Part shown: positions 1 through 64,000 of the stretch, one piece after another | How positions within the stretch are numbered: the stretch's first letter is position 1 | Layout of the letters: each line of letters starts with the position of its first letter | Assembly (NCBI GenBank): GCA_031261605.1 | Contig: JAISJI010000068.1 | Span: 2,771-66,770 of the forward strand | Length of the DNA: 64,000 bases | Source: Ignavibacteria bacterium | GTDB lineage: Bacteria > Bacteroidota > Ignavibacteria > Kapaibacteriales > UBA2268 | Direction: 5' to 3' | Program-made: the position numbers and the translations under genes | Notes under the pieces: model-generated | Database searches by the model: none | What the model was told of the DNA's origin: nothing | What the model saw: the letters and a program-made list of their open reading frames with translations, nothing else

Positions 1-2
1 AA

Positions 3-3000
3 ATCAGATGGGTATCCTACGGTATGACTGACCTCGCAAAAGCAAGCAAATTGAATTACGAAATTGACTATACTATGGACGGCGGACAAACTTGGACGCC
101 TGCAAAAAATCATAACGGACAGAACCTAGTCGGCACTACCATACCATCTCCTGATATAGGATACGCTGTATGGGAACCATACCAGAACAATAGCGCTGCT
201 GCGAACTTACGCTCTCTCACACCTTATGCAAAGACCGTTCAACTGCGGTTACAGGGCTTTGACGGCAGTGGCAATGTAGCATTCACTTCCACCTCCGATA
301 CATTTGCCGTTGCTCCTTACTTCGCTATACGTAGCATTGAAGGTAGCCAGTTGCGAGTAGATGCACGAATGGGAATGAATATCGTTAGCGACTACGCTTA
401 TATTGAAGCATGGCTCAAGCCGTATAGATTCCCACTTGCAGGAGAGGGCTTCTTCCCTATTGCAGAAAAATCGCAAGGCGGTGTATTACATTACGCATTT
501 AGATTAATGATGGACGGCTCGCTAACCCTTATCGTTACTGATATTAACGGAGTTGTATATACTGCTCGCACTAGTTCTTCGCTCGTGCTTGTAGCGCCGA
601 ACTCAGTTAATAACGATAGTTTATGGACACACGTCGCTGTCCTCTTTATTAGAAATAATGACAACAATATATCCGAAGCACGCTTCTATGTGGATGGTAA
701 TTACCAATATGGTGCTAACCTCGCACAGCAGTTTAACGCATCTATCGCATTGAATACAGACAATCCGTATCCACTATACATTGGCTCTAATCCCGCTGTT
801 ACAGCCAATAGCTTCGTTGGCGAGATGAAGGAAGTTCGCTTCTGGAATGGATTGCCAAACAACGCTTCGCCCTATGGAGCTGAGCCAACTGAGATGACTA
901 AGTTCGTCCAAAAATCACAAGCCGAAGATACTAAAACATTGACCGAAGCAAATAAGACAAATCTACATTCCGCTTTCAGTATGGACGGCGGAACGTTCTT
1001 CGCCAATGGTGGCAATAGAGTTGCTGCACTATGGGCTACAAAGGGCATTACGCTTAATAACTACGGCGTTGCAGTTAAATTTGTCCCATTCCAGCCATTC
1101 ATAAAATTAGTTGAACCGCAATTTAAGCAGTCCATAGCCAATACAGATAAGGCAGTAAAAGTGCGATGGGTTGGTCAATATTACGATGGATTAAACTTTG
1201 TCGCAGGTGCGAATAAAGTTCCGCCATCCTTACGCTACTCCATACTTGGCGGTGGTGGTAATGAAGTGCAGCCATATCAATACGTCGGCGGAAACTACTT
1301 CAGTGGCAACAAAACTAATTCTATAAAACTACTTACAACAGATGAATACCAGTCCAATCTCTCGGCTACAAAGAAATATTTTGCACTCGCATTAGACGCA
1401 TCTATGGCAAATCCAGATGTTAATAAAGATGGAGCGTATGGCGACCAAGGTCCGCTATCACCAACTTTGACCAATGGTAGATTGGAACTATCCGGCACTT
1501 ACTCTATCAATGGTGAGACATTCCCATTGGTGACGGAAGGTCCGCTATTTACAATTAATCCGCCGAACAATTTCACCATTCGCATAATGCTCGAAGGATA
1601 CCATCAAGGAAGCGTTGCCGGCAAAGCGGTAAATCAACTTGGTCCAAATTACGACCAAGGCGGTCTCGTTCTACGCCTATTTACGGATAACTCCGGCGAA
1701 ATCAGTAGCAAAGTTGGCGTCGATGCTTTTTCTGCAAATGGCTTCACCGATAGAGACCCTGTGAATTTGAACAAGGGCAATTACAGATTTGCAAACGTGG
1801 ATTTCCTATATACGAGCATCCCAAATGGTTCGTATTGGGTGTTCGTTGACCACATAAATCACTTGCCTATAATGAGCCGCTACCCTGCACCATTCCAATT
1901 CACCGGCGATGTAGGAACAACCTGGGCTATTGAGTCCGGCTGGGATTTTCTTAGTTGGAATGGCGTTGATGACAATGTAATGACATCGCCTTCTACTACT
2001 GATATATGGAAAAATAATTACTACACAGCGAAGGGAACGGCTGTAAATACTGCGAAGACATATCCAGAGAGATACGCTACGACTGGATTAATTTATAATG
2101 GCGGAACGACTGACCGCAACGGCTTGGCTGCTATGGTCGGTGGTGATGTCAATCAAGATGGAATGATTAACGCTGCCGATAGAGTTAAAGTTCGCCAAGA
2201 AGAAGGTCTGCAGTCCTATCAATCCGATATTACAGGTGATAAGTATGTCAATGCAGTGGATAGAACGATTACCGATAGAAATGCCGGTAAGGTCTCATCC
2301 TTGCTGAACACCGTGATACCTGCTTCTGCACCGCTTTCGCTCATTGACCCATTCAATGTAATCGTCGATGATAATGCAGAGTTATCGCTATACTTAAATA
2401 AACTAGCAAAAGTTTCTGGCTACAAAGCAAATGATAACCCGAAAGATATTGATATAGAACAACGACTGCATAGCAAGCAGAATGATGCTTTGCAAGCGGG
2501 CTTGATGTATTATGTGAGTGCGAAAACGAAATACAACGACAGCGGCTTTGTAGATGTTAGCGTGTATATTCGCAATGCTGGAGTGGCTTTTGCTCCCGCT
2601 AATTGCACGTTTCCGATTTCATTTGATACGAATGCAGTTACATTTTCTAAGTTCTATGGTGGTGATAGCGTGATATTCAATTCCGATTTTGATTACTCTA
2701 AATTGGATACTAATAACATTCCCGAGAATGGATATTTGAAATTGTCATCCGCTCCCAAAGTTGGTGCAGCAAACGCATACCGCAATTATAAGACGATAGA
2801 AATAGATTACGATGCTTACTCTAACCTCGGCGGAATCAATGTTCCAAGTTACGATACATATCTCGGAACACTCCGCTTCAATGTAAAGAAGGGCGCAGGC
2901 ATCGTTGCATTCCATTGGCACGAGAGCAGAGCAGTCATCACTACAAAAGGCGAAGATGGAACATCTGATGGTATATGGGATACAATTCCTGCTGTCCTGC

Positions 3001-4145
3001 TATACAACGCTACGATTACGCAACCAAACGGCGGCGAGGACTACCAAATACTTACGCAACAGCAAGTGAAATGGACTACTACCGGCACTGCCGATATACA
3101 TATATATCTATCTATCAATAACGGAATCACTTGGATGAAACTGACTGATACGGCTATTAGTTCGCAGCAACTGCAATACACTTGGACGACTCCGAATGTA
3201 AATTCAGAGCAATGCCTTATCCGCATTGTTGATGCCGAGACGAATACCGAAGTGGATAGAAGCGACGGCACATTCACTATTAGTCCGCCATGGGGACATA
3301 TCATTCAGCCATACGCAAGTTCGGAACCATACAAAGGCGGAACGGTTACACAGATAGAATGGACGGCTGGTGGAACATCTTGTGTTCGCTTTGAATACTC
3401 TATCGATGGCGGCTATACTTGGACAAAAATATCCGGCAACTTCGGTGCATCTGCTACCAGCACTATAAAGGCAAATTGGACGCTACCAAAGGTAACAACA
3501 AAGGAAGCATACGTCAGAATGATTGATTGCAATACGGACAATATATTGGATGTATCAGGCAAATTTATGATTGGTTATGGCACGATTACTTTCACGCAAC
3601 CCGCACAGAATCAAACTCTGCAAGGATGTAAGACAGCGACAATTAGATGGACTACAATAGGTGTTACGGAATTTGATTTGCAGTTATCTACCGATGGCAT
3701 TAATTGGATTACTATTGAATATGGCGTGGATGCTTCATTGAAGTTATACTCTTGGCAGATATTAGATGCTGAATCTAACACTTGCTACTTCCGCGCTATA
3801 TACAACGGCGATGAAGTGTTTGAGTTCGGACGTAGCAAAATGTTTAAGATTCGCAGATGCACAGGTATATACGATGAGCCAGAGAATGGTGCTATCGGTA
3901 ATATTTTCCCAAATCCAACAAATGGTATGGCATACATTACATTTGATTTACCTAAACCGGAGCGGTTGAATATACAGGTGATAGATTTAACCGGAAATGT
4001 AGTAAAGGAGATTGCGAACTACCTATTTGGTATCGGCAAGCAGACGATGGAATTTGACATCTCCGCCGTTGCAAATGGCAAGTATTACGTAATCATTACC
4101 TCGGATGACTTTGCAGTGTTAAGAGAACTCAACGTGGTGAAGTAG
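3..4145 (+). CDS. Very large secreted adhesin/glycan-binding-like protein. It has a LamG/concanavalin-like domain, dockerin-like Ca-binding repeats, three or more ~85-aa repeats each with an Asp-box (SxDGGxTW), and a T9SS C-terminal sorting domain. The 5' end is probably truncated by the window edge.
   Basis: 1373-aa ORF, and the frame stays open upstream to position 3. No signal peptide follows the first Met. Motifs include YTMDGGQTWTP, YSIDGGYTWTKI and LSTDGINWITI (Asp-boxes), DVNQDGMINAADRVKV (dockerin-like), and a C-terminal FPNPTNGMAYITF...GKYYVIITSDD...LNVVK that looks like a Por/T9SS sorting domain. Confidence 0.7.
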   Translation: MRWVSYGMTDLAKASKLNYEIDYTMDGGQTWTPAKNHNGQNLVGTTIPSPDIGYAVWEPYQNNSAAANLRSLTPYAKTVQLRLQGFDGSGNVAFTSTSDTFAVAPYFAIRSIEGSQLRVDARMGMNIVSDYAYIEAWLKPYRFPLAGEGFFPIAEKSQGGVLHYAFRLMMDGSLTLIVTDINGVVYTARTSSSLVLVAPNSVNNDSLWTHVAVLFIRNNDNNISEARFYVDGNYQYGANLAQQFNASIALNTDNPYPLYIGSNPAVTANSFVGEMKEVRFWNGLPNNASPYGAEPTEMTKFVQKSQAEDTKTLTEANKTNLHSAFSMDGGTFFANGGNRVAALWATKGITLNNYGVAVKFVPFQPFIKLVEPQFKQSIANTDKAVKVRWVGQYYDGLNFVAGANKVPPSLRYSILGGGGNEVQPYQYVGGNYFSGNKTNSIKLLTTDEYQSNLSATKKYFALALDASMANPDVNKDGAYGDQGPLSPTLTNGRLELSGTYSINGETFPLVTEGPLFTINPPNNFTIRIMLEGYHQGSVAGKAVNQLGPNYDQGGLVLRLFTDNSGEISSKVGVDAFSANGFTDRDPVNLNKGNYRFANVDFLYTSIPNGSYWVFVDHINHLPIMSRYPAPFQFTGDVGTTWAIESGWDFLSWNGVDDNVMTSPSTTDIWKNNYYTAKGTAVNTAKTYPERYATTGLIYNGGTTDRNGLAAMVGGDVNQDGMINAADRVKVRQEEGLQSYQSDITGDKYVNAVDRTITDRNAGKVSSLLNTVIPASAPLSLIDPFNVIVDDNAELSLYLNKLAKVSGYKANDNPKDIDIEQRLHSKQNDALQAGLMYYVSAKTKYNDSGFVDVSVYIRNAGVAFAPANCTFPISFDTNAVTFSKFYGGDSVIFNSDFDYSKLDTNNIPENGYLKLSSAPKVGAANAYRNYKTIEIDYDAYSNLGGINVPSYDTYLGTLRFNVKKGAGIVAFHWHESRAVITTKGEDGTSDGIWDTIPAVLLYNATITQPNGGEDYQILTQQQVKWTTTGTADIHIYLSINNGITWMKLTDTAISSQQLQYTWTTPNVNSEQCLIRIVDAETNTEVDRSDGTFTISPPWGHIIQPYASSEPYKGGTVTQIEWTAGGTSCVRFEYSIDGGYTWTKISGNFGASATSTIKANWTLPKVTTKEAYVRMIDCNTDNILDVSGKFMIGYGTITFTQPAQNQTLQGCKTATIRWTTIGVTEFDLQLSTDGINWITIEYGVDASLKLYSWQILDAESNTCYFRAIYNGDEVFEFGRSKMFKIRRCTGIYDEPENGAIGNIFPNPTNGMAYITFDLPKPERLNIQVIDLTGNVVKEIANYLFGIGKQTMEFDISAVANGKYYVIITSDDFAVLRELNVVK

Positions 4146-4146
4146 A

Positions 4147-5478
4147 TTATCCATAAATGAAGTTGCCGATATACATATCGTTCTCGGCATTAGCATTGCT
4201 ATCCTTTGCGTAAAACGTTCGTATCGATTGCTCTATCGTTTCGCCGAATAGCAGTTCATCTTGCTCGTCGTATAGATGCTTTTTAATTAGCGAAGTGTTT
4301 TTATAGAGCCAATAGTTGAGTATGCGGATTTCGTTTATATCAAATTCCACTTCCTCGTCATCGGCGTAAAATGTATCGTGAATGCAGTCGAAGATGCTAT
4401 TGAGATTGGCTTTTGTGCCTATGGTTGTGGTTGAGACATATCTGCCCTTGTGAATGAATATTACATCTATCAATTTCTCTTTTGGGGAATTCGGATAGAG
4501 AACTACCATAGATAGATTTTTTACGAGCAACTGCTGAGAGTAAGCATTGACTTGTATATCATCAGCATTAAATAGGTCTAAATACTTAATTGAGTTATAC
4601 TCCGGCTGGAGCAGCTTAATTTTACGATATTCCAAGATATATGCCTCAAGTTCTGATGTGGTCTCCAACCATTCCAAGCGAACGAATTTCTTCAATACCG
4701 AACGAATTTTTTTTGATACCTCATCGGTCTCCTCTATGAAACTGCTGATGTGTTCGGCTATATCATTGGAACGGGAGATATGCAATACCTTGCCACTTTT
4801 ACCGATAAATGTGAGAATGCCGTTGGAATGAGGAGCTTGCTTCTGGTATAATCTAAGTTTATCAAATATCTTTGTATCCAACTCCTTATACCGCCTAATG
4901 TCGCGGTTTTGGAAATCAAGCAGGTCTTCCAATGTAACAATATCAAACCTATCTTGAAGCATTAACAGCATTTCAATGAAGAAGTTAGCAGTTGCAAAAG
5001 CATCATCATAAGCGCGATGTCTATTGACAATCGGGATGTTAAAATAATCGGCGAGAGAGCCAACATTCTTCTTTATATTCTTCGGAATAAGGCGATTACC
5101 AAGTTTAAGAGTGCATAAAGTAGGAACATCAACAGCAGACAAGCCAGCGCTATTTATCGCCTCAGATACGAAACGCCAATCAAATGGAACATTGTGTGCA
5201 ACAAAGCAGGAGTTGTCTTGGAGTAAAATATTTCTTACGACAGCAAAAACTTCGCTCGCTTCTGGTGCGTTCATCACCATAAGGTCGTATATGCCGGTCA
5301 TTTTTTGTATATACGGCGGTATTGGTTGATGGGGATTTACAAGCGAACTGAAGGTATCAATAATTTCGAAATTGTTAACTGTGATACAAGCAATATCTGT
5401 TATCTTATTATACGAAGCGTGCGAACCGGTTGTCTCAACATCTACAACGATGAAGTTAGTATCTGAAATAAGTGTCAT
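4147..5478 (-). CDS. DnaQ-like (DEDDh) 3'-5' exonuclease fused to a GIY-YIG (UvrC/Cho-like) endonuclease domain, plus ~120 aa of unknown C-terminal region.
   Basis: Exo I motif VVDVETTG, Exo II FVAHNVPFDWRF, Exo III HRAYDDAFATANFF. A GIY-YIG-like block follows (GILTFIGKSGKVLHISRSNDIAEH ... EAYILEYRKIKLLQPEYN, compare UvrC EALLLEnnLIKkhqPrYN). The ORF is open to 5553. I chose the Met at 5478 (MTLISDTNFIVVD) as start; the Met at 5520 is possible. Confidence 0.75.
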   Translation of the reverse strand: MTLISDTNFIVVDVETTGSHASYNKITDIACITVNNFEIIDTFSSLVNPHQPIPPYIQKMTGIYDLMVMNAPEASEVFAVVRNILLQDNSCFVAHNVPFDWRFVSEAINSAGLSAVDVPTLCTLKLGNRLIPKNIKKNVGSLADYFNIPIVNRHRAYDDAFATANFFIEMLLMLQDRFDIVTLEDLLDFQNRDIRRYKELDTKIFDKLRLYQKQAPHSNGILTFIGKSGKVLHISRSNDIAEHISSFIEETDEVSKKIRSVLKKFVRLEWLETTSELEAYILEYRKIKLLQPEYNSIKYLDLFNADDIQVNAYSQQLLVKNLSMVVLYPNSPKEKLIDVIFIHKGRYVSTTTIGTKANLNSIFDCIHDTFYADDEEVEFDINEIRILNYWLYKNTSLIKKHLYDEQDELLFGETIEQSIRTFYAKDSNANAENDMYIGNFIYG

Positions 5479-5555
5479 AATAAAAACCAAAATGGTAATA
5501 TTAACCAAAATATTAGCCATTGGTAAAAAAATACTATAAAAAATCCTTTGCAAAT

Positions 5556-5581
5556 TACTAAATTCTTACCATAATTTAGTA
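5556..5581. promoter_or_regulatory. Perfect 9-bp inverted repeat TACTAAATT-N8-AATTTAGTA in the divergent intergenic region between the exonuclease/GIY-YIG gene and fliL. Candidate operator.
   Basis: Read directly from the sequence: tactaaatt cttaccat aatttagta. Confidence 0.35.
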
Positions 5582-5705
5582 TATTAATATGTGAATTAGT
5601 TATTAACAATCAATTATGCTGTTTTTTCAACATAATTGTTAGATATGACTAATTTGGCACGTTTTTTTCATAGCATTTTAATAATTATATATACAAGAGG
5701 ACAAA

Positions 5706-6482
5706 ATGGCAAAAGAAGAACCAGAAGAAAATCTTGATGATGCAGCAGATAACGCTGCGGAAAGCAAGAAGAAACCTAAAAAAGAAAAGAAAACCAAAGA
5801 GCCAAACGAAGATGGCAAGCCAAGCACCATACTTATAGCTGGTGGGGCTGCTGGACTTATGATTTTAATAATCATTAGCGTTATCGTCGGCTCTGTGATA
5901 GCACAAAAGATGTTCCCTATTGAAGCATCGGCTGTCGTTGCAACTGAAGAAACTGAACACGCAGAAGGCGATGAACACTCCGCAAAGAAGCTTCCACCAA
6001 TGCCGGATGGAGAAGAAGGTGGAGAAGATGTAATATCAATGCTCGCAGATGACTCGTGGCTTTCATTTTCATCAGACAAAATACAGACCAATCCAAGCGA
6101 TAACGCTCGTGCTGTTTGTATCCTCAATGTCGCTGTTACATATAAGCCATATTACGTAGACCAATTGACTGCACGCGGTTTCCTTATACCGGCTCCTGCT
6201 GCTGGAGGAGGTGGTCATGGTGAAGCACCTGCACACGAGGAAGGTGCAAAAGTTCCGATGATTGCAGATACAAATAATTCCATATATAAATCCTTACGAC
6301 AGAGCGTAGCAAGCACCCTAGGTGGATTCCTTGGCTCCCATACCCAAGCATCATTGCAAGCAATGCAGTCGTCCAATACATTGACAGATACATTGAAATC
6401 GGTATTGAAGACACCGTTCCGCAATACTGGACTCATTGTAGGAAAAGTGGAAATTACTAACTTTATGATTGCACCAATGTAA
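5706..6482 (+). CDS. fliL: Flagellar basal-body-associated protein FliL-like. Long form with a Gly/His/Ala-rich insertion.
   Basis: N-terminal K-rich region followed by a single TM (ILIAGGAAGLMILIIISVIVGSVIA). FliL-like blocks CILNVAVTYKP...YYVD and C-terminal GKVEITNFMIAP. Lies immediately upstream of fliM. Confidence 0.6.
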   Translation: MAKEEPEENLDDAADNAAESKKKPKKEKKTKEPNEDGKPSTILIAGGAAGLMILIIISVIVGSVIAQKMFPIEASAVVATEETEHAEGDEHSAKKLPPMPDGEEGGEDVISMLADDSWLSFSSDKIQTNPSDNARAVCILNVAVTYKPYYVDQLTARGFLIPAPAAGGGGHGEAPAHEEGAKVPMIADTNNSIYKSLRQSVASTLGGFLGSHTQASLQAMQSSNTLTDTLKSVLKTPFRNTGLIVGKVEITNFMIAPM

Positions 6483-6539
6483 TTGCAGAAAGCACAAGAT
6501 ACTTTACTAATTTTTTTATCATTACTTATTTAGAATACA

Positions 6540-7559
6540 ATGGCACAGACATTACCACAAAACGTTATAGATAATTTACTTAAAGATGCAAAATCCGGTA
6601 AGGATACCTCTAAGTATGCTCGTAAAGAAGTAAGTAATTATGATTTCCGCAGACCGAATAGAATATCCAAGAACCAGATACGAACATTGCAGACGATACA
6701 CGAGAACTTCGCCGAGGTCTTTGGATATTACTTGGTATCGAAATTACAGACAACGGTAAATATTACGCCTACTTCGGTAGACCAACTTTTCTACTCAGAG
6801 TTCATACTTTCGGTTAGTAATCCGAGTTGCTTGTATGTATTTGAAATAGCGGGAACAGATGGTAATGGTATTCTGGAGATTAGTCCTCAACTGGCTCTTA
6901 CAATAGTGGAACGCTTACTTGGCGGTAATGCAGATGCTCTGCCAAAGAGTAGAACGATTACGCCGATAGAGCAGACGGTCGTTAGAGGTATGATAGAACA
7001 CGCTTTGAGCGACCTCAGGACAGCTTGGAAGTCCATCTCAGATATTAATTTTAAGTATCAACGATTGGAGCAGGAAGCGGACTTTGTGCAAATCGCACCT
7101 TCATCTGAGATTGTAATTGTGATTTCATTTGATGTTCATATTGGCTCGCATACTTTTTTGCTCAACCTATGTTTCCCAACATTTGCATTAGAGGAAGTGC
7201 TTGCGAAACTTAATCGGCAATTAGTAACTACGACAGGACATCAACAAAGTGCAAAAAAATTACGTGAAAACATACTCGCTGTTAATCAGCAAATATCTAC
7301 GACGTATCTCCCAATAGTAGCCGAACTTGGTAAGACCTCCATTACGGTTACCGAGTTGCTGGAACTCAAAGAGGGCGATATTATAAAGACAAAGAAAAGA
7401 ATAGACCAAGAAATAGAAGTAATAATAGCCGGCAAACGCAAACTCGCTGCACGTCCCGGCGTTGTCGAAGGAAAGAAGGCGGTGCGTATCATTAGACCGC
7501 TTACCGCAGACGACTTATACGAAGAAGACCTTTCTTACAAGGAAGAAAAAGAAGTTTAA
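6540..7559 (+). CDS. fliM: Flagellar motor switch protein FliM.
   Basis: 339 aa. Overall FliM layout, with a C-terminal SpoA-like region (GKTSITVTELLELKEGDIIKTKKRIDQEIEVIIAGKRKLAARPGVVEGKKAVRI). Confidence 0.8.
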   Translation: MAQTLPQNVIDNLLKDAKSGKDTSKYARKEVSNYDFRRPNRISKNQIRTLQTIHENFAEVFGYYLVSKLQTTVNITPTSVDQLFYSEFILSVSNPSCLYVFEIAGTDGNGILEISPQLALTIVERLLGGNADALPKSRTITPIEQTVVRGMIEHALSDLRTAWKSISDINFKYQRLEQEADFVQIAPSSEIVIVISFDVHIGSHTFLLNLCFPTFALEEVLAKLNRQLVTTTGHQQSAKKLRENILAVNQQISTTYLPIVAELGKTSITVTELLELKEGDIIKTKKRIDQEIEVIIAGKRKLAARPGVVEGKKAVRIIRPLTADDLYEEDLSYKEEKEV

Positions 7560-7613
7560 CACATTTTATTTATATCCATTTTAATACTAATTTATTAATT
7601 ATAGGAGCAAACA

Positions 7614-8018
7614 ATGACTCAAGAAGAAATAGATGCGCTCATCTCAGGCACGGATGATACCGCTTTAGAAGAAACTACCGATGAAGATAGTGCTGCCGAA
7701 GCCGCTGATGTCGAATTCACAGAGTTGCCATCTAATGACCAAGCCGGACAACAACTTGACCCCAAAATGGATATGCTGTATGACCTATCGCTACCGGTTT
7801 CTATAGAACTCGGTAGAACAAATATGCTTATCCGCGATGTCCTAAAACTTGGACGTGGCTCGGTTGTAGAATTTGATAAACTTGTAAGTGAGCCGGTAGA
7901 TGTGCTAATTAATGGCAAAAAAATCGCAGAAGGTGAGGTTGTTGTTATTGACAAACACTTCGGTATTCGTATCACCACACTCGTTGATGCTACTACGGCT
8001 TCGCGTGCGAGGAGGTAG
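7614..8018 (+). CDS. fliN: Flagellar motor switch protein FliN.
   Basis: 134 aa. Classic FliN C-terminal SpoA domain: LSLPVSIELGRTNMLIRDVLKLGRGSVVEFDKLVSEPVDVLINGKKIAEGEVVVIDKHFGIRITTL. Confidence 0.9.
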   Translation: MTQEEIDALISGTDDTALEETTDEDSAAEAADVEFTELPSNDQAGQQLDPKMDMLYDLSLPVSIELGRTNMLIRDVLKLGRGSVVEFDKLVSEPVDVLINGKKIAEGEVVVIDKHFGIRITTLVDATTASRARR

Positions 8019-8019
8019 T

Positions 8020-8424
8020 ATGGATGCAAACATTTTACAATCTTTCGGCGTGCTAATATTAGCCGTTGGGGTTATCGCCGGCGTTATGGTGTTGATAAAG
8101 AAAATCACCGCCCAACGCTTAGAAGCAAAGACAACGATAAATCTAAATGTTATCTCAAAAATTACATTGCAACCAAAGAACCATCTCTTTGTGGTGAAGG
8201 TAGCGGAGAAATTATTGGTGCTTGGAGTTACCGATAACAACATAAATATATTGACAGAACTCGACCCAGACGACAGCATTGTATCGCAAGTTGCAAATCC
8301 AAAAACACAAGCAACCGCTGCTGCTGCCATATTGAACAAGGTCGCTGCTGCTCCAAAGCGAGCGGACAATACTACTACAAATCTATCGTTTATGAATTTC
8401 GTAAAATCCGCTATCGGAAAATAA
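8020..8424 (+). CDS. fliO: Flagellar biosynthesis protein FliO.
   Basis: ATG at 8020 sits behind a GGAGG RBS at 8011-8015, in frame with the track ORF that starts at 7912. One TM (FGVLILAVGVIAGVMVLI), then a FliO-like block LFVVKVAEKLLVLGVTDNNINILTEL. Confidence 0.7.
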   Translation: MDANILQSFGVLILAVGVIAGVMVLIKKITAQRLEAKTTINLNVISKITLQPKNHLFVVKVAEKLLVLGVTDNNINILTELDPDDSIVSQVANPKTQATAAAAILNKVAAAPKRADNTTTNLSFMNFVKSAIGK

Positions 8425-8427
8425 AAA

Positions 8428-8470
8428 TAGCCCTTCGTTATGAGAGGGCTATTCTATTTCTGTTCTTTTT
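8428..8470 (+). terminator. Rho-independent terminator ending the fliLMNO transcript.
   Basis: Stem tagccct / agggcta with a 10-nt loop, followed by the T-rich run ttctatttctgttcttttt. Confidence 0.6.
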
Positions 8471-8482
8471 ATACTTCCAACT

Positions 8483-9266
8483 CTACAAACCTACATCTGC
8501 CTTTTTCAATTTCCTATCGTAAATTACTTCACCAACAACAGGTAGATTATAGGATAGTCGCAAGGTGCAAACGGTATCGGTTTCGCTCTCTGTTATCCCG
8601 ACTAACGTCCAAGCATTCAAATTATCGGCATTAGCTGCAATATAGTGCATCAGAAGAAAGTCGCCGAAGAGGTGATAGGTGCAATCGGTATATCCGGTAT
8701 ATATAATCCACTTTCCTGTGGCATCTTTCGTTAATTCATTATACGTCCCATCGGAAGCGAACTTGCAACCCGATACTGGATTTGGCGTAGTGGCATCAAT
8801 CCACGCTCCTAGTAGTTTGCCATCAAACTTATTGGTGCCTCGTGTGAATTTATAGACAATACCGATAGGAACATCAACTCCGTTATACTTGTGGTATTGG
8901 GTCTGCACAATCAAGCTGTCGTTCGTTATTTTGAGCACTTTATAGACAATTTTGATTGAAGTACCACGCTCGATAGTGATTACACTATCTTTGATGGTGT
9001 GGATTATAGAATCCTCTTTCCAATACTTTGGGTAACCGTCTTGCCCTGTTTCAATAGAACCATAGACACCAACATTGCGGACGGACGTCAGTTGTAGCAC
9101 TAAGGTATTGTTGTTGTAGAGGAGTTGTCCATTTTGGACTTTGAGTATCCACGTTCCATACGCTTTGGCGGTGATGTCTACGGGAGTAGAGTCGTCGTCA
9201 TCGCTACACGCTACAATGGTGATTAGAAATAATGCTAATAATAGATAATGGAATAATTTTTTCATT
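8483..9266 (-). CDS. Hypothetical lipoprotein.
   Basis: The internal Met gives a lipoprotein signal MKKLFHYLLLALFLITIVAC followed by SDDDD. No recognisable catalytic motif. Confidence 0.55.
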
Positions 9267-9500
9267 GTATATATCCTATTGTTTTGTTTATTGTTCAGGG
9301 AACTGCGATTTACTTTAAAAAGTTTCATTGTCCCTATCGCAAATATAAAGAATATTTATCTATTATCCAATAAATGTAGCATATAAAATTGGGTTGTTGG
9401 GTATATGGCGGTTTGCATAGTAAAGCAAAATTTCCACCTTACACGCTCTTTTATTCCTAATTATGTTGTATATTTGCACAATACTATGACATTCAATTAT

Positions 9501-12500
9501 ATGAAATATACTCGCATAATCCAAATATTCCTCGCCATTTGTATCCTCGCTATATGTTGTCCAAATGCCGATGCACAGCGGTTCGGAAAAAATAAGAAGC
9601 AATACAAAGAGTTTCAATGGAAGTTCATTGAATCGCCCCACTTCAATATTTACTACGATGACGGCAGCAAACCATTAGCGGACTTCGCTGCTGTTGCTCT
9701 CGAAAATGCCCTCATATCTATCCAAAACACCTTGAATTATAGGATTACCGCACGTATCACCGTTGTCGTATATGATTCTCATAACGACTTTGAGCAAACA
9801 AATGTCCTCAGTGGATACCTCAGCACTGGTATCGGCGGCGTTACCGAACTCTACAAAAACAGAGTAGTTGTCCCATTCCAGGGCAGTTATGAACTCTTTC
9901 GCCACGTCTTACATCACGAACTTACGCACGCAGTTATCAACGATATGTTTTATGGCGGAACGCTCCAAACTGCTCTAACAACTAATGGTATAGCCGAAGT
10001 CCCACTCTGGATTAACGAAGGACTCGCCGAATGGGAATCTCTCGGAGGTATGGACCCAAACACCGATATGTTTATGCGAGACCTCACTATGAACGACGAA
10101 TTACCCAAACTAAAAAACATCAGCGGATACCTCGCATACCGTGCAGGACAAACATTCTTCTACATAATTGAGCAAAAATATGGCAGAGGAAAAGTTACCG
10201 AATTTATGAATAAACTTAAAGTCCTAAAAAGCATTCAACTCACATTTATCAATACTTTCGGAATGGATATTGATGAATTTTCTGAACTATGGCAAACCGA
10301 AGTTAAGAAAATATACTGGCCCGACATCACCATATACAATCAGCCAAAAGAATTCGCAACCCAACTCACCAACCACGAAAAAGATAATTGCTTCTACTAT
10401 TCATCGCCAGCAATCTCACCAGATGGAGAACGAATGGCGTTTATGTCAGATAGAGATGGAGGCATATTCGCTATCTACGTAGCCGATACAAAACCAACAA
10501 AAGACAAAAAGGATAAAATAAAAAAACTCGTAAGTAGCGCCAGACAACAGGACTTCGAACAATTAAACATACTCACCCCCGCTATTTCATGGTCACCAGA
10601 TGGCAAAAGCATCGCTATCTCTGCTAAATCCGGTGGCGAAGATGCTATTTTTATCCTCAATCCAATTAACGGGAAATACGATAAAATACCGCTACACTTC
10701 GCCTCTATCACATCGGTAAGTTGGTCGCCCGATGGTAATAAAATCGCATTCATCGGCGTCAAACGCTTCCAAAGCGACATCTACTATTACGACATCACCA
10801 GCAAGGAAGTCGTGAGCATTACTAACGATGCCTTCTCTGATGCTAATCCTATTTGGTCGGCTAATTCCAAATCCATTTACTTTATCTCCGACCGCGGCGA
10901 TAACCTTAATACCAACCTACCAGCCGACAAATTCAAAATATACAAGCACAATTACAACCAATCCGACGTCTATAAAATAGACATCGCAACCAATATATGC
11001 AAGCGTATCACATCCTCGCCAAATACCACTAAGACAGCAATCGCTGTATCCGATGATGAGCAACAACTGCTAATCGTTGCAAATGCTAATGGCATCAGCA
11101 ACATCTACAAACTCAATATCAATTCCCAATCTATGATGCCTATCACTAACTCCGTCAATGGTATTATGCAAATTTCTACCACCACGAACGGACTTAACCT
11201 GATTTTCGCCTCGCAAGTAAAGGGAGGATACGACATTTTTCTTATGCGTAATCCATTCGAAAAAACGCTAGGAATTGACACTCTACCTATGACAAATTAC
11301 ATCAAAGGGCTACAAAAACGCATCGCCATAATCAATGATACCAATGCTTCAGACGATTCTAATAGCGATGAAATATCCAATGTAGAAATATCTTATGGAA
11401 AATTCAAAACCAGTTTTTCTCACCAGCAATTTGTTAATCCCAATGAAGACCTAATTAATCCAATTACACAAAACCAAAACACCGAGCAAGTGGATGGATT
11501 AAAAGAAAATGAATACGAAACACACTTCTCTCTTGACGCATTCCTAATCAATCCGGCTGTCTCTACATACTACGGCGTGCAAGGTAATGCTGCTGCTTTA
11601 TTCAGCGATGTTATGGGCAACAATCAATTCTACATCTCCGCTTACATCATCTCAAGTTTAGATAATAGCCAGTTCTTAGGCGCATATATGTATAATGCAA
11701 AGACCATTAACTACTCCATTGCACTATACAATAACTCGGTATATACATGGAACTACTTAGCCGATTCTAATCGTTCCTATCCATACTCTTATCGCGCTAC
11801 GGGTGCTGTTTTAGGGGCATCATACCCATTCAGTTTATTCAGTAGAGTTGCATTCAACCTCAATTTAGTGAATGCAAATAAGCATAATGCAGACATCGCC
11901 GGCTACGAAATCAGCAAATACCTCTTAGTTCCAGAATTGGAATACGTTATAGACAACTCGCTTAATGGCATCTATGCTCCTACTCGCGGCTCCCGACTAT
12001 TCGTCAAAGCACGCTACTCACCAAACTTAGGCGATGTTTCTTCCGAATTTGTTACACTGCTCGCCGATGCAAGACATTATTTTGAATTATATCCAAACTT
12101 TATGAGCATTGCTGTTCGCGGCTCTGCGGGCGTCTCTACTGGTGCTAATCCACAAAAATTCTATGTCGGTGGCACAGACAATTGGATTAATGCTTCTTAC
12201 AGAACTGGTGATTTCGAACTTGATGACCCTGCCGATTTCGCTTTTCTTAACTCCTTTATTATGCCACTACGTGGTTGGCCCGTATTTGTTAATAACGGCG
12301 CGAAGTTCGCTGTTGCTAACATAGAATATCGCTTCCCAATCCTTATGGCATTTGGTGCTGGCGGTCTTCCAATCCTTATTCAAGGTATTATGGGCAATGT
12401 ATTTTATGACATCGGAACCGCTTTCAATAACGATTTCCGCATTAGTCACGTCAATGAAAACGATACCAGAGTCGTTGATAACCTATATATGAGTGCCGGC

Positions 12501-12617
12501 TGGGGTATTAGGGCAATCGTTTTCGGACTGCCATTTAAATTTGATATGGCTTGGCGAAACGAATACTACACGTGGTCTTCGCCTTACTATTTGTTCTCTC
12601 TCGGGTTGGATTTCTAA
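9501..12617 (+). CDS. Large secreted or outer-membrane protein: HExxH zinc-metallopeptidase-like domain, a PD40/TolB-like beta-propeller, and a C-terminal Omp85/surface-antigen-like beta-barrel.
   Basis: Signal peptide MKYTRIIQIFLAICILAICCPNADAQ, start at the 9501 ATG. HExxH in VLHHELTHAV. PD40-like repeats SWSPDGKSIAIS and SWSPDGNKIAF. C-terminal region rich in alternating hydrophobic residues, ending in a terminal F (GLDF). Confidence 0.65.
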   Translation: MKYTRIIQIFLAICILAICCPNADAQRFGKNKKQYKEFQWKFIESPHFNIYYDDGSKPLADFAAVALENALISIQNTLNYRITARITVVVYDSHNDFEQTNVLSGYLSTGIGGVTELYKNRVVVPFQGSYELFRHVLHHELTHAVINDMFYGGTLQTALTTNGIAEVPLWINEGLAEWESLGGMDPNTDMFMRDLTMNDELPKLKNISGYLAYRAGQTFFYIIEQKYGRGKVTEFMNKLKVLKSIQLTFINTFGMDIDEFSELWQTEVKKIYWPDITIYNQPKEFATQLTNHEKDNCFYYSSPAISPDGERMAFMSDRDGGIFAIYVADTKPTKDKKDKIKKLVSSARQQDFEQLNILTPAISWSPDGKSIAISAKSGGEDAIFILNPINGKYDKIPLHFASITSVSWSPDGNKIAFIGVKRFQSDIYYYDITSKEVVSITNDAFSDANPIWSANSKSIYFISDRGDNLNTNLPADKFKIYKHNYNQSDVYKIDIATNICKRITSSPNTTKTAIAVSDDEQQLLIVANANGISNIYKLNINSQSMMPITNSVNGIMQISTTTNGLNLIFASQVKGGYDIFLMRNPFEKTLGIDTLPMTNYIKGLQKRIAIINDTNASDDSNSDEISNVEISYGKFKTSFSHQQFVNPNEDLINPITQNQNTEQVDGLKENEYETHFSLDAFLINPAVSTYYGVQGNAAALFSDVMGNNQFYISAYIISSLDNSQFLGAYMYNAKTINYSIALYNNSVYTWNYLADSNRSYPYSYRATGAVLGASYPFSLFSRVAFNLNLVNANKHNADIAGYEISKYLLVPELEYVIDNSLNGIYAPTRGSRLFVKARYSPNLGDVSSEFVTLLADARHYFELYPNFMSIAVRGSAGVSTGANPQKFYVGGTDNWINASYRTGDFELDDPADFAFLNSFIMPLRGWPVFVNNGAKFAVANIEYRFPILMAFGAGGLPILIQGIMGNVFYDIGTAFNNDFRISHVNENDTRVVDNLYMSAGWGIRAIVFGLPFKFDMAWRNEYYTWSSPYYLFSLGLDF

Positions 12618-12620
12618 GAT

Positions 12621-13013
12621 ATGAAAAAACATTGCACCATCATACTAATCGCTGTCTCTATAATTGCACTTACGGCTTGCACTTCTACCGCTCGCTTCTC
12701 CAATGCCAGCGATAAAGATAGCGGAACAATCAGAGGATACGCATCATACTATCACGATAAATTTAATGGACGCAAAACCGCTAACGGCGAGGTCTTTGCT
12801 CAAAGCAAGCTCACAGCAGCACATCGCGAATTACCTTTTGGAACTATTGTCCGAGTAACACGTGTTTCAAATGGAAAGTCCGTTCTAGTTCGTATTAACG
12901 ACCGTGGTCCGTTTGTCGATGGGCGTATTATTGACTTGTCGCTGGCAGCAGCCAAGGAATTGGATATGATTAATGATGGTGTGGTGGAGGTAGTTCTGCA
13001 AATACAGAAGTGA
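12621..13013 (+). CDS. rlpA: Septal-ring lytic transglycosylase RlpA-family lipoprotein (DPBB domain).
   Basis: Lipoprotein signal ...IALTAC. RlpA core [21 protein letters not shown]...[35 protein letters not shown]. Confidence 0.85.
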
Positions 13014-13062
13014 TAGGTCGGATTTACAAAAAATCGGCGGCGCATAAATTATTCGAAGAATT

Positions 13063-13287
13063 TTGACTATACCATATAAATTTTTAAGAGGTAAAATGGA
13101 ACAAGAATTAAAAGATATCTGGATTGCAAAAGACCAAGCAAAAATACTTTATCCGCACAAAGTGATATGGCATATAATATTCATACTTTTCACTGGCGGA
13201 ATTGGCAATATTCTATACGCAATAAGCGTAAGTAGGAAAAGGAAAAAACATATAAAAGAATGGATGGAATTATGTGCAATGGAATAA
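13063..13287 (+). CDS. Small hypothetical membrane protein.
   Basis: 74-aa ORF with one hydrophobic segment (VIWHIIFILFTGGIGNILYAISV). No homology recognised. Coding status uncertain. Confidence 0.3.
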   Translation: MTIPYKFLRGKMEQELKDIWIAKDQAKILYPHKVIWHIIFILFTGGIGNILYAISVSRKRKKHIKEWMELCAME

Positions 13288-13370
13288 ACTCTGCAGCCAC
13301 GCAGAAAGAATAGCAGTCATATCCTCCTCTGTGTGCGAGAGACGGGTCTTCTCAGCCGTATAATTAAATT

Positions 13371-13408
13371 CGGAACAAAAAAATAGGGACAAATAAATAT
13401 TTGCCCCT
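13371..13408 (-). terminator. Terminator hairpin for the tRNA gene.
   Basis: agggacaaata / tatttgcccct stem with one mismatch, followed on the minus strand by a T-run. Confidence 0.5.
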
Positions 13409-13413
13409 ACAAG

Positions 13414-13486
<73 letters not shown>

Positions 13487-13536
13487 GTATTTTAGAATTA
13501 CAAATATAACGCTTTTTATTCACTTTACCAAACTAT

Positions 13537-14262
13537 TTGCATTTTTTTATGAATAATTTAAATAATACCGCCTTTATTGACATCGGTAACACCAATACAA
13601 AAATTTTGCTCGATGGACAATTCCACTCAATAAGCAATACCAAAATACAAAATATATGCAACGAACTCGCATTTAATAAAGCCGTTGTGTCGTCCGTTCA
13701 GACCAGTATTTACAGCACTCTCGCCACTACTTTGAACAAAGCCCACATCGCCATCGTGAATGCTGCTGCTCTGCTGGCTCGGCAAAATATCATTGACCTA
13801 TCCGAAGTTGATGGCATTGGAACTGACCGCGTCCTTGGTCTAATCGGTGCAATGCAACTTTCCGCTCCTCCACTAATCACTGTCGACTGCGGAACTGCCA
13901 CAACTATTAACTTACTTGACGCTAACAACATCGCAAAGGGTGGAACCATTATGCCGGGTATTACTACTATGGCTAAGGCATTGAACGAACATACCTCACT
14001 ACTTCCGCTTGTCAATATCGCTGACAACTATAAGTGGCATATCGGCGAAAATACAGATAATGAAATCTCCGCTGGTATAGTTGCTGCTACTGCTGGCGCT
14101 ATCAATTTCTTCCTGCAACATACAAATCGTTGTAACCTCGTATTAACCGGTGGCTACGGAAATCTGCTCGCTACATATAACTATCCCGATGCCGAAAATG
14201 TTAAATATGCAAAGCATCTCGTCCTAAATGGTCTGCAACATCTTTACAACACTACTTCCTAA
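13537..14262 (+). CDS. coaX: Type III pantothenate kinase.
   Basis: AFIDIGNTNTKI (DxGNT), GIGTDRV and ITVDCGTATTI motifs. ~240 aa. Confidence 0.85.
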   Translation: MHFFMNNLNNTAFIDIGNTNTKILLDGQFHSISNTKIQNICNELAFNKAVVSSVQTSIYSTLATTLNKAHIAIVNAAALLARQNIIDLSEVDGIGTDRVLGLIGAMQLSAPPLITVDCGTATTINLLDANNIAKGGTIMPGITTMAKALNEHTSLLPLVNIADNYKWHIGENTDNEISAGIVAATAGAINFFLQHTNRCNLVLTGGYGNLLATYNYPDAENVKYAKHLVLNGLQHLYNTTS

Positions 14263-14995
14263 GCAACCACTCCCCCAACTTAACGTCCAACTCCGTATGC
14301 GGAAGTTCCGAATGCTCATACATTCCCGCCAAATGCCGCTGTCGCATTGCTTCAAACAAGGATACAGCACACGCTACAGATATATTTAGGGAACGAATTA
14401 CGCCCACTTGCGGTATAATGAAATTCCCATCCGCAAGCGACGCTGCCTCATCCGATACGCCCGTATGCTCATTACCAAAGACCAGAGCAAGCGGTTGTGT
14501 CAAATCCATTTCGTATAGCGATACCGCATCGTTCTCTAAGTGTGTTGTATATATACGCTTACCTTCCGAACGCAATGCAGCATAACACTCAACTATGCTA
14601 TCAAATCTACGCACATCCACCCACTTGCGAGCACTCGCACTTGTAGAATTATGTATCGCTGGGAACTCCTGCCCGCTATGATATACCAGCATCACCTCCA
14701 TTACGCCAACCGCATCGCAACTACGAAAGCAGGCAGAAACATTATGTGCATCGGCAATATTCTCCATCACCACGGTGATACTTTTTTGTCTACGTTTCAG
14801 AACTTCCTGCAGGCGAATTATTCTCTCTGGTGTTCCCAAATTTGTTATATCTATAATTTTCTCTATATAGCAATCATTTATATCTATGAGCATATTTTCT
14901 ATTTTATTTTTGGTAGATTGCGAGGTAAGCCACAATGGTGACTTTTGGTAAATTGCATCCATTAATATTAATTCATATAACATTAATTTAATCAT
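14252..14995 (-). CDS. SpoU/TrmH-family RNA 2'-O-methyltransferase.
   Basis: RIIRLQEVLKRRQKSITVVMENIADAHNVSACFRSCDAVGV and LVFGNEHTGVSDEA...IPQVGVIRSLNISVACAVSLFE match TrmH/SpoU. The N-terminal extension may mean the true start is internal, for example the Met at 14893. Confidence 0.8.
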   Translation of the reverse strand: MIKLMLYELILMDAIYQKSPLWLTSQSTKNKIENMLIDINDCYIEKIIDITNLGTPERIIRLQEVLKRRQKSITVVMENIADAHNVSACFRSCDAVGVMEVMLVYHSGQEFPAIHNSTSASARKWVDVRRFDSIVECYAALRSEGKRIYTTHLENDAVSLYEMDLTQPLALVFGNEHTGVSDEAASLADGNFIIPQVGVIRSLNISVACAVSLFEAMRQRHLAGMYEHSELPHTELDVKLGEWLLRK

Positions 14996-15022
14996 ATTTT
15001 CGTATCTTTACACTAAAATAAA

Positions 15023-15868
15023 TTGCAAATTATGAATTTATACGCTCTATCCCTAATAATTAATTCCATTCTACCGCCAAGCACAGCAATGGAACACGAT
15101 AGAATCGGTATCCAAATTGATGCCGATACCGACAGCATATCCGGTATCCTTACCACAATGGAAATTACTGATGAGGTGGTAGATGAATGCGTTGAGAATA
15201 ATTTAAATACCATAATTACATTTCATCCGCTTATTTTTCACAAACTTAGCGAAATTGTTCCATCTGAACGAATTGGTAGATTATGCTCTAAATTAATTAA
15301 AAATAATATCAATGTAATATCTGTTCATACTACATTTGATGCACATCCACACGGCACAAGTCGCATTCTCGCCGAATTGTTGAATCTGAACTTTGTCTCT
15401 ACGCTTGTCCCCGATGCTAATATCCAGCATTGTGGAATGGGAGTTATCGCTAATGCTGCCAATCCTATTGATTTGAAAACGCTCGCTCAGATGCTCAATT
15501 CGGTATGTGCTGCTAATGTTCAATATTGCTGCGGAAAGTCGCAATTTGCCCAACGTATTGCTATTGTTGGTGGTAGTGGCTCCGACTTTATTGACTATGC
15601 AATAGTGCAGGATTGCGATGCCTTCATAACTGCTGATGTCTCTTATCACCAATTTCATTCCGCAAATGGACATATCGCCTTGTTCAATGTCGGACATTAC
15701 GAAATGGAGCAATTTGTTGGTGCAGCCATCAACAATCTGCTTACATTGGAATTGGATAAAGCAAATATAAAACACACTCATTCTAAAGTTATTACAAATC
15801 CTGTGCGTTCTTTCCCTAATGATTACACACAGTTACAACAAAATATTTTGAACAACATAATAATATAA
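15023..15868 (+). CDS. Nif3-family dinuclear-metal-centre protein (YqfO/YbgI-like).
   Basis: N-terminal ...SILPPSTAMEHDRIGIQ and VISVHTTFDAHPHGTSRILAELLNL match Nif3. Confidence 0.7.
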   Translation: MQIMNLYALSLIINSILPPSTAMEHDRIGIQIDADTDSISGILTTMEITDEVVDECVENNLNTIITFHPLIFHKLSEIVPSERIGRLCSKLIKNNINVISVHTTFDAHPHGTSRILAELLNLNFVSTLVPDANIQHCGMGVIANAANPIDLKTLAQMLNSVCAANVQYCCGKSQFAQRIAIVGGSGSDFIDYAIVQDCDAFITADVSYHQFHSANGHIALFNVGHYEMEQFVGAAINNLLTLELDKANIKHTHSKVITNPVRSFPNDYTQLQQNILNNIII

Positions 15869-15875
15869 ACGCATT

Positions 15876-16718
15876 ATGAAAAAATATATATCGCTAACAA
15901 TCTTAATAGTATCGCTCTTACTAATGAGCAAATACGCCACTTATGCAGATGTCTCCGTATCCATTAAGAACGATACGACAAATACCGATTTCCTTTCCAT
16001 TCCAATATACGGCTCAACTGCGAATTGGACAGGTAAGACCGCCGAATACACTTTCCAACTTGGGTATGCACAATGCAATATATTGGAGATAGTAGCCAAT
16101 TCCGATTATGCTTTGAAAGCAAATACCGCCTCCTTCACTTATGATTGGTGGGAACGCACGCTCGTAGTCAAAGTGACGGACATCGCTCCTAATTTCAATG
16201 GGACGCTCTTCGCTATCAATGTGGAACTCTCTCCACGAATGGACTTCTACGGCATTTGGGAACAATCCATTACCATAGAGCCAAAGACAGTGCGTGTATA
16301 TGGCAATGGCACTGATACAACTATCGCTCTCTCCGGTGTCGCTACCATTCTCATTGATAAGGAAAATCCAGACCAAACTTTTAGAGAAGATATTTCATTA
16401 AACTATCCTAATCCATTCAATTACGAAACCATCGTATTCTTCAGCATTGACAAGCCATCTAAGATAGAAGCAAAACTATTTAGTTTCTCAGGAGAAATCG
16501 TCCAAAATATACCGAAAGATACAAAAGGACCATTGCTTTTCACTATTTACGACTCTTTCAATAAGGAAATCAGCGAGCCAGCCGATTACGAATTCCCGCA
16601 AGGTATTTATAAAATTATCTTTCGGGTAAATGCTCAAATGCTTGCTGTCGGACACTATCGCTTCCTGCTCGAAACCGATAACAGCAGCCACTCTATCTAT
16701 ATGTCTTTTATGAATTAA
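15876..16718 (+). CDS. Hypothetical secreted protein.
   Basis: Signal peptide MKKYISLTILIVSLLLMSKYATYA. No recognisable motifs. Confidence 0.5.
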   Translation: MKKYISLTILIVSLLLMSKYATYADVSVSIKNDTTNTDFLSIPIYGSTANWTGKTAEYTFQLGYAQCNILEIVANSDYALKANTASFTYDWWERTLVVKVTDIAPNFNGTLFAINVELSPRMDFYGIWEQSITIEPKTVRVYGNGTDTTIALSGVATILIDKENPDQTFREDISLNYPNPFNYETIVFFSIDKPSKIEAKLFSFSGEIVQNIPKDTKGPLLFTIYDSFNKEISEPADYEFPQGIYKIIFRVNAQMLAVGHYRFLLETDNSSHSIYMSFMN

Positions 16719-17653
16719 TGCGATTGCTAATGAATAACAATGAACTCATACTTGGACTTGATATTGGCGGAACATCCTGCAAATGTGGCGTCATAGATGC
16801 TGATTGCAATATCATTTACAAAACCAATATTCCGTCTGTTCTTAGTGCATCACCGGACAATGTCCTTCAATCTATCGGCAATCTTACTAATGATACTATC
16901 GCTAAGTTTCCAACTATCGCTGCTATTGGTATGGGTGTGCCGGGGGTTTGCTCTGATAACAAAATTGTTAATTCACCCAACTTCACTGCTCTATTAGACA
17001 TTGACTTCTACGACTACTACACCAACCACTACTCCATCCCGTTCTATATGGATAATGATGCAAATGCTGCTGCGGTAGCGGAATTAGTTAAAGGACACGG
17101 AACGCAATACAACAACCTCATATATATAACACTCGGAACAGGTGTTGGTGGGGCTATCGTCATCAATAGACAAATATTCCACGGCACTAATGGTGGTGCT
17201 GGCGAACTCGGTCACACCATCATTGATTGCAACAGCACGACAAATGCCTCTTACAGAAATGGAACACTCGAAGAGAAAGTAGGAAGAATGGGTATTCTCT
17301 CTCTGGCAAAGCAGTGCATCACAAAAGATTCTTTACTATACGGGAACAACTACGATGTCCGCGAAGTCGCTAGTGCCGCTAATAATAATGACTCTGATTC
17401 TATTAAATGCATCAGCGAGGTTGGATACTACCTCGGCATCGGTATTGCATCCATTGCTACGGCTCTCGATATACCAAATTTTATCATCGGCGGTGGCATT
17501 TCGCAATCCGATTTGCTTATTGCTGTTGCTACTAAGACCGCTGTTGCTCGTGCTATTCCGTCTGTTGCTAAATTCCTCACTATTAAGAGAGCGAAATTCA
17601 TTAGCGATACCGGTGTAATTGGTGCAGCGCTACTCACTGAAAATATTAACTAA
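16718..17653 (+). CDS. ROK-family sugar kinase-like protein (glucokinase-like). The zinc motif is degenerate.
   Basis: LGLDIGGTSCKCG, DNDANAAAVAEL, ITLGTGVGGAIV, GGAGELGHT. The usual CxCGxxGC motif is not intact. Confidence 0.6.
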   Translation: MRLLMNNNELILGLDIGGTSCKCGVIDADCNIIYKTNIPSVLSASPDNVLQSIGNLTNDTIAKFPTIAAIGMGVPGVCSDNKIVNSPNFTALLDIDFYDYYTNHYSIPFYMDNDANAAAVAELVKGHGTQYNNLIYITLGTGVGGAIVINRQIFHGTNGGAGELGHTIIDCNSTTNASYRNGTLEEKVGRMGILSLAKQCITKDSLLYGNNYDVREVASAANNNDSDSIKCISEVGYYLGIGIASIATALDIPNFIIGGGISQSDLLIAVATKTAVARAIPSVAKFLTIKRAKFISDTGVIGAALLTENIN

Positions 17654-17678
17654 ACACATTCTTATATATACATATTAT

Positions 17679-18467
17679 ATGAAAATTATGGGCATTCTTA
17701 ACGCTACTCCTGACTCGTTCTCTGATGGAACCGGCGTTGTAAATACTGACTCGCTATTTCATAAGGCACAGCGGATGGTCGCCGATGATGTTGATATTAT
17801 TGACATTGGAGGCGAAACCACTAAGCCCGGTGCTGATGATACGCCTGTGGATGTTGAACTAACTAGAGTTCTACCCATACTCAAATTAATTAGACAGCAT
17901 TACCCAGCCCTCCCCATATCTATTGACACTCGCAAAGCGGAAGTAGCCGAAGAAACACTTAAAGCAGGAGCAAATATTATTAATGATGTCTCCGGCTTGC
18001 AATATAACCACGAAATCGCCTCCATCACCGCAAAACACAACGCCTCTCTCGTAATTATGCACTCCAAAGAAACACCGAAAAATATGCAGAACAATCCACA
18101 ATACAACAGCGTTGTCAATGAAGTATATGACTTCCTACATAACAAAATATACTTCGCTCGAACAAAAGGCGTTAAGCATATCATCGCTGATGTCGGTATT
18201 GGCTTTGCTAAAACGACAGAACACAACATTACGCTTCTGCGAAATATGGAATACTTTGCTTCGCTTGGTGTGCCGCTGCTTCTGGGCATTTCACGCAAGC
18301 GATTTATTGGACAAATCGCTGGTATAGATACTCCAAGCGATAGAGATGCTGCAACTATGCTAATTCATTCGCTATTGCTGCATAACGCCACTATAGAAAT
18401 AATTCGCGTCCATAATGTAAATATGGCAAACCAATTAAGAAAATTCACCAATCTATTAACTAAATAA
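17679..18467 (+). CDS. folP: Dihydropteroate synthase.
   Basis: MKIMGILNATPDSFSDG, IIDIGGETTKPGA, INDVSG, DVGIGFAKT. The ATG at 17679 avoids overlap with the upstream gene. Confidence 0.85.
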   Translation: MKIMGILNATPDSFSDGTGVVNTDSLFHKAQRMVADDVDIIDIGGETTKPGADDTPVDVELTRVLPILKLIRQHYPALPISIDTRKAEVAEETLKAGANIINDVSGLQYNHEIASITAKHNASLVIMHSKETPKNMQNNPQYNSVVNEVYDFLHNKIYFARTKGVKHIIADVGIGFAKTTEHNITLLRNMEYFASLGVPLLLGISRKRFIGQIAGIDTPSDRDAATMLIHSLLLHNATIEIIRVHNVNMANQLRKFTNLLTK

Positions 18468-18479
18468 ATTCAAACAAAT

Positions 18480-20000
18480 ATGAATAACGACATTAATAAT
18501 AAAGATATTGTTAAAATTAACGAAATAGATAAAGCCCAATCCAACTGTGCTGTTGTTGGTATTTATGGACATCCGCACGCTGCACTGATGACTTACTATA
18601 TGCTACATTCGCTACAGCATCGCGGTCAGGAGGCAACCGGTATCACTACCTTTTACAAAAAGGATGACACCACTTGGTATTATGCGTCCCATCGTAGGAA
18701 TGGATTAGTTATGGATACATTTTCTAATCCGGCTTTATTCACCGATAAGTTAGTCGGGACGATGGCTATCGGACACAACAGATACGCTACCACCGGCAGT
18801 GCCATTGATAGCAATATCTCTCCGCTCAATATGCGATACAAGTCCGGTATTCTTGCTCTCAGCCATAACGGTAACCTATCCAATACACATACACTTAGAA
18901 GCCAATTGGAGAACGAAGGTGCTATCTTCCACACTACGACCGATAGCGAATTGTTCCTCCATCTTACCGCTCGTAGCAAAAAAACATCCCAAATAGAACA
19001 GATACGCGAAGCATTAACTTACACAAAAGGTGCTTACTCGCTCGCCATTCTCACGCAAGAGGGACTTGTCGCTTGTAGAGACCCACACGGTGTTCGTCCG
19101 CTATCCATCGGTAAAGTTAAGGTTGATGGACATTACGCCTATTGTGTTGCTTCTGAAACCTGTGCCTTTGATATGATAGATGCGGAGGAGATTCGCACCG
19201 TTAAGCACAATGAAATGATTGTTATCAACGATAATACGCTCGTTACCGGTGAAATCCTATCTTATAAAATTGAGCCAGAAACACCTATCGCTAAACATTG
19301 CATCTTTGAATACATATACTTCTCACGTCCAGATAGCCGTATCTTCGGGCATAATGTAGATAAAGTGAGACGCAAACTCGGAAAAAACCTCGCAGAAGAA
19401 TTTCCTACTGAACTTGCTAATACTGACCCAGAGAAACAAAAAGTTAGAGTTATTTCTGTGCCTGATAGTGGAAATACTGCGGCTCTGGGCTATGCTCGGG
19501 CTAACCAGAAAGAAAATAAAATTGAAACCGCCTACGAAATAGGACTAATTAGAAGCCATTATGTAGGAAGAACTTTTATCCAATCCGGACAAGATAATCG
19601 CGAATTCAAAGTGAAAAGCAAGTTTAACACAGTCAAAGGCGTTATTGATGGGTGGGATATAGTTGTAGTGGATGATTCCATTGTCAGAGGAACTACTTCC
19701 AAAGCATTAATTAAACTTATAAAGAACGCTAAGCCAAATCAATTACATCTCCGCATTACGTCACCACCTATTAAATTCCCGTGCCACTATGGTATGGACT
19801 TTCCCAGCAAAAAGGAACTCATTGCAAACGATTACGATAATGAAAAAGAGATAGGCGATGCTCTCGGAGTGGATTCTTTACACTACCTCTCCAAAGAGAA
19901 ATTATTAGAAGCCGTCTCGCACGAAGAAGGCATTGACTACTGCACTGCTTGCTTCACAGGCGAGTACCCAATAGAATTAGAATCAGAATTGGAATCCTAA
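18480..20000 (+). CDS. purF: Amidophosphoribosyltransferase, with a 22-residue propeptide.
   Basis: The propeptide is followed by CAVVGIYG (Ntn Cys). PRTase motif VVVDDSIVRGTTS. C-terminal Cys ligands CHYG...CTAC. Confidence 0.9.
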   Translation: MNNDINNKDIVKINEIDKAQSNCAVVGIYGHPHAALMTYYMLHSLQHRGQEATGITTFYKKDDTTWYYASHRRNGLVMDTFSNPALFTDKLVGTMAIGHNRYATTGSAIDSNISPLNMRYKSGILALSHNGNLSNTHTLRSQLENEGAIFHTTTDSELFLHLTARSKKTSQIEQIREALTYTKGAYSLAILTQEGLVACRDPHGVRPLSIGKVKVDGHYAYCVASETCAFDMIDAEEIRTVKHNEMIVINDNTLVTGEILSYKIEPETPIAKHCIFEYIYFSRPDSRIFGHNVDKVRRKLGKNLAEEFPTELANTDPEKQKVRVISVPDSGNTAALGYARANQKENKIETAYEIGLIRSHYVGRTFIQSGQDNREFKVKSKFNTVKGVIDGWDIVVVDDSIVRGTTSKALIKLIKNAKPNQLHLRITSPPIKFPCHYGMDFPSKKELIANDYDNEKEIGDALGVDSLHYLSKEKLLEAVSHEEGIDYCTACFTGEYPIELESELES

Positions 20001-20241
20001 TTATTTATGTAGTTGCGACTTGATATATGACGAAAACGCAATAAGTATGGGAACAGAGACCATACCCGAAATAGTTTTTGGAACCATGAAAACTAAAAAA
20101 GTTTTTATAGTTTTCGTAAGTTACGTATTCCACTTAAAAACATTATGTTGATTTTTCTTGGTATTTCGTTATAAACACACTATATTTGTAATCTATAAAA
20201 TAACTCAAATTTATTAATCATTAATTAAAGGATTATACTAA

Positions 20242-21309
20242 ATGAAAAAACTCTTATTATTAGTTGCTTTTACACTAATATCAATCACAGCTGCTAATGC
20301 AGCAACAGATGTTAAACTCAACCTCTCCGGCGATGCTTATTGGACTACCGATAACGCACAAGTAGGTATGGGAGAAAGACAACTCACTGCTACTAACCTA
20401 TTCAAAGATAGGTTCGGAACTAACAACGTCTTATTGTCTGCCGAAGCCACAAATGAGGACTGGAAAGCAACATTCTCTCTTGCTCACTACGGAGCAGAAA
20501 CAGGTATCGGGCTCAATGATGCATGTGCATCTCTCCGTCTATTCGACAAACTCTGGCTCAACGCCGGATACTTCGCTAACTGGGACGGCGACTACACCTA
20601 CAACAATTGGTTCACTCAAAGTTCTCTCACTGAACTTATGTGTATGGCTTCTCCATACGTCGCTGCAAGTTTATCATACGACTTCCCAAAAGACATCACT
20701 CTTAATGTAGGTCTTATGAATACTGCTAGCTGGGATAATTCTGACGCCATAGAAAACAACACAAGCAAAACATTCTTCGCTAAGGTTGATTGGGCTAACA
20801 TCTGCAAAGATTGGGGATTAACTGTTTCATTCCTCACCGGAAATGAAGAAAGTTTTGAAACATCTTACACTCGCAGTATGTCTGAACTCTACCTCAAATT
20901 CGGCGGACATTGCTGTGACAACCTTGAAGGCATTATCGAAGGGAAACTCTTTATGAAGGGCGAAACCGGTGAACTGGAGTCCATCAACGCATTCTCTGCT
21001 CAAATTATGGCTCGCTACCACTTCAATGACAAATTCTCTGTCGGTGCAAGAGTTGGATATACTGCTGACGAAGATGCTCTTTATCTACAGCACCAAGTTT
21101 CCGGTCTTGACGCCGGTATCGTTTGCCAATACAACCCAGTTGAATACGCATACCTTAGATTAGAAGGTGGCTTGCTATCGTTATCTAACTCCGATAACGA
21201 TACTATGGCAGAGATATTCAAAAACGATGACGAATTCTCCGCTTCACGACTCGGAGTTGCTCTATCTATGGGCTTCAACTTTGATTTATTTTCTTTAATA
21301 CATAAATAA
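20242..21309 (+). CDS. Outer-membrane beta-barrel (porin-like) protein.
   Basis: Signal peptide MKKLLLLVAFTLISITAANA. Alternating hydrophobic beta-strand pattern. C-terminal ...GFNFDLFSLIHK. Confidence 0.5.
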   Translation: MKKLLLLVAFTLISITAANAATDVKLNLSGDAYWTTDNAQVGMGERQLTATNLFKDRFGTNNVLLSAEATNEDWKATFSLAHYGAETGIGLNDACASLRLFDKLWLNAGYFANWDGDYTYNNWFTQSSLTELMCMASPYVAASLSYDFPKDITLNVGLMNTASWDNSDAIENNTSKTFFAKVDWANICKDWGLTVSFLTGNEESFETSYTRSMSELYLKFGGHCCDNLEGIIEGKLFMKGETGELESINAFSAQIMARYHFNDKFSVGARVGYTADEDALYLQHQVSGLDAGIVCQYNPVEYAYLRLEGGLLSLSNSDNDTMAEIFKNDDEFSASRLGVALSMGFNFDLFSLIHK

Positions 21310-21342
21310 ATCAAATAATTATTGCCTCCTCGGCAAAAATAA

Positions 21343-21381
21343 AAGAGCGGAATATACAACATATATCCCGCTCTTTTTTTA
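21343..21381. terminator. Bidirectional rho-independent terminator between the porin-like gene and fabF.
   Basis: Perfect 8-bp stem aagagcgg / ccgctctt, flanked by A-run and T-run. Confidence 0.65.
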
Positions 21382-21398
21382 TTTATTCAGTTCTATTT

Positions 21399-22658
21399 CT
21401 ATATTTCAATTTTCTTAAAACAAACCGTTGCATTGTGTCCGCCAAAGCCAAATGTATTGCTCAATGCAGCACTGATTTCACGTTCTTTCGGCTTGTTTGG
21501 CGTATAGTCCAAATCGCATTCTGGGTCAGGTGTTTCATAGTTAATTGTCGGTGGAACAATGCTGTGCTCCATCGCAAGTATTGTCGCAATCGCTTCTATT
21601 GCTCCTGCTGCTCCGAGCAAATGTCCGGTCATAGATTTTGTAGAACTGATAGACAACTTCTTGGCATAATCGCCAAAAGTCCCTTTGATAGCAATGGTTT
21701 CGTTCTTATCATTGAAGTAAGTTGATGTGCCGTGTGCATTAATGTAATCTATATCGGTCGGAAGTATTTTCGCATCCTCAATAGCAAGTTTCATTGAACG
21801 AACTGCACCTTCTCCACCATCCGCCGGCTGCGTAATATGAAAAGCATCATCGGTAAGACCAAAGCCAGCAATCTCGCAATATATCTTAGCACCGCGATTT
21901 TGTGCGTGCTCCAATGTCTCAAATATCAATATTCCTGCTCCTTCGCCTATCACAAAGCCATCTCTATCCTTGTCAAATGGACGACTTGCGTGCTCTGGGT
22001 CATCGTTACGTGTAGATAACGCCTTCATTGCATTGAAACCTCCTACTCCCATAGGCGATACAACCGATTCCGAACCACCAACCAGCATCACATCTGCATC
22101 GCCACGCTGCATAATCATAAGAGCATCTGCTATTGCGTGTGATGACGTCGCACAAGCCGATACTGTGCCATAGTTCGGTCCTTTCAATCCCCAACGAATA
22201 GCAATCTGTCCCGGAGTAATATCTGATATCAACATCGGTATAAAGAACGGCGAGATACTACTCGGATTTCCACCTGATTTTATTACTACTTCCTGCTGAT
22301 TATAATATGTCCACATTCCACCAATACCACTACCTATAACGCATCCAATACGCTCTCTGTTCTCTTTTTCGAAATCTATCCCAGAATCCTGAACAGCCAA
22401 TGTCGCCGCTGCCATTGCAAGACGAGTAAAATTATCCATTCGCTGGATTTCTTTGCGATTAAGAAACTGAAGCAAGTCCAAACCCTTTACTTCGCAAGCA
22501 AACTTGGTCTTGAAGTTAGTTGTATCAAAACCTGTAATCATAGCAGCACCACTCTTTCCGGCAAGCAATGCTTGCCAAAATTCATTCTTATTGTTGCCGA
22601 TGGCAGTAACCGGACCAAGCCCCGTTACGACTATTTTTGGGTAATTATATTTTGACAT
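21399..22658 (-). CDS. fabF: 3-oxoacyl-ACP synthase II.
   Basis: MSKYNYPKIVVTGLGPVTAIGNN... ~419 aa. KAS II active-site region ...ACATSSHAI... and HGTSTYFNDK. Lies downstream of acpP. Confidence 0.9.
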   Translation of the reverse strand: MSKYNYPKIVVTGLGPVTAIGNNKNEFWQALLAGKSGAAMITGFDTTNFKTKFACEVKGLDLLQFLNRKEIQRMDNFTRLAMAAATLAVQDSGIDFEKENRERIGCVIGSGIGGMWTYYNQQEVVIKSGGNPSSISPFFIPMLISDITPGQIAIRWGLKGPNYGTVSACATSSHAIADALMIMQRGDADVMLVGGSESVVSPMGVGGFNAMKALSTRNDDPEHASRPFDKDRDGFVIGEGAGILIFETLEHAQNRGAKIYCEIAGFGLTDDAFHITQPADGGEGAVRSMKLAIEDAKILPTDIDYINAHGTSTYFNDKNETIAIKGTFGDYAKKLSISSTKSMTGHLLGAAGAIEAIATILAMEHSIVPPTINYETPDPECDLDYTPNKPKEREISAALSNTFGFGGHNATVCFKKIEI

Positions 22659-22754
22659 AGTTTTTACAATTTGTGTATTAAGAATAAGTTATACCAATCC
22701 GATACCCCGCTCAATACCGAACAGGGCATAGATGGTATGTTAATCGGATGATTA

Positions 22755-22997
22755 TTAGCCCAATTTCTTCTCTAAGTATTCAATGACATTGCCGACAGTT
22801 TGAACTTTCTCTTGGTCTGCTTCGTCAATAGAGATATTGAACTCTTTTTCTATTTCAAGCATTACTTCCACAGTATCGAGCGAATCTGCGCCGAGGTCTT
22901 TTGTGAAAGAAGCTTCAGGAGTAACTTGCGATTCTTCTACTCCGAGTTTGTTTACAACGATTTTGATAACGTGTTGTGTGATTTCTTTGGTATCCAT
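22755..22997 (-). CDS. acpP: Acyl carrier protein.
   Basis: 80 aa. DLGADSLDTVEVMLEIEKEF contains the phosphopantetheine-attachment Ser. Confidence 0.95.
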   Translation of the reverse strand: MDTKEITQHVIKIVVNKLGVEESQVTPEASFTKDLGADSLDTVEVMLEIEKEFNISIDEADQEKVQTVGNVIEYLEKKLG

Positions 22998-23030
22998 TTA
23001 ATTTACCTTTTGATTTATGTATGTGAAAAA

Positions 23031-23100
23031 TATATATTTATTTATGTTTATGTTTTTGGTTTTGTTATAATTGACGTTACTTCTTACCATTAAATGTAAT
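23031..23100. repeat. Copy 1 of a ~60-bp direct repeat, located just upstream of the acpP start.
   Basis: aaaaatatatatttatttatgtttatgtttttggttttgtta...cttcttaccattaaatg. Near-identical to 24340-24400 apart from small indels. Confidence 0.6.
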
Positions 23101-23473
23101 CTAAACCCAGCAACTCCAATTCGGTAATAACCGATATGTATATATGTTTGTTATTAAGAAAATCTGCAATAAATTGATTTCCATTTAGTAAATGTATCAG
23201 CGGGTTTGTATCACACAATATTCTAATTCCATTCATTCCTTATATTCTTTTGATACTGAAGTGGTTCTTCGTTCCAATTTATTTTTCCCGCAAATTTTTG
23301 CGAATTGAACTGCTTTTGCGATTCCATATTGGATAGAAGTTTATTTAGTTCTATTTTATTTGTTTCTTTGTTTATTGCAATAAGCATACTATTTCTCCAT
23401 ATAAAAAAAATTACACGATAACTATACTGTGTTTACATCAATCCTTCTTTGATGAAAATCTCCAATATTTTCC

Positions 23474-24322
23474 TCAACATAACGCTGCGATATATCCACT
23501 ATATTCATGCTTTGAATTCTCTTTATTAATTGAATCATTTATCATCTCAAAATACTCCGGCAATATCTCTATCCCTATAGTGTTGCGGTGCATTCTATTA
23601 GCAACTATATTGGTCGTCCCTGAACCCGCAAATGGGTCAAGCACCAAGTCACCTTCTTTCGTAAATAACTTAATAAACCACTCCGGTAAATCCTCTGGAA
23701 ATGCTGCACTATGATTTTTATTATTGCATTCCGTGGCTAAGTGTAATACATTAGTGGGATATGCTTTTTTTCTATCTATCCAATTGGAAATATTTTTGCC
23801 AAATCCACTACCATTCTTGGAATTATCTCGTATCTTATCTGTATCACTCAAATTCCTAAGACGGGACTTCGCCCAATCGCCCATTTCTACCATCACTTCA
23901 TCCTGATACATATTAAAATGCTTGTCTTTATTGAATTGCAACAATCGCTCCCAAGCATCCCTAAATCTATTGGGCCACTTACCCGGAAAGCAATTCTTCT
24001 TATGCCAAATAAATTCCTCTGTCCAAAACCAGCCCTGCTTACGCATCTCAAGAATTAGTTCCATTACATAAGTGCTACGTTCACCTTCAACAACCTTTTC
24101 CTTAATATTCAAAATAAAAGTCCCTGTCGGCTTTAATATCCGCAACAATTCCTTCGAAATCGGAAGAAACCATTCCACATATTTATTCGGCGAAATTCCG
24201 CCATAAGTAGATTTCCGCTGGTCCGCATACGGCGGCGACGTAATAACTAAATCCACATAATTATCCGGCATCTTACTCATCGTTTGCAGACAATCTTCAT
24301 TATATATTTCGCAAAACTCCAT
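23474..24322 (-). CDS. Beta-class DNA amino-methyltransferase (N6-adenine or N4-cytosine). Appears solitary or orphan.
   Basis: Motif IV DLVITSPPY lies N-terminal to motif I DLVLDPFAGSGTT, which is the beta-class order. 282 aa. Confidence 0.85.
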   Translation of the reverse strand: MEFCEIYNEDCLQTMSKMPDNYVDLVITSPPYADQRKSTYGGISPNKYVEWFLPISKELLRILKPTGTFILNIKEKVVEGERSTYVMELILEMRKQGWFWTEEFIWHKKNCFPGKWPNRFRDAWERLLQFNKDKHFNMYQDEVMVEMGDWAKSRLRNLSDTDKIRDNSKNGSGFGKNISNWIDRKKAYPTNVLHLATECNNKNHSAAFPEDLPEWFIKLFTKEGDLVLDPFAGSGTTNIVANRMHRNTIGIEILPEYFEMINDSINKENSKHEYSGYIAALC

Positions 24323-24339
24323 AAACTCTTTCCAACACC

Positions 24340-24400
24340 TTCAAAAAAAATATATATTTATGTTTGTTTTTGTTTTTGTTACTTCTTCCATTCAATATGC
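24340..24400. repeat. Copy 2 of the ~60-bp direct repeat. It overlaps the 3' end of the 112-aa ORF and sits ~20 nt upstream of the methyltransferase start.
   Basis: aaaaaatatatatttatgtttgtttttgtttttgtta cttcttccattcaatatg. Aligns to 23031-23100. Confidence 0.6.
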
Positions 24401-24717
24401 CCATTCATATTGTATTTTTCAAATACCTTTAGAACTTCAGCACTAAAGGTTGTTAATTCTTTATCGCCTAATTTTTTAGATAACTCATACAGATGTATGA
24501 ACATTTTCTTTCCGGATTCTGTTTGCTTGTAAACCTTTTTCTCAAATAAAGTTTTCACCAAAAAATAATCTATAAAATTATCCTGACGAAGCAATATCTG
24601 CATATCAAAAAGCATCTCCCTTTCCAGTAAATCCCTATCCGATGGACTTTCGCTGTTAATTTCTTTAGCGATATAGTCCAATTCTTCTTGCTGTTCTTTT
24701 TTACTTAATTTAATCAT
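24379..24717 (-). CDS. Hypothetical 112-aa protein, translationally coupled to the upstream 367-aa ORF.
   Basis: ATGA overlap with the 367-aa ORF at 24714-24717. Charged, probably helical. No motif recognised. Confidence 0.5.
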   Translation of the reverse strand: MIKLSKKEQQEELDYIAKEINSESPSDRDLLEREMLFDMQILLRQDNFIDYFLVKTLFEKKVYKQTESGKKMFIHLYELSKKLGDKELTTFSAEVLKVFEKYNMNGHIEWKK

Positions 24718-25817
24718 ATCTGCAATGGTATTTGTATTCTTTCTCTTTTGTGTTGAATGTCTGATTCTAAGTGTTGCAATATCCTTGAGCCAAGCGAAGT
24801 AAATATCACCCTATCGTAAAATCCACTTGTTTTTACTTTTTCGGTAAGCTCTAATTCTTCACAATGATTACAAGAAAATCTAAGAACATCAGCAACAGTT
24901 CCTTCGGTGTAATCCATTTTGAAAAAACTATTTACAAAATCAAATTCTGATTTTTTTTGAAATGCCCGCCCACGAGGAAGCCATTCCCCATCTGTTAATG
25001 CAATGAATTTCAGAAAATAATAAATATTGATTTTGCATTTCTTTTCGTAAAAATTACCATTTAATAATGACTCCAGCAATATCCTCTTCTGCTCTACGCT
25101 TAGATTTATCCGCTTCAATTTATCTGTAATTTCCACTGCATTAATATTGTCTCTGAAGCGAACGCCAAAATCCGTAAGTTGTATCGTATTACGAACTTTA
25201 TTTAGCAAATCAAAATCCTCTGCAACTCTAACAGCGACATTAAATCTTGTTTTTGTTACTCCATCGCTAAAATTAAAAGCATCGCCAAAATCCTTAATCG
25301 CTAATCTGTCAGCATTATTCTCATAGAATGGGACAAACAACCTATTCAAACCACCGAGATGCGTAAAATTCAATGATATTGGTGGAGATAGTGGAACTCC
25401 GTTATTAATCAATGCCTTTTGTATTTCAGTATCATATAGCAACCTAATTTTATCTAAATCATAATCAAACCAAAGCAAATCATTTGCATCACAGAAAGTT
25501 ACAATTTCATTAGTATAATAAACCGGTGTTTGCTTGGCGAATAAAATCCCCACTTTGTGTTGAAAACCTTTCGCCAAAATAATATTTGTATATTGATTAC
25601 TTTGCTGCAAACAATAGGACAATTTTGCTTTACTATCTATTATAGTTTCAAGTTCTGTAATCAGAAAGCCATCATTCTTTATTTTATGAGCAAAATCAAT
25701 TCTACCATAAGCGGTTGTAAATTGCTGGCATACTTTATTCGCTAAAGGTAGAGAAATGCACTCTTGTAAATAATTCCTTTCTCTTAATAGAGTCCATTCC
25801 ACAAGGTATTCATTCAT
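24714..25817 (-). CDS. Hypothetical 367-aa protein. Candidate restriction endonuclease or defence nuclease with weak PD-(D/E)xK-like spacing. Function unknown.
   Basis: A GGAGG RBS precedes the ATG. N-terminal GRIDFAH...ITELETIIDSK could be a D...E..DxK nuclease motif. One CxxC (CNHCEE). Sits in a methyltransferase neighbourhood. Confidence 0.5.
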   Translation of the reverse strand: MNEYLVEWTLLRERNYLQECISLPLANKVCQQFTTAYGRIDFAHKIKNDGFLITELETIIDSKAKLSYCLQQSNQYTNIILAKGFQHKVGILFAKQTPVYYTNEIVTFCDANDLLWFDYDLDKIRLLYDTEIQKALINNGVPLSPPISLNFTHLGGLNRLFVPFYENNADRLAIKDFGDAFNFSDGVTKTRFNVAVRVAEDFDLLNKVRNTIQLTDFGVRFRDNINAVEITDKLKRINLSVEQKRILLESLLNGNFYEKKCKINIYYFLKFIALTDGEWLPRGRAFQKKSEFDFVNSFFKMDYTEGTVADVLRFSCNHCEELELTEKVKTSGFYDRVIFTSLGSRILQHLESDIQHKRERIQIPLQI

Positions 25818-25829
25818 TACAGACCTCCA

Positions 25830-25943
25830 TTAAATCCCCACATTATACGGTGGCGACGTTACAATCAAATCAATGAACGGCGCATCAAATAAATCGCTAT
25901 TCAACGAACTATCATTTAGCAACTCTATACCTTTAAACTCCAT
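25830..25943 (-). pseudogene. N-terminal remnant of a second beta-class methyltransferase gene: 38 codons, truncated right after the SPPY motif.
   Basis: MEFKGIELLNDSSLNSDLFDAPFIDLIVTSPPYNVGI* is homologous to the N-terminus of the intact methyltransferase (MEFCEIYNEDCLQTMSKMPDNYVDLVITSPPY). It starts 8 nt after the fabG stop and is followed 1 nt after its stop by the RBS of the 367-aa ORF. Confidence 0.65.
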
Positions 25944-25951
25944 AAAACCAC

Positions 25952-26698
25952 CTACATCACCATCCCGCCATCTATATGAACCACCTGTCCCGTCAAATAA
26001 CTCGCATCTTCCGAACAAAAGAAACTAACCACATTCGCTATATCTTCCGCCTCTGCTGCCCGCTTAAGTGGTATCCCTTTCAAAAATTCCTGCTTCACTT
26101 CATCGCTCAATACATCCGTCATCGGTGTCCGAACAAAACCCGGCGCTACATAATTGCAAAGTATATTCCGACTACCAAGTTCCTTCGCTACCGACTTCGT
26201 AAAGCCGATTAATCCTGCTTTTGATGCCGAATAATTGGCTTGACCTGCGTTCCCCATAACTCCTACAACCGAACCCATATTCACAATGCGACCATAACGT
26301 TGAGACATCATATAGCGACTCACAACCTTCGTGCAAAGGAACACTCCCTTGAGATTAGTCGACAGCACAGCATCCCAATCGCTCTCATTCATCCGCATAA
26401 GCAAGTTATCACGGGTAATTCCAGCATTGTTGATTAAGAAATCAATACGCTGACTCTCGGCTATTATCGCATCCATAACGCTTTGCACCTGCTCGAAATT
26501 GGTAACATCGAGTTGCTTAACTATCGCATTCTTAGCCAATTCGGCATCTGTGATAAACACCTCTTCTGCATTTGGAATAGCATAATCAAGAGCATATACT
26601 TTCGCTCCTTCTTTGAGAAGACGTTCCACAATCGCTTTGCCGATACCACGACATCCGCCGGTTACTACGGCTATTTTATTTTCAAATCTATTACACAT
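25952..26698 (-). CDS. fabG: 3-oxoacyl-ACP reductase.
   Basis: SDR. IAVVTGGCRGIGKAI, NAG, YSASKAGLIGFTKSVAKE, and a C-terminal GQVVHIDGGM typical of FabG. Confidence 0.9.
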   Translation of the reverse strand: MCNRFENKIAVVTGGCRGIGKAIVERLLKEGAKVYALDYAIPNAEEVFITDAELAKNAIVKQLDVTNFEQVQSVMDAIIAESQRIDFLINNAGITRDNLLMRMNESDWDAVLSTNLKGVFLCTKVVSRYMMSQRYGRIVNMGSVVGVMGNAGQANYSASKAGLIGFTKSVAKELGSRNILCNYVAPGFVRTPMTDVLSDEVKQEFLKGIPLKRAAEAEDIANVVSFFCSEDASYLTGQVVHIDGGMVM

Positions 26699-26781
26699 AT
26701 CTTGAAATAATTAGAATAAACAAAAATACACCAGCAACCGGACATTACCCAAATGAATAATGCCCGACTGCCAATGTCCAA

Positions 26782-27321
26782 CTACGCCTCAGCAGGTGCT
26801 TCTGCAACTTCTGCTTCTTTGGCAGCATTTGCAGCATCCTCGGCTGCTTTTGCCTCAGCAGCGGCTTTTGCGGCTGCCTCTTCTTCTGCTCTACGTTTTG
26901 CATCTTCGGCTTCTTGTTCTTCGCGTTTCTTAGCGTCTTCGGCTTCCCGAACGCGTCTGATTTTGCGAGCAGCACGCAACTTCTTACGACGTTCCCATCG
27001 TGATGCTACTACTGATTGATGCTTCTCTAATTCCGCATTAATCTCTGCTTCTGATTTGCCTTTGAACTGCAATGCCCGGCGTAACAAAACGCCATCGTAA
27101 CTAAGCAAATTATGAACGATATCGGTCGCTTGTGCTCCGTTATTTAGCCAATAAATAGCGCGTTCGTGGTTGATTTTTATCGTGCTTTTGGTCGTATTCG
27201 GGTCATAATATCCGAGGTCTTCCAAAAATGTGCCATCTCTACGGGCTCTGCCGTCAACAGCTACGATGTCATAGACAGGGTGAAATTTCTTACCCTTACG
27301 TCTTAATCTGAGTTTTACCAT
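26782..27321 (-). CDS. rpsP: 30S ribosomal protein S16 with a long Ala/Lys/Glu-rich C-terminal extension.
   Basis: MVKLRLRRKGKKFHPVYDIVAVDGRARRDGTFLEDLGYYDP matches S16. About 90 aa of low-complexity KAAAEAEAK tail. Confidence 0.9.
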   Translation of the reverse strand: MVKLRLRRKGKKFHPVYDIVAVDGRARRDGTFLEDLGYYDPNTTKSTIKINHERAIYWLNNGAQATDIVHNLLSYDGVLLRRALQFKGKSEAEINAELEKHQSVVASRWERRKKLRAARKIRRVREAEDAKKREEQEAEDAKRRAEEEAAAKAAAEAKAAEDAANAAKEAEVAEAPAEA

Positions 27322-27487
27322 TTCTATTTCTTAATGATATAGTGGGAGGTGCTCCATTACAGAGTTACCTAAAAAATGTGAACTTCAATCTAAATACACT
27401 TATATATATTTAAATCTTACAAAGATACGAAAAAATTATCAAAACATTAACATCATACTAATTATTATACCATTTTTATTTTAAAAA

Positions 27488-29140
27488 CTACTCCCCAAAA
27501 CTATACACCGCCATATTCTCCAAATACTTGTCATCCACAACACGCACCGCTACATTATGAACACCACCTTCCGCAAAGTTATGAACCCGAACACCATTCT
27601 TGTCATACAAAACACTCGGATTAAATTTACCAACCTCCTGTGGAAACTTGTGTGCCGGTATCGGATAATTAAAATCCCAACTATAATTGATTATCACACT
27701 ATCACTCACCGCTCGAAATTCATACTTCCCATCCAACGTCTTGCTACAATCTATGCGAACTACTGGACGTTTCGCTACATCCACTATCTCGCTCACCAAC
27801 ACACGCTCTATCAATATACCATCCTCATTCTTTAACCGAGCCATCTCCTGAACCGCCTCCTTTGCAAAATCAAATGCTATGAAATAACCAACCGGTAAGC
27901 CATTCTCCTGCTTCTCCTTAAACTTCCGACCAGCGTGACATACCGAAAAAAACTTCTGTATCTCCACTCGCCCTATCTTATTCTTCCAACTCTTCACCTG
28001 TATCGGCACATCATCCTTCATCCCATCACTACCGTGGTCACCACGCTGCTTCTCATTCGGAGTGCCACCAAACTTACCTACTATCCACGTCTCAAACTCA
28101 AATGGGTCCATCGCTCGTAAGTCCTCCTCGGCGAAGTAGTGCTTCTCAATCTCGTAATTTGTAAATATTCCATTCGCTTGCAAACGCTTGTCTGTCACAT
28201 CTAACGCTGCGATGGACTGGTCTATTCCGATAAAATTCCGCTGCAAATTATTCGCCATCAACATTGTCGTCCCACCACCCATAAATGGGTCAAGCACCAC
28301 ATCTCCTTCGTTAGAGGATGCTTTGATAATCCGCTCAAGAAGTGCCAGCGGCTTCTGTGTAGGGTAACCAATCTTTTCTATAGATGTTCCTTGAACATTT
28401 TGTATATCAATCCAGTCGTTCCCGATTAATTGCCCCTTTGTCTCACTTAAATATCTTTTTATACGCAATCGTTGATGTTGAGATTTTGGAAAATATATTT
28501 TATTGTCCGCATCCCATTTTTGCATTGTTTCAAACGGACAACGCCAGCCATTTGCATTTGGCAAATACCCTTTATACTCATAGTTATATCCGCCCGGTCT
28601 TGTGTTTGTTAAATCTCCCAACGAATATTTTCCTTTACCATCCATATCATCATACTTGTAAAAATTACATGAATATTTTTCAGTAAGTTCAGAGTATATC
28701 GGATTAAAAGAAAAATTATTTGACTTAGAATAATACCAAATTGTATCTGTTAATACTGCCAATTTTTTCTTTGCATCATTGTGTGCATTGGTTCTTTTCC
28801 AAATTATATGCCCTCTAAAATTTTCATACCCAAATTCCTTATCCAAAATCATCACCCTAATATATGCATCGGCATGCCAGTCGCAATGCAAATATATAGA
28901 GCCGGTGGGCTTGAGCAAGCGATGCATTTCTTTCACTCGGTCGTAAAGCCAGTTGATATATTGGTCTATGCCACCACTCCATCTGTCCTCAAAGGAGCGT
29001 ATTTCGCCGGCATCTCCCCAAATAATTTCGTAATTACGATTAGAGAAGAATGGCGGGTCAAGGTAAATGAGAGCAATGCTTTCTGCGGGCATTTTCTTCA
29101 TTACTTCGAGGCAGTCGCCGAGTATTATTTTATTTTGCAT
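27488..29140 (-). CDS. Beta-class DNA amino-methyltransferase fused to an Mrr-cat (PD-(D/E)xK) restriction-endonuclease-like domain, with a C-terminal PKD-like beta-sandwich tail.
   Basis: Motif IV IALIYLDPPF, motif I DVVLDPFMGGGTT. Then FEFETWIVGKFGG...RGDHGSDGMKDDVPIQVKSWKNKIGRVEIQKF, which fits the Mrr-cat signature F..l....G....gDgGiDg....Q.K. The tail carries YSWDF ... GVHNVAVRVVDD. Confidence 0.75.
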   Translation of the reverse strand: MQNKIILGDCLEVMKKMPAESIALIYLDPPFFSNRNYEIIWGDAGEIRSFEDRWSGGIDQYINWLYDRVKEMHRLLKPTGSIYLHCDWHADAYIRVMILDKEFGYENFRGHIIWKRTNAHNDAKKKLAVLTDTIWYYSKSNNFSFNPIYSELTEKYSCNFYKYDDMDGKGKYSLGDLTNTRPGGYNYEYKGYLPNANGWRCPFETMQKWDADNKIYFPKSQHQRLRIKRYLSETKGQLIGNDWIDIQNVQGTSIEKIGYPTQKPLALLERIIKASSNEGDVVLDPFMGGGTTMLMANNLQRNFIGIDQSIAALDVTDKRLQANGIFTNYEIEKHYFAEEDLRAMDPFEFETWIVGKFGGTPNEKQRGDHGSDGMKDDVPIQVKSWKNKIGRVEIQKFFSVCHAGRKFKEKQENGLPVGYFIAFDFAKEAVQEMARLKNEDGILIERVLVSEIVDVAKRPVVRIDCSKTLDGKYEFRAVSDSVIINYSWDFNYPIPAHKFPQEVGKFNPSVLYDKNGVRVHNFAEGGVHNVAVRVVDDKYLENMAVYSFGE

Positions 29141-29205
29141 AATTTATTTGATGTTTTATTTTGTAAAAAAAATGTAATGGATGGCGTAGCACATAATCAA
29201 TTTAA

Positions 29206-30594
29206 TCATAGTTCAGACAAATCCCCCAGCAACCTCTCCCCTACCTCGTAGATATTACCTGCACCAAGCGTAATCACTACATCCTTCGGACGCAATATTT
29301 TGCGAAGTTCCTCCGTAAGAGCATCCCTATTGGGAACGTATGTGAAGTGCTTGTAGCCCGCTTCTACTGCGGCATCCACTATGATTTGTCCGGTAATACC
29401 CGGAAGCGGCTCCTCACGTGCCGGATAAACATCGGTTACAAAAGCCAATGCAGCATCAGCAAATGAATTAGCAAAATCCTTGTAAAACTCCTTCGTCCGC
29501 GTATATGTATGCGGCTGAAAGACAGCAATGATACGCCTGTCAGCATAGTTACGAAGTCCTTTGAGTGTCGCTTTTATTTCGCTCGGATGATGCGCATAAT
29601 CATCAATAACGATAATATCATTCACCTCTCCCTTAATCTCAAATCGGCGAAAAGCCCCGTGAAACCGCTCTATCACAGCGGCAATGAGATTGAAACTGAC
29701 ATTGAATTGACGTGCAACAAGCACTGCACCTAATGCATTCTTAATATTGAATTCACCAGGAACATTAAGCGTCATCTCGCCGAGCAGTTGCCCGTATTCA
29801 TAGACCTCGCAAGTGGAAGTGAAGTTGTGGAAGCGAATATTTTTCGCTGTGTAATCGGCTGCGTTGTCCAAGCCAAAAGTAATCACTTTCTTACGCAACA
29901 TCGGGATAACATTTTGCACACCTTCATCATCTATACCCGTAGCAATAAAGCCATAGAATGGAGTCATATTGGCGAATTGTGCGAATGTATTTTGCAAATC
30001 CGCAACATCCTTATATATATCCAAATGCTCCGCTTCAATGTTGTTAATCACGGCGATGGTAGGTAGCAGTTGTAAGAACGACCTATCGTATTCATCCGCT
30101 TCAACCAATGACCACTGGCTATGACCAAGACGAGCATTCGTTCCACCAAGGTCTTTCAGACGACCACCTACGACAACAGTCGGGTCTATACCGGCTGCAA
30201 TGAGCATTAATGCAAGCATTGACGTAGTTGTTGTCTTGCCGTGTGTGCCGGAAACAGCAATGCAATAGTTGAGACGGGAAATCTCTGCAAGCATCTCTGC
30301 TCTGCGGATTACCGGTATCTTTCGGCGATTTGCTTCAAGCACTTCCGGATTTGTATCTATATGCACAGCGCTGGAATAGACCACCACATCCGCATTTGAT
30401 GCAGCAATATTATTCGCAGAATGCCCGTAATAGATAGTCGCACCAAGCGATTCCAAGTGCTCGGTATTCTCTGAGCGAGCCATATCGGAACCGCTAATGG
30501 TAAAGTCCTTGTTAAGTAGTATCTCTGCGATACCGCTCATTCCTATTCCACCGATACCGATGAAATGTATTTTTTGTATGTTTTGAAATAGCAT
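29206..30594 (-). CDS. murC: UDP-N-acetylmuramate--L-alanine ligase.
   Basis: IHFIGIGGIGMSGIAEIL, SGTHGKTTTTSM. ~463 aa from the Met at 30594. Confidence 0.9.
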   Translation of the reverse strand: MLFQNIQKIHFIGIGGIGMSGIAEILLNKDFTISGSDMARSENTEHLESLGATIYYGHSANNIAASNADVVVYSSAVHIDTNPEVLEANRRKIPVIRRAEMLAEISRLNYCIAVSGTHGKTTTTSMLALMLIAAGIDPTVVVGGRLKDLGGTNARLGHSQWSLVEADEYDRSFLQLLPTIAVINNIEAEHLDIYKDVADLQNTFAQFANMTPFYGFIATGIDDEGVQNVIPMLRKKVITFGLDNAADYTAKNIRFHNFTSTCEVYEYGQLLGEMTLNVPGEFNIKNALGAVLVARQFNVSFNLIAAVIERFHGAFRRFEIKGEVNDIIVIDDYAHHPSEIKATLKGLRNYADRRIIAVFQPHTYTRTKEFYKDFANSFADAALAFVTDVYPAREEPLPGITGQIIVDAAVEAGYKHFTYVPNRDALTEELRKILRPKDVVITLGAGNIYEVGERLLGDLSEL

Positions 30595-30610
30595 CGTTTG
30601 TTTATTATAA

Positions 30611-30644
30611 TTTTGATACAAAAATAAATATTTTTGTATCAAAA
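30611..30644. promoter_or_regulatory. Perfect 16+16-bp inverted repeat with a 2-nt spacer (TTTTGATACAAAAATA aa TATTTTTGTATCAAAA) in the murC/sensor divergent intergenic region. Candidate operator.
   Basis: Read directly from the sequence. Lies 17 nt upstream of the murC start codon. Confidence 0.5.
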
Positions 30645-30759
30645 TCACTATTTGTATTACTTTTTCCCAATATATTATCTGCCAAATTTTGTTAATATAT
30701 AATATTTCATTAAATTATACGATAATTGATATATTACATATTTTTATTAACCTCTAAAA

Positions 30760-33054
30760 ATGTTCCGCAAGATAAAAAAAACATTCTCGCATAATTATAT
30801 CCTATCTATATTAATTGTAACAGTGATAGTTTTTGTGCTTTCTTTCTATATATTCTATCGTAATACTTACCAAATAGTTTCCGATACCTCAACTAAAAAC
30901 AGCGAAAATATTTTGAAACTCGCCAATGCACAAATCGTCACCACTCTTAGAGAAGTTGAGATTGCAATTCAAAACATCAGCACTACATTAGATGATATTA
31001 ACGTTACAGACCCCAATATACTATATAATTTGACGAAGGAAGTCGTTGCTCACAACCATTTCATATTTGGTTGCGCTATCGCATTGCAACCATATCACTT
31101 CCCCGAAAAAGGCAAATACTTCGCTCCTTATGCTTGGCACGAAGGCGTAGGTATTTCACGCAAGCAATTGGGCTCAGATGAAAATGATATTTATACGCAA
31201 AATTGGTATGCTCTTCCAAAAAAATTAAGAGGTCCCATTTGGACTGACCCATACCTAGATGTCTATGGTGCAGGTGCTAATGTGTATATGTGCACTTACT
31301 CTGTCCCATTAATGAAAAATGGAAAATTCTACGGCATCATTACTGCGGATATTTCTTTGGAGTGGCTTGCTGCTCTAGTGTCAAAACTTAACCGCGACTC
31401 CGGCTCATATACTTTTATAATAGATGACAAAGGCAGATTCTTAACGCATTTCGATAAGTCATTACATCTGCCAGCAAACTTTACAGACATCACAAGAGGA
31501 AATAAAGATTCAATCAATCTGATGCGTATCGGAAGAAAAATAACAGACAGACAGACAAGCCACGATGTCATTCGCGGTGAAAGTGGCACTTCATACATAT
31601 TCTATTCACCAATACAAAAGACAAACTGGTCTATTGCAATGATGTTCAAAGAGCCGGTAATATACGGAAAATTAGATTATGCCCGTAAAGTTTTTATCAC
31701 TATACTATCCGTAGGGCTATTCTTTATCCTGGTCGTAGGTTGGATTACCATACATAGTTTAACAAAACCATTAGGCAAATTTGCAGATGCCCTTACCGAT
31801 ATTATACTTGCCGATTTTAAACTGCCGGTTCCACTAATCTCAAAAAATAAAGAGATTAGCAAACTATCAGATGCCTTTACATACCTGCAGCAGCGACTAA
31901 TTTTCTGCACTGAAGAGTTAATGGAAATGTCTGTATCAAAAGAGAAGATGGAGGACGAACTAAAACTCGCTCGCAAGATACAGTTAGAGTTAATTTCCTC
32001 ATCTATGCCAGTATTCCCATTCGCTCTGGGTATTGATATGCACGGTATCGCTCACAATACAGAGATAAGCACCGGCTTCTACGACTACTTTATTGATGGG
32101 AAACTCCTCCATTTTATTATCGGAGATGTTAAAGGAAGCGGCGTTATCTCATCGCTTTTCGTATCCTTATTACGCCATCTTTACCATATTTATGCACTCC
32201 AATATCATTCACCTGAAACTACTGCAAATGCTATAAATACAAGCACATCCCAAACCTCAGTGATACTTGCAAATGTGCTAATCGGAACATTTCATATAGA
32301 TGAGGAAGAACTTACATATTGCAATGCCGGATTATTTCCACCTATTATTGTAAACAAAACAACTGATAGCATTGTTGCTGCTCCTTCAGATACCAATGTT
32401 CCTATCGGAACGGCTGCCAATACTCAATACCATAGCTACTCACTCAAAATTCACAACAACTCAATAGTCGTCTTACACACCAACGGCGTTATGAATTCGT
32501 ATAATGATGAGGGCAAAAAGTTCGGCGAAAAGACCTTCTTTGACCTATTGCATAGGTATAGAGCACAAAATCCACACGACTTAGCAAATACCATTCTAAA
32601 TGATATAGATAAATTTGCCGAATACCGATTAGGCAATGATAATGCCACCATCCTTATATTAAACTACCTCAAATTAGTCGAAAAGCCGATGACCCGACAT
32701 TCTATCACAATTCATAACAACGTGCAGGAGGTAATGTTGGTCAGCGAGTTGCTCAATCACATCGGCTCAGAGAGCAATCTACCCGGATACTTGATAATAC
32801 AACTAAAATTGCTCTTAGAAGAAATTATTACCAACATAATAGTAAATGGATATACCGAATTAGAACACGGCTCTATATCTATTTCATACACCTTGAACGA
32901 CAAAACTTTAAATTTCGAAATTACAGATAACGGTAGACCATTAAAAGATGTATCAACTATCATACACGAAACAATGGATGCCGTAGATTACCAGATATAT
33001 GACGATAAAAATGTTCTCACACTTATTAAAATGATGAATTTGAAGGAAGAATAG
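30760..33054 (+). CDS. Membrane sensor phosphatase: TM, Cache-like extracytoplasmic domain, TM/HAMP, PP2C (SpoIIE/RsbU-like) phosphatase, and a C-terminal RsbW-like HATPase domain.
   Basis: N-terminal TM (ILSILIVTVIVFVLSFYIF). Second TM (ITILSVGLFFILVVGWITI). PP2C block GDVKGSGVISSLFVSLLRH. C-terminal LLLEEIITNIIVNGYT...ISISYTLNDKTLNFEITDNGRPL resembles the anti-sigma-factor kinase fold. Confidence 0.7.
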   Translation: MFRKIKKTFSHNYILSILIVTVIVFVLSFYIFYRNTYQIVSDTSTKNSENILKLANAQIVTTLREVEIAIQNISTTLDDINVTDPNILYNLTKEVVAHNHFIFGCAIALQPYHFPEKGKYFAPYAWHEGVGISRKQLGSDENDIYTQNWYALPKKLRGPIWTDPYLDVYGAGANVYMCTYSVPLMKNGKFYGIITADISLEWLAALVSKLNRDSGSYTFIIDDKGRFLTHFDKSLHLPANFTDITRGNKDSINLMRIGRKITDRQTSHDVIRGESGTSYIFYSPIQKTNWSIAMMFKEPVIYGKLDYARKVFITILSVGLFFILVVGWITIHSLTKPLGKFADALTDIILADFKLPVPLISKNKEISKLSDAFTYLQQRLIFCTEELMEMSVSKEKMEDELKLARKIQLELISSSMPVFPFALGIDMHGIAHNTEISTGFYDYFIDGKLLHFIIGDVKGSGVISSLFVSLLRHLYHIYALQYHSPETTANAINTSTSQTSVILANVLIGTFHIDEEELTYCNAGLFPPIIVNKTTDSIVAAPSDTNVPIGTAANTQYHSYSLKIHNNSIVVLHTNGVMNSYNDEGKKFGEKTFFDLLHRYRAQNPHDLANTILNDIDKFAEYRLGNDNATILILNYLKLVEKPMTRHSITIHNNVQEVMLVSELLNHIGSESNLPGYLIIQLKLLLEEIITNIIVNGYTELEHGSISISYTLNDKTLNFEITDNGRPLKDVSTIIHETMDAVDYQIYDDKNVLTLIKMMNLKEE

Positions 33055-33310
33055 CACACCAAATCAATTCCTACAATAAATATAAGACAATAATTAGTCA
33101 CCGAAAAATGTCCGCAAATGGTATGGTTTTTGCACACAATTTCCATATCCACTAACCCCAAACTATCGCTACCTATGGAAATAAATTACTTAAAAGCGGG
33201 ATTTATTCTTACTATTAGTGTATGCTACATTCTGTTTAATACAAAAATCATACAAAATATTCCCAGAAAAATCAAAAAGTTATTCTAATTATTATCTAAT
33301 TCTAATTGCT

Positions 33311-33892
33311 ATGAAATACGTAAAAAAAATCAATAATATTTTTATTATCGCTACTATTATTTCTATTGTTTGCTTCGTTGGATGTCAACCAAATGTCCGC
33401 TTTTCTAACAATATTAAGCACAGCGGCGGCGATTATTCTACAGATAACACCACAGCAGCAAGCAAGACACATAACATAGACACAACTTTATACAATATTC
33501 CAGCAAAAACTATTTACCCAAAACCGACCATAAATGCCAATAGTTACAAAATTATTTCTATCGCACAGAAATGGCTCGGCACACCATATCTATATGGTGG
33601 TAACACTAAGAGTGGCGTGGATTGTAGCGGTTTTGTGAAAAATATTTACTCCGAAATTGGCATTAATCTGCCCCGAACCTCCGCTCAGCAATTCCAATTC
33701 GCTATACCGACAAAATCACCAGCAGTTGGAGACCTCGTATTCTTCAAGAAAAAAGGCAAAATTAATCACGTTGCTATATATCTCGGCAACGACCGCATCA
33801 TTCACTCATCCATTAACAAAGGCGTTATAGAGCAAACGATGACAGGAACAAATTTAGAGAAAATGCGTTGTGGGTATGGAAAGGCATATTAA
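33311..33892 (+). CDS. NlpC/P60 (C40) family cell-wall peptidase lipoprotein.
   Basis: Signal/lipobox ...ISIVCFVGC. Catalytic Cys in GVDCSGFVKNIYSEIG, then HVAIYLGNDRIIHS. Confidence 0.8.
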   Translation: MKYVKKINNIFIIATIISIVCFVGCQPNVRFSNNIKHSGGDYSTDNTTAASKTHNIDTTLYNIPAKTIYPKPTINANSYKIISIAQKWLGTPYLYGGNTKSGVDCSGFVKNIYSEIGINLPRTSAQQFQFAIPTKSPAVGDLVFFKKKGKINHVAIYLGNDRIIHSSINKGVIEQTMTGTNLEKMRCGYGKAY

Positions 33893-33988
33893 ACTATACT
33901 ATATATCAAAATAATATTAGGCGAAATAATGGTATGTCAATAAAATTTAGTATATTACTACTATTAATATGTATAAAAGTTAAAATAT

Positions 33989-35008
33989 ATGGCTAACCAA
34001 TACAACATCGGCATCGTTGGTGCTTCTGGACTCGTCGGCAGAAGAATTGTCCCCAACCTCGCTACCTCAAAAATAGAAATAGAAACCTTGCGTCTACTCG
34101 CAACCTCCAAGAGCGTAGGTCGCAAATTCAAATTCAGAGAACAATCTATTCGCCTCGAAGAACTTACCGAGACATCTTTCGAAGGGCTTGATATTGCTCT
34201 ATTCTCCGCCGGTTCACACGTCAGCGAACACTTCGTTCCGATAGCTGTCAATAGCGGGTGCGTTGTGATTGACAACGGTAGCTACTGGCGACTCGACGAA
34301 AATGTCCCATTAGTCGTGCCCGAAGTAAATCCCGATTCACTCCACCACCACAAAGGAATTATCGCAAATCCAAATTGCTCTACCATCATCCTCGCAGTGC
34401 CACTTGCACCTATCGTTCGCAAATATAAAGTAGCAAATGTAATCGTTAGCACATACCAAGCGATTAGTGGTGGCGGACAAACTTTGCTCAATAAGTTCCG
34501 CAAGCAAATGTATCCAAAGGATGGATTTGCACAAACGCCAGAGTTCAAGGATGATAAGCATCGCCTTATTGATAGCATCGTCTTCCACTCCGATTACAAC
34601 CAATTCGGACGAACGATAGAGGAAGAGAAAATGGTAAATGAAATACACAAAATCATCTCGCCAGACATAAATATCATTCCTACTTGTGTCCGTATCCCTG
34701 TAACAGTGGGACATTGCGAATCCGTTACTATCCAACTTGCAGAGCATTGCCATATTGACGACGTTCGCCAATTACTTGCAAATGCTCCCGGTGTCATTCT
34801 TACCGATGATACTACCGATAATTATCCATCGCCTCAGATGTGTCGCGGTAAGTTTGATATATTTGTCGGACGTGTTAGAGTGGAGCGTGTGAATGATGCG
34901 GATGTAATTTCTATGTGGATAGCGGGCGATAACTTGCACAAAGGTGCTGCAGCGAATGCAATTCAGATAGCGGAGTATCTTATTGATAATTCGCTACTTA
35001 AGTTTTGA
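33989..35008 (+). CDS. asd: Aspartate-semialdehyde dehydrogenase.
   Basis: IGIVGASGLVGRR, NPNCSTIILAVPLAPI (active-site Cys), QAISGGG. Confidence 0.9.
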   Translation: MANQYNIGIVGASGLVGRRIVPNLATSKIEIETLRLLATSKSVGRKFKFREQSIRLEELTETSFEGLDIALFSAGSHVSEHFVPIAVNSGCVVIDNGSYWRLDENVPLVVPEVNPDSLHHHKGIIANPNCSTIILAVPLAPIVRKYKVANVIVSTYQAISGGGQTLLNKFRKQMYPKDGFAQTPEFKDDKHRLIDSIVFHSDYNQFGRTIEEEKMVNEIHKIISPDINIIPTCVRIPVTVGHCESVTIQLAEHCHIDDVRQLLANAPGVILTDDTTDNYPSPQMCRGKFDIFVGRVRVERVNDADVISMWIAGDNLHKGAAANAIQIAEYLIDNSLLKF

Positions 35009-35116
35009 TTTTGGAATAGCCAGCCAACTAACCGACCCGAATAGGTATGAGGTGGGAAAGAGACCACACTAAATCCCTATCCGAAGGAAAGGAACTTTTA
35101 TAACAACAAATACAAT

Positions 35117-36433
35117 ATGCCAGAAGAGAACTTCACCAACACACTATACACCAACGACAACCTCTTCGTCCTAAATGGCTTAAATAGCGATTTGGTTGAT
35201 TTGATATACTTAGACCCACCATTCAATACCAAACGACTATTTTCTGCACCAATAGGTAGTAAAGCAGCCGGCTCGAGTTTCAAGGATATGTGGAATTGGC
35301 AAGATGTGAACGAAGCGTATCTTGATACTTTGGCAGAAAATTATCCGGCATTGACTGATTTCATTGCATCTACGAGTGTGGTGCATAGCAAAGCGATGGC
35401 TGCGTATCTAACATATATGGTGCAACGAATCGTCGAAATGCATCGCGTGCTAAAGGATACGGGCAGTTTATATTTGCATTGCGACCCGACTGCAAGCCAT
35501 TATTTGAAGGTGCTGTTGGATGAGGTTTTTGGTAAAAATAATTTTAGAAATGAAATTGTGTGGTGCTATAAAGAACGCGAAATATCCAAAAAATATTTTA
35601 ATAGAAAACACGATATTATTTTCTTTTACGTTAAATCAGAAAAATATTTATTTAACCCTACGAGATTGTTAGAACCATATAGCAAGGGGACGATTAAGAA
35701 ATTCAATTATACCGATGATGATGGACGCAGTTTTCAAATACGCGGCAAAGGCGGTGAATACACTGGAAAGCAAGGTCTCGATATAAAGTTAGAGCAAACA
35801 AGTCCAGATTTGGTGTATAGAGATTATTTGGATAAAAGTGGAGGAATATTGCCGCGTGATTGGTGGGAGATTCCATTCCTTAACAGAGCAGCCAAAGAAC
35901 GCACCGGCTACCCAACACAAAAACCGCTTGCTCTGTTGCAACGCATCATTAAGGCATCATCAAATGAAGGCGATATAGTTATGGACCCATTTTGTGGTTG
36001 TGCAACGGCTTGTGTTGCGGCTCAGCAACTCGGGAGGAAGTGGATTGGTATTGATGTAGAGGAGAATGCGGTTGATATTTTGATTGAGCGATTGAGTGAC
36101 GATGCTGGGATGTTCAAGGATTTTGTAGCGACAAAATTAATTCCCAAACGCACGGATTTAACTCTCGAACCACCATCGCAATCGGTAAAAGAACGCTTGT
36201 ACAAAGAACAAAATGGATGTTGCAACGGCTGTGGAAATGAATATTTAATGAAAGATATGGAAATAGACCACATCATTCCGAAAGCAAAAGGTGGTGGCGA
36301 TTACTACGAAAATTACCAGTTGTTATGTGGTAATTGCAATAGAATTAAGGGAAAAAATACAATGGAATTTTTGCGAATAAAGATACAAACGCGCAAGAAT
36401 TTACTGAAGGAAAAGATTATTTTCGGGGAATAA
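35117..36433 (+). CDS. Beta-class DNA amino-methyltransferase fused to a C-terminal HNH endonuclease domain. The AdoMet motif I is degenerate.
   Basis: Motif IV LIYLDPPF. Motif I region DIVMDPFCGCATA instead of FxGxGTT. C-terminal CCNGCGNEYLMKDMEIDHIIPKAKGGGDYYENYQLLCGNCNRIKG is an HNH motif (C..C...H...N...C..C). The core shares ~60% identity with the 27488..29140 methyltransferase (GYPTQKPLALLxRIIKASSNEGD). Confidence 0.8.
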   Translation: MPEENFTNTLYTNDNLFVLNGLNSDLVDLIYLDPPFNTKRLFSAPIGSKAAGSSFKDMWNWQDVNEAYLDTLAENYPALTDFIASTSVVHSKAMAAYLTYMVQRIVEMHRVLKDTGSLYLHCDPTASHYLKVLLDEVFGKNNFRNEIVWCYKEREISKKYFNRKHDIIFFYVKSEKYLFNPTRLLEPYSKGTIKKFNYTDDDGRSFQIRGKGGEYTGKQGLDIKLEQTSPDLVYRDYLDKSGGILPRDWWEIPFLNRAAKERTGYPTQKPLALLQRIIKASSNEGDIVMDPFCGCATACVAAQQLGRKWIGIDVEENAVDILIERLSDDAGMFKDFVATKLIPKRTDLTLEPPSQSVKERLYKEQNGCCNGCGNEYLMKDMEIDHIIPKAKGGGDYYENYQLLCGNCNRIKGKNTMEFLRIKIQTRKNLLKEKIIFGE

Positions 36434-36492
36434 TTACTATTTCCCCAACCAGACATTAATTATAAATATAATTCAAAAATAAGGAGAAATAT

Positions 36493-37308
36493 ATGGAAAA
36501 CCAAGAATTATCCACAAACCAAAACACAAAAGATACTTCTGAAACCAAAAAGAAATATCCTAAAAAAGAGTACGCTAAGAAGCCAAAAAGAGAGCCGATA
36601 GATTACTCTAATCTTCCACCTAATACTATTTACAATGCACTTGTAGAATCCAATATAGAGTTTAGTCGTAAGGACTTACGCAAAATCTCTAACGCCGTCC
36701 ACGAGAAGTTTGTCAAGCGATACGGCGAGGATAAAGAGCCAGAAAAAGTGCAACAAAAAGAAAATGAAACCACTTACAATGTTTTCGTTTATCCAAACGA
36801 AATGCGCAGAGAAATCAAGAACATAGTCCAATGGTTCTTCCAAGTTAAGGATAAGCGGTCAGAGAAGCATATCCGATTACTCGCTCTTGAAAAATTGCAG
36901 AAATTGAAAAAACTTAACTCACCCGAATATGAAATGCTGCTCGTTAAGTTCAATATCGCCGAGGACGAAAGACGCAAACGCGAAAAAGCAGAACAACTAC
37001 TCCTAAAAGAGAAGGCAGCAAAGAAACTGCAACGACAACAACAGCAAACTACTAAAAAGCCGTTCAATAAAAATAACTATAAGAGCCCAAACTTTAAACC
37101 AAAATACAATAAAGATATCAAAGATAATAAGAAACCATACGTGAAACGCGAAAATGGTGATAAGAAAGTTGATGGTGATAAATCGACGCCGGCTTTTGTT
37201 GGAAGACGCTATAATGCTGATGCTCAAAAAGAAACTACTACTAATGATGAAGAAGTTAATATATTCAAAACTAAACCCACAAATTCTGAAACCATAGACA
37301 ACGAATAG
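36493..37308 (+). CDS. Hypothetical Lys/Glu-rich (highly charged) protein.
   Basis: 271 aa, about 40% K/E/R/D. An AAGGAG RBS precedes the start. No motif recognised. Confidence 0.5.
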   Translation: MENQELSTNQNTKDTSETKKKYPKKEYAKKPKREPIDYSNLPPNTIYNALVESNIEFSRKDLRKISNAVHEKFVKRYGEDKEPEKVQQKENETTYNVFVYPNEMRREIKNIVQWFFQVKDKRSEKHIRLLALEKLQKLKKLNSPEYEMLLVKFNIAEDERRKREKAEQLLLKEKAAKKLQRQQQQTTKKPFNKNNYKSPNFKPKYNKDIKDNKKPYVKRENGDKKVDGDKSTPAFVGRRYNADAQKETTTNDEEVNIFKTKPTNSETIDNE

Positions 37309-38549
37309 TGAACGCAAAAATAATACAAATAGCAAAATATATGGCAGCCGTTGCATCCTGCATCCTTATTGTCGGATGCAATGACCTGCCGACAGAAGTG
37401 GGAACAGCATTCCTACAAGACACCATAGGAATATCTATTGTAGCAGGTCAGGAGAACCGCATTATGCCTAATGCTTACTCTTACGCTGTTACACCTGCTG
37501 CAGAGCGAAACACCGGAAATATACTTATCGGAATCAATGGCAATACAAGAGCTGCTGCACTGATTCGCTTCAATGTTCCGATTGGTATGGCGGATATTGC
37601 AGATAGAATTGAAAATTGCCAACTGCATCTTATTCCAAATACTTACGCTATTGGTGATACGATAAGCAACCAACTCAACTTCAATATTATGGAAGTTACA
37701 AGCCATTGGACGCAAGAGACAACTACCCCAGAGGATGTGCTATCGTCCGATTTGCTGTATGCTGGTGGAATGGAAATCGCAAAATTTAGTGGCACTATCA
37801 ATAGAACGGACTCGCTTACAGATACGCTGATAATGGACTTCCCAAAGGATTTGCTCGCTCAATGGTTACACAATATTAACGATGGCACGAACATAACGGA
37901 TACCGTTTGGGGAATTGCTATTATTCCGCAAGCCGGCTCTAATATCATAAATGCCTTTAAGTCCTACTCAAGTGCTGCGGCTACACCCGGGACGTTTATT
38001 AAAATTAGATATTGGGATACAGCCCATACTACATTGGATTCATTCAATATGCTATCGGCAGAGGAGACGACTTTCGCTGCTACTACAGATGAGTATAACA
38101 CTGAGGATATTGTATTGCAAGGTGCAACTCGCACCCATAGCCGTTTTAACTTCAATCTATCAGAAGTGCCACAATTCGCAAGCGTTAATCTTGCTGAACT
38201 CACTCTTACATTAGATGAAGCAAATACCGTTCTCGGTAATAAGCCAGTGCCAGAGCAAATATATATGCATTACTTTGATGATACTACTTCCGGCGAAAAA
38301 CTTACGCATAGCCAAGCCGTTATCGTCGGTAACTACGATAGCACAAGCAAGACATATACGTTCCGTAGTTTCTTGAATTATCCACTGAATAAATTCGTTC
38401 GACAACAGAAGGGTATCGGAACATTAGTGCTTACTTTCGGCTCATTAGAATACGAATACAACCAACTAAATAAACTCGCTTTCTATGGATTAAACGCTAC
38501 GGACATCGCTAAACGACCTAAGTTCCGCATCGTATATTCCGCAGAATAA
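37308..38549 (+). CDS. Hypothetical lipoprotein.
   Basis: GTG start overlapping the upstream stop (taGtg). Lipobox ...CILIVGC. Confidence 0.5.
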   Translation: MNAKIIQIAKYMAAVASCILIVGCNDLPTEVGTAFLQDTIGISIVAGQENRIMPNAYSYAVTPAAERNTGNILIGINGNTRAAALIRFNVPIGMADIADRIENCQLHLIPNTYAIGDTISNQLNFNIMEVTSHWTQETTTPEDVLSSDLLYAGGMEIAKFSGTINRTDSLTDTLIMDFPKDLLAQWLHNINDGTNITDTVWGIAIIPQAGSNIINAFKSYSSAAATPGTFIKIRYWDTAHTTLDSFNMLSAEETTFAATTDEYNTEDIVLQGATRTHSRFNFNLSEVPQFASVNLAELTLTLDEANTVLGNKPVPEQIYMHYFDDTTSGEKLTHSQAVIVGNYDSTSKTYTFRSFLNYPLNKFVRQQKGIGTLVLTFGSLEYEYNQLNKLAFYGLNATDIAKRPKFRIVYSAE

Positions 38550-38582
38550 ATTTACATAAACACTCATAAATCAATATAAAAA

Positions 38583-39200
38583 ATGAAAAGAACAATCATT
38601 AACATTACAACTATCTGTATCCTTTTCGCTGCTATATCATTCAATTCTTGCAGCCAAGATACACCAAAACCTATTACCGCAAACAAAGACATAGCCAAAC
38701 TATACAACGGCGTAGATGTTACACCCGGTAAGGTATACCAAATCGTTAGCGTAGAAAACGCCGTCAATGGTAAAATGACCGACTTCGCTTTCCTTGATAA
38801 CGCCGGCAAAAAACACTCCATCCTCGAAGTTACTAAGAACAACTACGCTTTCCTTAACTTCTGGGGAACTTGGTGTCCGCCTTGCAGAAAGGAAATTCCA
38901 GACATCATCCAATTACAGAACGAACTCTCTAACAAACTCGTTGTTATTGGTGTTGCATTCGAACGCGATATAGAAAATGCTAAGAAAAAGGTTACTGAAT
39001 TCTCCGAAAAAAATGGCATCAACTACATCCTATTCGTTATTGATGGCGAACTAAAAGTCAAAATCAATGAGACCTACAATGGTATCAATGCCGTTCCAAC
39101 TACTTACATCGTAGATAAATCCAACGACATCTTTGAGAAAATTGTTGGCAGCCAATCAAAAGACGAATTTATGGCGACCATCAAAAAAATGATGAAATAG
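38583..39200 (+). CDS. TlpA/ResA-like thiol-disulfide oxidoreductase lipoprotein (thioredoxin fold).
   Basis: Lipoprotein signal ...FNSC. Active site WGTWCPPCRKEIP. Confidence 0.8.
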   Translation: MKRTIINITTICILFAAISFNSCSQDTPKPITANKDIAKLYNGVDVTPGKVYQIVSVENAVNGKMTDFAFLDNAGKKHSILEVTKNNYAFLNFWGTWCPPCRKEIPDIIQLQNELSNKLVVIGVAFERDIENAKKKVTEFSEKNGINYILFVIDGELKVKINETYNGINAVPTTYIVDKSNDIFEKIVGSQSKDEFMATIKKMMK

Positions 39201-39221
39201 CACATCCACAAAAGACAAAAA

Positions 39222-39253
39222 AAAGGCAGACCACAAAAGTCCGCCTTTTTTTA
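39222..39253. terminator. Bidirectional terminator.
   Basis: An A-run, then a ggcagac/gtccgcc stem with one mismatch, then a T7 run. Confidence 0.5.
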
Positions 39254-39274
39254 TTCTTGTGCCAGTATTACAAT

Positions 39275-42200
39275 TTATCTAACAATCTTCAATGCCCTTG
39301 TAGAACTCTTAGCATCCACTACAAATTCTAAGAAGTAACTGCCGGCTGGCAATGCTTGAACATCAATGTTGCGAACATAAGTCCCCGGTAAATAATCCTC
39401 TGCACTTACTGCACGGAGCAATCTGCCAGATATATCGCGAATGTTAAACTCTACGCTGTGCTGCGTTTCACCCAATACATTGAAACTTACCGTTGCTATT
39501 GCATTCGCTGGATTTGGACTCACTTCGCAATTAAATACTTCCGCAATTTCATCTTCCATTGAAGAAGCAACTCTGCCAATAAATTCTACTAACAACTCCG
39601 GTTGTGTAGGGTCATTTGATTTAATTACTAATGCACCCTCAAAAAAGCCAGCCGCCGTTGGATTGAATACGATGTCAAATTCCATCTCTTCATAAGTGCC
39701 GAGCGTTCCTAATTTTACAAACTCTAAACTATATATATTTTTATCCGTCTCTGCTGTTAGGTCTACTGCTGTTAGTGTTAATGGGGCTCCACCGGCATTC
39801 GTTACGAATATTGATTTACGCAATTTCTGCGAATTCAATGCTACAGGAGTCGGAGTGAAGTTATGGAATAAATCGGTAGCATCTACATATATCTTTGGAA
39901 CTAATGGACCGGCTGGGGCTTTCCCCTCTCCGGACAAAAACAACGAATAAGCCGGCTTTATTGGGTCGTTGCTTTGTACTGTTACAGCAATATTATTATA
40001 TTCTATCGGATTCTTTGGTAAGAATTGGATAATTAACGTATCCGATGAACCGGGTAATATTTCGCTTGCTGGTTGTCTCAAAATAGTAAATGAACCATCC
40101 GGGTCAGTTTCAATATCAACTGAATAGATAGACAATACATCAAAATCATTCGTTGCTGTGTTTCGCAATACTATTCGCTGAGTAGATGGCTGACTCGAAT
40201 CCACGGTCAATAAGCCAAAGTCAAAGTAAGTGCCACTTGATGCTATACTTGGTTTTGGAATATTCCTATATCCAAACCACCAATCCGTTAAGTTCTTAAA
40301 GAATTTCTTATTGGATGCTGCTCCATTGTTTAGCAAACTTGCGCCTGTCCAGCCAAAACCGGCTGTAAGCAACTTCTGCTGACCTTTTACCGTCTTTACT
40401 ACAGCTGCTTTTGCTCCCGATTGGTCGGCAGAAGTTGCATAATGGAATAACTTCGCAGATACACCCGGGTTTATCAAATTGAAATCAACGAAAATCGGTG
40501 AAGAACTTGCTAAGGGGGTGCCATCATTAATCAACAACGACAACACCTCGCCGTCATTTATACCCGAGCATAATGAATCAGTTGCTACCGAACCCCTTAC
40601 CTCAAATATTAGAGGAATATGGGTTGAGAAATTTGCCGTATAAGTTGATGCTTTAAGCGATACTCCTAATGCTTGGAACAATTTCGTATATGCTGCCTTC
40701 TCCTCGCTACTTGCATAGTTGGATTGTGCATACAACAGAGAAGCATCTGTAAATAATGCCAAGTGCTTACCACTCTCTACTACGCCATTCAAAAAATTTA
40801 ACTCCGGCAATTTCAATGAATTATACATTATTAAATTCTGCTCATTGGTAAAGTAGTCGTTGAAATTATTGTTAATAGCATAATATTGATCTATAGTTGT
40901 AGCGGGTGTGAATTGAGTATGAGTATTTTTAGTAACATAACTGACGATATACGCCTCAAAGGCATCCACAGGAATATTGCTGCAATAGCGGAACGGAAGC
41001 AATGCAATATTATTATAGTATGGATTACCTGTAATTGCTATGCTCATACGTCCCATTTCAATATCGCCAAACAAACCAAGTGCTCGTATTGAATCAGTCG
41101 CCAATACGGTATTTACATTAGATATTATCGGGTTTTGGTTATCTGCTGTATTTATCGGCAATACAGATAAATTGTATCCTGCTGCCATTCCATTACGATT
41201 CGGTGCCACTGCACTTATCGTTATTGTGGTATTGCTTGACGGTGCGAGAGTCAATGTATCCTTGTTGGAGGTAATCTTCCAGCCCTCTACTCGGGAGGTG
41301 CTACCATCTATATACACTATGGCTTTCACAGCAGAAGATGTTGGATTAGTCACCTTATATATTATATTTGTTGTGCTACCATTGGCTACTTTCTTAAACT
41401 TATCCGCATCATTATTATGCACCAAGTCCAATTTTATATTTGTATTTGTCTCGGCTGTCTTTACATTTACAACTCTATCCACTGCTACATCTAAGAGCAT
41501 TCTATCGAGATAAGCATTGCCATCACCTTCAACTATAAATCCCGGAGCTTCTATCGTTCCTACAACATACAAATACTTTGTATTCCACGATGGGTCTACT
41601 GCAAATTTGAAGTCAATACTTCCACCGGCAGCCGTCATAGTTGATTGCATTCCACCAACATTACCAGTGTAGAAAACCTCACGTGGCATAAACCAATGCT
41701 CCTCATTGCCGAACTTGTGGTATCCTTCTACCAATGTAATCTGTATCTGCTTCATTAGATATTGCTTAAAATTTTCGACAAATGCTACAGGCAAATCGCC
41801 CTGAGGTGCGGTGTAAGTGAGCCGTCCGGTGATATACCCATCCTTAAAACTGCTCGTTATTGTTGTGGGATATACCGCCTCAAAGATTCCATTTTCTGTC
41901 TCTAAGTCGGCAAGCGTTGAATACATAGTGTTGAGGTATGTTCCAAAATTAGAATGAGTTCCTATTGGACCACCTCCATCTGCAACAAACCACCAGTATG
42001 GATAATACAACACAACGGGCCACTGTGATAATTTCTGCATCCAAGCAAAAGCACGATACTTTGTCTCTGCTGCATTGTAGCGATAGGCACTATCGAACGA
42101 ATATGGTAACTGACCTGTTGTAATAGAGAAATTGGCATTATGTATGGAACGGCTTATAATAGGAATATTTTCGGCATCAAAGTTGTTCTTCATCCAATCA

Positions 42201-42346
42201 ATAGCCGATTTCATATTCGTGGATTTAGAGTCAACGCCAAAATAATCAATATAATCATACAGCCGCCCTATGCGAGTGGGAGAGGCATTACAAGCAAGTG
42301 TTGCAAGCAATGCAATTAATAATACAAATGAAAAGTATTTTTTCAT
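39275..42346 (-). CDS. Large secreted T9SS-cargo protein of unknown function, possibly a hydrolase.
   Basis: Signal peptide MKKYFSFVLLIALLATLACNA. C-terminal ~85 aa (...EVSPNPANAIATVSFNV...GSYFLEFVV...LKIVR) is a T9SS sorting domain. Confidence 0.6.
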   Translation of the reverse strand: MKKYFSFVLLIALLATLACNASPTRIGRLYDYIDYFGVDSKSTNMKSAIDWMKNNFDAENIPIISRSIHNANFSITTGQLPYSFDSAYRYNAAETKYRAFAWMQKLSQWPVVLYYPYWWFVADGGGPIGTHSNFGTYLNTMYSTLADLETENGIFEAVYPTTITSSFKDGYITGRLTYTAPQGDLPVAFVENFKQYLMKQIQITLVEGYHKFGNEEHWFMPREVFYTGNVGGMQSTMTAAGGSIDFKFAVDPSWNTKYLYVVGTIEAPGFIVEGDGNAYLDRMLLDVAVDRVVNVKTAETNTNIKLDLVHNNDADKFKKVANGSTTNIIYKVTNPTSSAVKAIVYIDGSTSRVEGWKITSNKDTLTLAPSSNTTITISAVAPNRNGMAAGYNLSVLPINTADNQNPIISNVNTVLATDSIRALGLFGDIEMGRMSIAITGNPYYNNIALLPFRYCSNIPVDAFEAYIVSYVTKNTHTQFTPATTIDQYYAINNNFNDYFTNEQNLIMYNSLKLPELNFLNGVVESGKHLALFTDASLLYAQSNYASSEEKAAYTKLFQALGVSLKASTYTANFSTHIPLIFEVRGSVATDSLCSGINDGEVLSLLINDGTPLASSSPIFVDFNLINPGVSAKLFHYATSADQSGAKAAVVKTVKGQQKLLTAGFGWTGASLLNNGAASNKKFFKNLTDWWFGYRNIPKPSIASSGTYFDFGLLTVDSSQPSTQRIVLRNTATNDFDVLSIYSVDIETDPDGSFTILRQPASEILPGSSDTLIIQFLPKNPIEYNNIAVTVQSNDPIKPAYSLFLSGEGKAPAGPLVPKIYVDATDLFHNFTPTPVALNSQKLRKSIFVTNAGGAPLTLTAVDLTAETDKNIYSLEFVKLGTLGTYEEMEFDIVFNPTAAGFFEGALVIKSNDPTQPELLVEFIGRVASSMEDEIAEVFNCEVSPNPANAIATVSFNVLGETQHSVEFNIRDISGRLLRAVSAEDYLPGTYVRNIDVQALPAGSYFLEFVVDAKSSTRALKIVR

Positions 42347-42660
42347 TGTTCACCTTTTTAATTTAATTTAACAAAAAATATATACGAATAGCGTAATATA
42401 ATAAATTTGTCGCTATTTTCTATTATTATATGCAAAATATTATATCTGTTCCCAGCCCCACCGAGTGAAAGAACTATGGATTAGGTGATTTCGTTTTTTT
42501 GGCACGATATTGGTATATGTATATGTATCAAAAAGATATGCTAAATATTGCAAAAATACTGACAAAATGTCGCATATATGACAAAAAATGGCAAAAAATG
42601 GCAGAATAAAGCATTAAATAACGATTTTTTTTTATTATACATATATACAGGTAAAAACAA

Positions 42661-44568
42661 ATGGCAAAAATTATTGGCATAGACCTTGGAACAACTAACT
42701 CCTGCGTATCCGTTATGGAAGGCAATTCACCAGTCGTAATTGCAAATTCCGAAGGAGGACGCACAACACCATCAATGGTCGGTTTCGCTAAGAACGGCGA
42801 AAAGTTGGTAGGTCAATCTGCAAAACGCCAAGCAGTAACTAATCCGAATAACACCGTTTATTCAATTAAAAGATTTATGGGACGCCGTCTCAACGAAGTA
42901 AACGAAGAGATTGGTATGGTCCCATACAAAGTAATAGCGTCCAGCGACGGCGGCTCCGTTAGAGTTGATATAGATGGACGAAATTATTCCGCACCAGAAA
43001 TATCAGCAATGATATTGCAAAAAATGAAGCAAACCGCTGAGGACTATTTAGGACAAAAAATAGAAGAAGCGGTAATCACCGTCCCCGCTTATTTCAACGA
43101 TGCACAGCGACAAGCAACCAAGGACGCAGGCGAAATAGCCGGTCTCAAAGTAAAGCGCATCATCAACGAGCCAACAGCCGCTGCACTTGCATACGGTTTG
43201 GATAAGAAAGGGAAGAATATGACCGTAGCGGTGTATGACCTTGGTGGTGGAACATTCGATATCTCGGTCTTAGAAATAGGCGATGGTGTATTTGAAGTGA
43301 AATCTACCAATGGCGATACGCATCTCGGGGGAGATAACTTCGACCAACGCATTATTGATTTCCTCGCCGATGAGTTCAATAAATCAGAAGGTATTGACTT
43401 ACGTAAAGACGCAATGGCTTTGCAACGCTTGCGTGAAGCATCCGAGAAAGCAAAAATAGAATTGTCACAAATGCTCCAGACAGACGTAAATCTTCCATTC
43501 ATCACAGCAACCCAAGACGGACCAAAGCACTTAAATATAAATATTACACGGGCGAAGTTCGAGTCCTTGTGTGCCGATTTATTTGATAAAACGCTCGTCC
43601 CTGTTGAAAACGCTATTAAAGATGCAAAGGTAAGCCCGCAACAAATAGACGAAGTGATACTCGTCGGTGGCTCTACACGTATCCCAAAAATACAGGAATT
43701 GGTAAAGAAGTATTTCGGCAAAGAGCCATCCAAAGGCGTAAATCCGGATGAAGTTGTTGCTGTCGGTGCTGCTATACAAGGTGGCGTGCTTGCTGGCGAT
43801 GTAAATGATATTTTGCTACTAGATGTTACCCCATTAACACTCGGAATAGAAACACAAGGCGGTGTGATGACCAATATGATTGGCTCAAATACAACGATAC
43901 CGGCTCGTAAGACAGAAATATTTAGCACTGCTGCCGATAACCAAACATCCGTAGAGGTGCATATATTGCAGGGAGAACGACCAATGGCACGCGATAACAA
44001 ATCGCTCGGTCGCTTCCATTTAGATGGTATTCCTCCGGCTCAACGCGGTGTTCCGCAGATAGAAGTAACTTTCGATATTGATGCTAACGGAATTCTCTCC
44101 GTTACAGCAAAGGATAAAGCAACAAATAAAGAGCAGAACATTCGTATAGAGGCATCTGGCGGTATCTCAAAAGAAGAAATAGAACGTATGAAATCTGAAG
44201 CACAAGCCAATGCTGATGCTGATAAGAAGCATAAAGAAGAAATCGATATGAAGAACCAAGCGGATTCCCTCGTATATTCTACCGACAAGCAACTCGCCGA
44301 ACTAGGAGATAAAATTCCAGCAGAGGACAAGGCAAAAATAGAAGCAGCAAAGGAAAAGTTGGCTCAAGCAATTAAAGACGAAAATGCAGGAAATATGCGA
44401 ACTTGCATTGATGAACTTAATCAAGCGTGGTCAGCAGCATCCGCAAAGATGTATAACCAAGGAGGAACACCTCCACCACCTACAAGCGAGGAAGTTCCAC
44501 CACAAGACAACAGCGGACAACAGCCCGGCGACAATGTAGAGGAAGCTGAATACACAGTCGTTGAATGA
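42661..44568 (+). CDS. dnaK: Chaperone DnaK (Hsp70).
   Basis: [35 protein letters not shown]. 635 aa. Confidence 0.95.
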
Positions 44569-44598
44569 TGTAATTTGTCTCTATACTATAGAATTTGT

Positions 44599-44622
44599 AG
44601 GGGTTCAAAATTTTGAACCCCT
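44599..44622. terminator. Bidirectional terminator hairpin after dnaK.
   Basis: Perfect palindrome AGGGGTTCAAAATTTTGAACCCCT, followed by a T-rich run. Confidence 0.6.
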
Positions 44623-44626
44623 ATTT

Positions 44627-45556
44627 CTATCTTACACTGACCGGAAAGAATGTCGGCAATGCTCCACCAATACAAGAAACATATTGATGAAATACACGTG
44701 CGCAATACTCCTGGTCTCTTTGCTCTAAATTGGTTTTGACCATACGGAACGGGTTCAATCGTCTGGAGTCGCCTCCTTTTATCAGACCAACTTCCCAGCA
44801 GACAAAGTATTGGTCTCTGTTGATTTCGTCACCAAAGAAGTATATGGCATCAAGGTCAGTAATGTTATGGCTTTGCATAATGCTATCTATTTTTGATTCT
44901 ATGGTTTCTGCTATGCTTGCATCCTTTGTAAGCGTCACATATTCTATGCCGAGAAGATTGTTATTTGAAATGATAGCAAAGCCGAGAATGGGGTCATAAA
45001 GATTGACTAAGAGACAATTATGGGTCGCATTATCGGGATAGTTATACGTGAATGTGTTGATGGCGCTGAATGGAATAGGATTAATGTCGGTCATCCGCAA
45101 GCCGAAGTTTTGGATAAAGGCATCGGCAGCATCTACAATAGCATTGCTAATTATAACCACAAGGTTCATCGGAGAGCCAGTGCCAGCAGGTAGTTGCGTA
45201 AGTTTAATACGATAGTCGTCTATGCTTGCATCGGGATTGGTCTGGCGAATTTCGAGGTTCATCAAATCAGAAAATTCATTCGAGCCGATTGGAACATTAC
45301 CCGGAATACTAGTCATAGTGTAGTAATTGGTATCGACTGTAACAAATACGCGACTGGTTTGTCCAATAAAATTTTCTAATGCGTCACCGATTTCGAATAC
45401 AGCCATAGATGCGGCTTCGGAGGTGATGTCGTTCAAATCTACGGCAGAAAATGACTTGACATAATGAACATAGAAAGCGGTCTCTGTTCTTTCGAGAACG
45501 GATAACAAGGTTTTATTCTTACTGAAATATATAGCAACGGAGAAATTTTGTTCCAT
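44627..45556 (-). CDS. Hypothetical protein.
   Basis: 309-aa ORF. No signal peptide or known motif recognised. Confidence 0.45.
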   Translation of the reverse strand: MEQNFSVAIYFSKNKTLLSVLERTETAFYVHYVKSFSAVDLNDITSEAASMAVFEIGDALENFIGQTSRVFVTVDTNYYTMTSIPGNVPIGSNEFSDLMNLEIRQTNPDASIDDYRIKLTQLPAGTGSPMNLVVIISNAIVDAADAFIQNFGLRMTDINPIPFSAINTFTYNYPDNATHNCLLVNLYDPILGFAIISNNNLLGIEYVTLTKDASIAETIESKIDSIMQSHNITDLDAIYFFGDEINRDQYFVCWEVGLIKGGDSRRLNPFRMVKTNLEQRDQEYCARVFHQYVSCIGGALPTFFPVSVR

Positions 45557-45595
45557 AGTTTTATTTGTTAGATTTGATGAATTTTTATTTTAAAT

Positions 45596-46993
45596 TTACA
45601 TATTTACACACTCACCGAATGCACTTGCAGCGGCTTCCATCACCGCTTCAGACAATGTAGGATGCGCGTGTATGGTTTCAATAATTTGCTTTGCCTTAAT
45701 GCCATTGGCTTTTGCGAGACACAATTCGCCAAGCAACTCTGTAACCTCCGGACCAATAAGATGCGCCCCGAGCAGCAAATCAGTTTTTTCGTCAAAGATA
45801 AGTTTTACAAAACCACGTGCATCACCCATAGCGTGTGCTTTACCACAAGCGGAGAAGGCGAATTTACCTATACGTAGGGAGTAGCCAAGTTCAATCGCTT
45901 TTGCTTCAGAGATACCGACTGATGCCACTTGCGGCTGACAATAAGTGCAACCGGGTATGTTCAGATAATCCACTTTTCGGTCGTGTCCGGCAATTCTTTC
46001 CGCAACAGCAATACCTTCCGCAGATGCTTTATGAGCAAGCCAAGGAGCGCCAGCAATATCGCCAATAGCGTATATATTAGGAGCAACTTGCAGGTTCTTA
46101 TCCACCGGTAAATAGCCACGAACGGGCTCTACACCTATATTCTCTAATCCGAGATTTTCGCAATTTGCTTGTATGCCGATAGCATTTAGTGCTATGTCTG
46201 CTACAAGTGTTTCTTCTGTTCCATCTTTCTTTTGCACTACTACTTCCACACCATCACCCACGTGTTTAGCAGACAGGACGCGGGTTGAAGTGAGCAAGCG
46301 TATTTTTTCTTTTCGGTAATTACGCTCCAATTCTTTAGAAATATCGGCATCTTCAATCGGTAAAATCCTATCTTGCATCTCCACAATAGTAACTTGCGAG
46401 CCGAACGCATTGAAGAAATAAGAGAACTCAACGCCAATAGCACCAGCACCCATAACGACAATGGACTTCGGAATTGCTTGCTGCACAAGGGCTTCACGGC
46501 TTGTGATTACATATTTCCTATCTACATCTATCCCATCAAACATACGAGGACGTGCGCCAGTTGCTATGATAATGCTTGTTGTATCAATGGTATCGGTTAT
46601 GTTGCCATCGTTATCGCGGACTTCAATAGATGTATTGGATTTTATGTAACCATTACCAGCAATGGACTGCACATTGTATTTTTTGAATAGGAATGCAATG
46701 CCCTGAGACATACGATTAGCAACATCCCTGCTACGTTTAACTACTTGCGGAAAGTCAAGAGCAAATGCAGGAATACTGAAGCCGTAGTCGTTTGGCTTAT
46801 GCAAAAAGTGCATATACTCGGCACTTTTGAGTAGCGCCTTAGTTGGGATACATCCCCAATTGAGACAGACACCGCCGAGGTTTTCGCGTTCAATACAGAT
46901 GGTTTTTAGTCCGAGTTGCGATGCACGTATAGCAGCAACATATCCACCGGGACCAGCGCCGATAACAACTAAATCAACGTTATGTGTGTTCAT
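45596..46993 (-). CDS. lpd: Dihydrolipoyl dehydrogenase.
   Basis: VIGAGPGGYVAAIRASQLG, GGVCLNWGCIPTKALL (redox disulfide), C-terminal HAHPTLSEA. Confidence 0.85.
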   Translation of the reverse strand: MNTHNVDLVVIGAGPGGYVAAIRASQLGLKTICIERENLGGVCLNWGCIPTKALLKSAEYMHFLHKPNDYGFSIPAFALDFPQVVKRSRDVANRMSQGIAFLFKKYNVQSIAGNGYIKSNTSIEVRDNDGNITDTIDTTSIIIATGARPRMFDGIDVDRKYVITSREALVQQAIPKSIVVMGAGAIGVEFSYFFNAFGSQVTIVEMQDRILPIEDADISKELERNYRKEKIRLLTSTRVLSAKHVGDGVEVVVQKKDGTEETLVADIALNAIGIQANCENLGLENIGVEPVRGYLPVDKNLQVAPNIYAIGDIAGAPWLAHKASAEGIAVAERIAGHDRKVDYLNIPGCTYCQPQVASVGISEAKAIELGYSLRIGKFAFSACGKAHAMGDARGFVKLIFDEKTDLLLGAHLIGPEVTELLGELCLAKANGIKAKQIIETIHAHPTLSEAVMEAAASAFGECVNM

Positions 46994-47132
46994 ATATAGT
47001 TCATTAATAAATCTAAATATAGCACCCCAAAGATAATGCTTTTTTTTGAAATTAATATTATACGCATTATAGATAAATGTAAAATTTGTATTATATTTAT
47101 GCTACATATATAAAAAATACAAGAGAGGAAAT

Positions 47133-48815
47133 ATGCTAATATCTAACACACGAGAGTGGGCATCGCTCAATAAACATTATAATGAGATGCAGCACGTCCA
47201 GATGAAAGAGATGTTTGTCCAAGAAGAGGGCAGATTCGAAAGGTTTTCTATTCATTTCAAGGGGCTGTTATTCGATTATTCCAAAAATATAATAACGAAG
47301 GAGACAATAGACAGATTGCTCAAACTCGCTGAGGCAGCAGACCTGAAAAGCAAAATTAATGCAATGTTTCGCGGGCAGAAAATTAATACGACCGAGAAGC
47401 GAGCAGTACTACATACCGCTCTACGCTATCCGGTGAAGGCAAGTTATTCACAAATATTTGTCAATGGCGAGGATATATATCCGGATATAAAGCGGGTTTT
47501 GGATAAGATGGAGGACTTTGTAGAGCAAGTTCATACGAAAAAGTTCCGCGGTGTGACGGGTAAGAAATTTACGGATATAGTTAATATCGGAATCGGTGGC
47601 TCAGACCTCGGTCCAGCAATGGTCACAGAGGCACTATCCTATTACAAAGTAAAAGGAATACGCTCTCACTTTGTATCTAATGTAGATGGAACAGACATCA
47701 TCAATACGTGCCTGCATCTGAACCCAGAGACAACACTCTTTATCATTGCATCGAAGACCTTCACCACGCAAGAGACAATGGCAAATGCGAATGCTGCGAA
47801 GAACTGGTTGCTTAGCAAATTGTGCGTCAATGATAGCAAGAATAAGGGCGGAACTACTCCTATAATAGATGAAAATCTACCTGTAAAAAAGCACTTTATA
47901 GCACTATCTACAAACATCCCAGCGGTTACCGAATTCGGTATTGACCCGAATAATGCGTTCGAGTTTTGGGATTGGGTTGGTGGTAGGTATTCGCTATGGT
48001 CAGCGATTGGCTTGTCTATTGCGCTTTCCATTGGTATGAGCAACTTCCGCGATTTGCTACTGGGTGCATATACAATGGATGAGCATTTCCGAAATGAGGA
48101 TTTTGACAAGAATATACCGGTCTTGATGGGCTTGCTTGGTATATGGTATCGGAATTTTTTCAATGCTGCGTCGCAAGGAGTGATACCTTACGACCAGTAT
48201 TTACGCCGCTTTCCCGCTTTTTTACAGCAGTTGGATATGGAAAGCAATGGTAAGCATACAACGAAAGATGGTTACGATGTGGATTTCCAAACCGGACCGA
48301 TAGTTTGGGGTGAGCCGGGAACAAATGCACAGCATTCGTTCTTCCAACTGATACATCAAGGCACACAGATGATACCAGTGGATTTCATTGCATTCAAGGA
48401 AAATGTTAATGATGATGGAACGCAACATAACATCCTGCTATCTAATTTCTTAGCACAGACAGAGGCATTAATGAAAGGTAAAACAGCGAAAGAAGTAGCA
48501 GCAGAATTGAAAGCAGCAAAAGAGAAGGATGCCGCCGGAATACTGCCACACAAGGTTTTCGCAGGCAACAAACCGACCAATTCTATACTGATAGATAAAC
48601 TAACACCGCATTCGCTCGGTATGCTAATTGCTATGTATGAGCATAAGGTTTTCGTGCAAGGAGCGCTCTGGAATTTAAATTCATTTGACCAATGGGGAGT
48701 GGAATTAGGCAAGCAACTCGCTAAGAAGATACTGCCGGAATTGCAATCTAACGACAAGATATCTACACACGACTCCTCTACGAATGGGCTTATCAATTAC
48801 ATAAAAAATTTGTAG
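47133..48815 (+). CDS. pgi: Glucose-6-phosphate isomerase.
   Basis: [19 protein letters not shown]-length 560 aa. Confidence 0.9.
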
Positions 48816-48981
48816 AATATTCTCTCTCCCACAAGGAAGAGAAAACAATAATCCGTCATTGACTGAACTAGGATTAAGCAGTGGATAACCAAGACCATCC
48901 GGGTGTTACTGGTCTTCCAACGCATCTACTGATGGAGGAGTTGGCGAAGTAGGTTTGTCCTCACCAATAAGTATAATTGGC

Positions 48982-49008
48982 TTAAGTTTCGTATGTAATA
49001 GCCGATAA
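48982..49008 (+). promoter_or_regulatory. Near-consensus sigma-28 (FliA) promoter: TTAAGTTT-N11-GCCGATAA.
   Basis: -35 matches 7 of 8 positions of TAAAGTTT. -10 matches 8 of 8 of GCCGATAA. The 11-nt spacer is exact. Lies ~30 nt upstream of the 49038 start. Confidence 0.6.
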
Positions 49009-49037
49009 TCTATTTATATCGTAACGTAATCATAAAA

Positions 49038-49955
49038 TTGAATAAAGAAGAGAGAACAGTGAAACGACATATACATATTGTGCTAATACCTGCATTGTTG
49101 CTGCTATTGCTGTTGCCGAGTTGCCTTCCACCAACTAATAGCAAATCCGAATCAACTAATACTGCTTCTACTACTAGTAGAAGAGGTGAATCGCGTGCTA
49201 CTTCTACTAAGAGGAGCGATACACGTTCTAAAAGCACAGATAAAAATGCAGATAAACCCGTAAAACCGAAGACCGCCAAGCAAATCCAAAAAGAAAAAGC
49301 AGATAGCGTCGCTGCCGTCGAACAAAAAAAACAAGAGGATATAGCAAAAGAAAAAGCAACTATCGCTCGCCTCGTAGATAAAGCATTGGTATCAGAGCGC
49401 GTGCAAACAAGAAAAGAAAATTCTTCTAAAGCAACTCCATTCGAACAACGAAAAAATAAACTCAAGGACATTGATAACGAAGAAGACCGATTTATTGATA
49501 CCACATATTATGTTCTAACAATGGAGGACGGCATTACCACCGTATCCAACGATATTAGCAAAGCAGGTGCTACCAGAGCCCAACTACTAGAAATGCTAAT
49601 CACTAACTACATTGAAACTGTTAAAAAATTCGAAAATAATAAACCTGTAGAGCCGGAAACATTTAGAATGTTTTCGCAGCAACTCGCATTCAATGACTCG
49701 CTACGGCAAGATGCCGATTACTACTCCGCCGAAGCCAATCTGCAACACAACAACATAGACGAAGCCATTGGCACGCTCGAAACACTATGCAACTCAAAGC
49801 CAAACAGAGCAATCGCTCCCAAAGCCCTTCTCCGATTAGGACAAGTATATTGCCTAACCGGAAATACTAAAGATGCCGAAAAATATTTTAAGCGACTCAA
49901 AAAGGAATTTCCTCGTTCGCCATTAAATAAATCGGCTGACTGCGGTCGGATGTAG
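49038..49955 (+). CDS. Hypothetical secreted or membrane protein with a charged low-complexity linker and a C-terminal TPR/YbgF-like region. Possibly sigma-28-regulated.
   Basis: Hydrophobic N-terminus HIHIVLIPALLLLLLLPSC. K/E/S-rich linker. C-terminal LGQVYCLTGNTKDAEKYFKRLKKEFP is TPR-like. A GTG at 49059 is an alternative start. Confidence 0.5.
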   Translation: MNKEERTVKRHIHIVLIPALLLLLLLPSCLPPTNSKSESTNTASTTSRRGESRATSTKRSDTRSKSTDKNADKPVKPKTAKQIQKEKADSVAAVEQKKQEDIAKEKATIARLVDKALVSERVQTRKENSSKATPFEQRKNKLKDIDNEEDRFIDTTYYVLTMEDGITTVSNDISKAGATRAQLLEMLITNYIETVKKFENNKPVEPETFRMFSQQLAFNDSLRQDADYYSAEANLQHNNIDEAIGTLETLCNSKPNRAIAPKALLRLGQVYCLTGNTKDAEKYFKRLKKEFPRSPLNKSADCGRM

Positions 49956-50055
49956 TAATACCGCTGTTGTGTGATATTTTTTTGCAATACTATACAAGAA
50001 TTACGAAAAAAAATAGTATATTCAAGGTTGCAAAACAAAAAAAAGTTTAATAAAA

Positions 50056-52848
50056 ATGTCCAATCAATACATTAGTATAAAAAACGCATCCCACAATAAT
50101 CTAAAAAATATCAGCTTGGATATTCCTCGTAATAAGATTACTCTTATCACAGGCGTCTCCGGCTCAGGAAAATCTACCCTTGCATTTGATACATTGTATG
50201 CAGAAGGACAACGCCGCTTCGTTGAATCGCTCTCCTCTTACGCCCGCCAATTCTTAGAACGAATGACTAAGCCCGAAGTTGACTCCATTACCGGATTACC
50301 TCCAGCTGTTGCTATTGAACAAAAAACACCACCTCGTAATTCACGCTCTACCATCGGAACAGTTACCGAAATATACGATTACATTCGCGCAATGTATTCT
50401 CGTATTGGCAAAACATATTGCGTAAAATGTGGAAACGAAATTACCGTAGATAACCCTACTTCCATCTCTAATACCGTCCTCAATTGGAAATCTGGCAATA
50501 AAGTATACATAATGTTTGAACTGCGTTCCACCGTATCCAACATCGCAAACGAATTACAAAAACTCTCGCAAGTCGGCTATACACGCGTTGTTCCGAATGG
50601 TAGCAACGATGTAATTGATATTAACGACCTCAAGGTATCGGTTAAGACAAATATAGATGACTATTTGGTGCTGGTGGATAGATGGATTGTATCAAAAGAA
50701 AAAAATGAAGTGACTCGTTTAGTGGATTCCATTGAAGTAGCATTCGCTGCGAACCCAAGCAAAATTATAATTCGTAATATCACCACCGGCGTCGAGGAGA
50801 AATTTAGTAGCGTGTATGAGTGTGCAGAATGCGGTATCAAATACGAAGAACCTGACGCTAAACTATTTGCTTTCAATAATCCGCGTGGTGCATGTCCTGT
50901 ATGCCAAGGGTTAGGTCAGGTCTTCGGGGTGGATGAAAATCTCGTCGTTCCCGATAAGACGCTCTCCTTAGATGAGCATTGCATTCATCCATATCGCTCG
51001 CCATCCACTGCCTCTGTATATCGCACTATGATAGATACTTGCAAGGAACTCGGCATTCCAACGAACGTTCCATATAGCGAGTTATCGCAATTTGATAAGG
51101 ATGTGATTTGGGAAGGCAATGGTAAATACTTTGGCATCACTAAATACTTCCAGCATCTGGAAAGCAAAAATTATAAGATACAAAATCGCCTCACCATCAG
51201 CCGCTATCGTGGTATGGCTACCTGTATGAAATGCAATGGTAGCCGTATCAAAATGGAGGCACGACAGGTATTTGTCCATAATAAAAACATACCCGATATT
51301 GTGAATATGCCGATGGACGAGTTGCACCAATTCTTCTCTACACTTAAACTGACCGACTACGAAATGCGCGCTACCGATATGATACTACACGAACTCATAT
51401 CGCGAGTGAAGATGCTCTTAGACATCGGCTTGGAATACTTAACGCTCTCCCGTAGTTGCCAAACTCTCTCCGGTGGCGAGTATCAGCGTATTAACCTATC
51501 TACTGCACTTGGCTCTACATTGGTCGGAACTCTCTATGTGCTGGATGAGCCAAGTATTGGTATGCACCCACGCGATACATATCGCTTACTGGACGTCTTG
51601 CATAAGTTGCGTGACTTGGGTAATACCATTGTCGTTGTTGAGCACGACCCCGAAATTATATCCAATGCCGATTACATAATTGATATGGGAGTTGGTGCTG
51701 GCGCCGCTGGTGGTAGAGTGCTCGCTGCTGGCGGAATGAAGGATTTATTGAAATCAAAGGAATCGCTTACAGCACAATATTTCAATAAAGAAAAATTTAT
51801 TCCCATTCCCAAAATTCGCAGAAATATAGACAAAAAAAATGTTCTAACTCTTACCGGTGCTGCTGAAAACAATCTACGTATTCCGAAAGTGAATTTCCCA
51901 CTGAAAGCATTCGTTGTTGTGACCGGTGTTTCCGGCTCAGGCAAGAGTTCCTTAGTGTATAATATATTGTATAACGCAGCATTGGAGCAATTTGGCAGAA
52001 CAGCAAAAGATACTCATATAGGTGCATTTGACGAACTCTTTGGCTGCAATTTATTAGAAGGAATAGAATTGGTTGACCAATCGCCAATAGGCAAATCCAC
52101 TCGCTCAACACCCGTTACGTATATGAAAATATTTGACTACATACGCGAACTATACAGCCATACACAAGCAGCGATACAACTCGGATTAAAGGCACAATAC
52201 TTCTCTTTCAATATGCCCGGTGGCAGATGTGATGTATGCGAAGGCGATGGCTATGTCAATATTGATATGCAGTTCTTACCGGATATAAGAGTGGAATGCG
52301 AAGCGTGCGGTGGCACTCGCTACAAACGCGAAGTCGCCGATATTCTATACCACGAAAAATCCATTATTGATGTCCTAAATATGTCGGTAGATGAAGCATA
52401 CACCCACTTCAAAGGCATTGATAAAATACAGCAGAAACTCGGTATAATGCGTGAAGTTGGCTTGGGTTATCTCAAACTTGGACAGCCAAGTTCTACTCTC
52501 TCCGGTGGTGAAGCCCAGCGTATTAAACTCTCTTCCCATATTGAATCCTTGGACAATTCCAATTATCTTTACGTCTTTGATGAGCCAACTACCGGCTTGC
52601 ATTTGGACGATATTGCGAAGTTGTTGAAAGCACTTAACAAATTGGTAGATACCGGTAATTCTGTTCTTATCATAGAGCATAACTTAAATGTAATGTCAGT
52701 CGCTGATTGGATTATTGACTTAGGACCTGAAGCAGGCAAGCGTGGCGGAACCATTGTAGGAGAAGGAACTCCCGAAGATATAGCAAAATTAAATACACAT
52801 ACCGGCATTGCTATTAAGAAGTTTTTAAAAGAAAATGTTATTGAATAG
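50056..52848 (+). CDS. uvrA: Excinuclease ABC subunit A.
   Basis: Two ABC modules (GVSGSGKST x2). Zn-finger Cys pairs (CVKCGN, CPVCQG, CMKCNG, CDVCEG). LSGGE signatures. 930 aa. Confidence 0.95.
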   Translation: MSNQYISIKNASHNNLKNISLDIPRNKITLITGVSGSGKSTLAFDTLYAEGQRRFVESLSSYARQFLERMTKPEVDSITGLPPAVAIEQKTPPRNSRSTIGTVTEIYDYIRAMYSRIGKTYCVKCGNEITVDNPTSISNTVLNWKSGNKVYIMFELRSTVSNIANELQKLSQVGYTRVVPNGSNDVIDINDLKVSVKTNIDDYLVLVDRWIVSKEKNEVTRLVDSIEVAFAANPSKIIIRNITTGVEEKFSSVYECAECGIKYEEPDAKLFAFNNPRGACPVCQGLGQVFGVDENLVVPDKTLSLDEHCIHPYRSPSTASVYRTMIDTCKELGIPTNVPYSELSQFDKDVIWEGNGKYFGITKYFQHLESKNYKIQNRLTISRYRGMATCMKCNGSRIKMEARQVFVHNKNIPDIVNMPMDELHQFFSTLKLTDYEMRATDMILHELISRVKMLLDIGLEYLTLSRSCQTLSGGEYQRINLSTALGSTLVGTLYVLDEPSIGMHPRDTYRLLDVLHKLRDLGNTIVVVEHDPEIISNADYIIDMGVGAGAAGGRVLAAGGMKDLLKSKESLTAQYFNKEKFIPIPKIRRNIDKKNVLTLTGAAENNLRIPKVNFPLKAFVVVTGVSGSGKSSLVYNILYNAALEQFGRTAKDTHIGAFDELFGCNLLEGIELVDQSPIGKSTRSTPVTYMKIFDYIRELYSHTQAAIQLGLKAQYFSFNMPGGRCDVCEGDGYVNIDMQFLPDIRVECEACGGTRYKREVADILYHEKSIIDVLNMSVDEAYTHFKGIDKIQQKLGIMREVGLGYLKLGQPSSTLSGGEAQRIKLSSHIESLDNSNYLYVFDEPTTGLHLDDIAKLLKALNKLVDTGNSVLIIEHNLNVMSVADWIIDLGPEAGKRGGTIVGEGTPEDIAKLNTHTGIAIKKFLKENVIE

Positions 52849-52893
52849 CATAAATAACACACATATATTTTTCACTTTTATTGGAGATAACTT

Positions 52894-54780
52894 ATGAGAA
52901 AATGGAATAGCGAGGATTCCGCCGAACTATACAACATCTGCGGCTGGGGTGTCGGCTACTTTGGAATTAATGCCAAAGGTAACGTCATCGTTACGCCACA
53001 CAAAGATGGACACGGAGTTGAACTATTAGAAATCATTGACGAATTACAAATCAAAGATGTCTCTATGCCCGTCCTACTACGCTTCCCAGACATCATAGAC
53101 AATCGTATCGAGACCATCTCCCGATGCTTTGATGCCGCTTCAAAGGAATACGAATATAACGGAAAAAACTTCATCATCTATCCAATTAAAGTAAATCAAA
53201 TGCGACAGGTCGTAGAGGAAATAGTAGACCACGGCAAAAAATTTAACATCGGATTGGAAGCCGGCTCTAAGCCAGAACTGCACGCCGTCCTTGGTGTTAG
53301 CACCGAAAATTCCCTAATCGTATGCAACGGATACAAAGACAACGACTACATTGAACTCGCTCTCTTAGCACAAAAAATGGGCAAACGAATTTACATCGTA
53401 GTAGAAAAAACCAATGAACTAAAAAAGATAATAAAAATTTCGAAAGACCTAAAAATAAAGCCAAACATCGGCATCCGTATTAAACTCGCAAGTTCTGGTA
53501 GCGGAAAATGGGAAGATAGCGGTGGCGATAAAAGTAAATTCGGACTCACCTCCAGCGAACTCCTTGAAGCAATAGACCTCTTAGATAAGCATAAGTTAAA
53601 GGAAAATCTAAAGTTAATCCACTTCCACATCGGAAGCCAAGTTACAAATATTCGCAAAATAAAAACAGCATTCAGAGAGGCATCCAACTTTTATGTCCAA
53701 CTCCACAAACTCGGTTGCAACATAGAATATGTAGATATTGGAGGCGGTCTCGGCGTAGATTACGAGGGAACTCGCTCTGCAAACAGCTCCAGTAGCACAA
53801 ATTATTCCATACAAGAATACGTAAATGATGCCATAGCAAATTTTGTGGATGCCGCTAATCACAACGACTTGCCACATCCAAATATCGTTACCGAAAGTGG
53901 TCGCTCGCTCGCTGCACATCATTCTGTCCTCGTTTTTGATGTTTTAGAAGCAAATTCTTTATCTAAAATGGATGATAGTTTTGAACTCAAGGATGAACAT
54001 CACGAACTCGTTAAAGAACTTTACGAAATTTGGGATAACATATCTATAAATCGGATACTTGAGGCGTGGCACGATGCCCAACAAATTAGAGAAGAATCGT
54101 TAGAGCGTTTTAGTTTGGGCGTTTTGGATTTGGAAACACGTGCTTTGGTGGAAAAAATATTTTGGTCTATCGCCGATGAAGTTAGCAAACTTACGCTAAA
54201 TATTAAGCACCCAGCCGAAGAATTTAAGCAAATAGAAAAACTGCTAACCGATAAATATTTCTGCAACTTCTCGCTTTTTCAGTCGCTACCGGATTCGTGG
54301 GCTATCGACCAGTTATTCCCAATTATGCCAATTCATAGATTGAACGAAAAACCCGATAAGTTCGCTACTTTGCAAGACATAACTTGCGATAGCGATGGAA
54401 AGGTAAATCAATTTATTTCTACATCTAACTCTCCTAACTCACTACCAATTCACAGCTTAGGTGCTGACCCATATTATATCGGTGTATTTTTAGTTGGGGC
54501 ATATCAGGAAATTTTGGGCGATTTGCATAATTTATTTGGCGACACAAACGCAGTCCATATAAATGTAAATGAAAATGGCTACAATATTGAGCAAGTCATT
54601 GATGGTGAAACAGTTGCGGAGGTTTTGGAGTATGTTCAATACAAGCCAAAAAAATTGGTAAGAGATGTTGAAACTTACGTTGCAAATTCCATAAAAGCCG
54701 GAAAAATAACAGCCCAAGAGGGAAAAGAATTTCTTTCTATTTATCGTTCCGGATTATTCGGCTACACTTATTTAGAATAA
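52894..54780 (+). CDS. speA: Biosynthetic arginine decarboxylase.
   Basis: N-terminal WNSEDSAELYNICGWGVGYF, PLP-dependent fold-III decarboxylase blocks, 628 aa. Confidence 0.85.
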   Translation: MRKWNSEDSAELYNICGWGVGYFGINAKGNVIVTPHKDGHGVELLEIIDELQIKDVSMPVLLRFPDIIDNRIETISRCFDAASKEYEYNGKNFIIYPIKVNQMRQVVEEIVDHGKKFNIGLEAGSKPELHAVLGVSTENSLIVCNGYKDNDYIELALLAQKMGKRIYIVVEKTNELKKIIKISKDLKIKPNIGIRIKLASSGSGKWEDSGGDKSKFGLTSSELLEAIDLLDKHKLKENLKLIHFHIGSQVTNIRKIKTAFREASNFYVQLHKLGCNIEYVDIGGGLGVDYEGTRSANSSSSTNYSIQEYVNDAIANFVDAANHNDLPHPNIVTESGRSLAAHHSVLVFDVLEANSLSKMDDSFELKDEHHELVKELYEIWDNISINRILEAWHDAQQIREESLERFSLGVLDLETRALVEKIFWSIADEVSKLTLNIKHPAEEFKQIEKLLTDKYFCNFSLFQSLPDSWAIDQLFPIMPIHRLNEKPDKFATLQDITCDSDGKVNQFISTSNSPNSLPIHSLGADPYYIGVFLVGAYQEILGDLHNLFGDTNAVHINVNENGYNIEQVIDGETVAEVLEYVQYKPKKLVRDVETYVANSIKAGKITAQEGKEFLSIYRSGLFGYTYLE

Positions 54781-54799
54781 TTTTTTTGGCTAAAATTAA

Positions 54800-55900
54800 T
54801 TAAATAAATTTACGAACTCCACGACGATTTCCATCGGAATTAAAAAATAATAAATCATCAACGCTAAACCAGCAATCTATTGAATTTCCACGCCTTATAG
54901 ATAAATTTGGAGCAGTTTTAATTCTTTTTTGAGTATCGCCAGTCGTAAAATAAATAATTGATTCATTACCCAAAAATTCAATATTATCAACAATAATGCG
55001 AATATTTACATTGCGGTCTGAATTATTATTTCCCAGTTGAATATTTTCCGGTCTAATAGCAATAGTCAGCGGCGTAACTCCTTGATTATTACGGAGTAAC
55101 TGCGGAATTAAAAACTCAGAATTATTTTCACGAAAATTATTTCCGTCATTAATTCCGACAAAAAAATTAATATTCGGCGTGCCAATAAAATCCGCAACAA
55201 AAATATTTTCCGGATTATGATAAATTTCGTAAGGCGTATCAAATTGCTGCAAAATTCCATTTTTTAACACCGCAATTTTCGTTCCCATAGTCATCGCTTC
55301 GGTCTGGTCGTGCGTAACATAAATTGACGTAACCCCATATTTTCTATGGAGATTAATGATTTCTTGACGCATCTGAATACGCAATTTTGCATCCAAATTC
55401 GACAGCGGCTCATCAAAAAGAAAAAAATCCGGCTGCCGAATAATAGCCCGACCAAGTGCAACACGTTGACGCTGTCCACCAGAGAGTTCTCGCGGCTTCC
55501 TTTTGATAAGTTCAAGCAATCCAATGGTTTGTGCAACCTCCAAAACTCTATTTCGTATCTCCTTATTATTCAATTTGTTATTGCCTTTATGAACTTTTAG
55601 CGGAAACGCAATATTATCAAAAACCGACAAATGCGGATACAAAGCATACTCCTGAAAAACCATTCCTATATTTCTTTTATTCGCATCTAAGCCATTGGAA
55701 ATTTTACCATTTAGCAATAAACTCCCACTCGTAATTTCTTCCAAACCAGCAATCATTCGCAAAACAGTAGTTTTCCCACAGCCAGAAGGTCCGACCAGCA
55801 CAACAAAATCGCCATCCTCAGCGATAAAAGAAATATTTTTTACCGCCTGAGTATTATTTGAAAAAGTTTTTGTGATATTTTGTAACTCTATATATGCCAT
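54800..55900 (-). CDS. ABC transporter ATP-binding protein (MalK/PotA-like, with a C-terminal TOBE-like domain).
   Basis: Walker A GPSGCGKTT, signature LSGGQRQRVALGRA, Walker B FLFDEPLSNLD. Confidence 0.85.
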   Translation of the reverse strand: MAYIELQNITKTFSNNTQAVKNISFIAEDGDFVVLVGPSGCGKTTVLRMIAGLEEITSGSLLLNGKISNGLDANKRNIGMVFQEYALYPHLSVFDNIAFPLKVHKGNNKLNNKEIRNRVLEVAQTIGLLELIKRKPRELSGGQRQRVALGRAIIRQPDFFLFDEPLSNLDAKLRIQMRQEIINLHRKYGVTSIYVTHDQTEAMTMGTKIAVLKNGILQQFDTPYEIYHNPENIFVADFIGTPNINFFVGINDGNNFRENNSEFLIPQLLRNNQGVTPLTIAIRPENIQLGNNNSDRNVNIRIIVDNIEFLGNESIIYFTTGDTQKRIKTAPNLSIRRGNSIDCWFSVDDLLFFNSDGNRRGVRKFI

Positions 55901-55950
55901 TAGGTTGCAATTATTTAAATTATTATTTTATAGCGATTTATTGAAAAAAA

Positions 55951-57114
55951 TTAAATATTATTTATTATTTTATCGAATTGATTAATAATATTGATATGCG
56001 AAAATCTATTTAAACTTAAGTCAATGATATTTCTATCTTTAGGAGTAGCATTAAGGATTAATTCAGACAATTCATCCGAATTTCCAACATTAAATAAATA
56101 CCCATTTTTCCCATTTTCTAAAATCTCTGCCGGACCCGATGGACAATTTGAGCAAATGACTGAATTATTTACAGTTAGCGCCTCCGCAACGACCATTCCA
56201 AATCCCTCATAATTAGAACTTAAAATAAATTTATCGCAATTTTTCATCCAATTGTATGGATTAATTTTTCCGCCAAGTAAATAAATATTTTTATTGAATT
56301 TGCACTTATTTTTCAAGGAGTTAATTTGATTAATTTCCGTATCACCACCCGTTCCAATTATATACAAATTTCCATCATAGCCATTATTTTTCGCCAAATC
56401 AAATGCAGTAAATAAAGTTTGAAAATCTTTTTGCACTGTATCCAAACGCGAAACCATTAATAAATATTTTGAATTTAAATAATTCATTTCATCTGTTGTA
56501 AATTCCTCATTTGCAAGCGTTTTTATTTGCTCAATATCAATTGGATTGTATAGAACTAACGTTTTATTTTTCAATGTGTTATCCAAATGACAAATATTAT
56601 TTCTTATATCTTCACTAACACAAATTATTTTATCATATTTAGAAATTTTATTTAAATATTTTTTTATTTTATTTTTATTTTTAAGCCAACTTTCTATATT
56701 AATATGCATCCAAGTCATTGTTTTTGAAGTAGTTACATATTTCAATTTATTCAGATGAAAATTATGAAAATCAATAAAAATATCAGGTTTATAAGCATTG
56801 CAAATTTCCTTAAATCTATTATTTTTATAATTCTTATTTTTAATTAATTGAATATTGAAATTAATTTTGTCAAAAACGCTATTATTTCTATTTTTAGAAA
56901 CACAATTGAAGTGTGTAACTCTATTATTATCAACAAGATGTATTATTGGGACATCAATATTATTGCCTATCACATTATTTATATCCAAACCCATATCAAA
57001 AACAATTTTTGTCTCAAAATTGCTTTGATTTGCTAAATAATTTATATAAATGGATTGGATTTTTTCAATGCCACCGAAGCCAGTATTATGGCTTTTAAAT
57101 AATATTTTTTTCAC
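55951..57114 (-). CDS. Glycosyltransferase family 4.
   Basis: C-terminal EGFGMVVAEALTVNNSVICSN.PSGPAEIL (GT4 E-x7-E region). Confidence 0.75.
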   Translation of the reverse strand: MKKILFKSHNTGFGGIEKIQSIYINYLANQSNFETKIVFDMGLDINNVIGNNIDVPIIHLVDNNRVTHFNCVSKNRNNSVFDKINFNIQLIKNKNYKNNRFKEICNAYKPDIFIDFHNFHLNKLKYVTTSKTMTWMHINIESWLKNKNKIKKYLNKISKYDKIICVSEDIRNNICHLDNTLKNKTLVLYNPIDIEQIKTLANEEFTTDEMNYLNSKYLLMVSRLDTVQKDFQTLFTAFDLAKNNGYDGNLYIIGTGGDTEINQINSLKNKCKFNKNIYLLGGKINPYNWMKNCDKFILSSNYEGFGMVVAEALTVNNSVICSNCPSGPAEILENGKNGYLFNVGNSDELSELILNATPKDRNIIDLSLNRFSHINIINQFDKIINNI

Positions 57115-57811
57115 TAATATTTCTTGTAAATAATTTTCTAATATTTAAAATAAACCTTGATATTTCACGACTTATTTTAAAAACAATATTAATACTGCTT
57201 TTTCTATTTTTAATTGTTGAATTTAATGAGTTTTCATTTTCTTTAATTAAATATGGAAAATAAAAAATTGTAGGAATTTTATGTATCCAAAAACTATCCA
57301 AATAATCATCCACAGGATATAGCCAAGCCCTTGATTTTTCAATGAATTGCCTTGCTGCAAACGGAGTTAAATAATACCCTTGCGCACCAGAAACTCCATT
57401 TCGTGTAATATAAAAGTTGCCGTTTATTTTTTTACTTTTTTTGTCGAATAAACACATTAATTTAGTATAATTATATGGGCTTTTTTTTATGACATCTAAT
57501 CCATTTTCAAAATCTGGAAGTAAGGCAACATCGTCCTCTAAAATCACAATATCTTCTTTTAATTCAAGGCACTTCTGCCATAAAGAATAATGCGAAGCAA
57601 AGCAAGCAATTTCGCCATCAGTCAACGACTTTCCCCGAATTAATTTGCTAAAAAAAGGATTAATTTTATTAAAAAAAATACCAATTTTCTGCGAATTAAT
57701 TGCATTAAAAAAAATAAATTCATTTTTATCTGAATTAATGCTATCCATCTGAAAAATCATAGAGTTACGTCTATTTATTTCCGTTTCTAAATTTATAATA
57801 AATATTTTCAT
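57095..57811 (-). CDS. Glycosyltransferase family 25 (LPS/LOS biosynthesis, Lic2B/LgtB-like).
   Basis: N-terminal MKIFIINLETEINRRNSM matches GT25. 20-nt overlap with the GT4 gene. Confidence 0.65.
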   Translation of the reverse strand: MKIFIINLETEINRRNSMIFQMDSINSDKNEFIFFNAINSQKIGIFFNKINPFFSKLIRGKSLTDGEIACFASHYSLWQKCLELKEDIVILEDDVALLPDFENGLDVIKKSPYNYTKLMCLFDKKSKKINGNFYITRNGVSGAQGYYLTPFAARQFIEKSRAWLYPVDDYLDSFWIHKIPTIFYFPYLIKENENSLNSTIKNRKSSINIVFKISREISRFILNIRKLFTRNISEKNII

Positions 57812-57812
57812 T

Positions 57813-58493
57813 TTATTCGTTAAGTAAATCAGGACGAATATTTTTAGTTTTAATTAAAGATTGTTCATTTCGCCATTTTGCAATTTCTTTATGATTGCCC
57901 GATAATAATATTTCAGGAACAGCATAACCCTTGTAATTTGATGGTCTTGTGTATTGTGGTGACTCCAATAATCCATCCATCAACGAGTCATCTAAAGCGG
58001 ATTCAGAATCACCAATCGCCTCTGGTATTAACCTAACTACTGAATCTACAATGACTAATGCTGGAATTTCACCGCCAGTGAGCACATAATCTCCAATTGA
58101 TAACTCTAATGTTATCAATGTGTTACGAATTCGCTGGTCAATTCCTTTATAATGCCCACAAAGAATAATAATATTATTTAAAAGCGAAATTTTATTGCAA
58201 TCAGATTGCGTAAGTACCGGTGCATCGGGGGTTACGAAAATAATTTCGTCATAATTTCTCTGGGATTTTAATTTTTCAATGCAATCAAAAATCGGCTGAC
58301 ATTTCAACAGCATTCCAGCGGCACCGCCAAAAGGTGCATCGTCAATATGGCGAAATTTATCCAAAGCATAATCGTGCAAATTATGGAGAAAAATCTCAAT
58401 AAGTCCTTTATTTTTAGCGTTATATATAATACTCGAATTCAACATTGATTCCATTGATTCTGGAACGGCTGAAATAATATCAATTCTCATCAA
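57813..58493 (-). CDS. trmD: tRNA (guanine37-N1)-methyltransferase.
   Basis: MRIDIISAVPE, PFGGAAGMLL, TGGEIPALVIVDSVVRLIPEA. Confidence 0.9.
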   Translation of the reverse strand: MMRIDIISAVPESMESMLNSSIIYNAKNKGLIEIFLHNLHDYALDKFRHIDDAPFGGAAGMLLKCQPIFDCIEKLKSQRNYDEIIFVTPDAPVLTQSDCNKISLLNNIIILCGHYKGIDQRIRNTLITLELSIGDYVLTGGEIPALVIVDSVVRLIPEAIGDSESALDDSLMDGLLESPQYTRPSNYKGYAVPEILLSGNHKEIAKWRNEQSLIKTKNIRPDLLNE

Positions 58494-58502
58494 AATAAAT
58501 AA

Positions 58503-59501
58503 TTATAATTGCACAAGCCCTATTTTTTTATAGACCTTACATAAAGTTTTAAATGCAGTTTTATTAGCTTTTTCCATACCATCTTTAATAATATTATTTA
58601 AATAATTTTTATCCAATTTTATTTTTTCATATTCATTTCTAATCGGTTTAATAAATTCAATAATTGCATCTGCAGTGGTATTTTTTAAATCTCCATAAGT
58701 TTTTCCAATAAAATTATTCTCTATATTTATCAATGAGTTACCTGTAGAAACACTGAGCAAAGTAAGCAAATTTGTAATTCCTGGTTTATTATCTGCACAT
58801 TTAATTTCAGTGCCACTATCAGTAACACTACGTTTAATTTTATTGCGAATTTGGTCATCGGAATCGGTCAGAAAAATAATATTTTTTTCATTTTCATCCG
58901 ATTTTGACATTTTTTTTGTCGGCTCTTGCAGCGACATAATTCTTGCACCTATTTTCGGAATAAATGGCTCCGGAATTTTAAATGTATCCGAATAATGATA
59001 ATTAAATCGCTGTGCGACATTTCTGGTAAGTTCCAAATGCTGTTTTTGGTCATCTCCGATTGGCACTAAGTCCGCCTGATAAAGTAGTATATCCGCTGCC
59101 ATTAAGACAGGATACGCAAATAGTCCAACATTAATATTGTCAGAATGTGCTTGCGATTTATCTTTAAATTGTGTCATTTTGGCACACTCACTATAGCCAG
59201 TAAAACAACTCAAAATCCACTGCAATTGTGAATGTGCAGGAACGTGAGATTGGACGAAAAGTGTTGATTTTTCGGGACTTATACCGCACGCCACATACAT
59301 AGCAATCGTGTCCATTGTTTTATCGCGTAAAACAGACGGCTCCTGACGAATTGTCATAGTATGGAGGTCTGCAATCATATAAAAACATTGGTAATCATCC
59401 TGCAACTGCTGCCAATTTGTCAGTGCCCCTGCAAGATGCCCGATTGTAAGATTGCCAGATGGCTGAATTCCGCTAAGAATTATTTTTTGATTATTTTCCA
59501 T
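58503..59501 (-). CDS. trpS: Tryptophan--tRNA ligase.
   Basis: SGIQPSGNLTIGH (HIGH-like), KMSKS. 332 aa. Confidence 0.9.
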   Translation of the reverse strand: MENNQKIILSGIQPSGNLTIGHLAGALTNWQQLQDDYQCFYMIADLHTMTIRQEPSVLRDKTMDTIAMYVACGISPEKSTLFVQSHVPAHSQLQWILSCFTGYSECAKMTQFKDKSQAHSDNINVGLFAYPVLMAADILLYQADLVPIGDDQKQHLELTRNVAQRFNYHYSDTFKIPEPFIPKIGARIMSLQEPTKKMSKSDENEKNIIFLTDSDDQIRNKIKRSVTDSGTEIKCADNKPGITNLLTLLSVSTGNSLINIENNFIGKTYGDLKNTTADAIIEFIKPIRNEYEKIKLDKNYLNNIIKDGMEKANKTAFKTLCKVYKKIGLVQL

Positions 59502-59513
59502 ATTTTATTTTTA

Positions 59514-60971
59514 TTAATTTATTTGCACATCCAGCACATCATCAATTTGCACTTCTTTATTTAATTGACATTGAAAAACATAGTGGTTAAGACCAAAATA
59601 TTGTGGCAAATATTCCATTTCAATCCACGTATTTATTTTTTGATTTTGATATGTTGCAGCGACTAAAACATTTATTTTTTTCGTTGTAACATCTTTATTT
59701 CCCGCAATTTTTAGTATTATTCTATTTCCATCAGTTCTATTAGTAAAATTAAAATCGCTACCTTGTCCTACAATAAAATCAACTTCTTTAACTAAATAAT
59801 TTCCACCATTTTTATTTTTATAAAATCCCTTATTTATCAAATCGTTATCAGATACCGAATGATAATAAAAATATTCATAAAAATTATAAAAAATATTTTG
59901 AAAATTTATTTCATCATTTCTATTAATAATATTTGGGTAATTATTATGCAAATATTCAGATAAAAAATTAGTAGCGACATTAGACCCGTATGGCGATAAA
60001 TGTTGCCATATTCCAATGGTATAGACATTCTGAAACGCTTGTGGAGTGAATAGATTTGTATCACAATTCGCTTGCAGGTCAAGATATGGTATATCGTATT
60101 TATTTAATTCTGCATTTAATTTTGAGTGAAATATTTCCCAATTATCAACAATTTTTGGATAACAAGGAGTAGTAACAAATATTACGGGAATTTTATTATC
60201 TTTACATAATTTTGCAATTTTTTCTATATATTCCTTCGCTTCATCACTGATAATTATGGAAGAAGCGTCGATTTTATTAAAATCAGAACCGTATCTTCTA
60301 TCTATAATTTCCTGATTTAAAACCGAAAATGGCTCTTGCAGTTGACCAAAAAAATATTCATTTCTTAATTCAGAATATTTTTTATATTCATTTTTTTTAT
60401 CTATATTTTTCTGAATTTGTTCGGAATTTTGAAATATAAAACTATGATTTCTAATAGTGTTAGATAATGCAGCAAGATAATTATCAGATGAAAATAATAT
60501 TGGCAGAGATAATAATTTTTGTCTAAAATTCCTTCTTTGCTCAAAACTGAATAATTGAGCCAATATACTTGTGTTCGATAAATTATGGGACGAATAATTA
60601 TCAACGCAATATATGCAAAATGTTTCTACAACTGCTAACTTAGGTCTTTGAATTTCAAACGCTTCCTTCATAGTAAAATATACATCTGTAAGTGTTGTAT
60701 TTCCAAATCCTAAATTATAACAATATGTTCCAGATGATAATGATAAATTAATTGCATTTAAATTCATATTAGAATGGCTATTGCCAAATAATATTATATC
60801 AAGCGGATTAGATTTTATAAAATCATAGAAACCATCCCACACCCACAGTTGTTGTATAACGCGATAATCATCCAATGCCGCTAAATCGTAATATGAATAA
60901 CCATTTTGACGAAATATGCCTGCTTTATCAGATATAAATACTGCACTCGCACAAATAAAAGTTACTAACAA
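59514..60971 (-). CDS. Hypothetical secreted protein (TTG start in the ORF track).
   Basis: N-terminal hydrophobic LVTFICASAVFIS. No motif recognised. No in-frame ATG between the upstream stop and the TTG. Confidence 0.45.
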   Translation of the reverse strand: MLVTFICASAVFISDKAGIFRQNGYSYYDLAALDDYRVIQQLWVWDGFYDFIKSNPLDIILFGNSHSNMNLNAINLSLSSGTYCYNLGFGNTTLTDVYFTMKEAFEIQRPKLAVVETFCIYCVDNYSSHNLSNTSILAQLFSFEQRRNFRQKLLSLPILFSSDNYLAALSNTIRNHSFIFQNSEQIQKNIDKKNEYKKYSELRNEYFFGQLQEPFSVLNQEIIDRRYGSDFNKIDASSIIISDEAKEYIEKIAKLCKDNKIPVIFVTTPCYPKIVDNWEIFHSKLNAELNKYDIPYLDLQANCDTNLFTPQAFQNVYTIGIWQHLSPYGSNVATNFLSEYLHNNYPNIINRNDEINFQNIFYNFYEYFYYHSVSDNDLINKGFYKNKNGGNYLVKEVDFIVGQGSDFNFTNRTDGNRIILKIAGNKDVTTKKINVLVAATYQNQKINTWIEMEYLPQYFGLNHYVFQCQLNKEVQIDDVLDVQIN

Positions 60972-61018
60972 TCCCCTTAAAATAAAACTACTTAAAGTTT
61001 TTTGGCACGGTTTTTGCT

Positions 61019-61027
61019 GGGGGGGGG
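61019..61027. repeat. G9 homopolymeric tract (C9 on the coding strand) in the aspS/downstream-gene intergenic region.
   Basis: Read directly: ctggggggggggatt gives nine consecutive G in a ~36% GC background. Lies 48 nt upstream of the TTG start of 59514..60971. Confidence 0.7.
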
Positions 61028-61073
61028 ATTTATTGATTTCAAAGGACTTATGGGTTTTTTGTTGACAATTTTA

Positions 61074-62897
61074 TTATTTATTTTTTTCATTATTTTCCTC
61101 TGAATTAATATTTTGCTTTAATAACGCTAACCCCAGTTCTTTCAACTGGTTATCATCAACATTACTAGGCGAACCATCCATCAAAGACATTCCGCTCGTA
61201 GTTTTTGGAAATGCAATTACATCGCGAATATTATCCGTTCCGGCGAGAGTCATCACAATTCTATCAATTCCAAGTGCAATTCCACCGTGCGGAGGAGCAC
61301 CAAATTTCAATGCTTTAAGAAGATATCCAAATTTTTCTTCAGCATCCTCATCCGAAAGTCCGAGCAGTTGAAACATTTTACTTTGCACATTTGTATCGTG
61401 AATTCGGATGCTGCCGCCGCCGAGTTCCGCACCATTTACGACCAAATCATACGCTTTTGCATTGGCTTTTGCTGGGTCGGTATCCAAAAAATGCAAATCT
61501 TCATCCTTCGGCGAAGTAAATGGATGGTGCATCGCAACATATCTATTCTCATTTTCATCATACTCAAATAGCGGAAAATCAATGACATAGTGAAAACTAA
61601 ATATATTTTTTAATTTCTCCATAATTCCAAGTTGGCGAGCCATTTCCAAACGTAAAGCGCCTAAAATTGTCAGTGCTTTATATTTTTTATCGGAAATAAT
61701 TAAAATTAAATCGCCATCTTCAGCATTTGCAGCATTTTTTATTGAATTTATCTCTTCATTTTTAAGATACTTAGCAATAGGAGAATTTATTTCACCTTTG
61801 TCAAATTTAATATATGCAAGACCTTTTGCACCATATTTTTTTGCATATTCAGTTAAATTATCTAATTGTTTTCGGCTGTAAGTGCTTGCATTCTTTACGT
61901 TTATAAGAGCAACAATTCCATTTGGATTATTTAAAGTATCTTGAAAAACTTTAAATTCGGAATTTTTAATAATTTCGCTAATATTAATAATTTCCATTCC
62001 AAAACGCAAATCGGGTTTATCGCTACCGAAACGAGTCATCGCCTCTTCGTAAGTCATTTTAATAAAAGGAGTTGGAATATCTATATTTAAAATTTCTTTC
62101 CATATTTTTACAAATAAACCTTCAATTAAATTTAAAATATCATCCCGCTCAATAAACGACATTTCCAAATCAAGTTGTGTAAATTCTGGTTGTCTATCCG
62201 CACGTAAGTCCTCGTCTCTAAAGCACTTAACGATTTGAATATATTTATCAAACCCGGAAATCATTAATATTTGTTTAAAAATTTGCGGACTTTGCGGAAG
62301 TGCATAAAAACGCCCTTTATGAATGCGACTTGGCACCAAAAAATCACGCGCACCTTCGGGCGTGGATTTCATTAAAACAGGTGTTTCAACCTCAATGAAG
62401 CCATTATTTTCAAAATACTTATGAAGAATTTGATACACTTTATTTCTAATAATAAAATTACGCTGCAAAGTCGGTCGCCGCAAATCCAAATAACGATAAC
62501 GCAATTTTAATTCCTCATTTGTATCCAAATCATCAATAATTTCAAAAGGCGGAAGTTCCGATTTATTTATTATTCCAAAATTTTCGAGCAACAATTCCAC
62601 ATAACCTGTTGGAATTTTTGGGTTTGGATTGGAGCGAAGTCGCAAATTTCCTTCAACCCAGATAACATATTCAGATTTCAATAACTTAGCGCGTTCTGCT
62701 AGTTCAGAATTATTTTCCGGCTCAATCACAAGTTGAATAATTCCATACCTATCACGCAGGTCAATAAAAATTAATCCGCCCATATCGCGAACATTATTTA
62801 CCCATCCATTTAGAATAATTGGGGAATTATTTGTTTTGTAATTTTGTGGTAAGATATTGAAATCACCACACTTAGCATTTCTTTTTTTCCAATTCAT
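61074..62897 (-). CDS. aspS: Aspartate--tRNA ligase.
   Basis: Class II aaRS motifs (FRDEDLRADRQPEFTQLD, GGGSIRIHD). Anticodon-binding N-terminus. 607 aa. Confidence 0.9.
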   Translation of the reverse strand: MNWKKRNAKCGDFNILPQNYKTNNSPIILNGWVNNVRDMGGLIFIDLRDRYGIIQLVIEPENNSELAERAKLLKSEYVIWVEGNLRLRSNPNPKIPTGYVELLLENFGIINKSELPPFEIIDDLDTNEELKLRYRYLDLRRPTLQRNFIIRNKVYQILHKYFENNGFIEVETPVLMKSTPEGARDFLVPSRIHKGRFYALPQSPQIFKQILMISGFDKYIQIVKCFRDEDLRADRQPEFTQLDLEMSFIERDDILNLIEGLFVKIWKEILNIDIPTPFIKMTYEEAMTRFGSDKPDLRFGMEIINISEIIKNSEFKVFQDTLNNPNGIVALINVKNASTYSRKQLDNLTEYAKKYGAKGLAYIKFDKGEINSPIAKYLKNEEINSIKNAANAEDGDLILIISDKKYKALTILGALRLEMARQLGIMEKLKNIFSFHYVIDFPLFEYDENENRYVAMHHPFTSPKDEDLHFLDTDPAKANAKAYDLVVNGAELGGGSIRIHDTNVQSKMFQLLGLSDEDAEEKFGYLLKALKFGAPPHGGIALGIDRIVMTLAGTDNIRDVIAFPKTTSGMSLMDGSPSNVDDNQLKELGLALLKQNINSEENNEKNK

Positions 62898-62930
62898 AAT
62901 TTATTTGTTTGTTTTATATTCTAGTTTATT

Positions 62931-63800
62931 TTATTCTGTTTTATTTTTTTTATTTTTTTTGTCGGAATCATATAATTGAATAACGCTCATAAGCCCAAAA
63001 CGTTGCTTAAATTGCAATTTATCAATAATATTTTTATCGAAAATTAAATAGGTCTGAAAAAATGCAGAAAGCCATTTATTTACTTTTAAATTTAATGTTA
63101 ATTCAAAATTTTCAGTCATATTTTTCAATGGTTTAGCGTAATTATAAAATAATTCAAATTTACCATCAGCAGTAATATTATCTGCAACTTTCCAGCTAAT
63201 TAAATTAAATTTTGCGTATGCACCAAAATTATAATTTATATGCTCATTATCCGCTAATCCAAAAAGTCCTTGATTCCAAAGACGCTCGTCTCCAACATAA
63301 AGCATTTTTGCTGTAAGTGGCGAAAATAGAACACTATATTCCTTTTTTGAATAAGTTGCACCGAGCGAAGCCATAAGATACAAAGGCGAAAAGAAATTTG
63401 ACGTAAGTGCGTTATCTTTAAAGGTTTCCGACCATTGTGATTTCAAATCAAAATTAAAATTATAATTTAATTCGTCAATCATTTTATAATTTAGCGAGGA
63501 GGTAAAATTCAATTTATCTTCGGATTTATTTCCGAGAACGTCTTGAAAATCAGTGAGATATAGACCGTAGCCGAAATCCACTGTATTTTCCCACTTAAAA
63601 TCATTAGCAGAAAAGTTATATCTGCCTAAAAAATAAGCAGATGTGATAATATAATTGGTTGCAACATCTTTCACCCAATTTTCGTGGTATGCCTCATCTA
63701 AATTAAATGTAACTTTATTATTTATATGCCAGTTAGCGTTCATTTGATATGAGCATAACGCAAGAATAATTAATATTTTTAATTTAATATTTTTCATCAT
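62931..63800 (-). CDS. Hypothetical outer-membrane beta-barrel protein.
   Basis: Signal peptide MMKNIKLKILIILALCSYQMNA. Aromatic-rich alternating pattern. Confidence 0.5.
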   Translation of the reverse strand: MMKNIKLKILIILALCSYQMNANWHINNKVTFNLDEAYHENWVKDVATNYIITSAYFLGRYNFSANDFKWENTVDFGYGLYLTDFQDVLGNKSEDKLNFTSSLNYKMIDELNYNFNFDLKSQWSETFKDNALTSNFFSPLYLMASLGATYSKKEYSVLFSPLTAKMLYVGDERLWNQGLFGLADNEHINYNFGAYAKFNLISWKVADNITADGKFELFYNYAKPLKNMTENFELTLNLKVNKWLSAFFQTYLIFDKNIIDKLQFKQRFGLMSVIQLYDSDKKNKKNKTE

Positions 63801-63826
63801 TTTTTATTTATAGTGTTAGCGAAAAA

Positions 63827-64000
63827 TTACGCCCGCTCTATTTTATCGAAACCACAGAAGGGCTGCAATACTTCGGGGATATGCAAAACGCCATCGCTGT
63901 AATAATTTTCTATCAATGCAACCATTATACGCGAAGTCGCAAGCCCGGAGCCATTGAGCGTATGAACAAATTCCGGCTTGCTATCACCTGTGCGTTTGAA
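63827..64000 (-). CDS. serS: Seryl-tRNA synthetase, C-terminal fragment. The gene continues beyond the window.
   Basis: Minus-strand translation reads ...[47 protein letters not shown], matching the SerS C-terminus. Confidence 0.8.

What the first reader, a model, noticed from the sequence alone, without database searches (positions are those of the whole stretch)
22998..25951. A ~2.9 kb DNA-modification islet inserted inside the conserved fabG-acpP-fabF cluster
fabG, acpP and fabF are normally adjacent. Here fabG (25952-26698) and acpP (22755-22997) are separated by four minus-strand elements: a 38-codon methyltransferase N-terminal remnant, a 367-aa unknown ORF, a translationally coupled 112-aa unknown ORF, and an intact 282-aa beta-class amino-methyltransferase. 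The remnant starts 8 nt after the fabG stop. The 367-aa ORF's RBS starts 1 nt after the remnant's stop. This packing suggests the cargo is transcribed from the fab promoter region. A core-metabolism operon hosting a restriction-modification-like or defence-like cassette is unusual. It implies either a recombination hotspot or selection for high constitutive expression.
Basis: partly seen in the sequence, partly recalled or inferred. Interest (0 to 1): 0.75.

Follow-up and report, generated by a model that had tools for sequence, protein, structure and literature searches.

The report
Decayed restriction-modification scrapyard inside fab operon
A 2.9 kb insert between fabG and acpP of an Ignavibacteria/Kapaibacterium-like genome is a patchwork of broken restriction-modification and toxin genes; only a lone DNA methyltransferase and a lone nuclease are intact, which is a known kind of event, though the nuclease family behaves oddly.

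Summary
The coordinates, spacings and ORFs are as described. fabG and acpP are adjacent in 9 of the 11 nearest fabG loci, so this is an insertion. A second assembly of the same run gives the same arrangement.

It is not one cassette. It is a mosaic of at least three Type II restriction-modification (RM) modules and one toxin-antitoxin module, all on the fab strand:
- The 37-aa remnant is the N-terminus of the methyltransferase (MTase) of an M->HNH system.
- The 112-aa "unknown" ORF is the 5'-truncated, catalytically dead HNH nuclease of that same system.
- The 367-aa ORF lies between these two remnants. It has a NucS-like PD-(D/E)xK domain followed by winged helices.
- The 282-aa MTase is an M.PvuII-like N4-cytosine-type enzyme. 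Its usual partner is an EcoO109I-family nuclease, of which only a 38-aa stump remains.
- A 54-aa ORF and the first 45 residues of a PIN toxin follow.
- A 53-70 nt direct repeat brackets the MTase-to-PIN block, as in "insertion with long target duplication".

Only an orphan MTase and a solitary nuclease are intact.

Homologues of the 367-aa protein lie inside three unrelated RM operon types. They stay intact while the upstream MTase erodes in a nested deletion series. I cannot explain this.

Overall: a new member of a known kind, of moderate interest.

The parts
25952..26698 (-). fabG (left flank, intact)
   Evidence: It scores 323 bits against TIGR01830, above the 297.75 cut-off. It is 76-79% identical to fabG of Ca. 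Kapaibacterium MAGs.
25830..25943 (-). A 37-aa N-terminal remnant of the MTase (here called M_C) of an M->HNH Type II RM operon. It starts 8 nt after the fabG stop.
   Evidence: It is 63% identical over 38 aa to residues 18-55 of the 270-aa PF01555 MTase that precedes an HNH nuclease in L144 (E 1e-11). FIDLIVTSPPYNVGI matches 15 of 15. It matches PADLOC MTase_II at 6e-6.
24714..25817 (-). A 367-aa intact nuclease (here called R367). It has an N-terminal NucS/EndoMS-like PD-(D/E)xK domain followed by winged-helix domains. GGAGG lies 6 nt upstream of its ATG.
24379..24717 (-). A 112-aa ORF that is a 5'-truncated, catalytically dead remnant of the 194-aa HNH restriction endonuclease of the same M_C->HNH operon. 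Clear homology covers aa 59-112 (nt 24382-24543). Its new start sits in an ATGA overlap with the R367 stop.
   Evidence: Its homologues are 194-aa PF01844/PF14279 proteins. The alignment shows a conserved C-terminal tail, but the H-N-H positions and the Cys positions are replaced and there is a 10-aa insertion. tblastn with the L144 HNH protein gives 47% over 92 aa at 4e-22. It has no Pfam HNH hit.
24344..24396 (.). Direct repeat, copy 1. It covers the last 18 nt of the HNH remnant plus its trailer, just upstream of the 282-aa MTase.
   Evidence: The local alignment with copy 2 scores 58. 500 shuffles gave a mean of 22, sd 3.7 and a maximum of 38. The 33-nt core is 91% identical and occurs only at these two places in the window, with 0 expected by chance.
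23474..24322 (-). A 282-aa intact beta-class MTase (here called M282), probably N4-cytosine-specific. It is now an orphan.
   Evidence: It matches PF01555 at 3e-47. Its motifs are TSPPY and DPFAGSGTT. The best solved relative is M.PvuII, an N4-cytosine MTase, at 8.9e-34. It has more than 8000 homologues, and the best 120 are 75-84% identical. Its homologues P0125 and P0136 are each followed by an overlapping PF14511 RE_EcoO109I gene. It is 82% identical over 260 aa to the L145 copy, and the last ~17 aa diverge.
23422..23538 (-). A 38-aa N-terminal stump of the EcoO109I-family restriction endonuclease that normally follows M282. About 225 of 252 codons are deleted.
   Evidence: tblastn with the 252-aa L145 nuclease (PF14511 at 4e-93) gives 52% over 29 aa at 7e-6. 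The match is in the expected overlapping position at the MTase 3' end.
23223..23387 (-). A 54-aa ORF, possibly the antitoxin of the PIN module. This is tentative.
   Evidence: It overlaps the PIN stump by 14 nt in toxin-antitoxin-like arrangement. It has no family hit and no plasmid match. The assignment is an inference from position only.
23090..23236 (-). A 48-aa N-terminal stump of a ~123-aa PIN-domain (VapC-like) toxin.
   Evidence: It has 166 hits at E<=1e-3, and nearly all align to residues 1-45 of the hit. Six 123-127-aa hits carry PF01850 PIN at 1e-13 to 3e-17. Its own Pfam PIN hit is only E 0.08.
23026..23095 (.). Direct repeat, copy 2. It lies right after the PIN stump and 28 nt upstream of the acpP ATG.
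   Evidence: Together with copy 1 it brackets a 1.25 kb block made of M282, the nuclease stump, the 54-aa ORF and the PIN stump.
22755..22997 (-). acpP (right flank, intact)
   Evidence: It matches PF00550 at 9e-14. It is 70-74% identical to acpP in L003-L005.
21341..22658 (-). fabF (21399-22658) and the first strong terminator-like hairpin on this strand (21341-21377).
   Evidence: fabF matches Pfam ketoacyl-synt. The hairpin has a 17-bp stem and a T-run. No terminator-like site lies on the minus strand between fabG and the end of fabF.

Best explanation
The 2.93 kb between fabG and acpP is a scar left by selfish DNA. It is a mosaic of fragments from at least three Type II restriction-modification (RM) gene pairs and one PIN toxin-antitoxin pair, all in the fab orientation.

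The most economical history is inferred from the anatomy; none of its steps was observed:
1. A promoter-less M_C->HNH operon landed 8 nt after the fabG stop.
2. A block carrying an N4-cytosine-type MTase, its EcoO109I-family nuclease and a VapBC-like pair inserted just behind HNH. In doing so it duplicated 53-70 nt of the target.
3. The 367-aa nuclease gene (R367) came to occupy the interior of the M_C->HNH operon. Only 37 codons of M_C and the inactive C-terminal part of HNH remain.
4. Deletions removed most of the EcoO109I-like nuclease and of the PIN toxin.

Every recognisable killer gene (HNH, the EcoO109I-like nuclease, PIN) is now dead. Two genes are intact:
- an orphan MTase, which presumably still methylates the chromosome at one short motif;
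- R367, a solitary NucS-like nuclease with winged-helix DNA-binding domains, whose family persists without an adjacent MTase.

The insert is probably transcribed by read-through from fabG into acpP-fabF. Whether the mosaic was built at this site or arrived partly pre-assembled is not resolved.
For: Insertion:
- fabG, acpP and fabF are contiguous in L003-L009, L011 and L013.
- The insert has 33% G+C, against 43-44% for the flanking genes.
- Two assemblies give the same arrangement.

M_C and HNH remnants:
- The 37-aa remnant matches the N-terminus of the L144 MTase. The C-terminal half of the 112-aa ORF matches the C-terminus of the L144 HNH protein.
- M_C->HNH is the standard arrangement, with a 4-nt overlap in L146 and a 3-nt gap in L144.

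The MTase block:
- M282 homologues are followed by RE_EcoO109I genes in L145 and L147-L150.
- A stump of that nuclease is found in the window.
- The PIN stump is confirmed.
- The direct repeat is significant and unique in the window. Furuta et al. 2010 (PMC2853133) describe RM insertions with target duplications longer than 30 bp and low-GC inserts.

Read-through:
- No terminator-like site lies between fabG and the end of fabF.
- In L146 the M_C cassette starts 3 nt after the moaC stop.

R367 as a nuclease that outlives its MTase neighbour:
- Its fold and invariant residues fit a nuclease.
- Of 56 assessable loci, 7 have a complete upstream MTase, 28 have a 3'-truncated one abutting the gene, and 21 have none detected.
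- L116 and L125 are orthologous loci, and L125 has a clean 585-bp deletion inside the MTase gene.
- dN/dS is 0.08-0.10 for the comparisons that could be estimated.
Against: - No relative shows an intermediate state, such as fabG|M_C-HNH|acpP. The order of events, and whether they happened at this site, are therefore inferred.
- The repeat is AT-rich and has indels.
- The N-terminal 58 aa of the 112-aa ORF have no convincing origin.
- Expression and methylation were not measured.
- R367 activity is untested. Its third catalytic position is Glu rather than Lys in most family members.
- The tally of MTase status among R367 loci is biased, because the loci were found by searching for R367. It also includes some near-duplicate loci.
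Confidence: 0.8

Rival explanations
1. The insert is a working hybrid Type II RM system. R367 would cut unmethylated DNA at the site that the 282-aa MTase protects, and the pair would be kept in the fab operon for strong constitutive expression.
For: Both genes are full length, co-directional and 391 nt apart. All invariant residues of the R367 family are present in the window copy. The MTase motifs are intact.
Against: - The two genes come from different systems.
- The MTase's partner elsewhere is an EcoO109I-family nuclease, and a stump of it survives here.
- Upstream MTases of R367 homologues belong to other PF01555 subfamilies. They share only about 25-50% identity with M282 over partial stretches.
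- None of about 60 R367 loci has a close M282-like neighbour.
- Most R367 homologues have no intact MTase nearby.
Confidence: 0.1
2. The mosaic was assembled in another genome and arrived between fabG and acpP in one step. On this reading the fab locus is not a hotspot.
For: No intermediate state was seen in any relative. The inner direct repeat duplicates cassette sequence (the HNH 3' end), not fab sequence, so that insertion could have happened elsewhere. The closest R367 homologue, a close HNH-system homologue and this contig come from sample accessions close in number, possibly one project.
Against: No copy of the mosaic, or of any of its junctions, was found elsewhere. The R367 protein occurs on this contig only. 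None of the other R367 loci holds the HNH remnant or a close M282 homologue.
Confidence: 0.3
3. R367 is a modification-dependent endonuclease of the DpnI type (a PD-(D/E)xK domain plus winged helix). It would replace RM cassettes whose methylation it attacks, which would explain why the neighbouring MTase is usually destroyed.
For: - It is tolerated without an MTase in most loci and is under purifying selection.
- From my own knowledge: the DpnI and DpnII cassettes of S. pneumoniae replace each other at one locus (Lacks et al. 1986).
Against: Seven loci keep an apparently intact MTase next to R367, with intact SPPY and FxGxG motifs in the two aligned beta-type ones, L099 and L116. In the window an active-looking MTase lies 391 nt away. 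No sensor pocket was analysed.
Confidence: 0.2
4. The arrangement is an assembly or binning chimera.
For: The source is a metagenome-assembled genome. The G+C content drops within the insert.
Against: A second assembler gives an identical 20.4 kb contig spanning both junctions. The junctions fall inside recognisable gene remnants in a coherent orientation. The flanks on both sides are most similar to the same Kapaibacterium MAG loci.
Confidence: 0.03

Closest known systems
RM gene complexes acting as mobile elements: insertion with long target duplication, and substitution at a locus (Furuta, Abe & Kobayashi 2010, PMC2853133; earlier work by Nobusato et al. 2000, from my own knowledge)
   Same: A small, low-GC RM unit sits between conserved genes without any integrase or transposase. 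A direct repeat longer than 30 bp flanks the RM genes and overlaps the 3' end of the neighbouring gene. Several different RM systems appear at one place.
   Different: Here the duplicated target is itself part of an older RM cassette. Most genes are remnants. No empty-site genome is available for the inner insertion.
Orphan MTases and solitary restriction endonucleases left by RM decay (Ershova et al. 2012, PMC3488263)
   Same: The 282-aa MTase lost its nuclease partner, which is the expected order of decay. R367 is a solitary nuclease gene next to MTase debris.
   Different: In the R367 family the upstream MTase is the gene that erodes, in a nested series abutting the R367 start. R367 itself stays intact and constrained. 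This is the reverse of the order expected for a classical pair.
M.PvuII-type beta-class N4-cytosine MTases paired with EcoO109I-family Type IIP nucleases
   Same: M282 matches PF01555 and has a TSPPY motif IV. Its best solved relative is M.PvuII. Its close homologues are followed by PF14511 genes.
   Different: Here the nuclease is cut down to 38 codons. The methylated base and the recognition motif were not determined.
NucS/EndoMS nuclease domain combined with a FokI- or DpnI-like layout (nuclease plus winged-helix recognition domains)
   Same: The fold matches. The D...E-x-(K/E)...Q-x3-Y motif is conserved.
   Different: - The domain order is nuclease first, then winged helices.
- There is no NucS N-terminal domain.
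- Most members have Glu where Lys is expected. BamHI also has Glu at this position (from my own knowledge).
- No solved protein matches by sequence.
- No biochemical data exist.
DpnI/DpnII alternative restriction cassettes of Streptococcus pneumoniae (from my own knowledge, not tested here)
   Same: A nuclease of PD-(D/E)xK plus winged-helix type, with a small downstream ORF, occupies the place of an RM pair.
   Different: Here the breakpoints lie inside the displaced M and R genes, not in shared flanks. Modification dependence of R367 is not shown.

Membership tests
Functional Type II restriction-modification system | An intact MTase with catalytic motif IV and AdoMet motif I | tested here: met
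   M282 matches PF01555 at 3e-47, has TSPPY and DPFAGSGTT, and is 82% identical to full-length homologues.
Functional Type II restriction-modification system | The cognate nuclease of that MTase is intact and linked | tested here: not met
   The EcoO109I-family partner is reduced to a 38-aa stump.
Functional Type II restriction-modification system | The intact nuclease (R367) has an intact MTase of the kind found next to its homologues | tested here: not met
   The MTase upstream of R367 is a 37-aa remnant, and it belongs to the HNH system. The MTases next to R367 homologues are of other subfamilies.
Functional Type II restriction-modification system | The nuclease and the MTase share the same recognition sequence | not testable with these tools
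   This needs methylome data and cleavage assays.
Beta-class N4-cytosine DNA MTase (M.PvuII-like) | Motif order IV -> TRD -> I, an SPP(Y/F) motif IV, and similarity to solved N4C enzymes | tested here: met
   (1boo at 8.9e-34; 8s9m/8s9n N4C MTases at about 1e-18). The base actually modified was not measured.
PD-(D/E)xK nuclease, NucS/RecB-like (R367) | The nuclease fold | tested here: met
PD-(D/E)xK nuclease, NucS/RecB-like (R367) | The catalytic triad D...(D/E)-x-K plus Q-x3-Y | tested here: inconclusive
   D41, E55, Q72 and Y76 are invariant. Position 57 is Glu in most members and Lys only in the distant P0118-P0120. A relocated Lys or a BamHI-like E-x-E site is possible.
HNH endonuclease (112-aa ORF) | The H-N-H catalytic residues and Cys zinc ligands | tested here: not met
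   Alignment A2 shows these positions replaced (ELHVDH -> EINSES, QHNF -> QDNF) and the N-terminal Cys pair deleted. There is no Pfam HNH hit.
PIN-domain (VapC) toxin (48-aa ORF) | A complete PIN domain of about 120 aa with its acidic residues | tested here: not met
   Only the first 45 of about 123 residues are present.
[quoted passage not shown] | A direct repeat longer than 30 bp, unique in the genome, flanking RM genes, with no mobility gene | tested here: met
   The repeat is 53-70 nt long. Its 33-nt core occurs only twice in the 64 kb window. No integrase or transposase is seen in the insert. Uniqueness was checked in the window only.
[quoted passage not shown] | A related genome carries a single copy of the repeat at the empty site | not tested
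   No relative carrying the older M_C-HNH cassette at this locus was found.

The most novel reading that the evidence does not exclude
The R367 family is a previously unrecognised kind of nuclease gene. It lives inside Type II RM operons, between the M and R genes, in at least three unrelated RM families. It outlasts them: the host operon's MTase and nuclease erode around it while it remains under purifying selection. It could be a DpnI-like modification-dependent enzyme, or a nickase, that spreads by displacing RM cassettes. That would make it in effect a parasite or a successor of RM systems.
Probability: 0.2. Interest if true: 0.7.

Novelty: new member of a known kind. Interest (0 to 1): 0.4.

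Why it matters
For this genome, the fab operon carries about 2.9 kb of mostly dead selfish DNA. One orphan MTase probably still marks the chromosome, and one nuclease has an unknown target. Neither is evidence of a special link between lipid synthesis and DNA modification.

More generally, the locus records several layers of RM turnover: insertion, target duplication, replacement and decay.

The R367 family gives a concrete, testable case for two open questions. How can a restriction-like nuclease persist without its MTase? Do some nucleases colonise RM operons?

Tried and rejected
- **Fusion idea for the 112-aa ORF.** I tested whether its N-terminal half derives from the small ORF that follows R367 homologues in L064, L139 and L071. 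An HMM of those ORFs scores the window sequence below shuffled controls. Rejected.
- **Remnant as a duplicate of the intact MTase.** The 37-aa remnant is not a duplicate of the 5' end of M282. The two share only family-level similarity, 40% over 35 aa, against 63% to the L144 MTase.
- **Family searches for R367.** Pfam, NCBIfam, PADLOC and a sequence search of solved structures found nothing.
- **R367 on mobile elements.** The plasmid collection and IMG/VR gave no match.
- **RM pairs without R367.** Searches with the RE_MjaI-like protein in plasmids and in viral contigs found nothing. I therefore could not show M-MjaI pairs that lack R367.
- **PIN stump and 54-aa ORF.** Neither has a plasmid match.
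- **Promoters.** The sigma-70 scan found no more sites than shuffled sequence (24 against 22.7), so it says nothing about promoters.
- **AlphaFold database fold search.** The library was unavailable.
- **Literature.** No paper links RM insertion to fabG/acpP.
Full report
**Source and observation.**
The window comes from an Ignavibacteria/Kapaibacterium-like MAG. The 367-aa protein is recorded at NCBI as a hypothetical protein of an 'Ignavibacteria bacterium'. The nearest fabG loci are Ca. Kapaibacterium MAGs at 76-79% identity.

- fabG at 25952-26698;
- a 37-codon MTase-like ORF at 25830-25943, which starts 8 nt after the fabG stop;
- a GGAGG sequence 2 nt after that ORF's stop;
- the 367-aa ORF at 24714-25817;
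- the 112-aa ORF at 24379-24717, starting in an ATGA overlap;
- a 282-aa PF01555 MTase at 23474-24322;
- acpP at 22755-22997 and fabF at 21399-22658.

**It is an insertion, and it is not an assembly artefact.**
- fabG, acpP and fabF are contiguous in 9 of the 11 nearest loci (L003-L009, L011, L013), with fabG-acpP gaps of roughly 25-150 nt. By their record titles these loci range from Kapaibacterium MAGs to Chlorobiota, Sumerlaeota, Bacteroidetes and a gammaproteobacterium.
- The insert has 33% G+C, against 44% for fabG and 43% for fabF.
- A Logan assembly of run SRR14710919 is 100% identical over window 14714-35082.

**The parts.**
- **The 37-aa remnant and the 112-aa ORF.** The remnant is not related to the intact MTase beyond family level. 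It matches the N-terminus of the 270-aa MTase that precedes a 194-aa HNH restriction endonuclease in L144. Identity is 63% over 38 aa, and FIDLIVTSPPYNVGI is identical. The 112-aa ORF is homologous to that same HNH family. Its last 54 residues align well. The H-N-H and Cys positions are replaced, and the N-terminal DNA-binding part is missing (tblastn 4e-22). M->HNH is the standard arrangement in two independent loci, with a 4-nt overlap in L146 and a 3-nt gap in L144. The 367-aa gene therefore sits inside a gutted M->HNH operon.
- **The 282-aa MTase.** It belongs to a very large and highly conserved family: more than 8000 homologues, the best 120 of them 75-84% identical. Its best solved relative is the N4-cytosine MTase M.PvuII. 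In L145 and L147-L150 its homologues are followed by an overlapping PF14511 RE_EcoO109I gene.
- **The nuclease stump.** In the window only the first ~30 residues of that nuclease survive, in the 38-aa ORF at 23422-23538.
- **The PIN stump.** The 48-aa ORF at 23090-23236 is the first 45 residues of a ~123-aa PIN toxin.
- **The 54-aa ORF.** It lies just upstream of the PIN stump and may be the antitoxin. This rests on position only.

**Insertion signature.**
A direct repeat occupies 24344-24396 and 23026-23095.
- The local alignment scores 58, against 22 +/- 3.7 for shuffled sequence, with a maximum of 38.
- The 33-nt core occurs only at these two sites in the window.
- The repeat brackets the block from the MTase to the PIN stump. 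It begins in the last 18 nt of the HNH remnant.

This matches 'insertion with long target duplication' as described for RM systems, with repeats longer than 30 bp and low-GC inserts (PMC2853133). I did not find a genome with the corresponding empty site.

**Expression (inferred, not measured).**
- The first ORF starts 8 nt after the fabG stop. In L146 the same kind of cassette starts 3 nt after the moaC stop.
- No terminator-like hairpin lies on the minus strand until after fabF, at 21341-21377. A strong one lies between rpsP and fabG.
- Read-through from fabG into acpP-fabF is the simplest reading.
- The sigma-70 scan was uninformative.

**The 367-aa protein (R367).**
- It has no family hit and no solved relative by sequence.
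- About 120 full-length homologues share invariant G38, D41, E55, L56, Q72 and Y76. A distant branch hits NucS_C.
- It is therefore a nuclease with a multi-winged-helix DNA-binding part. Its third catalytic position is Glu rather than Lys in most members, so activity is likely but not proven.

**Family pattern, the most interesting by-product.**
In 56 assessable loci, the PF01555 MTase immediately upstream of the R367 homologue falls into three classes:
- complete in 7 loci;
- 3'-truncated and abutting the R367 start in 28 loci, with at least 12 different end points;
- not detected in 21 loci.

L116 and L125 are orthologous loci, 87-88% identical over 10 kb. L125 differs by a clean 585-bp deletion inside the MTase gene, and the nuclease gene is untouched. 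Its dN/dS there is 0.09, against 0.04 for a flanking gene. Between the MTase-less loci L064, L139 and L143, dN/dS is 0.08-0.10.

The downstream neighbour differs by clade:
- In one clade it is an RE_MjaI-family gene. It is full length in only one locus (L092); elsewhere only its N- or C-terminal part remains.
- In another clade it is a 504-aa PD-ExK-like protein. It is intact in L076 and L077. In Capnocytophaga it has lost its 5' end, and the alpha-like MTase upstream is cut to 113 aa.
- In the window it is the HNH remnant.

R367 homologues thus sit between M and R of three unrelated RM types and outlast both. A classical restriction enzyme without its MTase should be lethal. Either R367 is not classical (modification-dependent, a nickase, or dependent on a partner), or unlinked MTases protect the host.

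Two caveats apply. The loci were found through R367, so the tally is biased. Some loci are near-duplicates. I could not run the reciprocal census.

**Verdict.**

The insert is a scrapyard rather than a cassette. Nothing supports selection for high expression. The same 64 kb holds two further MTase-nuclease fusion genes between housekeeping genes, so the fab locus is not evidently special.

The event is a new example of known RM mobility and decay. The R367 family is uncharacterised and behaves unusually.

Noticed in passing
window 27488-29140 (-): A 550-aa fusion of a DPPF-type PF01555 MTase with a C-terminal Mrr_cat restriction-nuclease domain. It is wedged between rpsP and murC.
   Followed up: partly
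window 35117-36433 (+): A 438-aa fusion of a PF01555 MTase with a C-terminal HNH nuclease domain. Its MTase part is 33.5% identical to that of the 550-aa protein. The two ORFs that follow it (36493-37308 and 37308-38549) have no Pfam hit.
   Followed up: partly
window 26729-26776 (-): A strong hairpin of up to 20 pairs followed by a T-run lies between rpsP and fabG. It ends only ~20 nt before the fabG start. It is unclear where the fabG promoter would be.
   Followed up: no
L116 5379-5963 versus L125: These are orthologous loci at 87-88% nucleotide identity. They differ by a clean 585-bp deletion inside the MTase gene upstream of the R367 homologue. The last ~34 nt of the MTase gene and the nuclease gene are intact.
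   Followed up: yes
L076/L077 (all intact) versus L068 (Capnocytophaga): L076 and L077 carry a four-gene array: an alpha-like MTase, the R367 homologue, a 67-aa ORF, and a 504-aa PD-ExK-like protein with no Pfam hit. In oral Capnocytophaga contigs the MTase is cut to 113 aa and the 504-aa protein has lost its N-terminal part, while the nuclease is intact and is recorded on 115 contigs.
   Followed up: partly
L087 4374-5462; L105 5992-7143: R367 homologues with no MTase lie between co-directional housekeeping genes. In L087 these are menaquinone radical-SAM genes. In L105 they are a DJ-1/PfpI gene and an AIR-synthase-related (purL-like) gene. This resembles the fab placement in the window.
   Followed up: partly
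about 20 loci, for example L101 7089-7397 and L116 7089-7364: A conserved ~90-100-aa ORF (...YDRFTFD..LFRKLL..GYD.EEAKDIIL.NCSLSALV.QERI.N.YY...) directly follows the R367 homologue. It is the N-terminal part of the RE_MjaI-like protein found alone. Its dN/dS is 0.25 between L116 and L125, so it may still be functional.
   Followed up: partly

What the first reader, a model, noticed from the sequence alone, without database searches (positions are those of the whole stretch)
23474..36433. Three beta-class methyltransferases plus one remnant within 13 kb, two of them with swapped nuclease modules
A single 13-kb stretch contains a 282-aa solitary methyltransferase, a methyltransferase remnant, a methyltransferase-Mrr fusion and a methyltransferase-HNH fusion. 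No canonical separate restriction endonuclease or specificity subunit is identifiable. The two fusion proteins are clear paralogs with different nuclease C-termini, which is evidence for modular domain shuffling. The housekeeping genes interleaved between them (rpsP, murC, asd) argue against a single mobile island. They suggest repeated independent insertions into a core region.
Basis: inference. Interest (0 to 1): 0.55.

Follow-up and report, generated by a model that had tools for sequence, protein, structure and literature searches.

The report
Four separate methylase modules, two nuclease-fused

Summary
The 64-kb window holds exactly three beta-class DNA methyltransferases (MTases) and one 37-codon MTase remnant, all inside 23.4–36.4 kb.

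- **Fusions:** the MTase–Mrr(–PKD) and MTase–HNH proteins are not local paralogs. They share 34% identity in the MTase domain only. Each belongs to a widespread family with a fixed architecture; the 120 best matches of each are near full length, at 51–61% and 61–80% identity, across several phyla.
- **Module swapping:** it is real but happened at family level. Among the 150 nearest representatives of this MTase clade, C-terminal tails are HNH (89), Mrr-like, T5orf172/GIY-YIG-type, or absent.
- **Missed nuclease:** orf367 ("X") has a NucS-like PD-(D/E)XK domain plus winged helices. It lies between the remnant and the 282-aa MTase. Its homologs sit inside type II R-M operons, usually next to truncated MTases.
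- **Independent insertions:** this is supported. The 282-aa MTase unit is bracketed by a significant direct repeat of about 33–60 nt. The X cassette is low-GC. An independent assembly breaks at both edges of the MTase–HNH gene.
- **Age:** both fusion genes have host-like composition, so they are not recent arrivals.

Best reading: two single-chain Type IIC-like R-M enzymes plus a decayed, patched type II locus. Enzymatic activity is inferred, not shown.

The parts
23026..23085 (.). Direct-repeat copy B, lying between the PIN-like fragment and the acpP start
   Evidence: 33 nt with 30/33 identity to 24346-24378. The match extends to about 45-60 nt with indels. Ungapped score is 24 against a maximum of 14 in 3000 dinucleotide shuffles, and it is the best match for that sequence in the whole window.
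23090..23236 (-). 48-codon N-terminal fragment of a PIN-domain toxin (weak evidence)
   Evidence: PF01850 PIN at E 0.08, profile positions 1-42 of 120. Sequence.
23223..23387 (-). 54-codon ORF overlapping the PIN fragment; possibly an antitoxin remnant
   Evidence: Position and overlap only. No family hit.
23474..24322 (-). M282: complete beta-class DNA MTase with motif IV TSPPY, probably N4-cytosine
   Evidence: PF01555 E 3e-47. PADLOC Type II MTase models. Motif IV and motif I HMM hits. GC 0.383 and GC3 0.401.
24346..24387 (.). Direct-repeat copy A, lying between the orf112 stop and the M282 start
24379..24717 (-). orf112: small ORF whose start overlaps the stop of X (ATGA); function unknown
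   Evidence: No hit in Pfam, NCBIfam or PADLOC. X homologs also have a small same-strand ORF in this position, but those ORFs are not homologous to each other.
24714..25817 (-). X (orf367): NucS-like PD-(D/E)XK nuclease domain followed by MarR-like winged-helix region(s); candidate endonuclease
   Evidence: AlphaFold2 model with pLDDT 89. Foldseek matches NucS/EndoMS (2vld, 5gke), SfsA, MspJI and MarR-type regulators. D41, E55 and Q72 are invariant across 20 homologs. Distant members hit NucS_C at E 1e-6. GC 0.327 and GC3 0.267.
25830..25943 (-). MTase remnant: start codon plus 37 codons ending just after motif IV (TSPPYNVGI), then TAA, a GGAGG-containing spacer and the X start codon
   Evidence: This is a clean internal deletion. 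The MTase start signals are kept and the body of the gene is gone.
28151..29140 (-). M-Mrr, MTase module (about aa 1-330), motif IV DPPF, probably N6-adenine
27791..28123 (-). M-Mrr, Mrr-type PD-(D/E)XK nuclease module (about aa 340-450)
   Evidence: Mrr_cat above the Pfam cutoff. E350, D368, D372, Q381 and K383 are invariant in 16 homologs.
27491..27778 (-). M-Mrr, C-terminal PKD/Ig-like beta-sandwich (about aa 455-550)
   Evidence: Foldseek matches PKD domains 6aem, 4tn9 and 4l9d at E about 4e-4 and target-normalised TM about 0.7. Weak Pfam PKD hit at E 0.02.
35117..36121 (+). M-HNH, MTase module (aa 1-335), motif IV DPPF, probably N6-adenine
36179..36376 (+). M-HNH, zinc-finger HNH nuclease module (about aa 355-420)
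   Evidence: PF01844 E 1e-11. C369, C372, D384, H385, N399, C404, C407 and N408 are invariant in 15 homologs.

Best explanation
The stretch is a conserved housekeeping backbone (fabF-acpP ... fabG-rpsP ... murC ... asd) that took up at least four restriction-modification-type modules at separate times.

**Modules 1 and 2, the two fusions.** M-Mrr-PKD and M-HNH are each self-contained single-gene units. The N-terminal beta-class adenine MTase, with its variable recognition region, finds a DNA sequence and methylates it. The C-terminal non-specific nuclease (Mrr-type PD-(D/E)XK or HNH) cuts DNA that lacks that mark. That makes each a compact single-chain Type IIC-like R-M enzyme.

**Module 3, the X cassette.** Between fabG and acpP lies a low-GC type II cassette of MTase, X nuclease and a small ORF. 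Its MTase has been deleted down to 37 codons, while the expression signals in front of X were kept.

**Module 4, the M282 unit.** A unit of about 1.3 kb carrying the 282-aa cytosine-type MTase and toxin-antitoxin debris was then inserted just downstream of X, with a long target duplication. It may now supply the protective methylation.

**Shown:** domain content, conserved catalytic residues, solitary contexts of homologs, the repeat, composition, and the assembly breaks.
**Inferred:** methylation targets, cleavage activity, the order of events, and any link between X and M282.
For: **Architecture is fixed and widespread**
- M-Mrr: the 120 best hits are 51-61% identical. 116 of them cover 97-100% of the query; the shorter ones are mostly partial sequences on short contigs. 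Named hits include Ignavibacteria, Planctomycetaceae, Chloroherpetonaceae, Prevotella, Spirochaetia and Cloacimonetes.
- M-HNH: the 120 best hits are 61-80% identical, cover 95-100% of the query and show the same Pfam architecture.

**Catalytic residues are invariant in both modules of both families**. The segment between the MTase motifs is the most variable part, as expected for a target-recognition region.

**No partner genes**
- Homologs sit alone between unrelated genes in L023, L024 and L025.
- In L028 the homolog lies beside an unrelated MvaI/BcnI-type system.
- In the window the immediate neighbours are rpsP and murC for M-Mrr, and asd and an uncharacterised ORF (36493-37308, no family hit) for M-HNH.

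**The same MTase clade carries interchangeable nuclease tails**
- Of the 150 nearest 50%-identity representatives, 121 have C-terminal tails of at least 60 aa.
- 89 tails are HNH-like and 4 Mrr-like by phmmer.
- Among the 30 proteins whose tails matched neither, Pfam finds T5orf172 (9), MUG113 (7), NA-iREase1 (4) and Mrr_cat (3).

**Independent insertion**
- The direct repeat around the M282 unit is significant: 0 of 3000 shuffles reach its score.
- X has GC3 of 0.267, against roughly 0.33-0.45 for the other ORFs of the first 54 kb.
- Logan contigs are 100% identical to window 13457-35082 and 36421-44623, so the only gap is the M-HNH gene.

**X is a nuclease found in R-M operons**.
Against: - I found no characterised member of either fusion family. 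Restriction activity is therefore purely inferred.
- Both fusion genes have host-like GC and GC3. They could be long-resident genes with a housekeeping or epigenetic role.
- The characterised Type IIC/IIG enzymes I know of are built differently: an N-terminal PD-(D/E)XK nuclease, a gamma-class MTase and about 1000 aa (background knowledge).
- No close relative is available to show an empty site.
- The assembly breaks at M-HNH could come from k-mers shared with related genes of other organisms in the same sample, rather than from presence/absence variation.
- The M282 unit carries no endonuclease gene. It therefore fails one criterion of published 'R-M insertion with long target duplication' cases.
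- M282 is not found next to X homologs elsewhere. The full-length MTase near X in L083 is only 26% identical to M282 and belongs to another system.
Confidence: 0.55

Rival explanations
1. The two fusions are solitary (orphan) methyltransferases with an epigenetic or regulatory role. Their C-terminal nuclease-fold domains serve only as DNA-binding or oligomerisation modules and do not restrict DNA.
For: - Composition is host-like.
- There are no partner genes.
- Some relatives' tails hit the Pfam family named 'NACHT-associated inactive restriction endonuclease'.
- The Mrr_cat hit in the window protein is only just above threshold, at 23.2 bits against a cutoff of 21.
Against: - Every catalytic residue of the HNH module (D384-H385, N399, N408 and four zinc cysteines) and of the Mrr module (E350, D372, Q381, K383) is invariant across phyla. 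That is not expected for a dead nuclease.
- Three unrelated nuclease folds replace one another at the same position. This points to selection for cleavage rather than for one particular binding surface.
Confidence: 0.17
2. The fusions are selfish homing-type genes. The nuclease cuts chromosomes that lack the gene and are therefore unmethylated. Repair then copies the gene in, while the MTase protects the carrier. Spread of the gene is the main function and defence is incidental.
For: - HNH and GIY-YIG/T5orf172 domains are typical homing-endonuclease folds (background knowledge). They are the commonest identified tails in this MTase clade.
- M-HNH behaves as a precise gene-sized unit in the assembly graph.
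- Identities of 75-80% between proteins labelled Ignavibacteria, Paludibacter and Chitinivibrionia indicate cross-phylum transfer.
- Homologs sit in single-gene contexts.
Against: - Homologs do not share a common insertion site. Their neighbours differ in every locus examined.
- No full-length homolog was found in 50,697 phage or 72,556 plasmid records.
- Mechanistically this overlaps with the R-M reading, because R-M systems already behave selfishly.
Confidence: 0.13
3. X (orf367) is an ordinary type II restriction endonuclease, and M282 is simply its current cognate methyltransferase. Island 1 would then be a working two-gene R-M system, and the remnant is irrelevant debris.
For: - X, orf112 and M282 lie on one strand with short gaps.
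- Seven X homologs have a complete MTase directly upstream, which is a classical M-then-R operon.
- The X active site is conserved.
Against: - 32 X loci have a truncated or half MTase directly upstream, against 7 with a complete one. X itself is full length in 82 of 87 loci.
- One X protein with only a 113-aa called MTase fragment upstream is indexed in 175 blocks of the assembly collection. It carries a Capnocytophaga label, and one of its source records is a human oral metagenome.
- X therefore evidently persists without its neighbouring MTase.
- M282 arrived separately, as shown by the flanking repeat and its different GC.
- M282 has no relative beside X elsewhere.
Confidence: 0.3

Closest known systems
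Type IIC / IIG single-polypeptide restriction-modification enzymes (MmeI, BpuSI, Eco57I, the TaqII/TspGWI family)
   Same: Nuclease and methyltransferase lie in one chain. The MTase side supplies sequence recognition. No separate partner gene is needed.
   Different: By background knowledge and the papers listed, those enzymes are about 900-1100 aa. They have an N-terminal PD-(D/E)XK nuclease, a gamma-class MTase and a C-terminal recognition domain. Here the order is reversed: a beta-class MTase comes first and the nuclease last. The proteins are 438-550 aa, and the nuclease is HNH or Mrr-type.
Type ISP enzyme LlaGI (Mrr-family nuclease motif in a single-polypeptide R-M enzyme; PMC2790908)
   Same: An Mrr-family catalytic motif is fused in one polypeptide with a DNA methyltransferase.
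   Different: LlaGI also carries a helicase-like ATPase motor and is far larger. No ATPase domain is present here.
Type III Mod subunits (EcoP15I, Mbo45V) and beta-class adenine MTases M.RsrI, M.MboIIA, CcrM
   Same: They are the closest sequence and structural relatives of the MTase modules. They share the DPP(Y/F) motif IV and the beta motif order.
   Different: No Res helicase-nuclease gene lies nearby. The nuclease is fused directly to the MTase instead.
Winged-helix fusion endonucleases (DpnI, FcyTI, Psp4BI; PMC11037411) and the alternative DpnI/DpnII cassettes of S. pneumoniae (the cassettes from background knowledge)
   Same: X has the same layout, with an N-terminal PD-(D/E)XK domain and C-terminal winged helix. 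It is followed by a small unknown ORF and sits where an MTase gene has been lost.
   Different: There is no sequence similarity to any solved structure, and DpnI is absent from the top 50 Foldseek matches. The nuclease domain is NucS-like. Some X homologs coexist with an intact upstream MTase. Dependence on methylation is untested.
R-M gene insertion with long target duplication (Furuta, Abe and Kobayashi 2010; PMC2853133)
   Same: A short unit carrying an MTase gene is flanked by a direct repeat longer than 30 bp that is unique in the available sequence. It sits between housekeeping genes.
   Different: The inserted unit here has an MTase but no endonuclease. The repeat copies have diverged (30/33 in the core, plus indels). 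No empty-site genome is available.

Membership tests
Beta-class N6/N4 DNA methyltransferases (PF01555) | Pfam N6_N4_Mtase score above the gathering threshold | tested here: met
   161.8, 162.0 and 172.7 bits against a cutoff of 26.7 for M282, M-Mrr and M-HNH. The remnant is below threshold at 12.3 bits.
Beta-class N6/N4 DNA methyltransferases (PF01555) | Motif order: catalytic motif IV (D/S)PP(Y/F) near the N-terminus, AdoMet-binding motif I (FxGxG-like) near the C-terminus | tested here: met
   In all three proteins the motif-IV HMM hits the N-terminal part and the motif-I HMM hits the C-terminal part. Motif IV reads TSPPY, DPPF and DPPF in the translations.
Beta-class N6/N4 DNA methyltransferases (PF01555) | Methylates DNA at adenine N6 or cytosine N4 in a defined sequence | not testable with these tools
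   The base assignment (DPPF means adenine, SPPY means cytosine) is a rule of thumb from characterised enzymes, with known exceptions.
Type IIC single-polypeptide R-M enzymes (functional class) | MTase and nuclease domains in one polypeptide, both with intact catalytic residues | tested here: met
Type IIC single-polypeptide R-M enzymes (functional class) | No separate cognate endonuclease or MTase gene required or adjacent | tested here: met
   Window neighbours are rpsP and murC, and asd and an uncharacterised ORF. Four homolog loci share no neighbour.
Type IIC single-polypeptide R-M enzymes (functional class) | Cleaves unmodified DNA at or near the recognition site; own methylation protects | not testable with these tools
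   Needs expression and in vitro assays.
MmeI / Eco57I-type Type IIG/IIL family | N-terminal PD-(D/E)XK nuclease, gamma-class MTase, C-terminal recognition domain, about 900-1100 aa | tested here: not met
   The MTase is beta-class and N-terminal, the nuclease is C-terminal, and the lengths are 438 and 550 aa.
Type III R-M (Mod + Res) | Adjacent Res gene encoding a helicase-nuclease subunit | tested here: not met
   No helicase-domain gene flanks either fusion.
Mrr-type nuclease domain (PF04471) | Pfam score above threshold, and the E...D...(Q/E)xK catalytic constellation | tested here: met
   23.2 bits for the full protein and 26.1 bits for the C-terminal part alone, against a cutoff of 21. 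E350, D372, Q381 and K383 are invariant.
HNH nuclease domain (PF01844) | Pfam score above threshold, catalytic His-Asn-Asn, and CxxC...CxxC zinc site | tested here: met
   44.9 bits against a cutoff of 21.4. The invariant residues are listed.
DpnI-like PD-(D/E)XK-wH modification-dependent endonucleases (considered for X) | N-terminal PD-(D/E)XK domain plus C-terminal winged helix | tested here: met
   Model and Foldseek matches.
DpnI-like PD-(D/E)XK-wH modification-dependent endonucleases (considered for X) | Detectable homology to DpnI, FcyTI or Psp4BI | tested here: not met
   The profile search of PDB sequences returned nothing at E up to 10. DpnI is not among the top 50 structural matches.
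DpnI-like PD-(D/E)XK-wH modification-dependent endonucleases (considered for X) | Cleavage depends on methylated DNA | not testable with these tools
   Only indirect evidence: X persists next to inactivated MTase genes.
R-M insertion with long target duplication (PMC2853133 criteria) | Flanking direct repeat longer than 30 bp, otherwise unique | tested here: met
   A 33-nt core with 30/33 identity, about 45-60 nt with indels. It is the best match in the window, and 0 of 3000 shuffles reach its score.
R-M insertion with long target duplication (PMC2853133 criteria) | Insert contains both R and M gene homologs | tested here: not met
   The insert holds M282, a 54-codon ORF and a PIN-like fragment only.
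R-M insertion with long target duplication (PMC2853133 criteria) | A related genome shows the single-copy empty site | not testable with these tools
   No close relative is in the collections.

The most novel reading that the evidence does not exclude
The X family (orf367) is a nuclease gene that moves into type II R-M operons and outlives them.
- It is found between unrelated MTase and endonuclease genes, namely MjaI-type systems and a second type.
- It stays intact in 82 of 87 loci.
- The MTase directly upstream is truncated in 32 loci and complete in only 7.
- The downstream endonuclease is often fragmented.

X could be a methyl-directed (type IV-like) successor that is incompatible with its neighbour's methylation. 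It could also be a selfish element that disables R-M systems. On this reading the window's 37-codon remnant, with its preserved start signals, is one more instance.
Probability: 0.2. Interest if true: 0.7.

Novelty: new variant of a known kind. Interest (0 to 1): 0.45.

Why it matters
**The fusions.** If they restrict DNA, they define a compact subclass of single-chain R-M enzymes of about 440-560 aa: a beta-class MTase followed by an interchangeable HNH, Mrr or GIY-YIG-type nuclease.
How many of these carry the fused architecture was checked only for the best 120–150.
- Full-length members are missing from sequenced phages and plasmids.
- I found no characterised member in the searched literature.
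- Such small enzymes could be a source of new specificities, and of insight into how recognition and cleavage modules are recombined.

**The locus.** It also gives a clear example of how defence-type genes build up piecemeal inside a core-gene backbone and then decay.

**The X family.** Its pattern raises a testable question about conflicts between nucleases and neighbouring methyltransferases.

None of this is shown biochemically.

Tried and rejected
**Synteny and population variation**
- *Synteny in relatives.* A MurC-based scan of 185,579 species genomes gave 19 loci at 59% identity or less. None of the other 19 window proteins tested from this region was found in any of them, so the test is uninformative.
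- *Exact-protein look-ups* for M-Mrr, acpP, asd and orf271 returned only contigs of Logan sample SRR14710919, which are 100% identical to the window. They were useful only for the break points.
- *M-HNH exact look-up* found nothing on record. P0131 was also not on record.

**Mobile-element carriers**
- Phage and plasmid collections hold only MTase-domain matches at 46% identity or less, so no carrier element could be named.

**Literature**
- Searches for characterised beta-MTase-HNH or beta-MTase-Mrr fusions found none.

**Ideas about X that were dropped**
- *X inserts at one conserved MTase motif (homing).* Rejected, because the junctions differ. They fall after motif IV in the window, at motif X in L084-type loci, inside motif I in L110 and L115, and after motif I in L029-type loci.
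- *M282-like MTases travel with X.* Rejected, because the extra MTase in L083 is 26% identical and belongs to a separate system in a defence island.
- *Small ORFs downstream of X form a conserved partner family.* Rejected, because they fall into several unrelated sequence types.

**Uninformative or failed**
- The promoter and terminator scan gave counts equal to shuffled controls.
- A Pfam scan of all 149 aligned representatives exceeded the size limit. It was replaced by tail classification.

Full report
**Gene map and check of the observation**

ORF listing and Pfam scans give this order on the minus strand:
- fabF (21399-22658)
- acpP (22755-22997)
- a 48-codon PIN-like fragment (23090-23236) and a 54-codon ORF (23223-23387)
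- M282 (23474-24322)
- orf112 (24379-24717)
- orf367, called X here (24714-25817)
- a 37-codon MTase remnant (25830-25943)
- fabG (25952-26698)
- rpsP (26782-27321)
- M-Mrr (27488-29140)
- murC (29206-30648)

On the plus strand follow a dCache-SpoIIE-HATPase protein, an NlpC/P60 protein, asd (33989-35008), M-HNH (35117-36433) and two uncharacterised ORFs.

All three full MTases score far above the PF01555 threshold. They match PADLOC Type II MTase models and NCBIfam DNA adenine MTase models. Their nearest solved structures are DNA MTases: CcrM, MboIIA, RsrI, M.BceJIV and EcoP15I Mod.

My own motif-IV and motif-I HMMs, run over every six-frame segment of the window, find exactly these three genes plus the remnant (E 1.5e-4) and nothing else in 64 kb. 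Motif IV is N-terminal and motif I is C-terminal in each, which is the beta order. The alternative of RNA or protein MTases is not supported.

**The two fusions are not local paralogs**

M-Mrr and M-HNH share 34% identity, and only across the MTase domain. Each belongs to its own large family.
- M-Mrr: the 120 best matches are 51-61% identical, and 116 of them cover 97-100% of the query. Named hits come from Ignavibacteria, Planctomycetaceae, Chloroherpetonaceae, Prevotella, Spirochaetia and Cloacimonetes.
- M-HNH: the 120 best matches are 61-80% identical and have the same Pfam architecture. Proteins labelled Ignavibacteria, Paludibacter and Chitinivibrionia reach 75-80% identity, which implies cross-phylum transfer.

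NCBI labels the window's own proteins as a MAG of 'Ignavibacteria bacterium' on a 73,282-bp contig. MurC, however, is closest to Marinimicrobia.

**Anatomy of the fusions**

An alignment of 16 M-Mrr relatives shows three modules:
- the MTase, with DPPF and YPTQKP motifs;
- an Mrr-type PD-(D/E)XK module, with invariant E350, D368, D372 and Q381-V-K383;
- a C-terminal beta-sandwich of about 90 aa.

The AlphaFold2 model (pLDDT 71, higher in the two C-terminal modules) matches Type III Mod and beta-class MTases first. Its C-terminus matches PKD domains at E about 4e-4 and target TM about 0.7.

In 15 M-HNH relatives the DPPF motif, motif I and the full zinc-finger HNH site are invariant: C369, C372, D384-H385, N399, C404, C407 and N408. 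The segment around residues 175-255 is variable, as expected for a recognition region.

**Context of the fusions elsewhere**

M-Mrr homologs lie alone between unrelated genes in three other genomes. One M-HNH homolog lies next to an unrelated MTase plus MvaI/BcnI-type system and lysS. No conserved partner gene exists. Neither family has a full-length member in 50,697 phage or 72,556 plasmid records; only MTase-domain matches at 46% identity or less appear.

**Is there module swapping?**

Yes, but at family level. I searched 1.84 billion cluster representatives with the M-HNH MTase domain alone. Of the 150 best, at 41-66% identity, 121 have C-terminal tails of at least 60 aa. By phmmer, 89 tails are HNH-like and 4 Mrr-like. 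Pfam on the 30 proteins whose tails matched neither adds T5orf172 (9) and MUG113 (7), both related to GIY-YIG by background knowledge, plus NA-iREase1 (4) and Mrr_cat (3).

The same MTase clade therefore carries HNH tails, Mrr-type tails and tails Pfam files under T5orf172/MUG113 at the same position. This combinatorial pattern is what one sees for a recognition module paired with a cleavage module. It is the main argument that the tails are working nucleases directed by the MTase. I found no paper describing these fusions.

**Island 1 and the missed nuclease**

X has no Pfam, NCBIfam or PADLOC hit. It does have 123 homologs, and D41, E55 and Q72 are invariant among 20 of them.

Its AlphaFold2 model is confident, at pLDDT 89. 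The N-terminal 120 aa or so match the NucS/EndoMS nuclease domain, SfsA and MspJI. The C-terminal part matches MarR-type winged-helix proteins. Distant members hit NucS_C.

In 87 loci carrying an X homolog:
- 26 of 40 same-strand upstream ORFs are N6_N4 MTases;
- in one large subgroup the downstream gene is a MjaI-type restriction endonuclease, at E 1e-36.

X therefore lives inside type II R-M operons, and the statement that no endonuclease candidate exists is wrong.

**An unexpected pattern around X**

X is full length in 82 of 87 loci. The MTase directly upstream looks complete in only 7 loci. It is reduced to one half, or cut in its second motif, in 32 loci, and no MTase motif is found directly upstream in 31. 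The MjaI-type gene is intact in about 8 loci and fragmented in at least 12.

The truncation points differ between lineages, so this is not site-specific homing.

In the window the MTase is a clean internal deletion. What remains is its ATG, which lies 8 nt after the fabG stop, then 37 codons ending just past TSPPYNVGI, a TAA, a 12-nt spacer containing GGAGG, and the X start codon. The expression signals in front of X were kept while the MTase body was lost.

Whether X is a classical endonuclease now covered by another MTase, a methyl-directed enzyme incompatible with its neighbour, or a selfish invader of R-M loci cannot be settled here.

**Independent insertions**

- *M282 unit.* The 56-nt spacer upstream of M282 and the 92-nt spacer upstream of acpP share a 33-nt core with 30/33 identity. 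The match extends to about 45-60 nt with indels. Its score of 24 exceeds all 3000 dinucleotide shuffles (maximum 14), and it is the best match for that sequence in the window. The unit of about 1.3 kb that holds M282, the 54-codon ORF and the PIN fragment is thus bracketed by a long direct repeat, as described for mobile R-M units. It lacks an endonuclease gene, however.
- *X cassette.* X has GC 0.327 and GC3 0.267, while M282 has 0.383 and 0.401. Two separate origins within island 1 are likely.
- *Fusion genes.* M-Mrr (GC3 0.427) and M-HNH (GC3 0.395) are indistinguishable from their neighbours, so neither is a recent arrival from a compositionally different donor.
- *Second assembly.* Logan assemblies of run SRR14710919 give two contigs that are 100% identical to window 13457-35082 and 36421-44623. 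The single gap is the M-HNH gene (35117-36433). This suggests a gene-sized variable or repeated unit in that sample, but reads are needed to tell which.

**What could not be tested**

No close relative exists in the collections. The best MurC match is 59% identical with no shared synteny. Methylation targets and cleavage are inferred from motifs and conservation only.

**Verdict**

The finding is real and moderately interesting.
- The locus is a piecemeal build-up of R-M-type modules in a core-gene backbone.
- Two of the modules belong to large, apparently uncharacterised families of compact beta-MTase-nuclease fusions with interchangeable nuclease tails.
- A fifth element, the X nuclease, changes the reading of the 'remnant' and shows an odd association with decayed MTase genes across metagenomes.

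Noticed in passing
window 54800-64000: GC drops to 0.25-0.35 here, against about 0.41 for the first 54 kb. The region still holds housekeeping genes: trmD (57816-58493), a class I Trp/Tyr tRNA synthetase (58506-59501) and aspS (61077-62897), plus GT1 and GT25 glycosyltransferases. This is either strong GC heterogeneity within the genome or a chimeric MAG contig joined near 54.8-55.9 kb.
   Followed up: partly
L036-L115 and L029-L035 (X homolog loci); window 24714-25943: Across 87 loci the X nuclease is intact in 82. The MTase directly upstream is truncated or halved in 32, complete in 7 and absent in 31. The downstream MjaI-type endonuclease is often fragmented.
   Followed up: partly
window 35082/35083 and 36420/36421: Two contigs of Logan run SRR14710919 are 100% identical to the window and stop 35 nt before the M-HNH start codon and 12 nt before its stop. 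The only missing piece is this one gene. An 11-nt near-repeat, GAAGGAAAGGA / GAAGGAAAAGA, lies at 35083 and about 36401.
   Followed up: partly
window 27491-27778 (C-terminus of M-Mrr): A PKD/Ig-like beta-sandwich ends this predicted cytoplasmic DNA enzyme and is conserved in the family. Its role is unknown; oligomerisation is one possibility.
   Followed up: partly
P0156 and P0171: Two M-HNH family proteins, 65-66% identical to the window protein, carry consecutive locus tags (FACS1894201_02660 and _02670) on one 11.9-kb Bacteroidia contig. Tandem pairs of these fusions therefore exist.
   Followed up: no
window 23090-23387: A truncated PIN-like ORF (48 codons, PIN E 0.08) overlaps a 54-codon ORF. 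Together they look like the debris of a VapBC-type toxin-antitoxin pair carried in with M282.
   Followed up: partly
L083:67-6405: This locus is a dense defence islet. It holds a 568-aa protein whose sequence, by eye, looks like a GmrSD-type DUF262-HNH enzyme (not scanned), a 210-aa ORF followed by a full MTase, a half MTase, X, and a fragment resembling the start of the MjaI-type endonuclease.
   Followed up: no
H1-H24 (Streptomyces phages, gene 48): A phage 'DNA methylase' of about 430-490 aa aligns with M-HNH to residue 395 and with M-Mrr to residue 442. The alignments run past the MTase domain, so the phage protein may also carry a C-terminal extension.
   Followed up: no

What the first reader, a model, noticed from the sequence alone, without database searches (positions are those of the whole stretch)
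24379..25817. Two coupled unknown ORFs (367 aa and 112 aa) next to the methyltransferase: candidate new restriction/defence partner
The 367-aa protein has no motif I can assign. It does have a possible PD-(D/E)xK-like arrangement near its N-terminus (RIDF ... ELETIIDSK) and one CxxC. It is followed by a 112-aa acidic/helical protein joined through an ATGA overlap. The pair sits exactly where the cognate endonuclease of the adjacent methyltransferase would be expected. Neither protein resembles a classical family I can name from sequence alone. It could be a new Type II REase plus accessory protein, or a non-RM defence effector.
Basis: inference. Interest (0 to 1): 0.6.

Follow-up and report, generated by a model that had tools for sequence, protein, structure and literature searches.

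The report
Mobile nuclease inside a wrecked restriction operon
The 367-aa gene encodes an uncharacterised DNA-cutting enzyme that moves between bacteria and archaea as a single-gene cassette and nearly always sits among the dead remains of a restriction-modification system, so it is not the partner of the methyltransferase beside it, and the "112-aa protein" is a dead fragment of another nuclease.

Summary
Both ORFs exist as described, on the minus strand with an ATGA overlap. The 367-aa protein ("X") folds confidently (pLDDT 90) into a NucS-type PD-(D/E)xK nuclease head plus two winged helices. Its catalytic residues are invariant in 63 homologues from many bacterial and archaeal phyla.

The proposed pairing is wrong. 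Across about 50 loci the recurrent neighbour of X is a methyltransferase gene upstream, and it is truncated or frameshifted in about 37, absent in about 10 and full-length in 3. In this window it is a 37-codon stub (25830-25942).

The 112-aa ORF is the degenerate tail of a 194-aa HNH restriction enzyme and has lost its catalytic residues.

The intact 282-aa methyltransferase lies on a separate insertion flanked by a 40-60-bp duplication.

X stays intact and under purifying selection (dN/dS 0.05-0.24). It recombines with breakpoints at its own start and stop, and coexists with intact downstream REase genes while the methyltransferase is dead.

My best reading is a methyltransferase-independent, mobile restriction-type nuclease that replaces R-M operons, by the logic of drg/DpnI. 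A homing-type selfish nuclease is the main rival. The biochemistry is untested.

The parts
24714..25817 (-). X: 367-aa nuclease, the core of the finding. An intact single-gene cassette.
   Evidence: ORF. 123 homologues, all annotated hypothetical. AF2 pLDDT 90.4. DNA homology to relatives begins within 16 nt upstream of the ATG and ends at or near the stop codon. dN/dS is 0.05-0.24 among homologues.
25458..25817 (-). X residues 1-120: NucS-type PD-(D/E)xK nuclease domain. Key residues are E3, D41, E55-L-E57, K65 and Q72xxxY76.
   Evidence: Foldseek against PDB gives NucS/EndoMS 2vld and 5gke (probability 1.00, 120 columns, rmsd 3.0-3.8), then SfsA and MspJI. The residues are invariant in 63 sequences, and the one K57 sequence lacks K65. 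PF01939 NucS_C is reached in distant members, e.g. P0234 at 28.7 bits against a cutoff of 24.
24798..25370 (-). X residues about 150-340: two winged-helix (wH) units, the presumed DNA-reading module.
   Evidence: Helix/strand pattern of the AF2 model. Foldseek hits to MarR-family wH proteins, to the BpuJI recognition domain 5hnh (246 columns) and to N.BspD6I 6qnz (263 columns). HTH_45 and other wH Pfam hits in distant members.
24717..24797 (-). X residues 341-367: long C-terminal helix and a conserved tail, KRExIQIPLQI (KKSR[LM]NLSFKY in the distant clade).
   Evidence: Alignment. The resemblance to clamp-binding hexapeptides is my inference only.
25830..25942 (-). 37-codon stub of a beta-class SPPY DNA methyltransferase (MEFKGIELL...DLIVTSPPYNVGI*). 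It starts 9 nt after the fabG stop and ends 12 nt before the X start.
   Evidence: Sequence. tblastn aligns it to residues 26-63 of the intact 283-aa methyltransferase of L007 (53% identity, E 2e-5). The same kind of stub precedes X in most loci.
24379..24717 (-). The '112-aa protein': a degenerate 3' remnant of a 194-aa HNH Type II restriction endonuclease gene. It is read from an ATG created by the X stop codon context.
   Evidence: All relatives are about 194-aa PF01844 HNH proteins. BLASTP aligns residues 19-112 to P0122 residues 111-194 (E 7e-27), with the catalytic H/N/H positions replaced by S/D/D. The upstream cysteines fall outside the aligned part. The last 55 aa are 75% identical. 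No HNH Pfam hit. Intact M+HNH pairs exist without X in L072 and L073.
24346..24387 (.). Copy 1 of a direct duplication. It covers the last 10 nt of the HNH-remnant ORF plus the A/T-rich spacer.
   Evidence: Families D3 and D4. Sequence.
23026..23085 (.). Copy 2 of the duplication, just upstream of acpP. The two copies bracket the 282-aa methyltransferase module.
   Evidence: D3 is 33 nt at 91%, and D4 extends to GTTACTTCTT. One search shows 'AATGGTAAGAAGTAAC' here against 'AATGGAAGAAGTAAC' at the ORF end.
23474..24322 (-). 282-aa N6_N4 (SPPY) DNA methyltransferase. A later, separate arrival, not the conserved neighbour of X.
   Evidence: PF01555 at 3e-47. No counterpart beside X elsewhere. Bracketed by the duplication.
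23090..23387 (-). A 54-aa ORF (23223..23387) plus a 48-aa ORF that reads like a truncated PIN/VapC N-terminus (23090..23236). I take them as toxin-antitoxin debris carried with the 282-aa methyltransferase.
   Evidence: ORFs. The PIN assignment is from the sequence pattern only (MNGIRILCDTNPLIHLL...) and was not tested.

Best explanation
SHOWN. X is a two-part endonuclease: a NucS-type PD-(D/E)xK catalytic head and two winged-helix DNA-reading units. It belongs to a small, unannotated family scattered over many bacterial and archaeal phyla.

The gene behaves as a discrete cassette. Sequence identity between loci breaks sharply at its start and stop codons. The cassette sits inside Type II restriction-modification (R-M) operons of at least three unrelated kinds: an SPPY methyltransferase (MTase) upstream, and an HNH, MjaI-family or third PD-ExK restriction endonuclease (REase) downstream.

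In those operons the MTase is almost always reduced to a 5' stub or frameshifted, while X keeps every catalytic residue. In this window the order is fabG | MTase stub (37 codons) | X | dead HNH remnant (the 112-aa ORF) | a later insertion carrying the 282-aa MTase and toxin-antitoxin debris | acpP.

INFERRED, the mechanism I commit to. X cuts DNA without needing protection from a neighbouring MTase, so it must spare ordinary host DNA. The most economical way is that its winged helices read the modified, methylated form of a site. Cells carrying the corresponding MTase then cannot keep X, and vice versa. This is the logic of DpnI and of the neisserial dam-replacing gene drg, which sits in a truncated dam gene.

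The cassette spreads by recombination into resident M-R operons, with the crossover within about 100 nt of its left end. That truncates the resident MTase gene and leaves its 5' part as a promoter and translational-coupling leader. In some clades X works together with the downstream REase-like gene.
For: Fold and active site.

Family size and spread: 123 hits, all hypothetical. 52 genome loci, from Elusimicrobiota to Thermoplasmata. Only 107 representatives of 50%-identity clusters among 1.84 billion.

MTase stubs abutting the X start: lengths run from 17 to 238 codons against a full length of 263. The near clade, including this window, shows the same. Independent 4-nt and 11-nt frameshifting deletions occur in the second MTase type. 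My manual tally gives about 37 truncated, about 10 absent and 3 full-length among about 50 assessable loci with intact X. The one locus of the 377-aa clade where a complete, unbroken MTase gene is visible (L058) has a frameshifted X.

Intact REase, dead MTase: four loci were found through the long-form MjaI REase, independently of X. All four have X or an X remnant and a truncated MTase. R3 is intact beside MTase stubs in Capnocytophaga.

Selection: dN/dS of X is 0.05-0.24, including pairs that share one truncation junction.

Cassette behaviour: identity profiles break at the ends of X. L074 and L075 have 0 mismatches over 2.2 kb of X plus REase, but 54 mismatches in the 620-nt MTase stub, and unrelated flanks upstream. 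MTase and X distances correlate poorly (r = 0.41).

X as an add-on: intact two-gene M+HNH systems exist without X.

Precedent: drg is inserted in the dam locus, truncates dam, and encodes a GmeATC-dependent DpnI-like enzyme (PMC4269198). PD-(D/E)XK-wH fusions act as methyl-dependent enzymes (PMC11037411).
Against: No biochemical data exist. Nothing shows that X reads a methylated base.

DpnI and its relatives did not appear among the structural matches. The winged-helix hits are generic (MarR) or of the Type IIS recognition-domain kind.

Three loci (L007, L044, L029) have an apparently intact MTase next to an intact X with all catalytic residues. If X read that MTase's mark, this should be lethal.

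The MTase stubs diverge mostly at third codon positions, as if under purifying selection. Simple incompatibility does not explain this without repeated invasion of functional genes.

A protecting MTase elsewhere in each genome cannot be excluded, because only loci were available, not genomes.

The loci were found through X or its partner, so some ascertainment bias remains.
Confidence: 0.35

Rival explanations
1. Homing-type selfish endonuclease. X recognises a long site present only in intact M-R operons, such as the 3' end of the MTase gene or the M|R junction, and breaks it. It is then copied in by repair from an X-bearing allele. Its own insertion or the associated deletion destroys the target, so it needs no methylation.
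For: Recipient-type sequence resumes within about 100 nt of the X start in every pair compared, like the short co-conversion tracts seen in homing. The ends of the cassette are precise. X-less intact target operons exist. All truncation classes lack the MTase 3' end. Stubs look freshly derived from functional genes. About 10% of copies are degenerate, as in a homing cycle. Homing elements in methylase genes are known (PMC11855218, listed; title and abstract only, not read).
Against: There are many different junction positions rather than one precise insertion site. Leaving an intact REase beside a dead MTase should kill a classical host. X is absent from the phage, plasmid and viral collections, where such elements usually thrive. 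No intron or intein context. L044 and L007 keep an intact MTase beside X.
Confidence: 0.25
2. X is a classical methylation-sensitive Type II REase, protected in this genome by the adjacent 282-aa MTase and in other genomes by an MTase elsewhere.
For: X has a nuclease head plus a Type IIS-like recognition module. X clades track MTase types, as cognate pairs would. An intact SPPY MTase lies 392 nt downstream of X (57 nt past the 112-aa ORF) in the window.
Against: The adjacent MTase is dead or absent in about 47 of 50 loci, and no MTase lies within 4-5 kb in several (L001, L066, L071) or within the 1-2.6 kb of contig available around X in L009/L070. The 282-aa MTase is only 25% identical to the ancestral neighbour type and arrived by a separate insertion. 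No terminator-like site lies between fabG and X, so X would be read through from a housekeeping operon.
Confidence: 0.1
3. X is the large subunit (recognition plus one catalytic site) of a heteromeric restriction enzyme. The small subunit would be the downstream nuclease (long-form MjaI-type, R3 or HNH), as with N.BspD6I and its small subunit. Where the partner is dead, as in this window, X survives as a tolerated site-specific nickase.
For: Structural match to N.BspD6I (263 columns) and BpuJI. The long-form MjaI REase, with an extra N-terminal domain, was found only next to X or an X remnant in 4 of 4 independent samples. Start and stop codons are coupled.
Against: X plus an intact partner coexist with a dead MTase (L033, L074-L076, L003-5), which a double-strand-cutting heteromer should not allow. 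Closely related X proteins are followed by unrelated small ORFs. M+HNH pairs function as units without X.
Confidence: 0.1
4. X is a replication- or repair-linked nuclease, a NucS-like head tethered to the sliding clamp through its conserved C-terminal tail. It would be associated with methyltransferases for strand or lesion discrimination.
For: NucS-like fold. The extreme C-terminal hexapeptide QIPLQI / LNLSFK fits the clamp-binding pattern Q-L-x-L-x-[LF] (pattern from my own knowledge). NucS uses a C-terminal clamp-binding motif (PMC6159521).
Against: The distribution is patchy, rare and horizontally mobile, unlike a repair gene. X lacks the NucS N-terminal domain. It persists where the MTase is dead.
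Confidence: 0.05
5. X is a non-functional relic of a decayed R-M island.
For: Everything around it in the window is debris: MTase stub, HNH remnant, truncated PIN-like ORF.
Against: The full-length ORF has all catalytic residues intact in 63 of 63. dN/dS is 0.05-0.24. There is recent transfer between unrelated flanks.
Confidence: 0.05

Closest known systems
NucS/EndoMS mismatch endonuclease (PDB 2vld, 5gke; Pfam PF01939 NucS_C)
   Same: The catalytic domain fold and motif set (E, D, ExK/E, QxxxY) match. It is the best structural match, at probability 1.0. Distant family members reach the Pfam threshold. Both have a conserved extreme C-terminal tail.
   Different: X has no NucS N-terminal DNA-binding or dimerisation domain. 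In X the nuclease is N-terminal and is followed by two winged helices. X has E at the canonical K position with a compensating K65. It is mobile and R-M-associated, not a core repair gene.
DpnI and the neisserial dam-replacing gene drg (NmeBII): methyl-directed PD-(D/E)XK-wH endonucleases
   Same: The domain order is an N-terminal PD-(D/E)xK followed by C-terminal winged helix. drg is inserted in, and truncates, the gene of the MTase whose mark it cuts (PMC4269198). PD-(D/E)XK-wH fusions are described as methyl-dependent enzymes that rarely have an MTase gene nearby (PMC11037411).
   Different: No sequence or structural hit to DpnI. X is larger, with two winged helices and a linker helix. The displaced MTases are SPPY (probably N4-cytosine) types rather than Dam. 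Methyl dependence is not shown. Three loci keep an intact MTase.
Type IIS recognition modules (FokI, BpuJI 5hnh, N.BspD6I 6qnz)
   Same: A tandem winged-helix DNA-recognition region is joined to a separate PD-(D/E)xK cleavage domain.
   Different: The domain order is reversed. TM-scores are low (0.29-0.34). There is no cognate MTase dependence.
Free-standing homing endonuclease genes, including insertion elements in phage methylase genes (PMC11855218)
   Same: A discrete single-gene cassette, short co-conversion-like tracts, disruption of a conserved host gene, and occasional degenerate copies.
   Different: Junction positions vary. There is no intron or intein. X is not found in phage collections. 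The nuclease family is not one of the usual homing families, although PD-(D/E)xK homing enzymes exist (my own knowledge).
HNH Type II restriction endonucleases of about 194 aa paired with PF01555 MTases (e.g. P0122, P0125; loci L072, L073). This comparison concerns the 112-aa ORF.
   Same: The C-terminal 55 aa are 75% identical, and the whole ORF aligns to residues 111-194.
   Different: The N-terminal 110 residues are missing. The catalytic H, N and H are replaced by S, D and D. The upstream cysteines fall in the missing part, and the one cysteine inside the aligned part is replaced by L. There is no Pfam HNH hit.

Membership tests
PD-(D/E)xK nuclease superfamily, NucS_C-like branch | Restriction-endonuclease-like alpha/beta core | tested here: met
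   AF2 pLDDT 90.4. Foldseek matches 2vld and 5gke at probability 1.00, rmsd 3.0-3.8 over 120 columns.
PD-(D/E)xK nuclease superfamily, NucS_C-like branch | Catalytic D ... (D/E)-x-K plus QxxxY | tested here: met
   D41, E55, Q72 and Y76 are invariant in 63/63. Position 57 is E in 62/63 together with K65 in 60/63. The single K57 sequence lacks K65. This is an ExE variant as in BamHI (my own knowledge).
PD-(D/E)xK nuclease superfamily, NucS_C-like branch | Pfam PF01939 score above the gathering cutoff | tested here: inconclusive
   No hit for the window protein. Distant members hit: P0234 at 28.7 bits (cutoff 24), P0213 at 23.6, and a precomputed hit on P0118/P0119.
NucS/EndoMS proper | N-terminal NucS dimerisation/DNA-binding domain and about 250-aa two-domain layout | tested here: not met
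   In X the nuclease is N-terminal and is followed by winged helices. NCBIfam NucS reaches at most 32 bits against a cutoff of 216.
NucS/EndoMS proper | C-terminal clamp-binding motif | tested here: inconclusive
   The conserved tail QIPLQI / LNLSFKY fits the pattern. Binding is untested.
Classical Type II R-M restriction endonuclease | An intact cognate MTase gene conserved next to the nuclease gene across homologues | tested here: not met
   About 3 full-length, about 37 truncated or frameshifted and about 10 absent among about 50 assessable loci.
Classical Type II R-M restriction endonuclease | Cleavage blocked by cognate methylation; lethal without it | not testable with these tools
   Indirect only: abundant natural populations carry X, and often a second REase gene, with a dead MTase.
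Modification-dependent (Type IIM/IV) PD-(D/E)XK-wH enzymes (DpnI/Drg-like) | N-terminal PD-(D/E)xK plus C-terminal winged helix | tested here: met
Modification-dependent (Type IIM/IV) PD-(D/E)XK-wH enzymes (DpnI/Drg-like) | No functional MTase of the matching kind alongside (avoidance of conflict) | tested here: inconclusive
   Largely met, at about 47 of 50 loci. L007, L044 and L029 are exceptions.
Modification-dependent (Type IIM/IV) PD-(D/E)XK-wH enzymes (DpnI/Drg-like) | Homology to DpnI or known methyl-reading winged helices | tested here: not met
   No PDB sequence hit at E <= 1. DpnI is not among the top 50 Foldseek matches.
Modification-dependent (Type IIM/IV) PD-(D/E)XK-wH enzymes (DpnI/Drg-like) | Cleavage requires modified DNA | not testable with these tools
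   Needs enzyme assays.
Homing endonuclease genes | One precise insertion site in a conserved target, with target-less and target-bearing alleles | tested here: inconclusive
   X-less intact M+HNH operons exist, and co-conversion-like tracts are short. But there are at least 9 different junction positions.
HNH endonuclease (Pfam PF01844), for the 112-aa ORF | HNH catalytic residues and Cys/His zinc ligands | tested here: not met
   No Pfam hit. In the aligned part the H/N/H positions are S/D/D and the one aligned cysteine is L; the upstream CxxC lies outside the alignment.
Known anti-phage defence systems (PADLOC-DB 2.0) | A significant match to any system component | tested here: not met
   The window X scores only 0.022 to PDC-M05A. 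Relatives give only weak nuclease-core hits to candidate families PDC-S02 and PDC-S26.

The most novel reading that the evidence does not exclude
X is a selfish endonuclease cassette that specifically invades and disarms restriction-modification operons across bacteria and archaea. It would break the resident operon, or be selected because it cannot coexist with the operon's methylation. It is then copied in with very short conversion tracts, beheading the methyltransferase gene and using its 5' stub as promoter and leader. In some clades it would co-opt the orphaned restriction enzyme through a dedicated N-terminal adaptor domain. That makes it a parasite of another selfish element, and a natural 'R-M killer'.
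Probability: 0.22. Interest if true: 0.85.

Novelty: new variant of a known kind. Interest (0 to 1): 0.62.

Why it matters
If the reading holds, three things follow.

(1) An unannotated family, "hypothetical protein" in every source, becomes a new type of methyltransferase-independent restriction or selfish nuclease. It has a NucS-like head on a Type IIS-like reader, which could be useful as a new specificity scaffold.

(2) It gives a widespread, cross-domain example of a nuclease gene replacing a methyltransferase gene. The only example of this found in the literature searched here is the neisserial drg; DpnI cassette exchange is cited from my own knowledge.

(3) It warns annotators that "MTase next to unknown ORF" does not mean a cognate R-M pair. 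The true partner may be a 37-codon stub on the other side, and the "accessory protein" a dead gene.

A cultured carrier exists for direct tests: Capnocytophaga sp. oral taxon 326 F0382, with EKY17789.1, EKY17788.1 and EKY17787.1.

Tried and rejected
- Pfam, NCBIfam and PADLOC on X and the 112-aa ORF gave nothing usable for X.
- A profile search of PDB sequences with the family alignment gave no hit at E <= 1.
- Foldseek against viral structures gave only generic PD-(D/E)xK matches.
- A single-sequence AF2 run of the C-terminal 228 residues failed (pLDDT 35.7). It should have been run with the alignment, so no domain-level fold search was possible.
- X was not found in IMG/VR, PLSDB plasmids or INPHARED phages.
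- The metagenome scan with the single protein returned only 5 loci.
- An HMM of the conserved small downstream proteins of the distant clade does not match the 112-aa ORF (E 0.32). So I rejected the idea of a conserved accessory protein.
- I first read those small 'YDRFTFD' ORFs as a dedicated partner, then as pure debris. They are N-terminal parts of a long-form MjaI-family REase. Their status (functional short form or remnant) stays open, with dN/dS 0.1-0.45.
- The promoter and terminator scan was uninformative: 15 promoter-like sites against 15.4 expected, and no terminator.
- A search for the distant-clade MTase in plasmids gave only hits below 40% identity.
- A Vsr-like repair role for the methylated base was considered and dropped. 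X persists and moves without the MTase.
Full report
1. WHAT IS IN THE WINDOW

On the minus strand, one search gives a 367-aa ORF (24714..25817, here called X) and a 112-aa ORF (24379..24717). The sequence shows that the stop of the first and the start of the second share ATGA. A 282-aa PF01555 DNA methyltransferase (MTase) follows at 23474..24322.

The block lies between fabG (25952..26698) and acpP (22755..22997). Its G+C is 0.33-0.34 against about 0.41 around it. No terminator-like site separates fabG from X.

Two further features were not in the finding.

- Directly after the fabG stop there is a 37-codon ORF, MEFKGIELL...DLIVTSPPYNVGI* (25830..25942). It ends 12 nt before the X start and is the N-terminus of a beta-class SPPY methyltransferase.
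- The 282-aa methyltransferase, a 54-aa ORF and a 48-aa ORF that reads like a truncated PIN N-terminus are bracketed by a direct duplication (24346-24387 and 23026-23085). The duplication includes the last 10 to 15 nt of the 112-aa ORF.

So the 282-aa methyltransferase arrived as a separate insertion into the 3' flank of the X block.

2. WHAT THE TWO PROTEINS ARE

X matches no Pfam, NCBIfam or PADLOC model and no PDB sequence. With a 28-sequence alignment, AlphaFold gives pLDDT 90.4.

- Residues 1-120 match the nuclease domain of NucS/EndoMS (2vld, 5gke; probability 1.00). The next matches are SfsA and MspJI.
- The C-terminal two thirds match MarR-type winged helices and, over about 250 columns, the recognition domains of BpuJI and N.BspD6I.
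- In 63 full-length homologues E3, W8, G38, D41, E55, L56, Q72 and Y76 never vary. Position 57 is E together with K65, except in one sequence that has K57 and no K65. This is a lysine swap typical of live PD-(D/E)xK sites.
- Distant members reach the Pfam NucS_C threshold and show winged-helix Pfam hits.

The 112-aa ORF has only about 194-aa HNH endonucleases as relatives. It aligns to residues 111-194 of such proteins (E 7e-27), and its last 55 residues are 75% identical. The catalytic H/N/H positions read S/D/D. The N-terminal 110 residues, which hold the upstream cysteines, are missing, and the one cysteine inside the aligned part reads L. No HNH model detects it.

It is a dead remnant. Its ATG exists because the conserved X C-terminus ...Q-I-stop is encoded ...CAG ATA TGA.

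3. THE FAMILY AND ITS NEIGHBOURS

X has 123 relatives, all annotated "hypothetical". They form only 107 clusters at 50% identity among 1.84 billion representatives, about 30 of them full length.

They occur in Ignavibacteria, Bacteroidia, Capnocytophaga, Elusimicrobiota, Chlorobiales, Cloacimonadota, Planctomycetes, Nitrospirae, Zixibacteria, Thaumarchaeota, Thermoplasmata, Methanobacteriota and others. X is absent from the viral, plasmid and phage collections.

I examined about 75 loci. The neighbours fall into three unrelated restriction-modification (R-M) contexts, which track the X clades.

- (A) Near clade, including the window. A 283-aa SPPY methyltransferase with a 194-aa HNH restriction endonuclease (REase). 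All three genes are intact only in L007, in the order M-HNH-X. The same M+HNH pair exists as a normal two-gene system without X in L072 and L073.
- (B) The 377-aa clade. A 382-aa HTH-methyltransferase upstream and a 324-aa PD-ExK protein (R3) downstream. R3 matches PADLOC REase_II at 3.6e-9.
- (C) The 362-366-aa clades. A 263-aa SPPY methyltransferase upstream and a long-form MjaI-family REase (PF09568, PADLOC REase_II 1e-29) starting at the X stop.

4. THE METHYLTRANSFERASE IS NEARLY ALWAYS DEAD, AND X IS NOT

In context C the methyltransferase ORF stops after 17, 25, 37, 46-50, 66, 100, 113-123, 150, 201-209 or 232-238 of 263 codons. Each time it stops within 0-50 nt of the X start (usually within 30). 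Only L044 is full length.

In context B there are stubs (L003-5, L061, L062) and independent 4-nt and 11-nt frameshifting deletions (L015, L011). L058 is the one locus of this clade where a complete, unbroken methyltransferase gene is visible, and it has a frameshifted X.

In context A the stubs are of 37-83 codons (window, L001, L008, L066) or are frameshifted pieces (L064).

My manual tally over about 50 distinct assessable loci with intact X gives 3 full-length adjacent methyltransferases (L007, L044, L029), about 37 truncated or frameshifted, and about 10 with none detectable (plus inspection).

Sampling from the other side gives the same picture. Four loci found through the long-form MjaI enzyme all carry X, or a 69-codon in-frame X remnant, together with a truncated methyltransferase. 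In three of them both X and the REase are intact.

Populations abundant enough to assemble thus carry X, often with a second REase-like gene, without the neighbouring methyltransferase. X cannot be a classical enzyme held in check by that methyltransferase.

5. X BEHAVES AS A CASSETTE UNDER SELECTION

dN/dS of X is 0.05-0.24. This includes pairs that share one truncation junction: L024/28/32/33, L031/45, L027/41, L001/66 and L040/43.

DNA homology between the window and its relatives begins within 16 nt upstream of the X start codon and ends at or near its stop codon.

Sliding identity profiles show the following.

- L041/L027: about 94% over X and the following ORF, but about 70% in the methyltransferase stub and nothing beyond.
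- L045/L031: homology only from -100 to the X stop.
- L045/L054: stub and junction about 80% identical, but X about 50%.
- L028/L032: X 95% against 70-75% in the host flanks.

L074 and L075 have zero mismatches over 2.2 kb of X plus REase. The 620-nt stub upstream carries 54 mismatches, and the flanks beyond it are unrelated.

Methyltransferase and X distances correlate weakly (r = 0.41). Crossovers always lie within about 100 nt of the X start.

6. WHAT REMAINS UNEXPLAINED

The stubs diverge as if under purifying selection.

- dN/dS is 0.02-0.19.
- L074/L075 differ at 37 codons, 27 of them synonymous, with differences at codon positions 1/2/3 of 6/5/30, despite an identical truncated tail.
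- Junctions fall just after conserved methyltransferase motifs: QIGFND, IPIRTE, GFDYMG, LDYEF, AMFPE and DPFLG.

Either the cassette repeatedly recombines into functional methyltransferase genes, with the last crossover in the nearest conserved patch, or the stubs have a function of their own. I could not decide between these.

The small ORFs after X in clade C are N-terminal parts of the long MjaI enzyme. In clades A and B closely related X proteins are followed by unrelated small ORFs. There is therefore no conserved "accessory protein", and the window's 112-aa ORF is not one.

7. INTERPRETATION

Shown:
- the fold and a live-looking active site;
- cassette-like mobility;
- residence inside three kinds of R-M operon;
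- near mutual exclusion with an intact neighbouring methyltransferase;
- the remnant nature of the 112-aa ORF;
- the separate origin of the 282-aa methyltransferase.

Inferred: how X spares the host. I favour a modification-directed or otherwise self-sparing restriction nuclease that replaces the methyltransferase whose mark it cannot coexist with. The precedent is drg, a DpnI-like GmeATC-dependent enzyme inserted in a truncated dam gene (PMC4269198). PD-(D/E)XK-wH fusions are a known architecture of methyl-dependent enzymes (PMC11037411).

Against this reading:
- no similarity to DpnI;
- three loci with an intact methyltransferase;
- no biochemistry.

The main rival is a homing-type nuclease that breaks intact M-R operons and is copied in. 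It explains the short conversion tracts and the fresh-looking stubs. It does not explain the variable junctions or the intact REases left beside dead methyltransferases.

The other readings are less likely, for the reasons given under the rivals:
- a classical REase protected in trans, including by the 282-aa methyltransferase;
- a heteromeric enzyme with the downstream nuclease;
- a clamp-tethered repair nuclease (the tail QIPLQI/LNLSFKY resembles clamp-binding peptides, and NucS uses such a motif: PMC6159521);
- a relic.

8. VERDICT

The object is an unannotated, rare, cross-domain family whose genomic behaviour was not described for any nuclease family in the literature I searched; the nearest precedent found is the neisserial drg. 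I rate it a new variant of a known kind (a solitary PD-(D/E)xK-winged-helix nuclease that replaces a methyltransferase), with interest 0.62. Confidence is about 0.35 in the specific mechanism, and much higher in the structural and comparative statements.

Noticed in passing
window 27488-29140 (-): A 550-aa protein that fuses an N6_N4 DNA methyltransferase (DPPF motif, PF01555 at 3e-47) to a C-terminal Mrr_cat restriction-endonuclease domain (PF04471, 23.2 bits against a cutoff of 21). It lies 1.7 kb upstream of X, between rpsP and murC-like genes. It may be a single-chain R-M or Type IIG-like enzyme.
   Followed up: partly
window 24346-24387 and 23026-23085: A direct duplication of about 40-60 bp brackets the 282-aa methyltransferase and the toxin-antitoxin debris. 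It includes the last 10-15 nt of the HNH-remnant ORF. This looks like 'insertion with long target duplication', a mode I recall being proposed for mobile R-M units in PMC2853133 (listed, not read).
   Followed up: partly
window 23090-23387 (-): A 54-aa ORF followed by a 48-aa ORF that reads like the N-terminus of a PIN/VapC toxin cut short (MNGIRILCDTNPLIHLL...). I take it as toxin-antitoxin debris. The assignment rests on the sequence pattern only.
   Followed up: no
window about 36164-36349 (+): tblastn with an HNH restriction enzyme picked up a second, apparently intact HNH motif elsewhere in the window (CNGCGN...EIDHIIPKAKGG...NYQLLCGNCNRIK).
   Followed up: no
window 56001-64000: G+C drops to 0.25-0.34 against about 0.40 elsewhere. 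This is probably another horizontally acquired island.
   Followed up: no
L077 3795-4004: X is reduced to a 69-codon in-frame ORF that keeps its first 38 and last 31 residues, between a 169-codon methyltransferase stub and an intact long-form MjaI REase. The internal deletion preserves both conserved termini.
   Followed up: partly
L074/L075 2282-2902 versus 2899-5116: Two contigs from one study have X, REase and downstream sequence 100% identical over 2.2 kb. Their truncated 206-codon methyltransferase genes differ at 37 codons, 27 of them synonymous, and the flanks upstream are unrelated (GmrSD against DUF3800). A truncated methyltransferase evolving as if under purifying selection is unexplained.
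   Followed up: partly
L011 1035-4106; L014 228-3397; L058 1506-6004: In the 377-aa clade, variable large genes sit between the methyltransferase and X. They include a 1023-aa protein whose N-terminus looks metallophosphoesterase-like, a 408-aa plus 648-aa pair, and a 1089-aa protein plus a 384-aa ORF that looks like a PD-(D/E)xK (YhcG-type) nuclease. None of these assignments was tested. The M|X gap seems to be a landing pad for other genes.
   Followed up: no
X residues 357-367 (window 24717-24749) and homologues: The extreme C-terminal tail comes in two conserved versions, KRExIQIPLQ[IL] and KKSR[LM]NLSFKY. Both fit the clamp-binding hexapeptide pattern (Q/R)-(L/I)-x-L-x-(L/I/F). NucS uses a C-terminal clamp-binding motif. 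Binding is not tested.
   Followed up: partly
L003-L005 (Capnocytophaga sp. oral taxon 326; EKY17787-9): A cultured human oral bacterium carries, after serS, a methyltransferase stub, X, a 62-aa ORF and the 324-aa REase-like R3. The X protein was seen on 115 contigs and the 62-aa protein on 207. This is a ready experimental system.
   Followed up: partly
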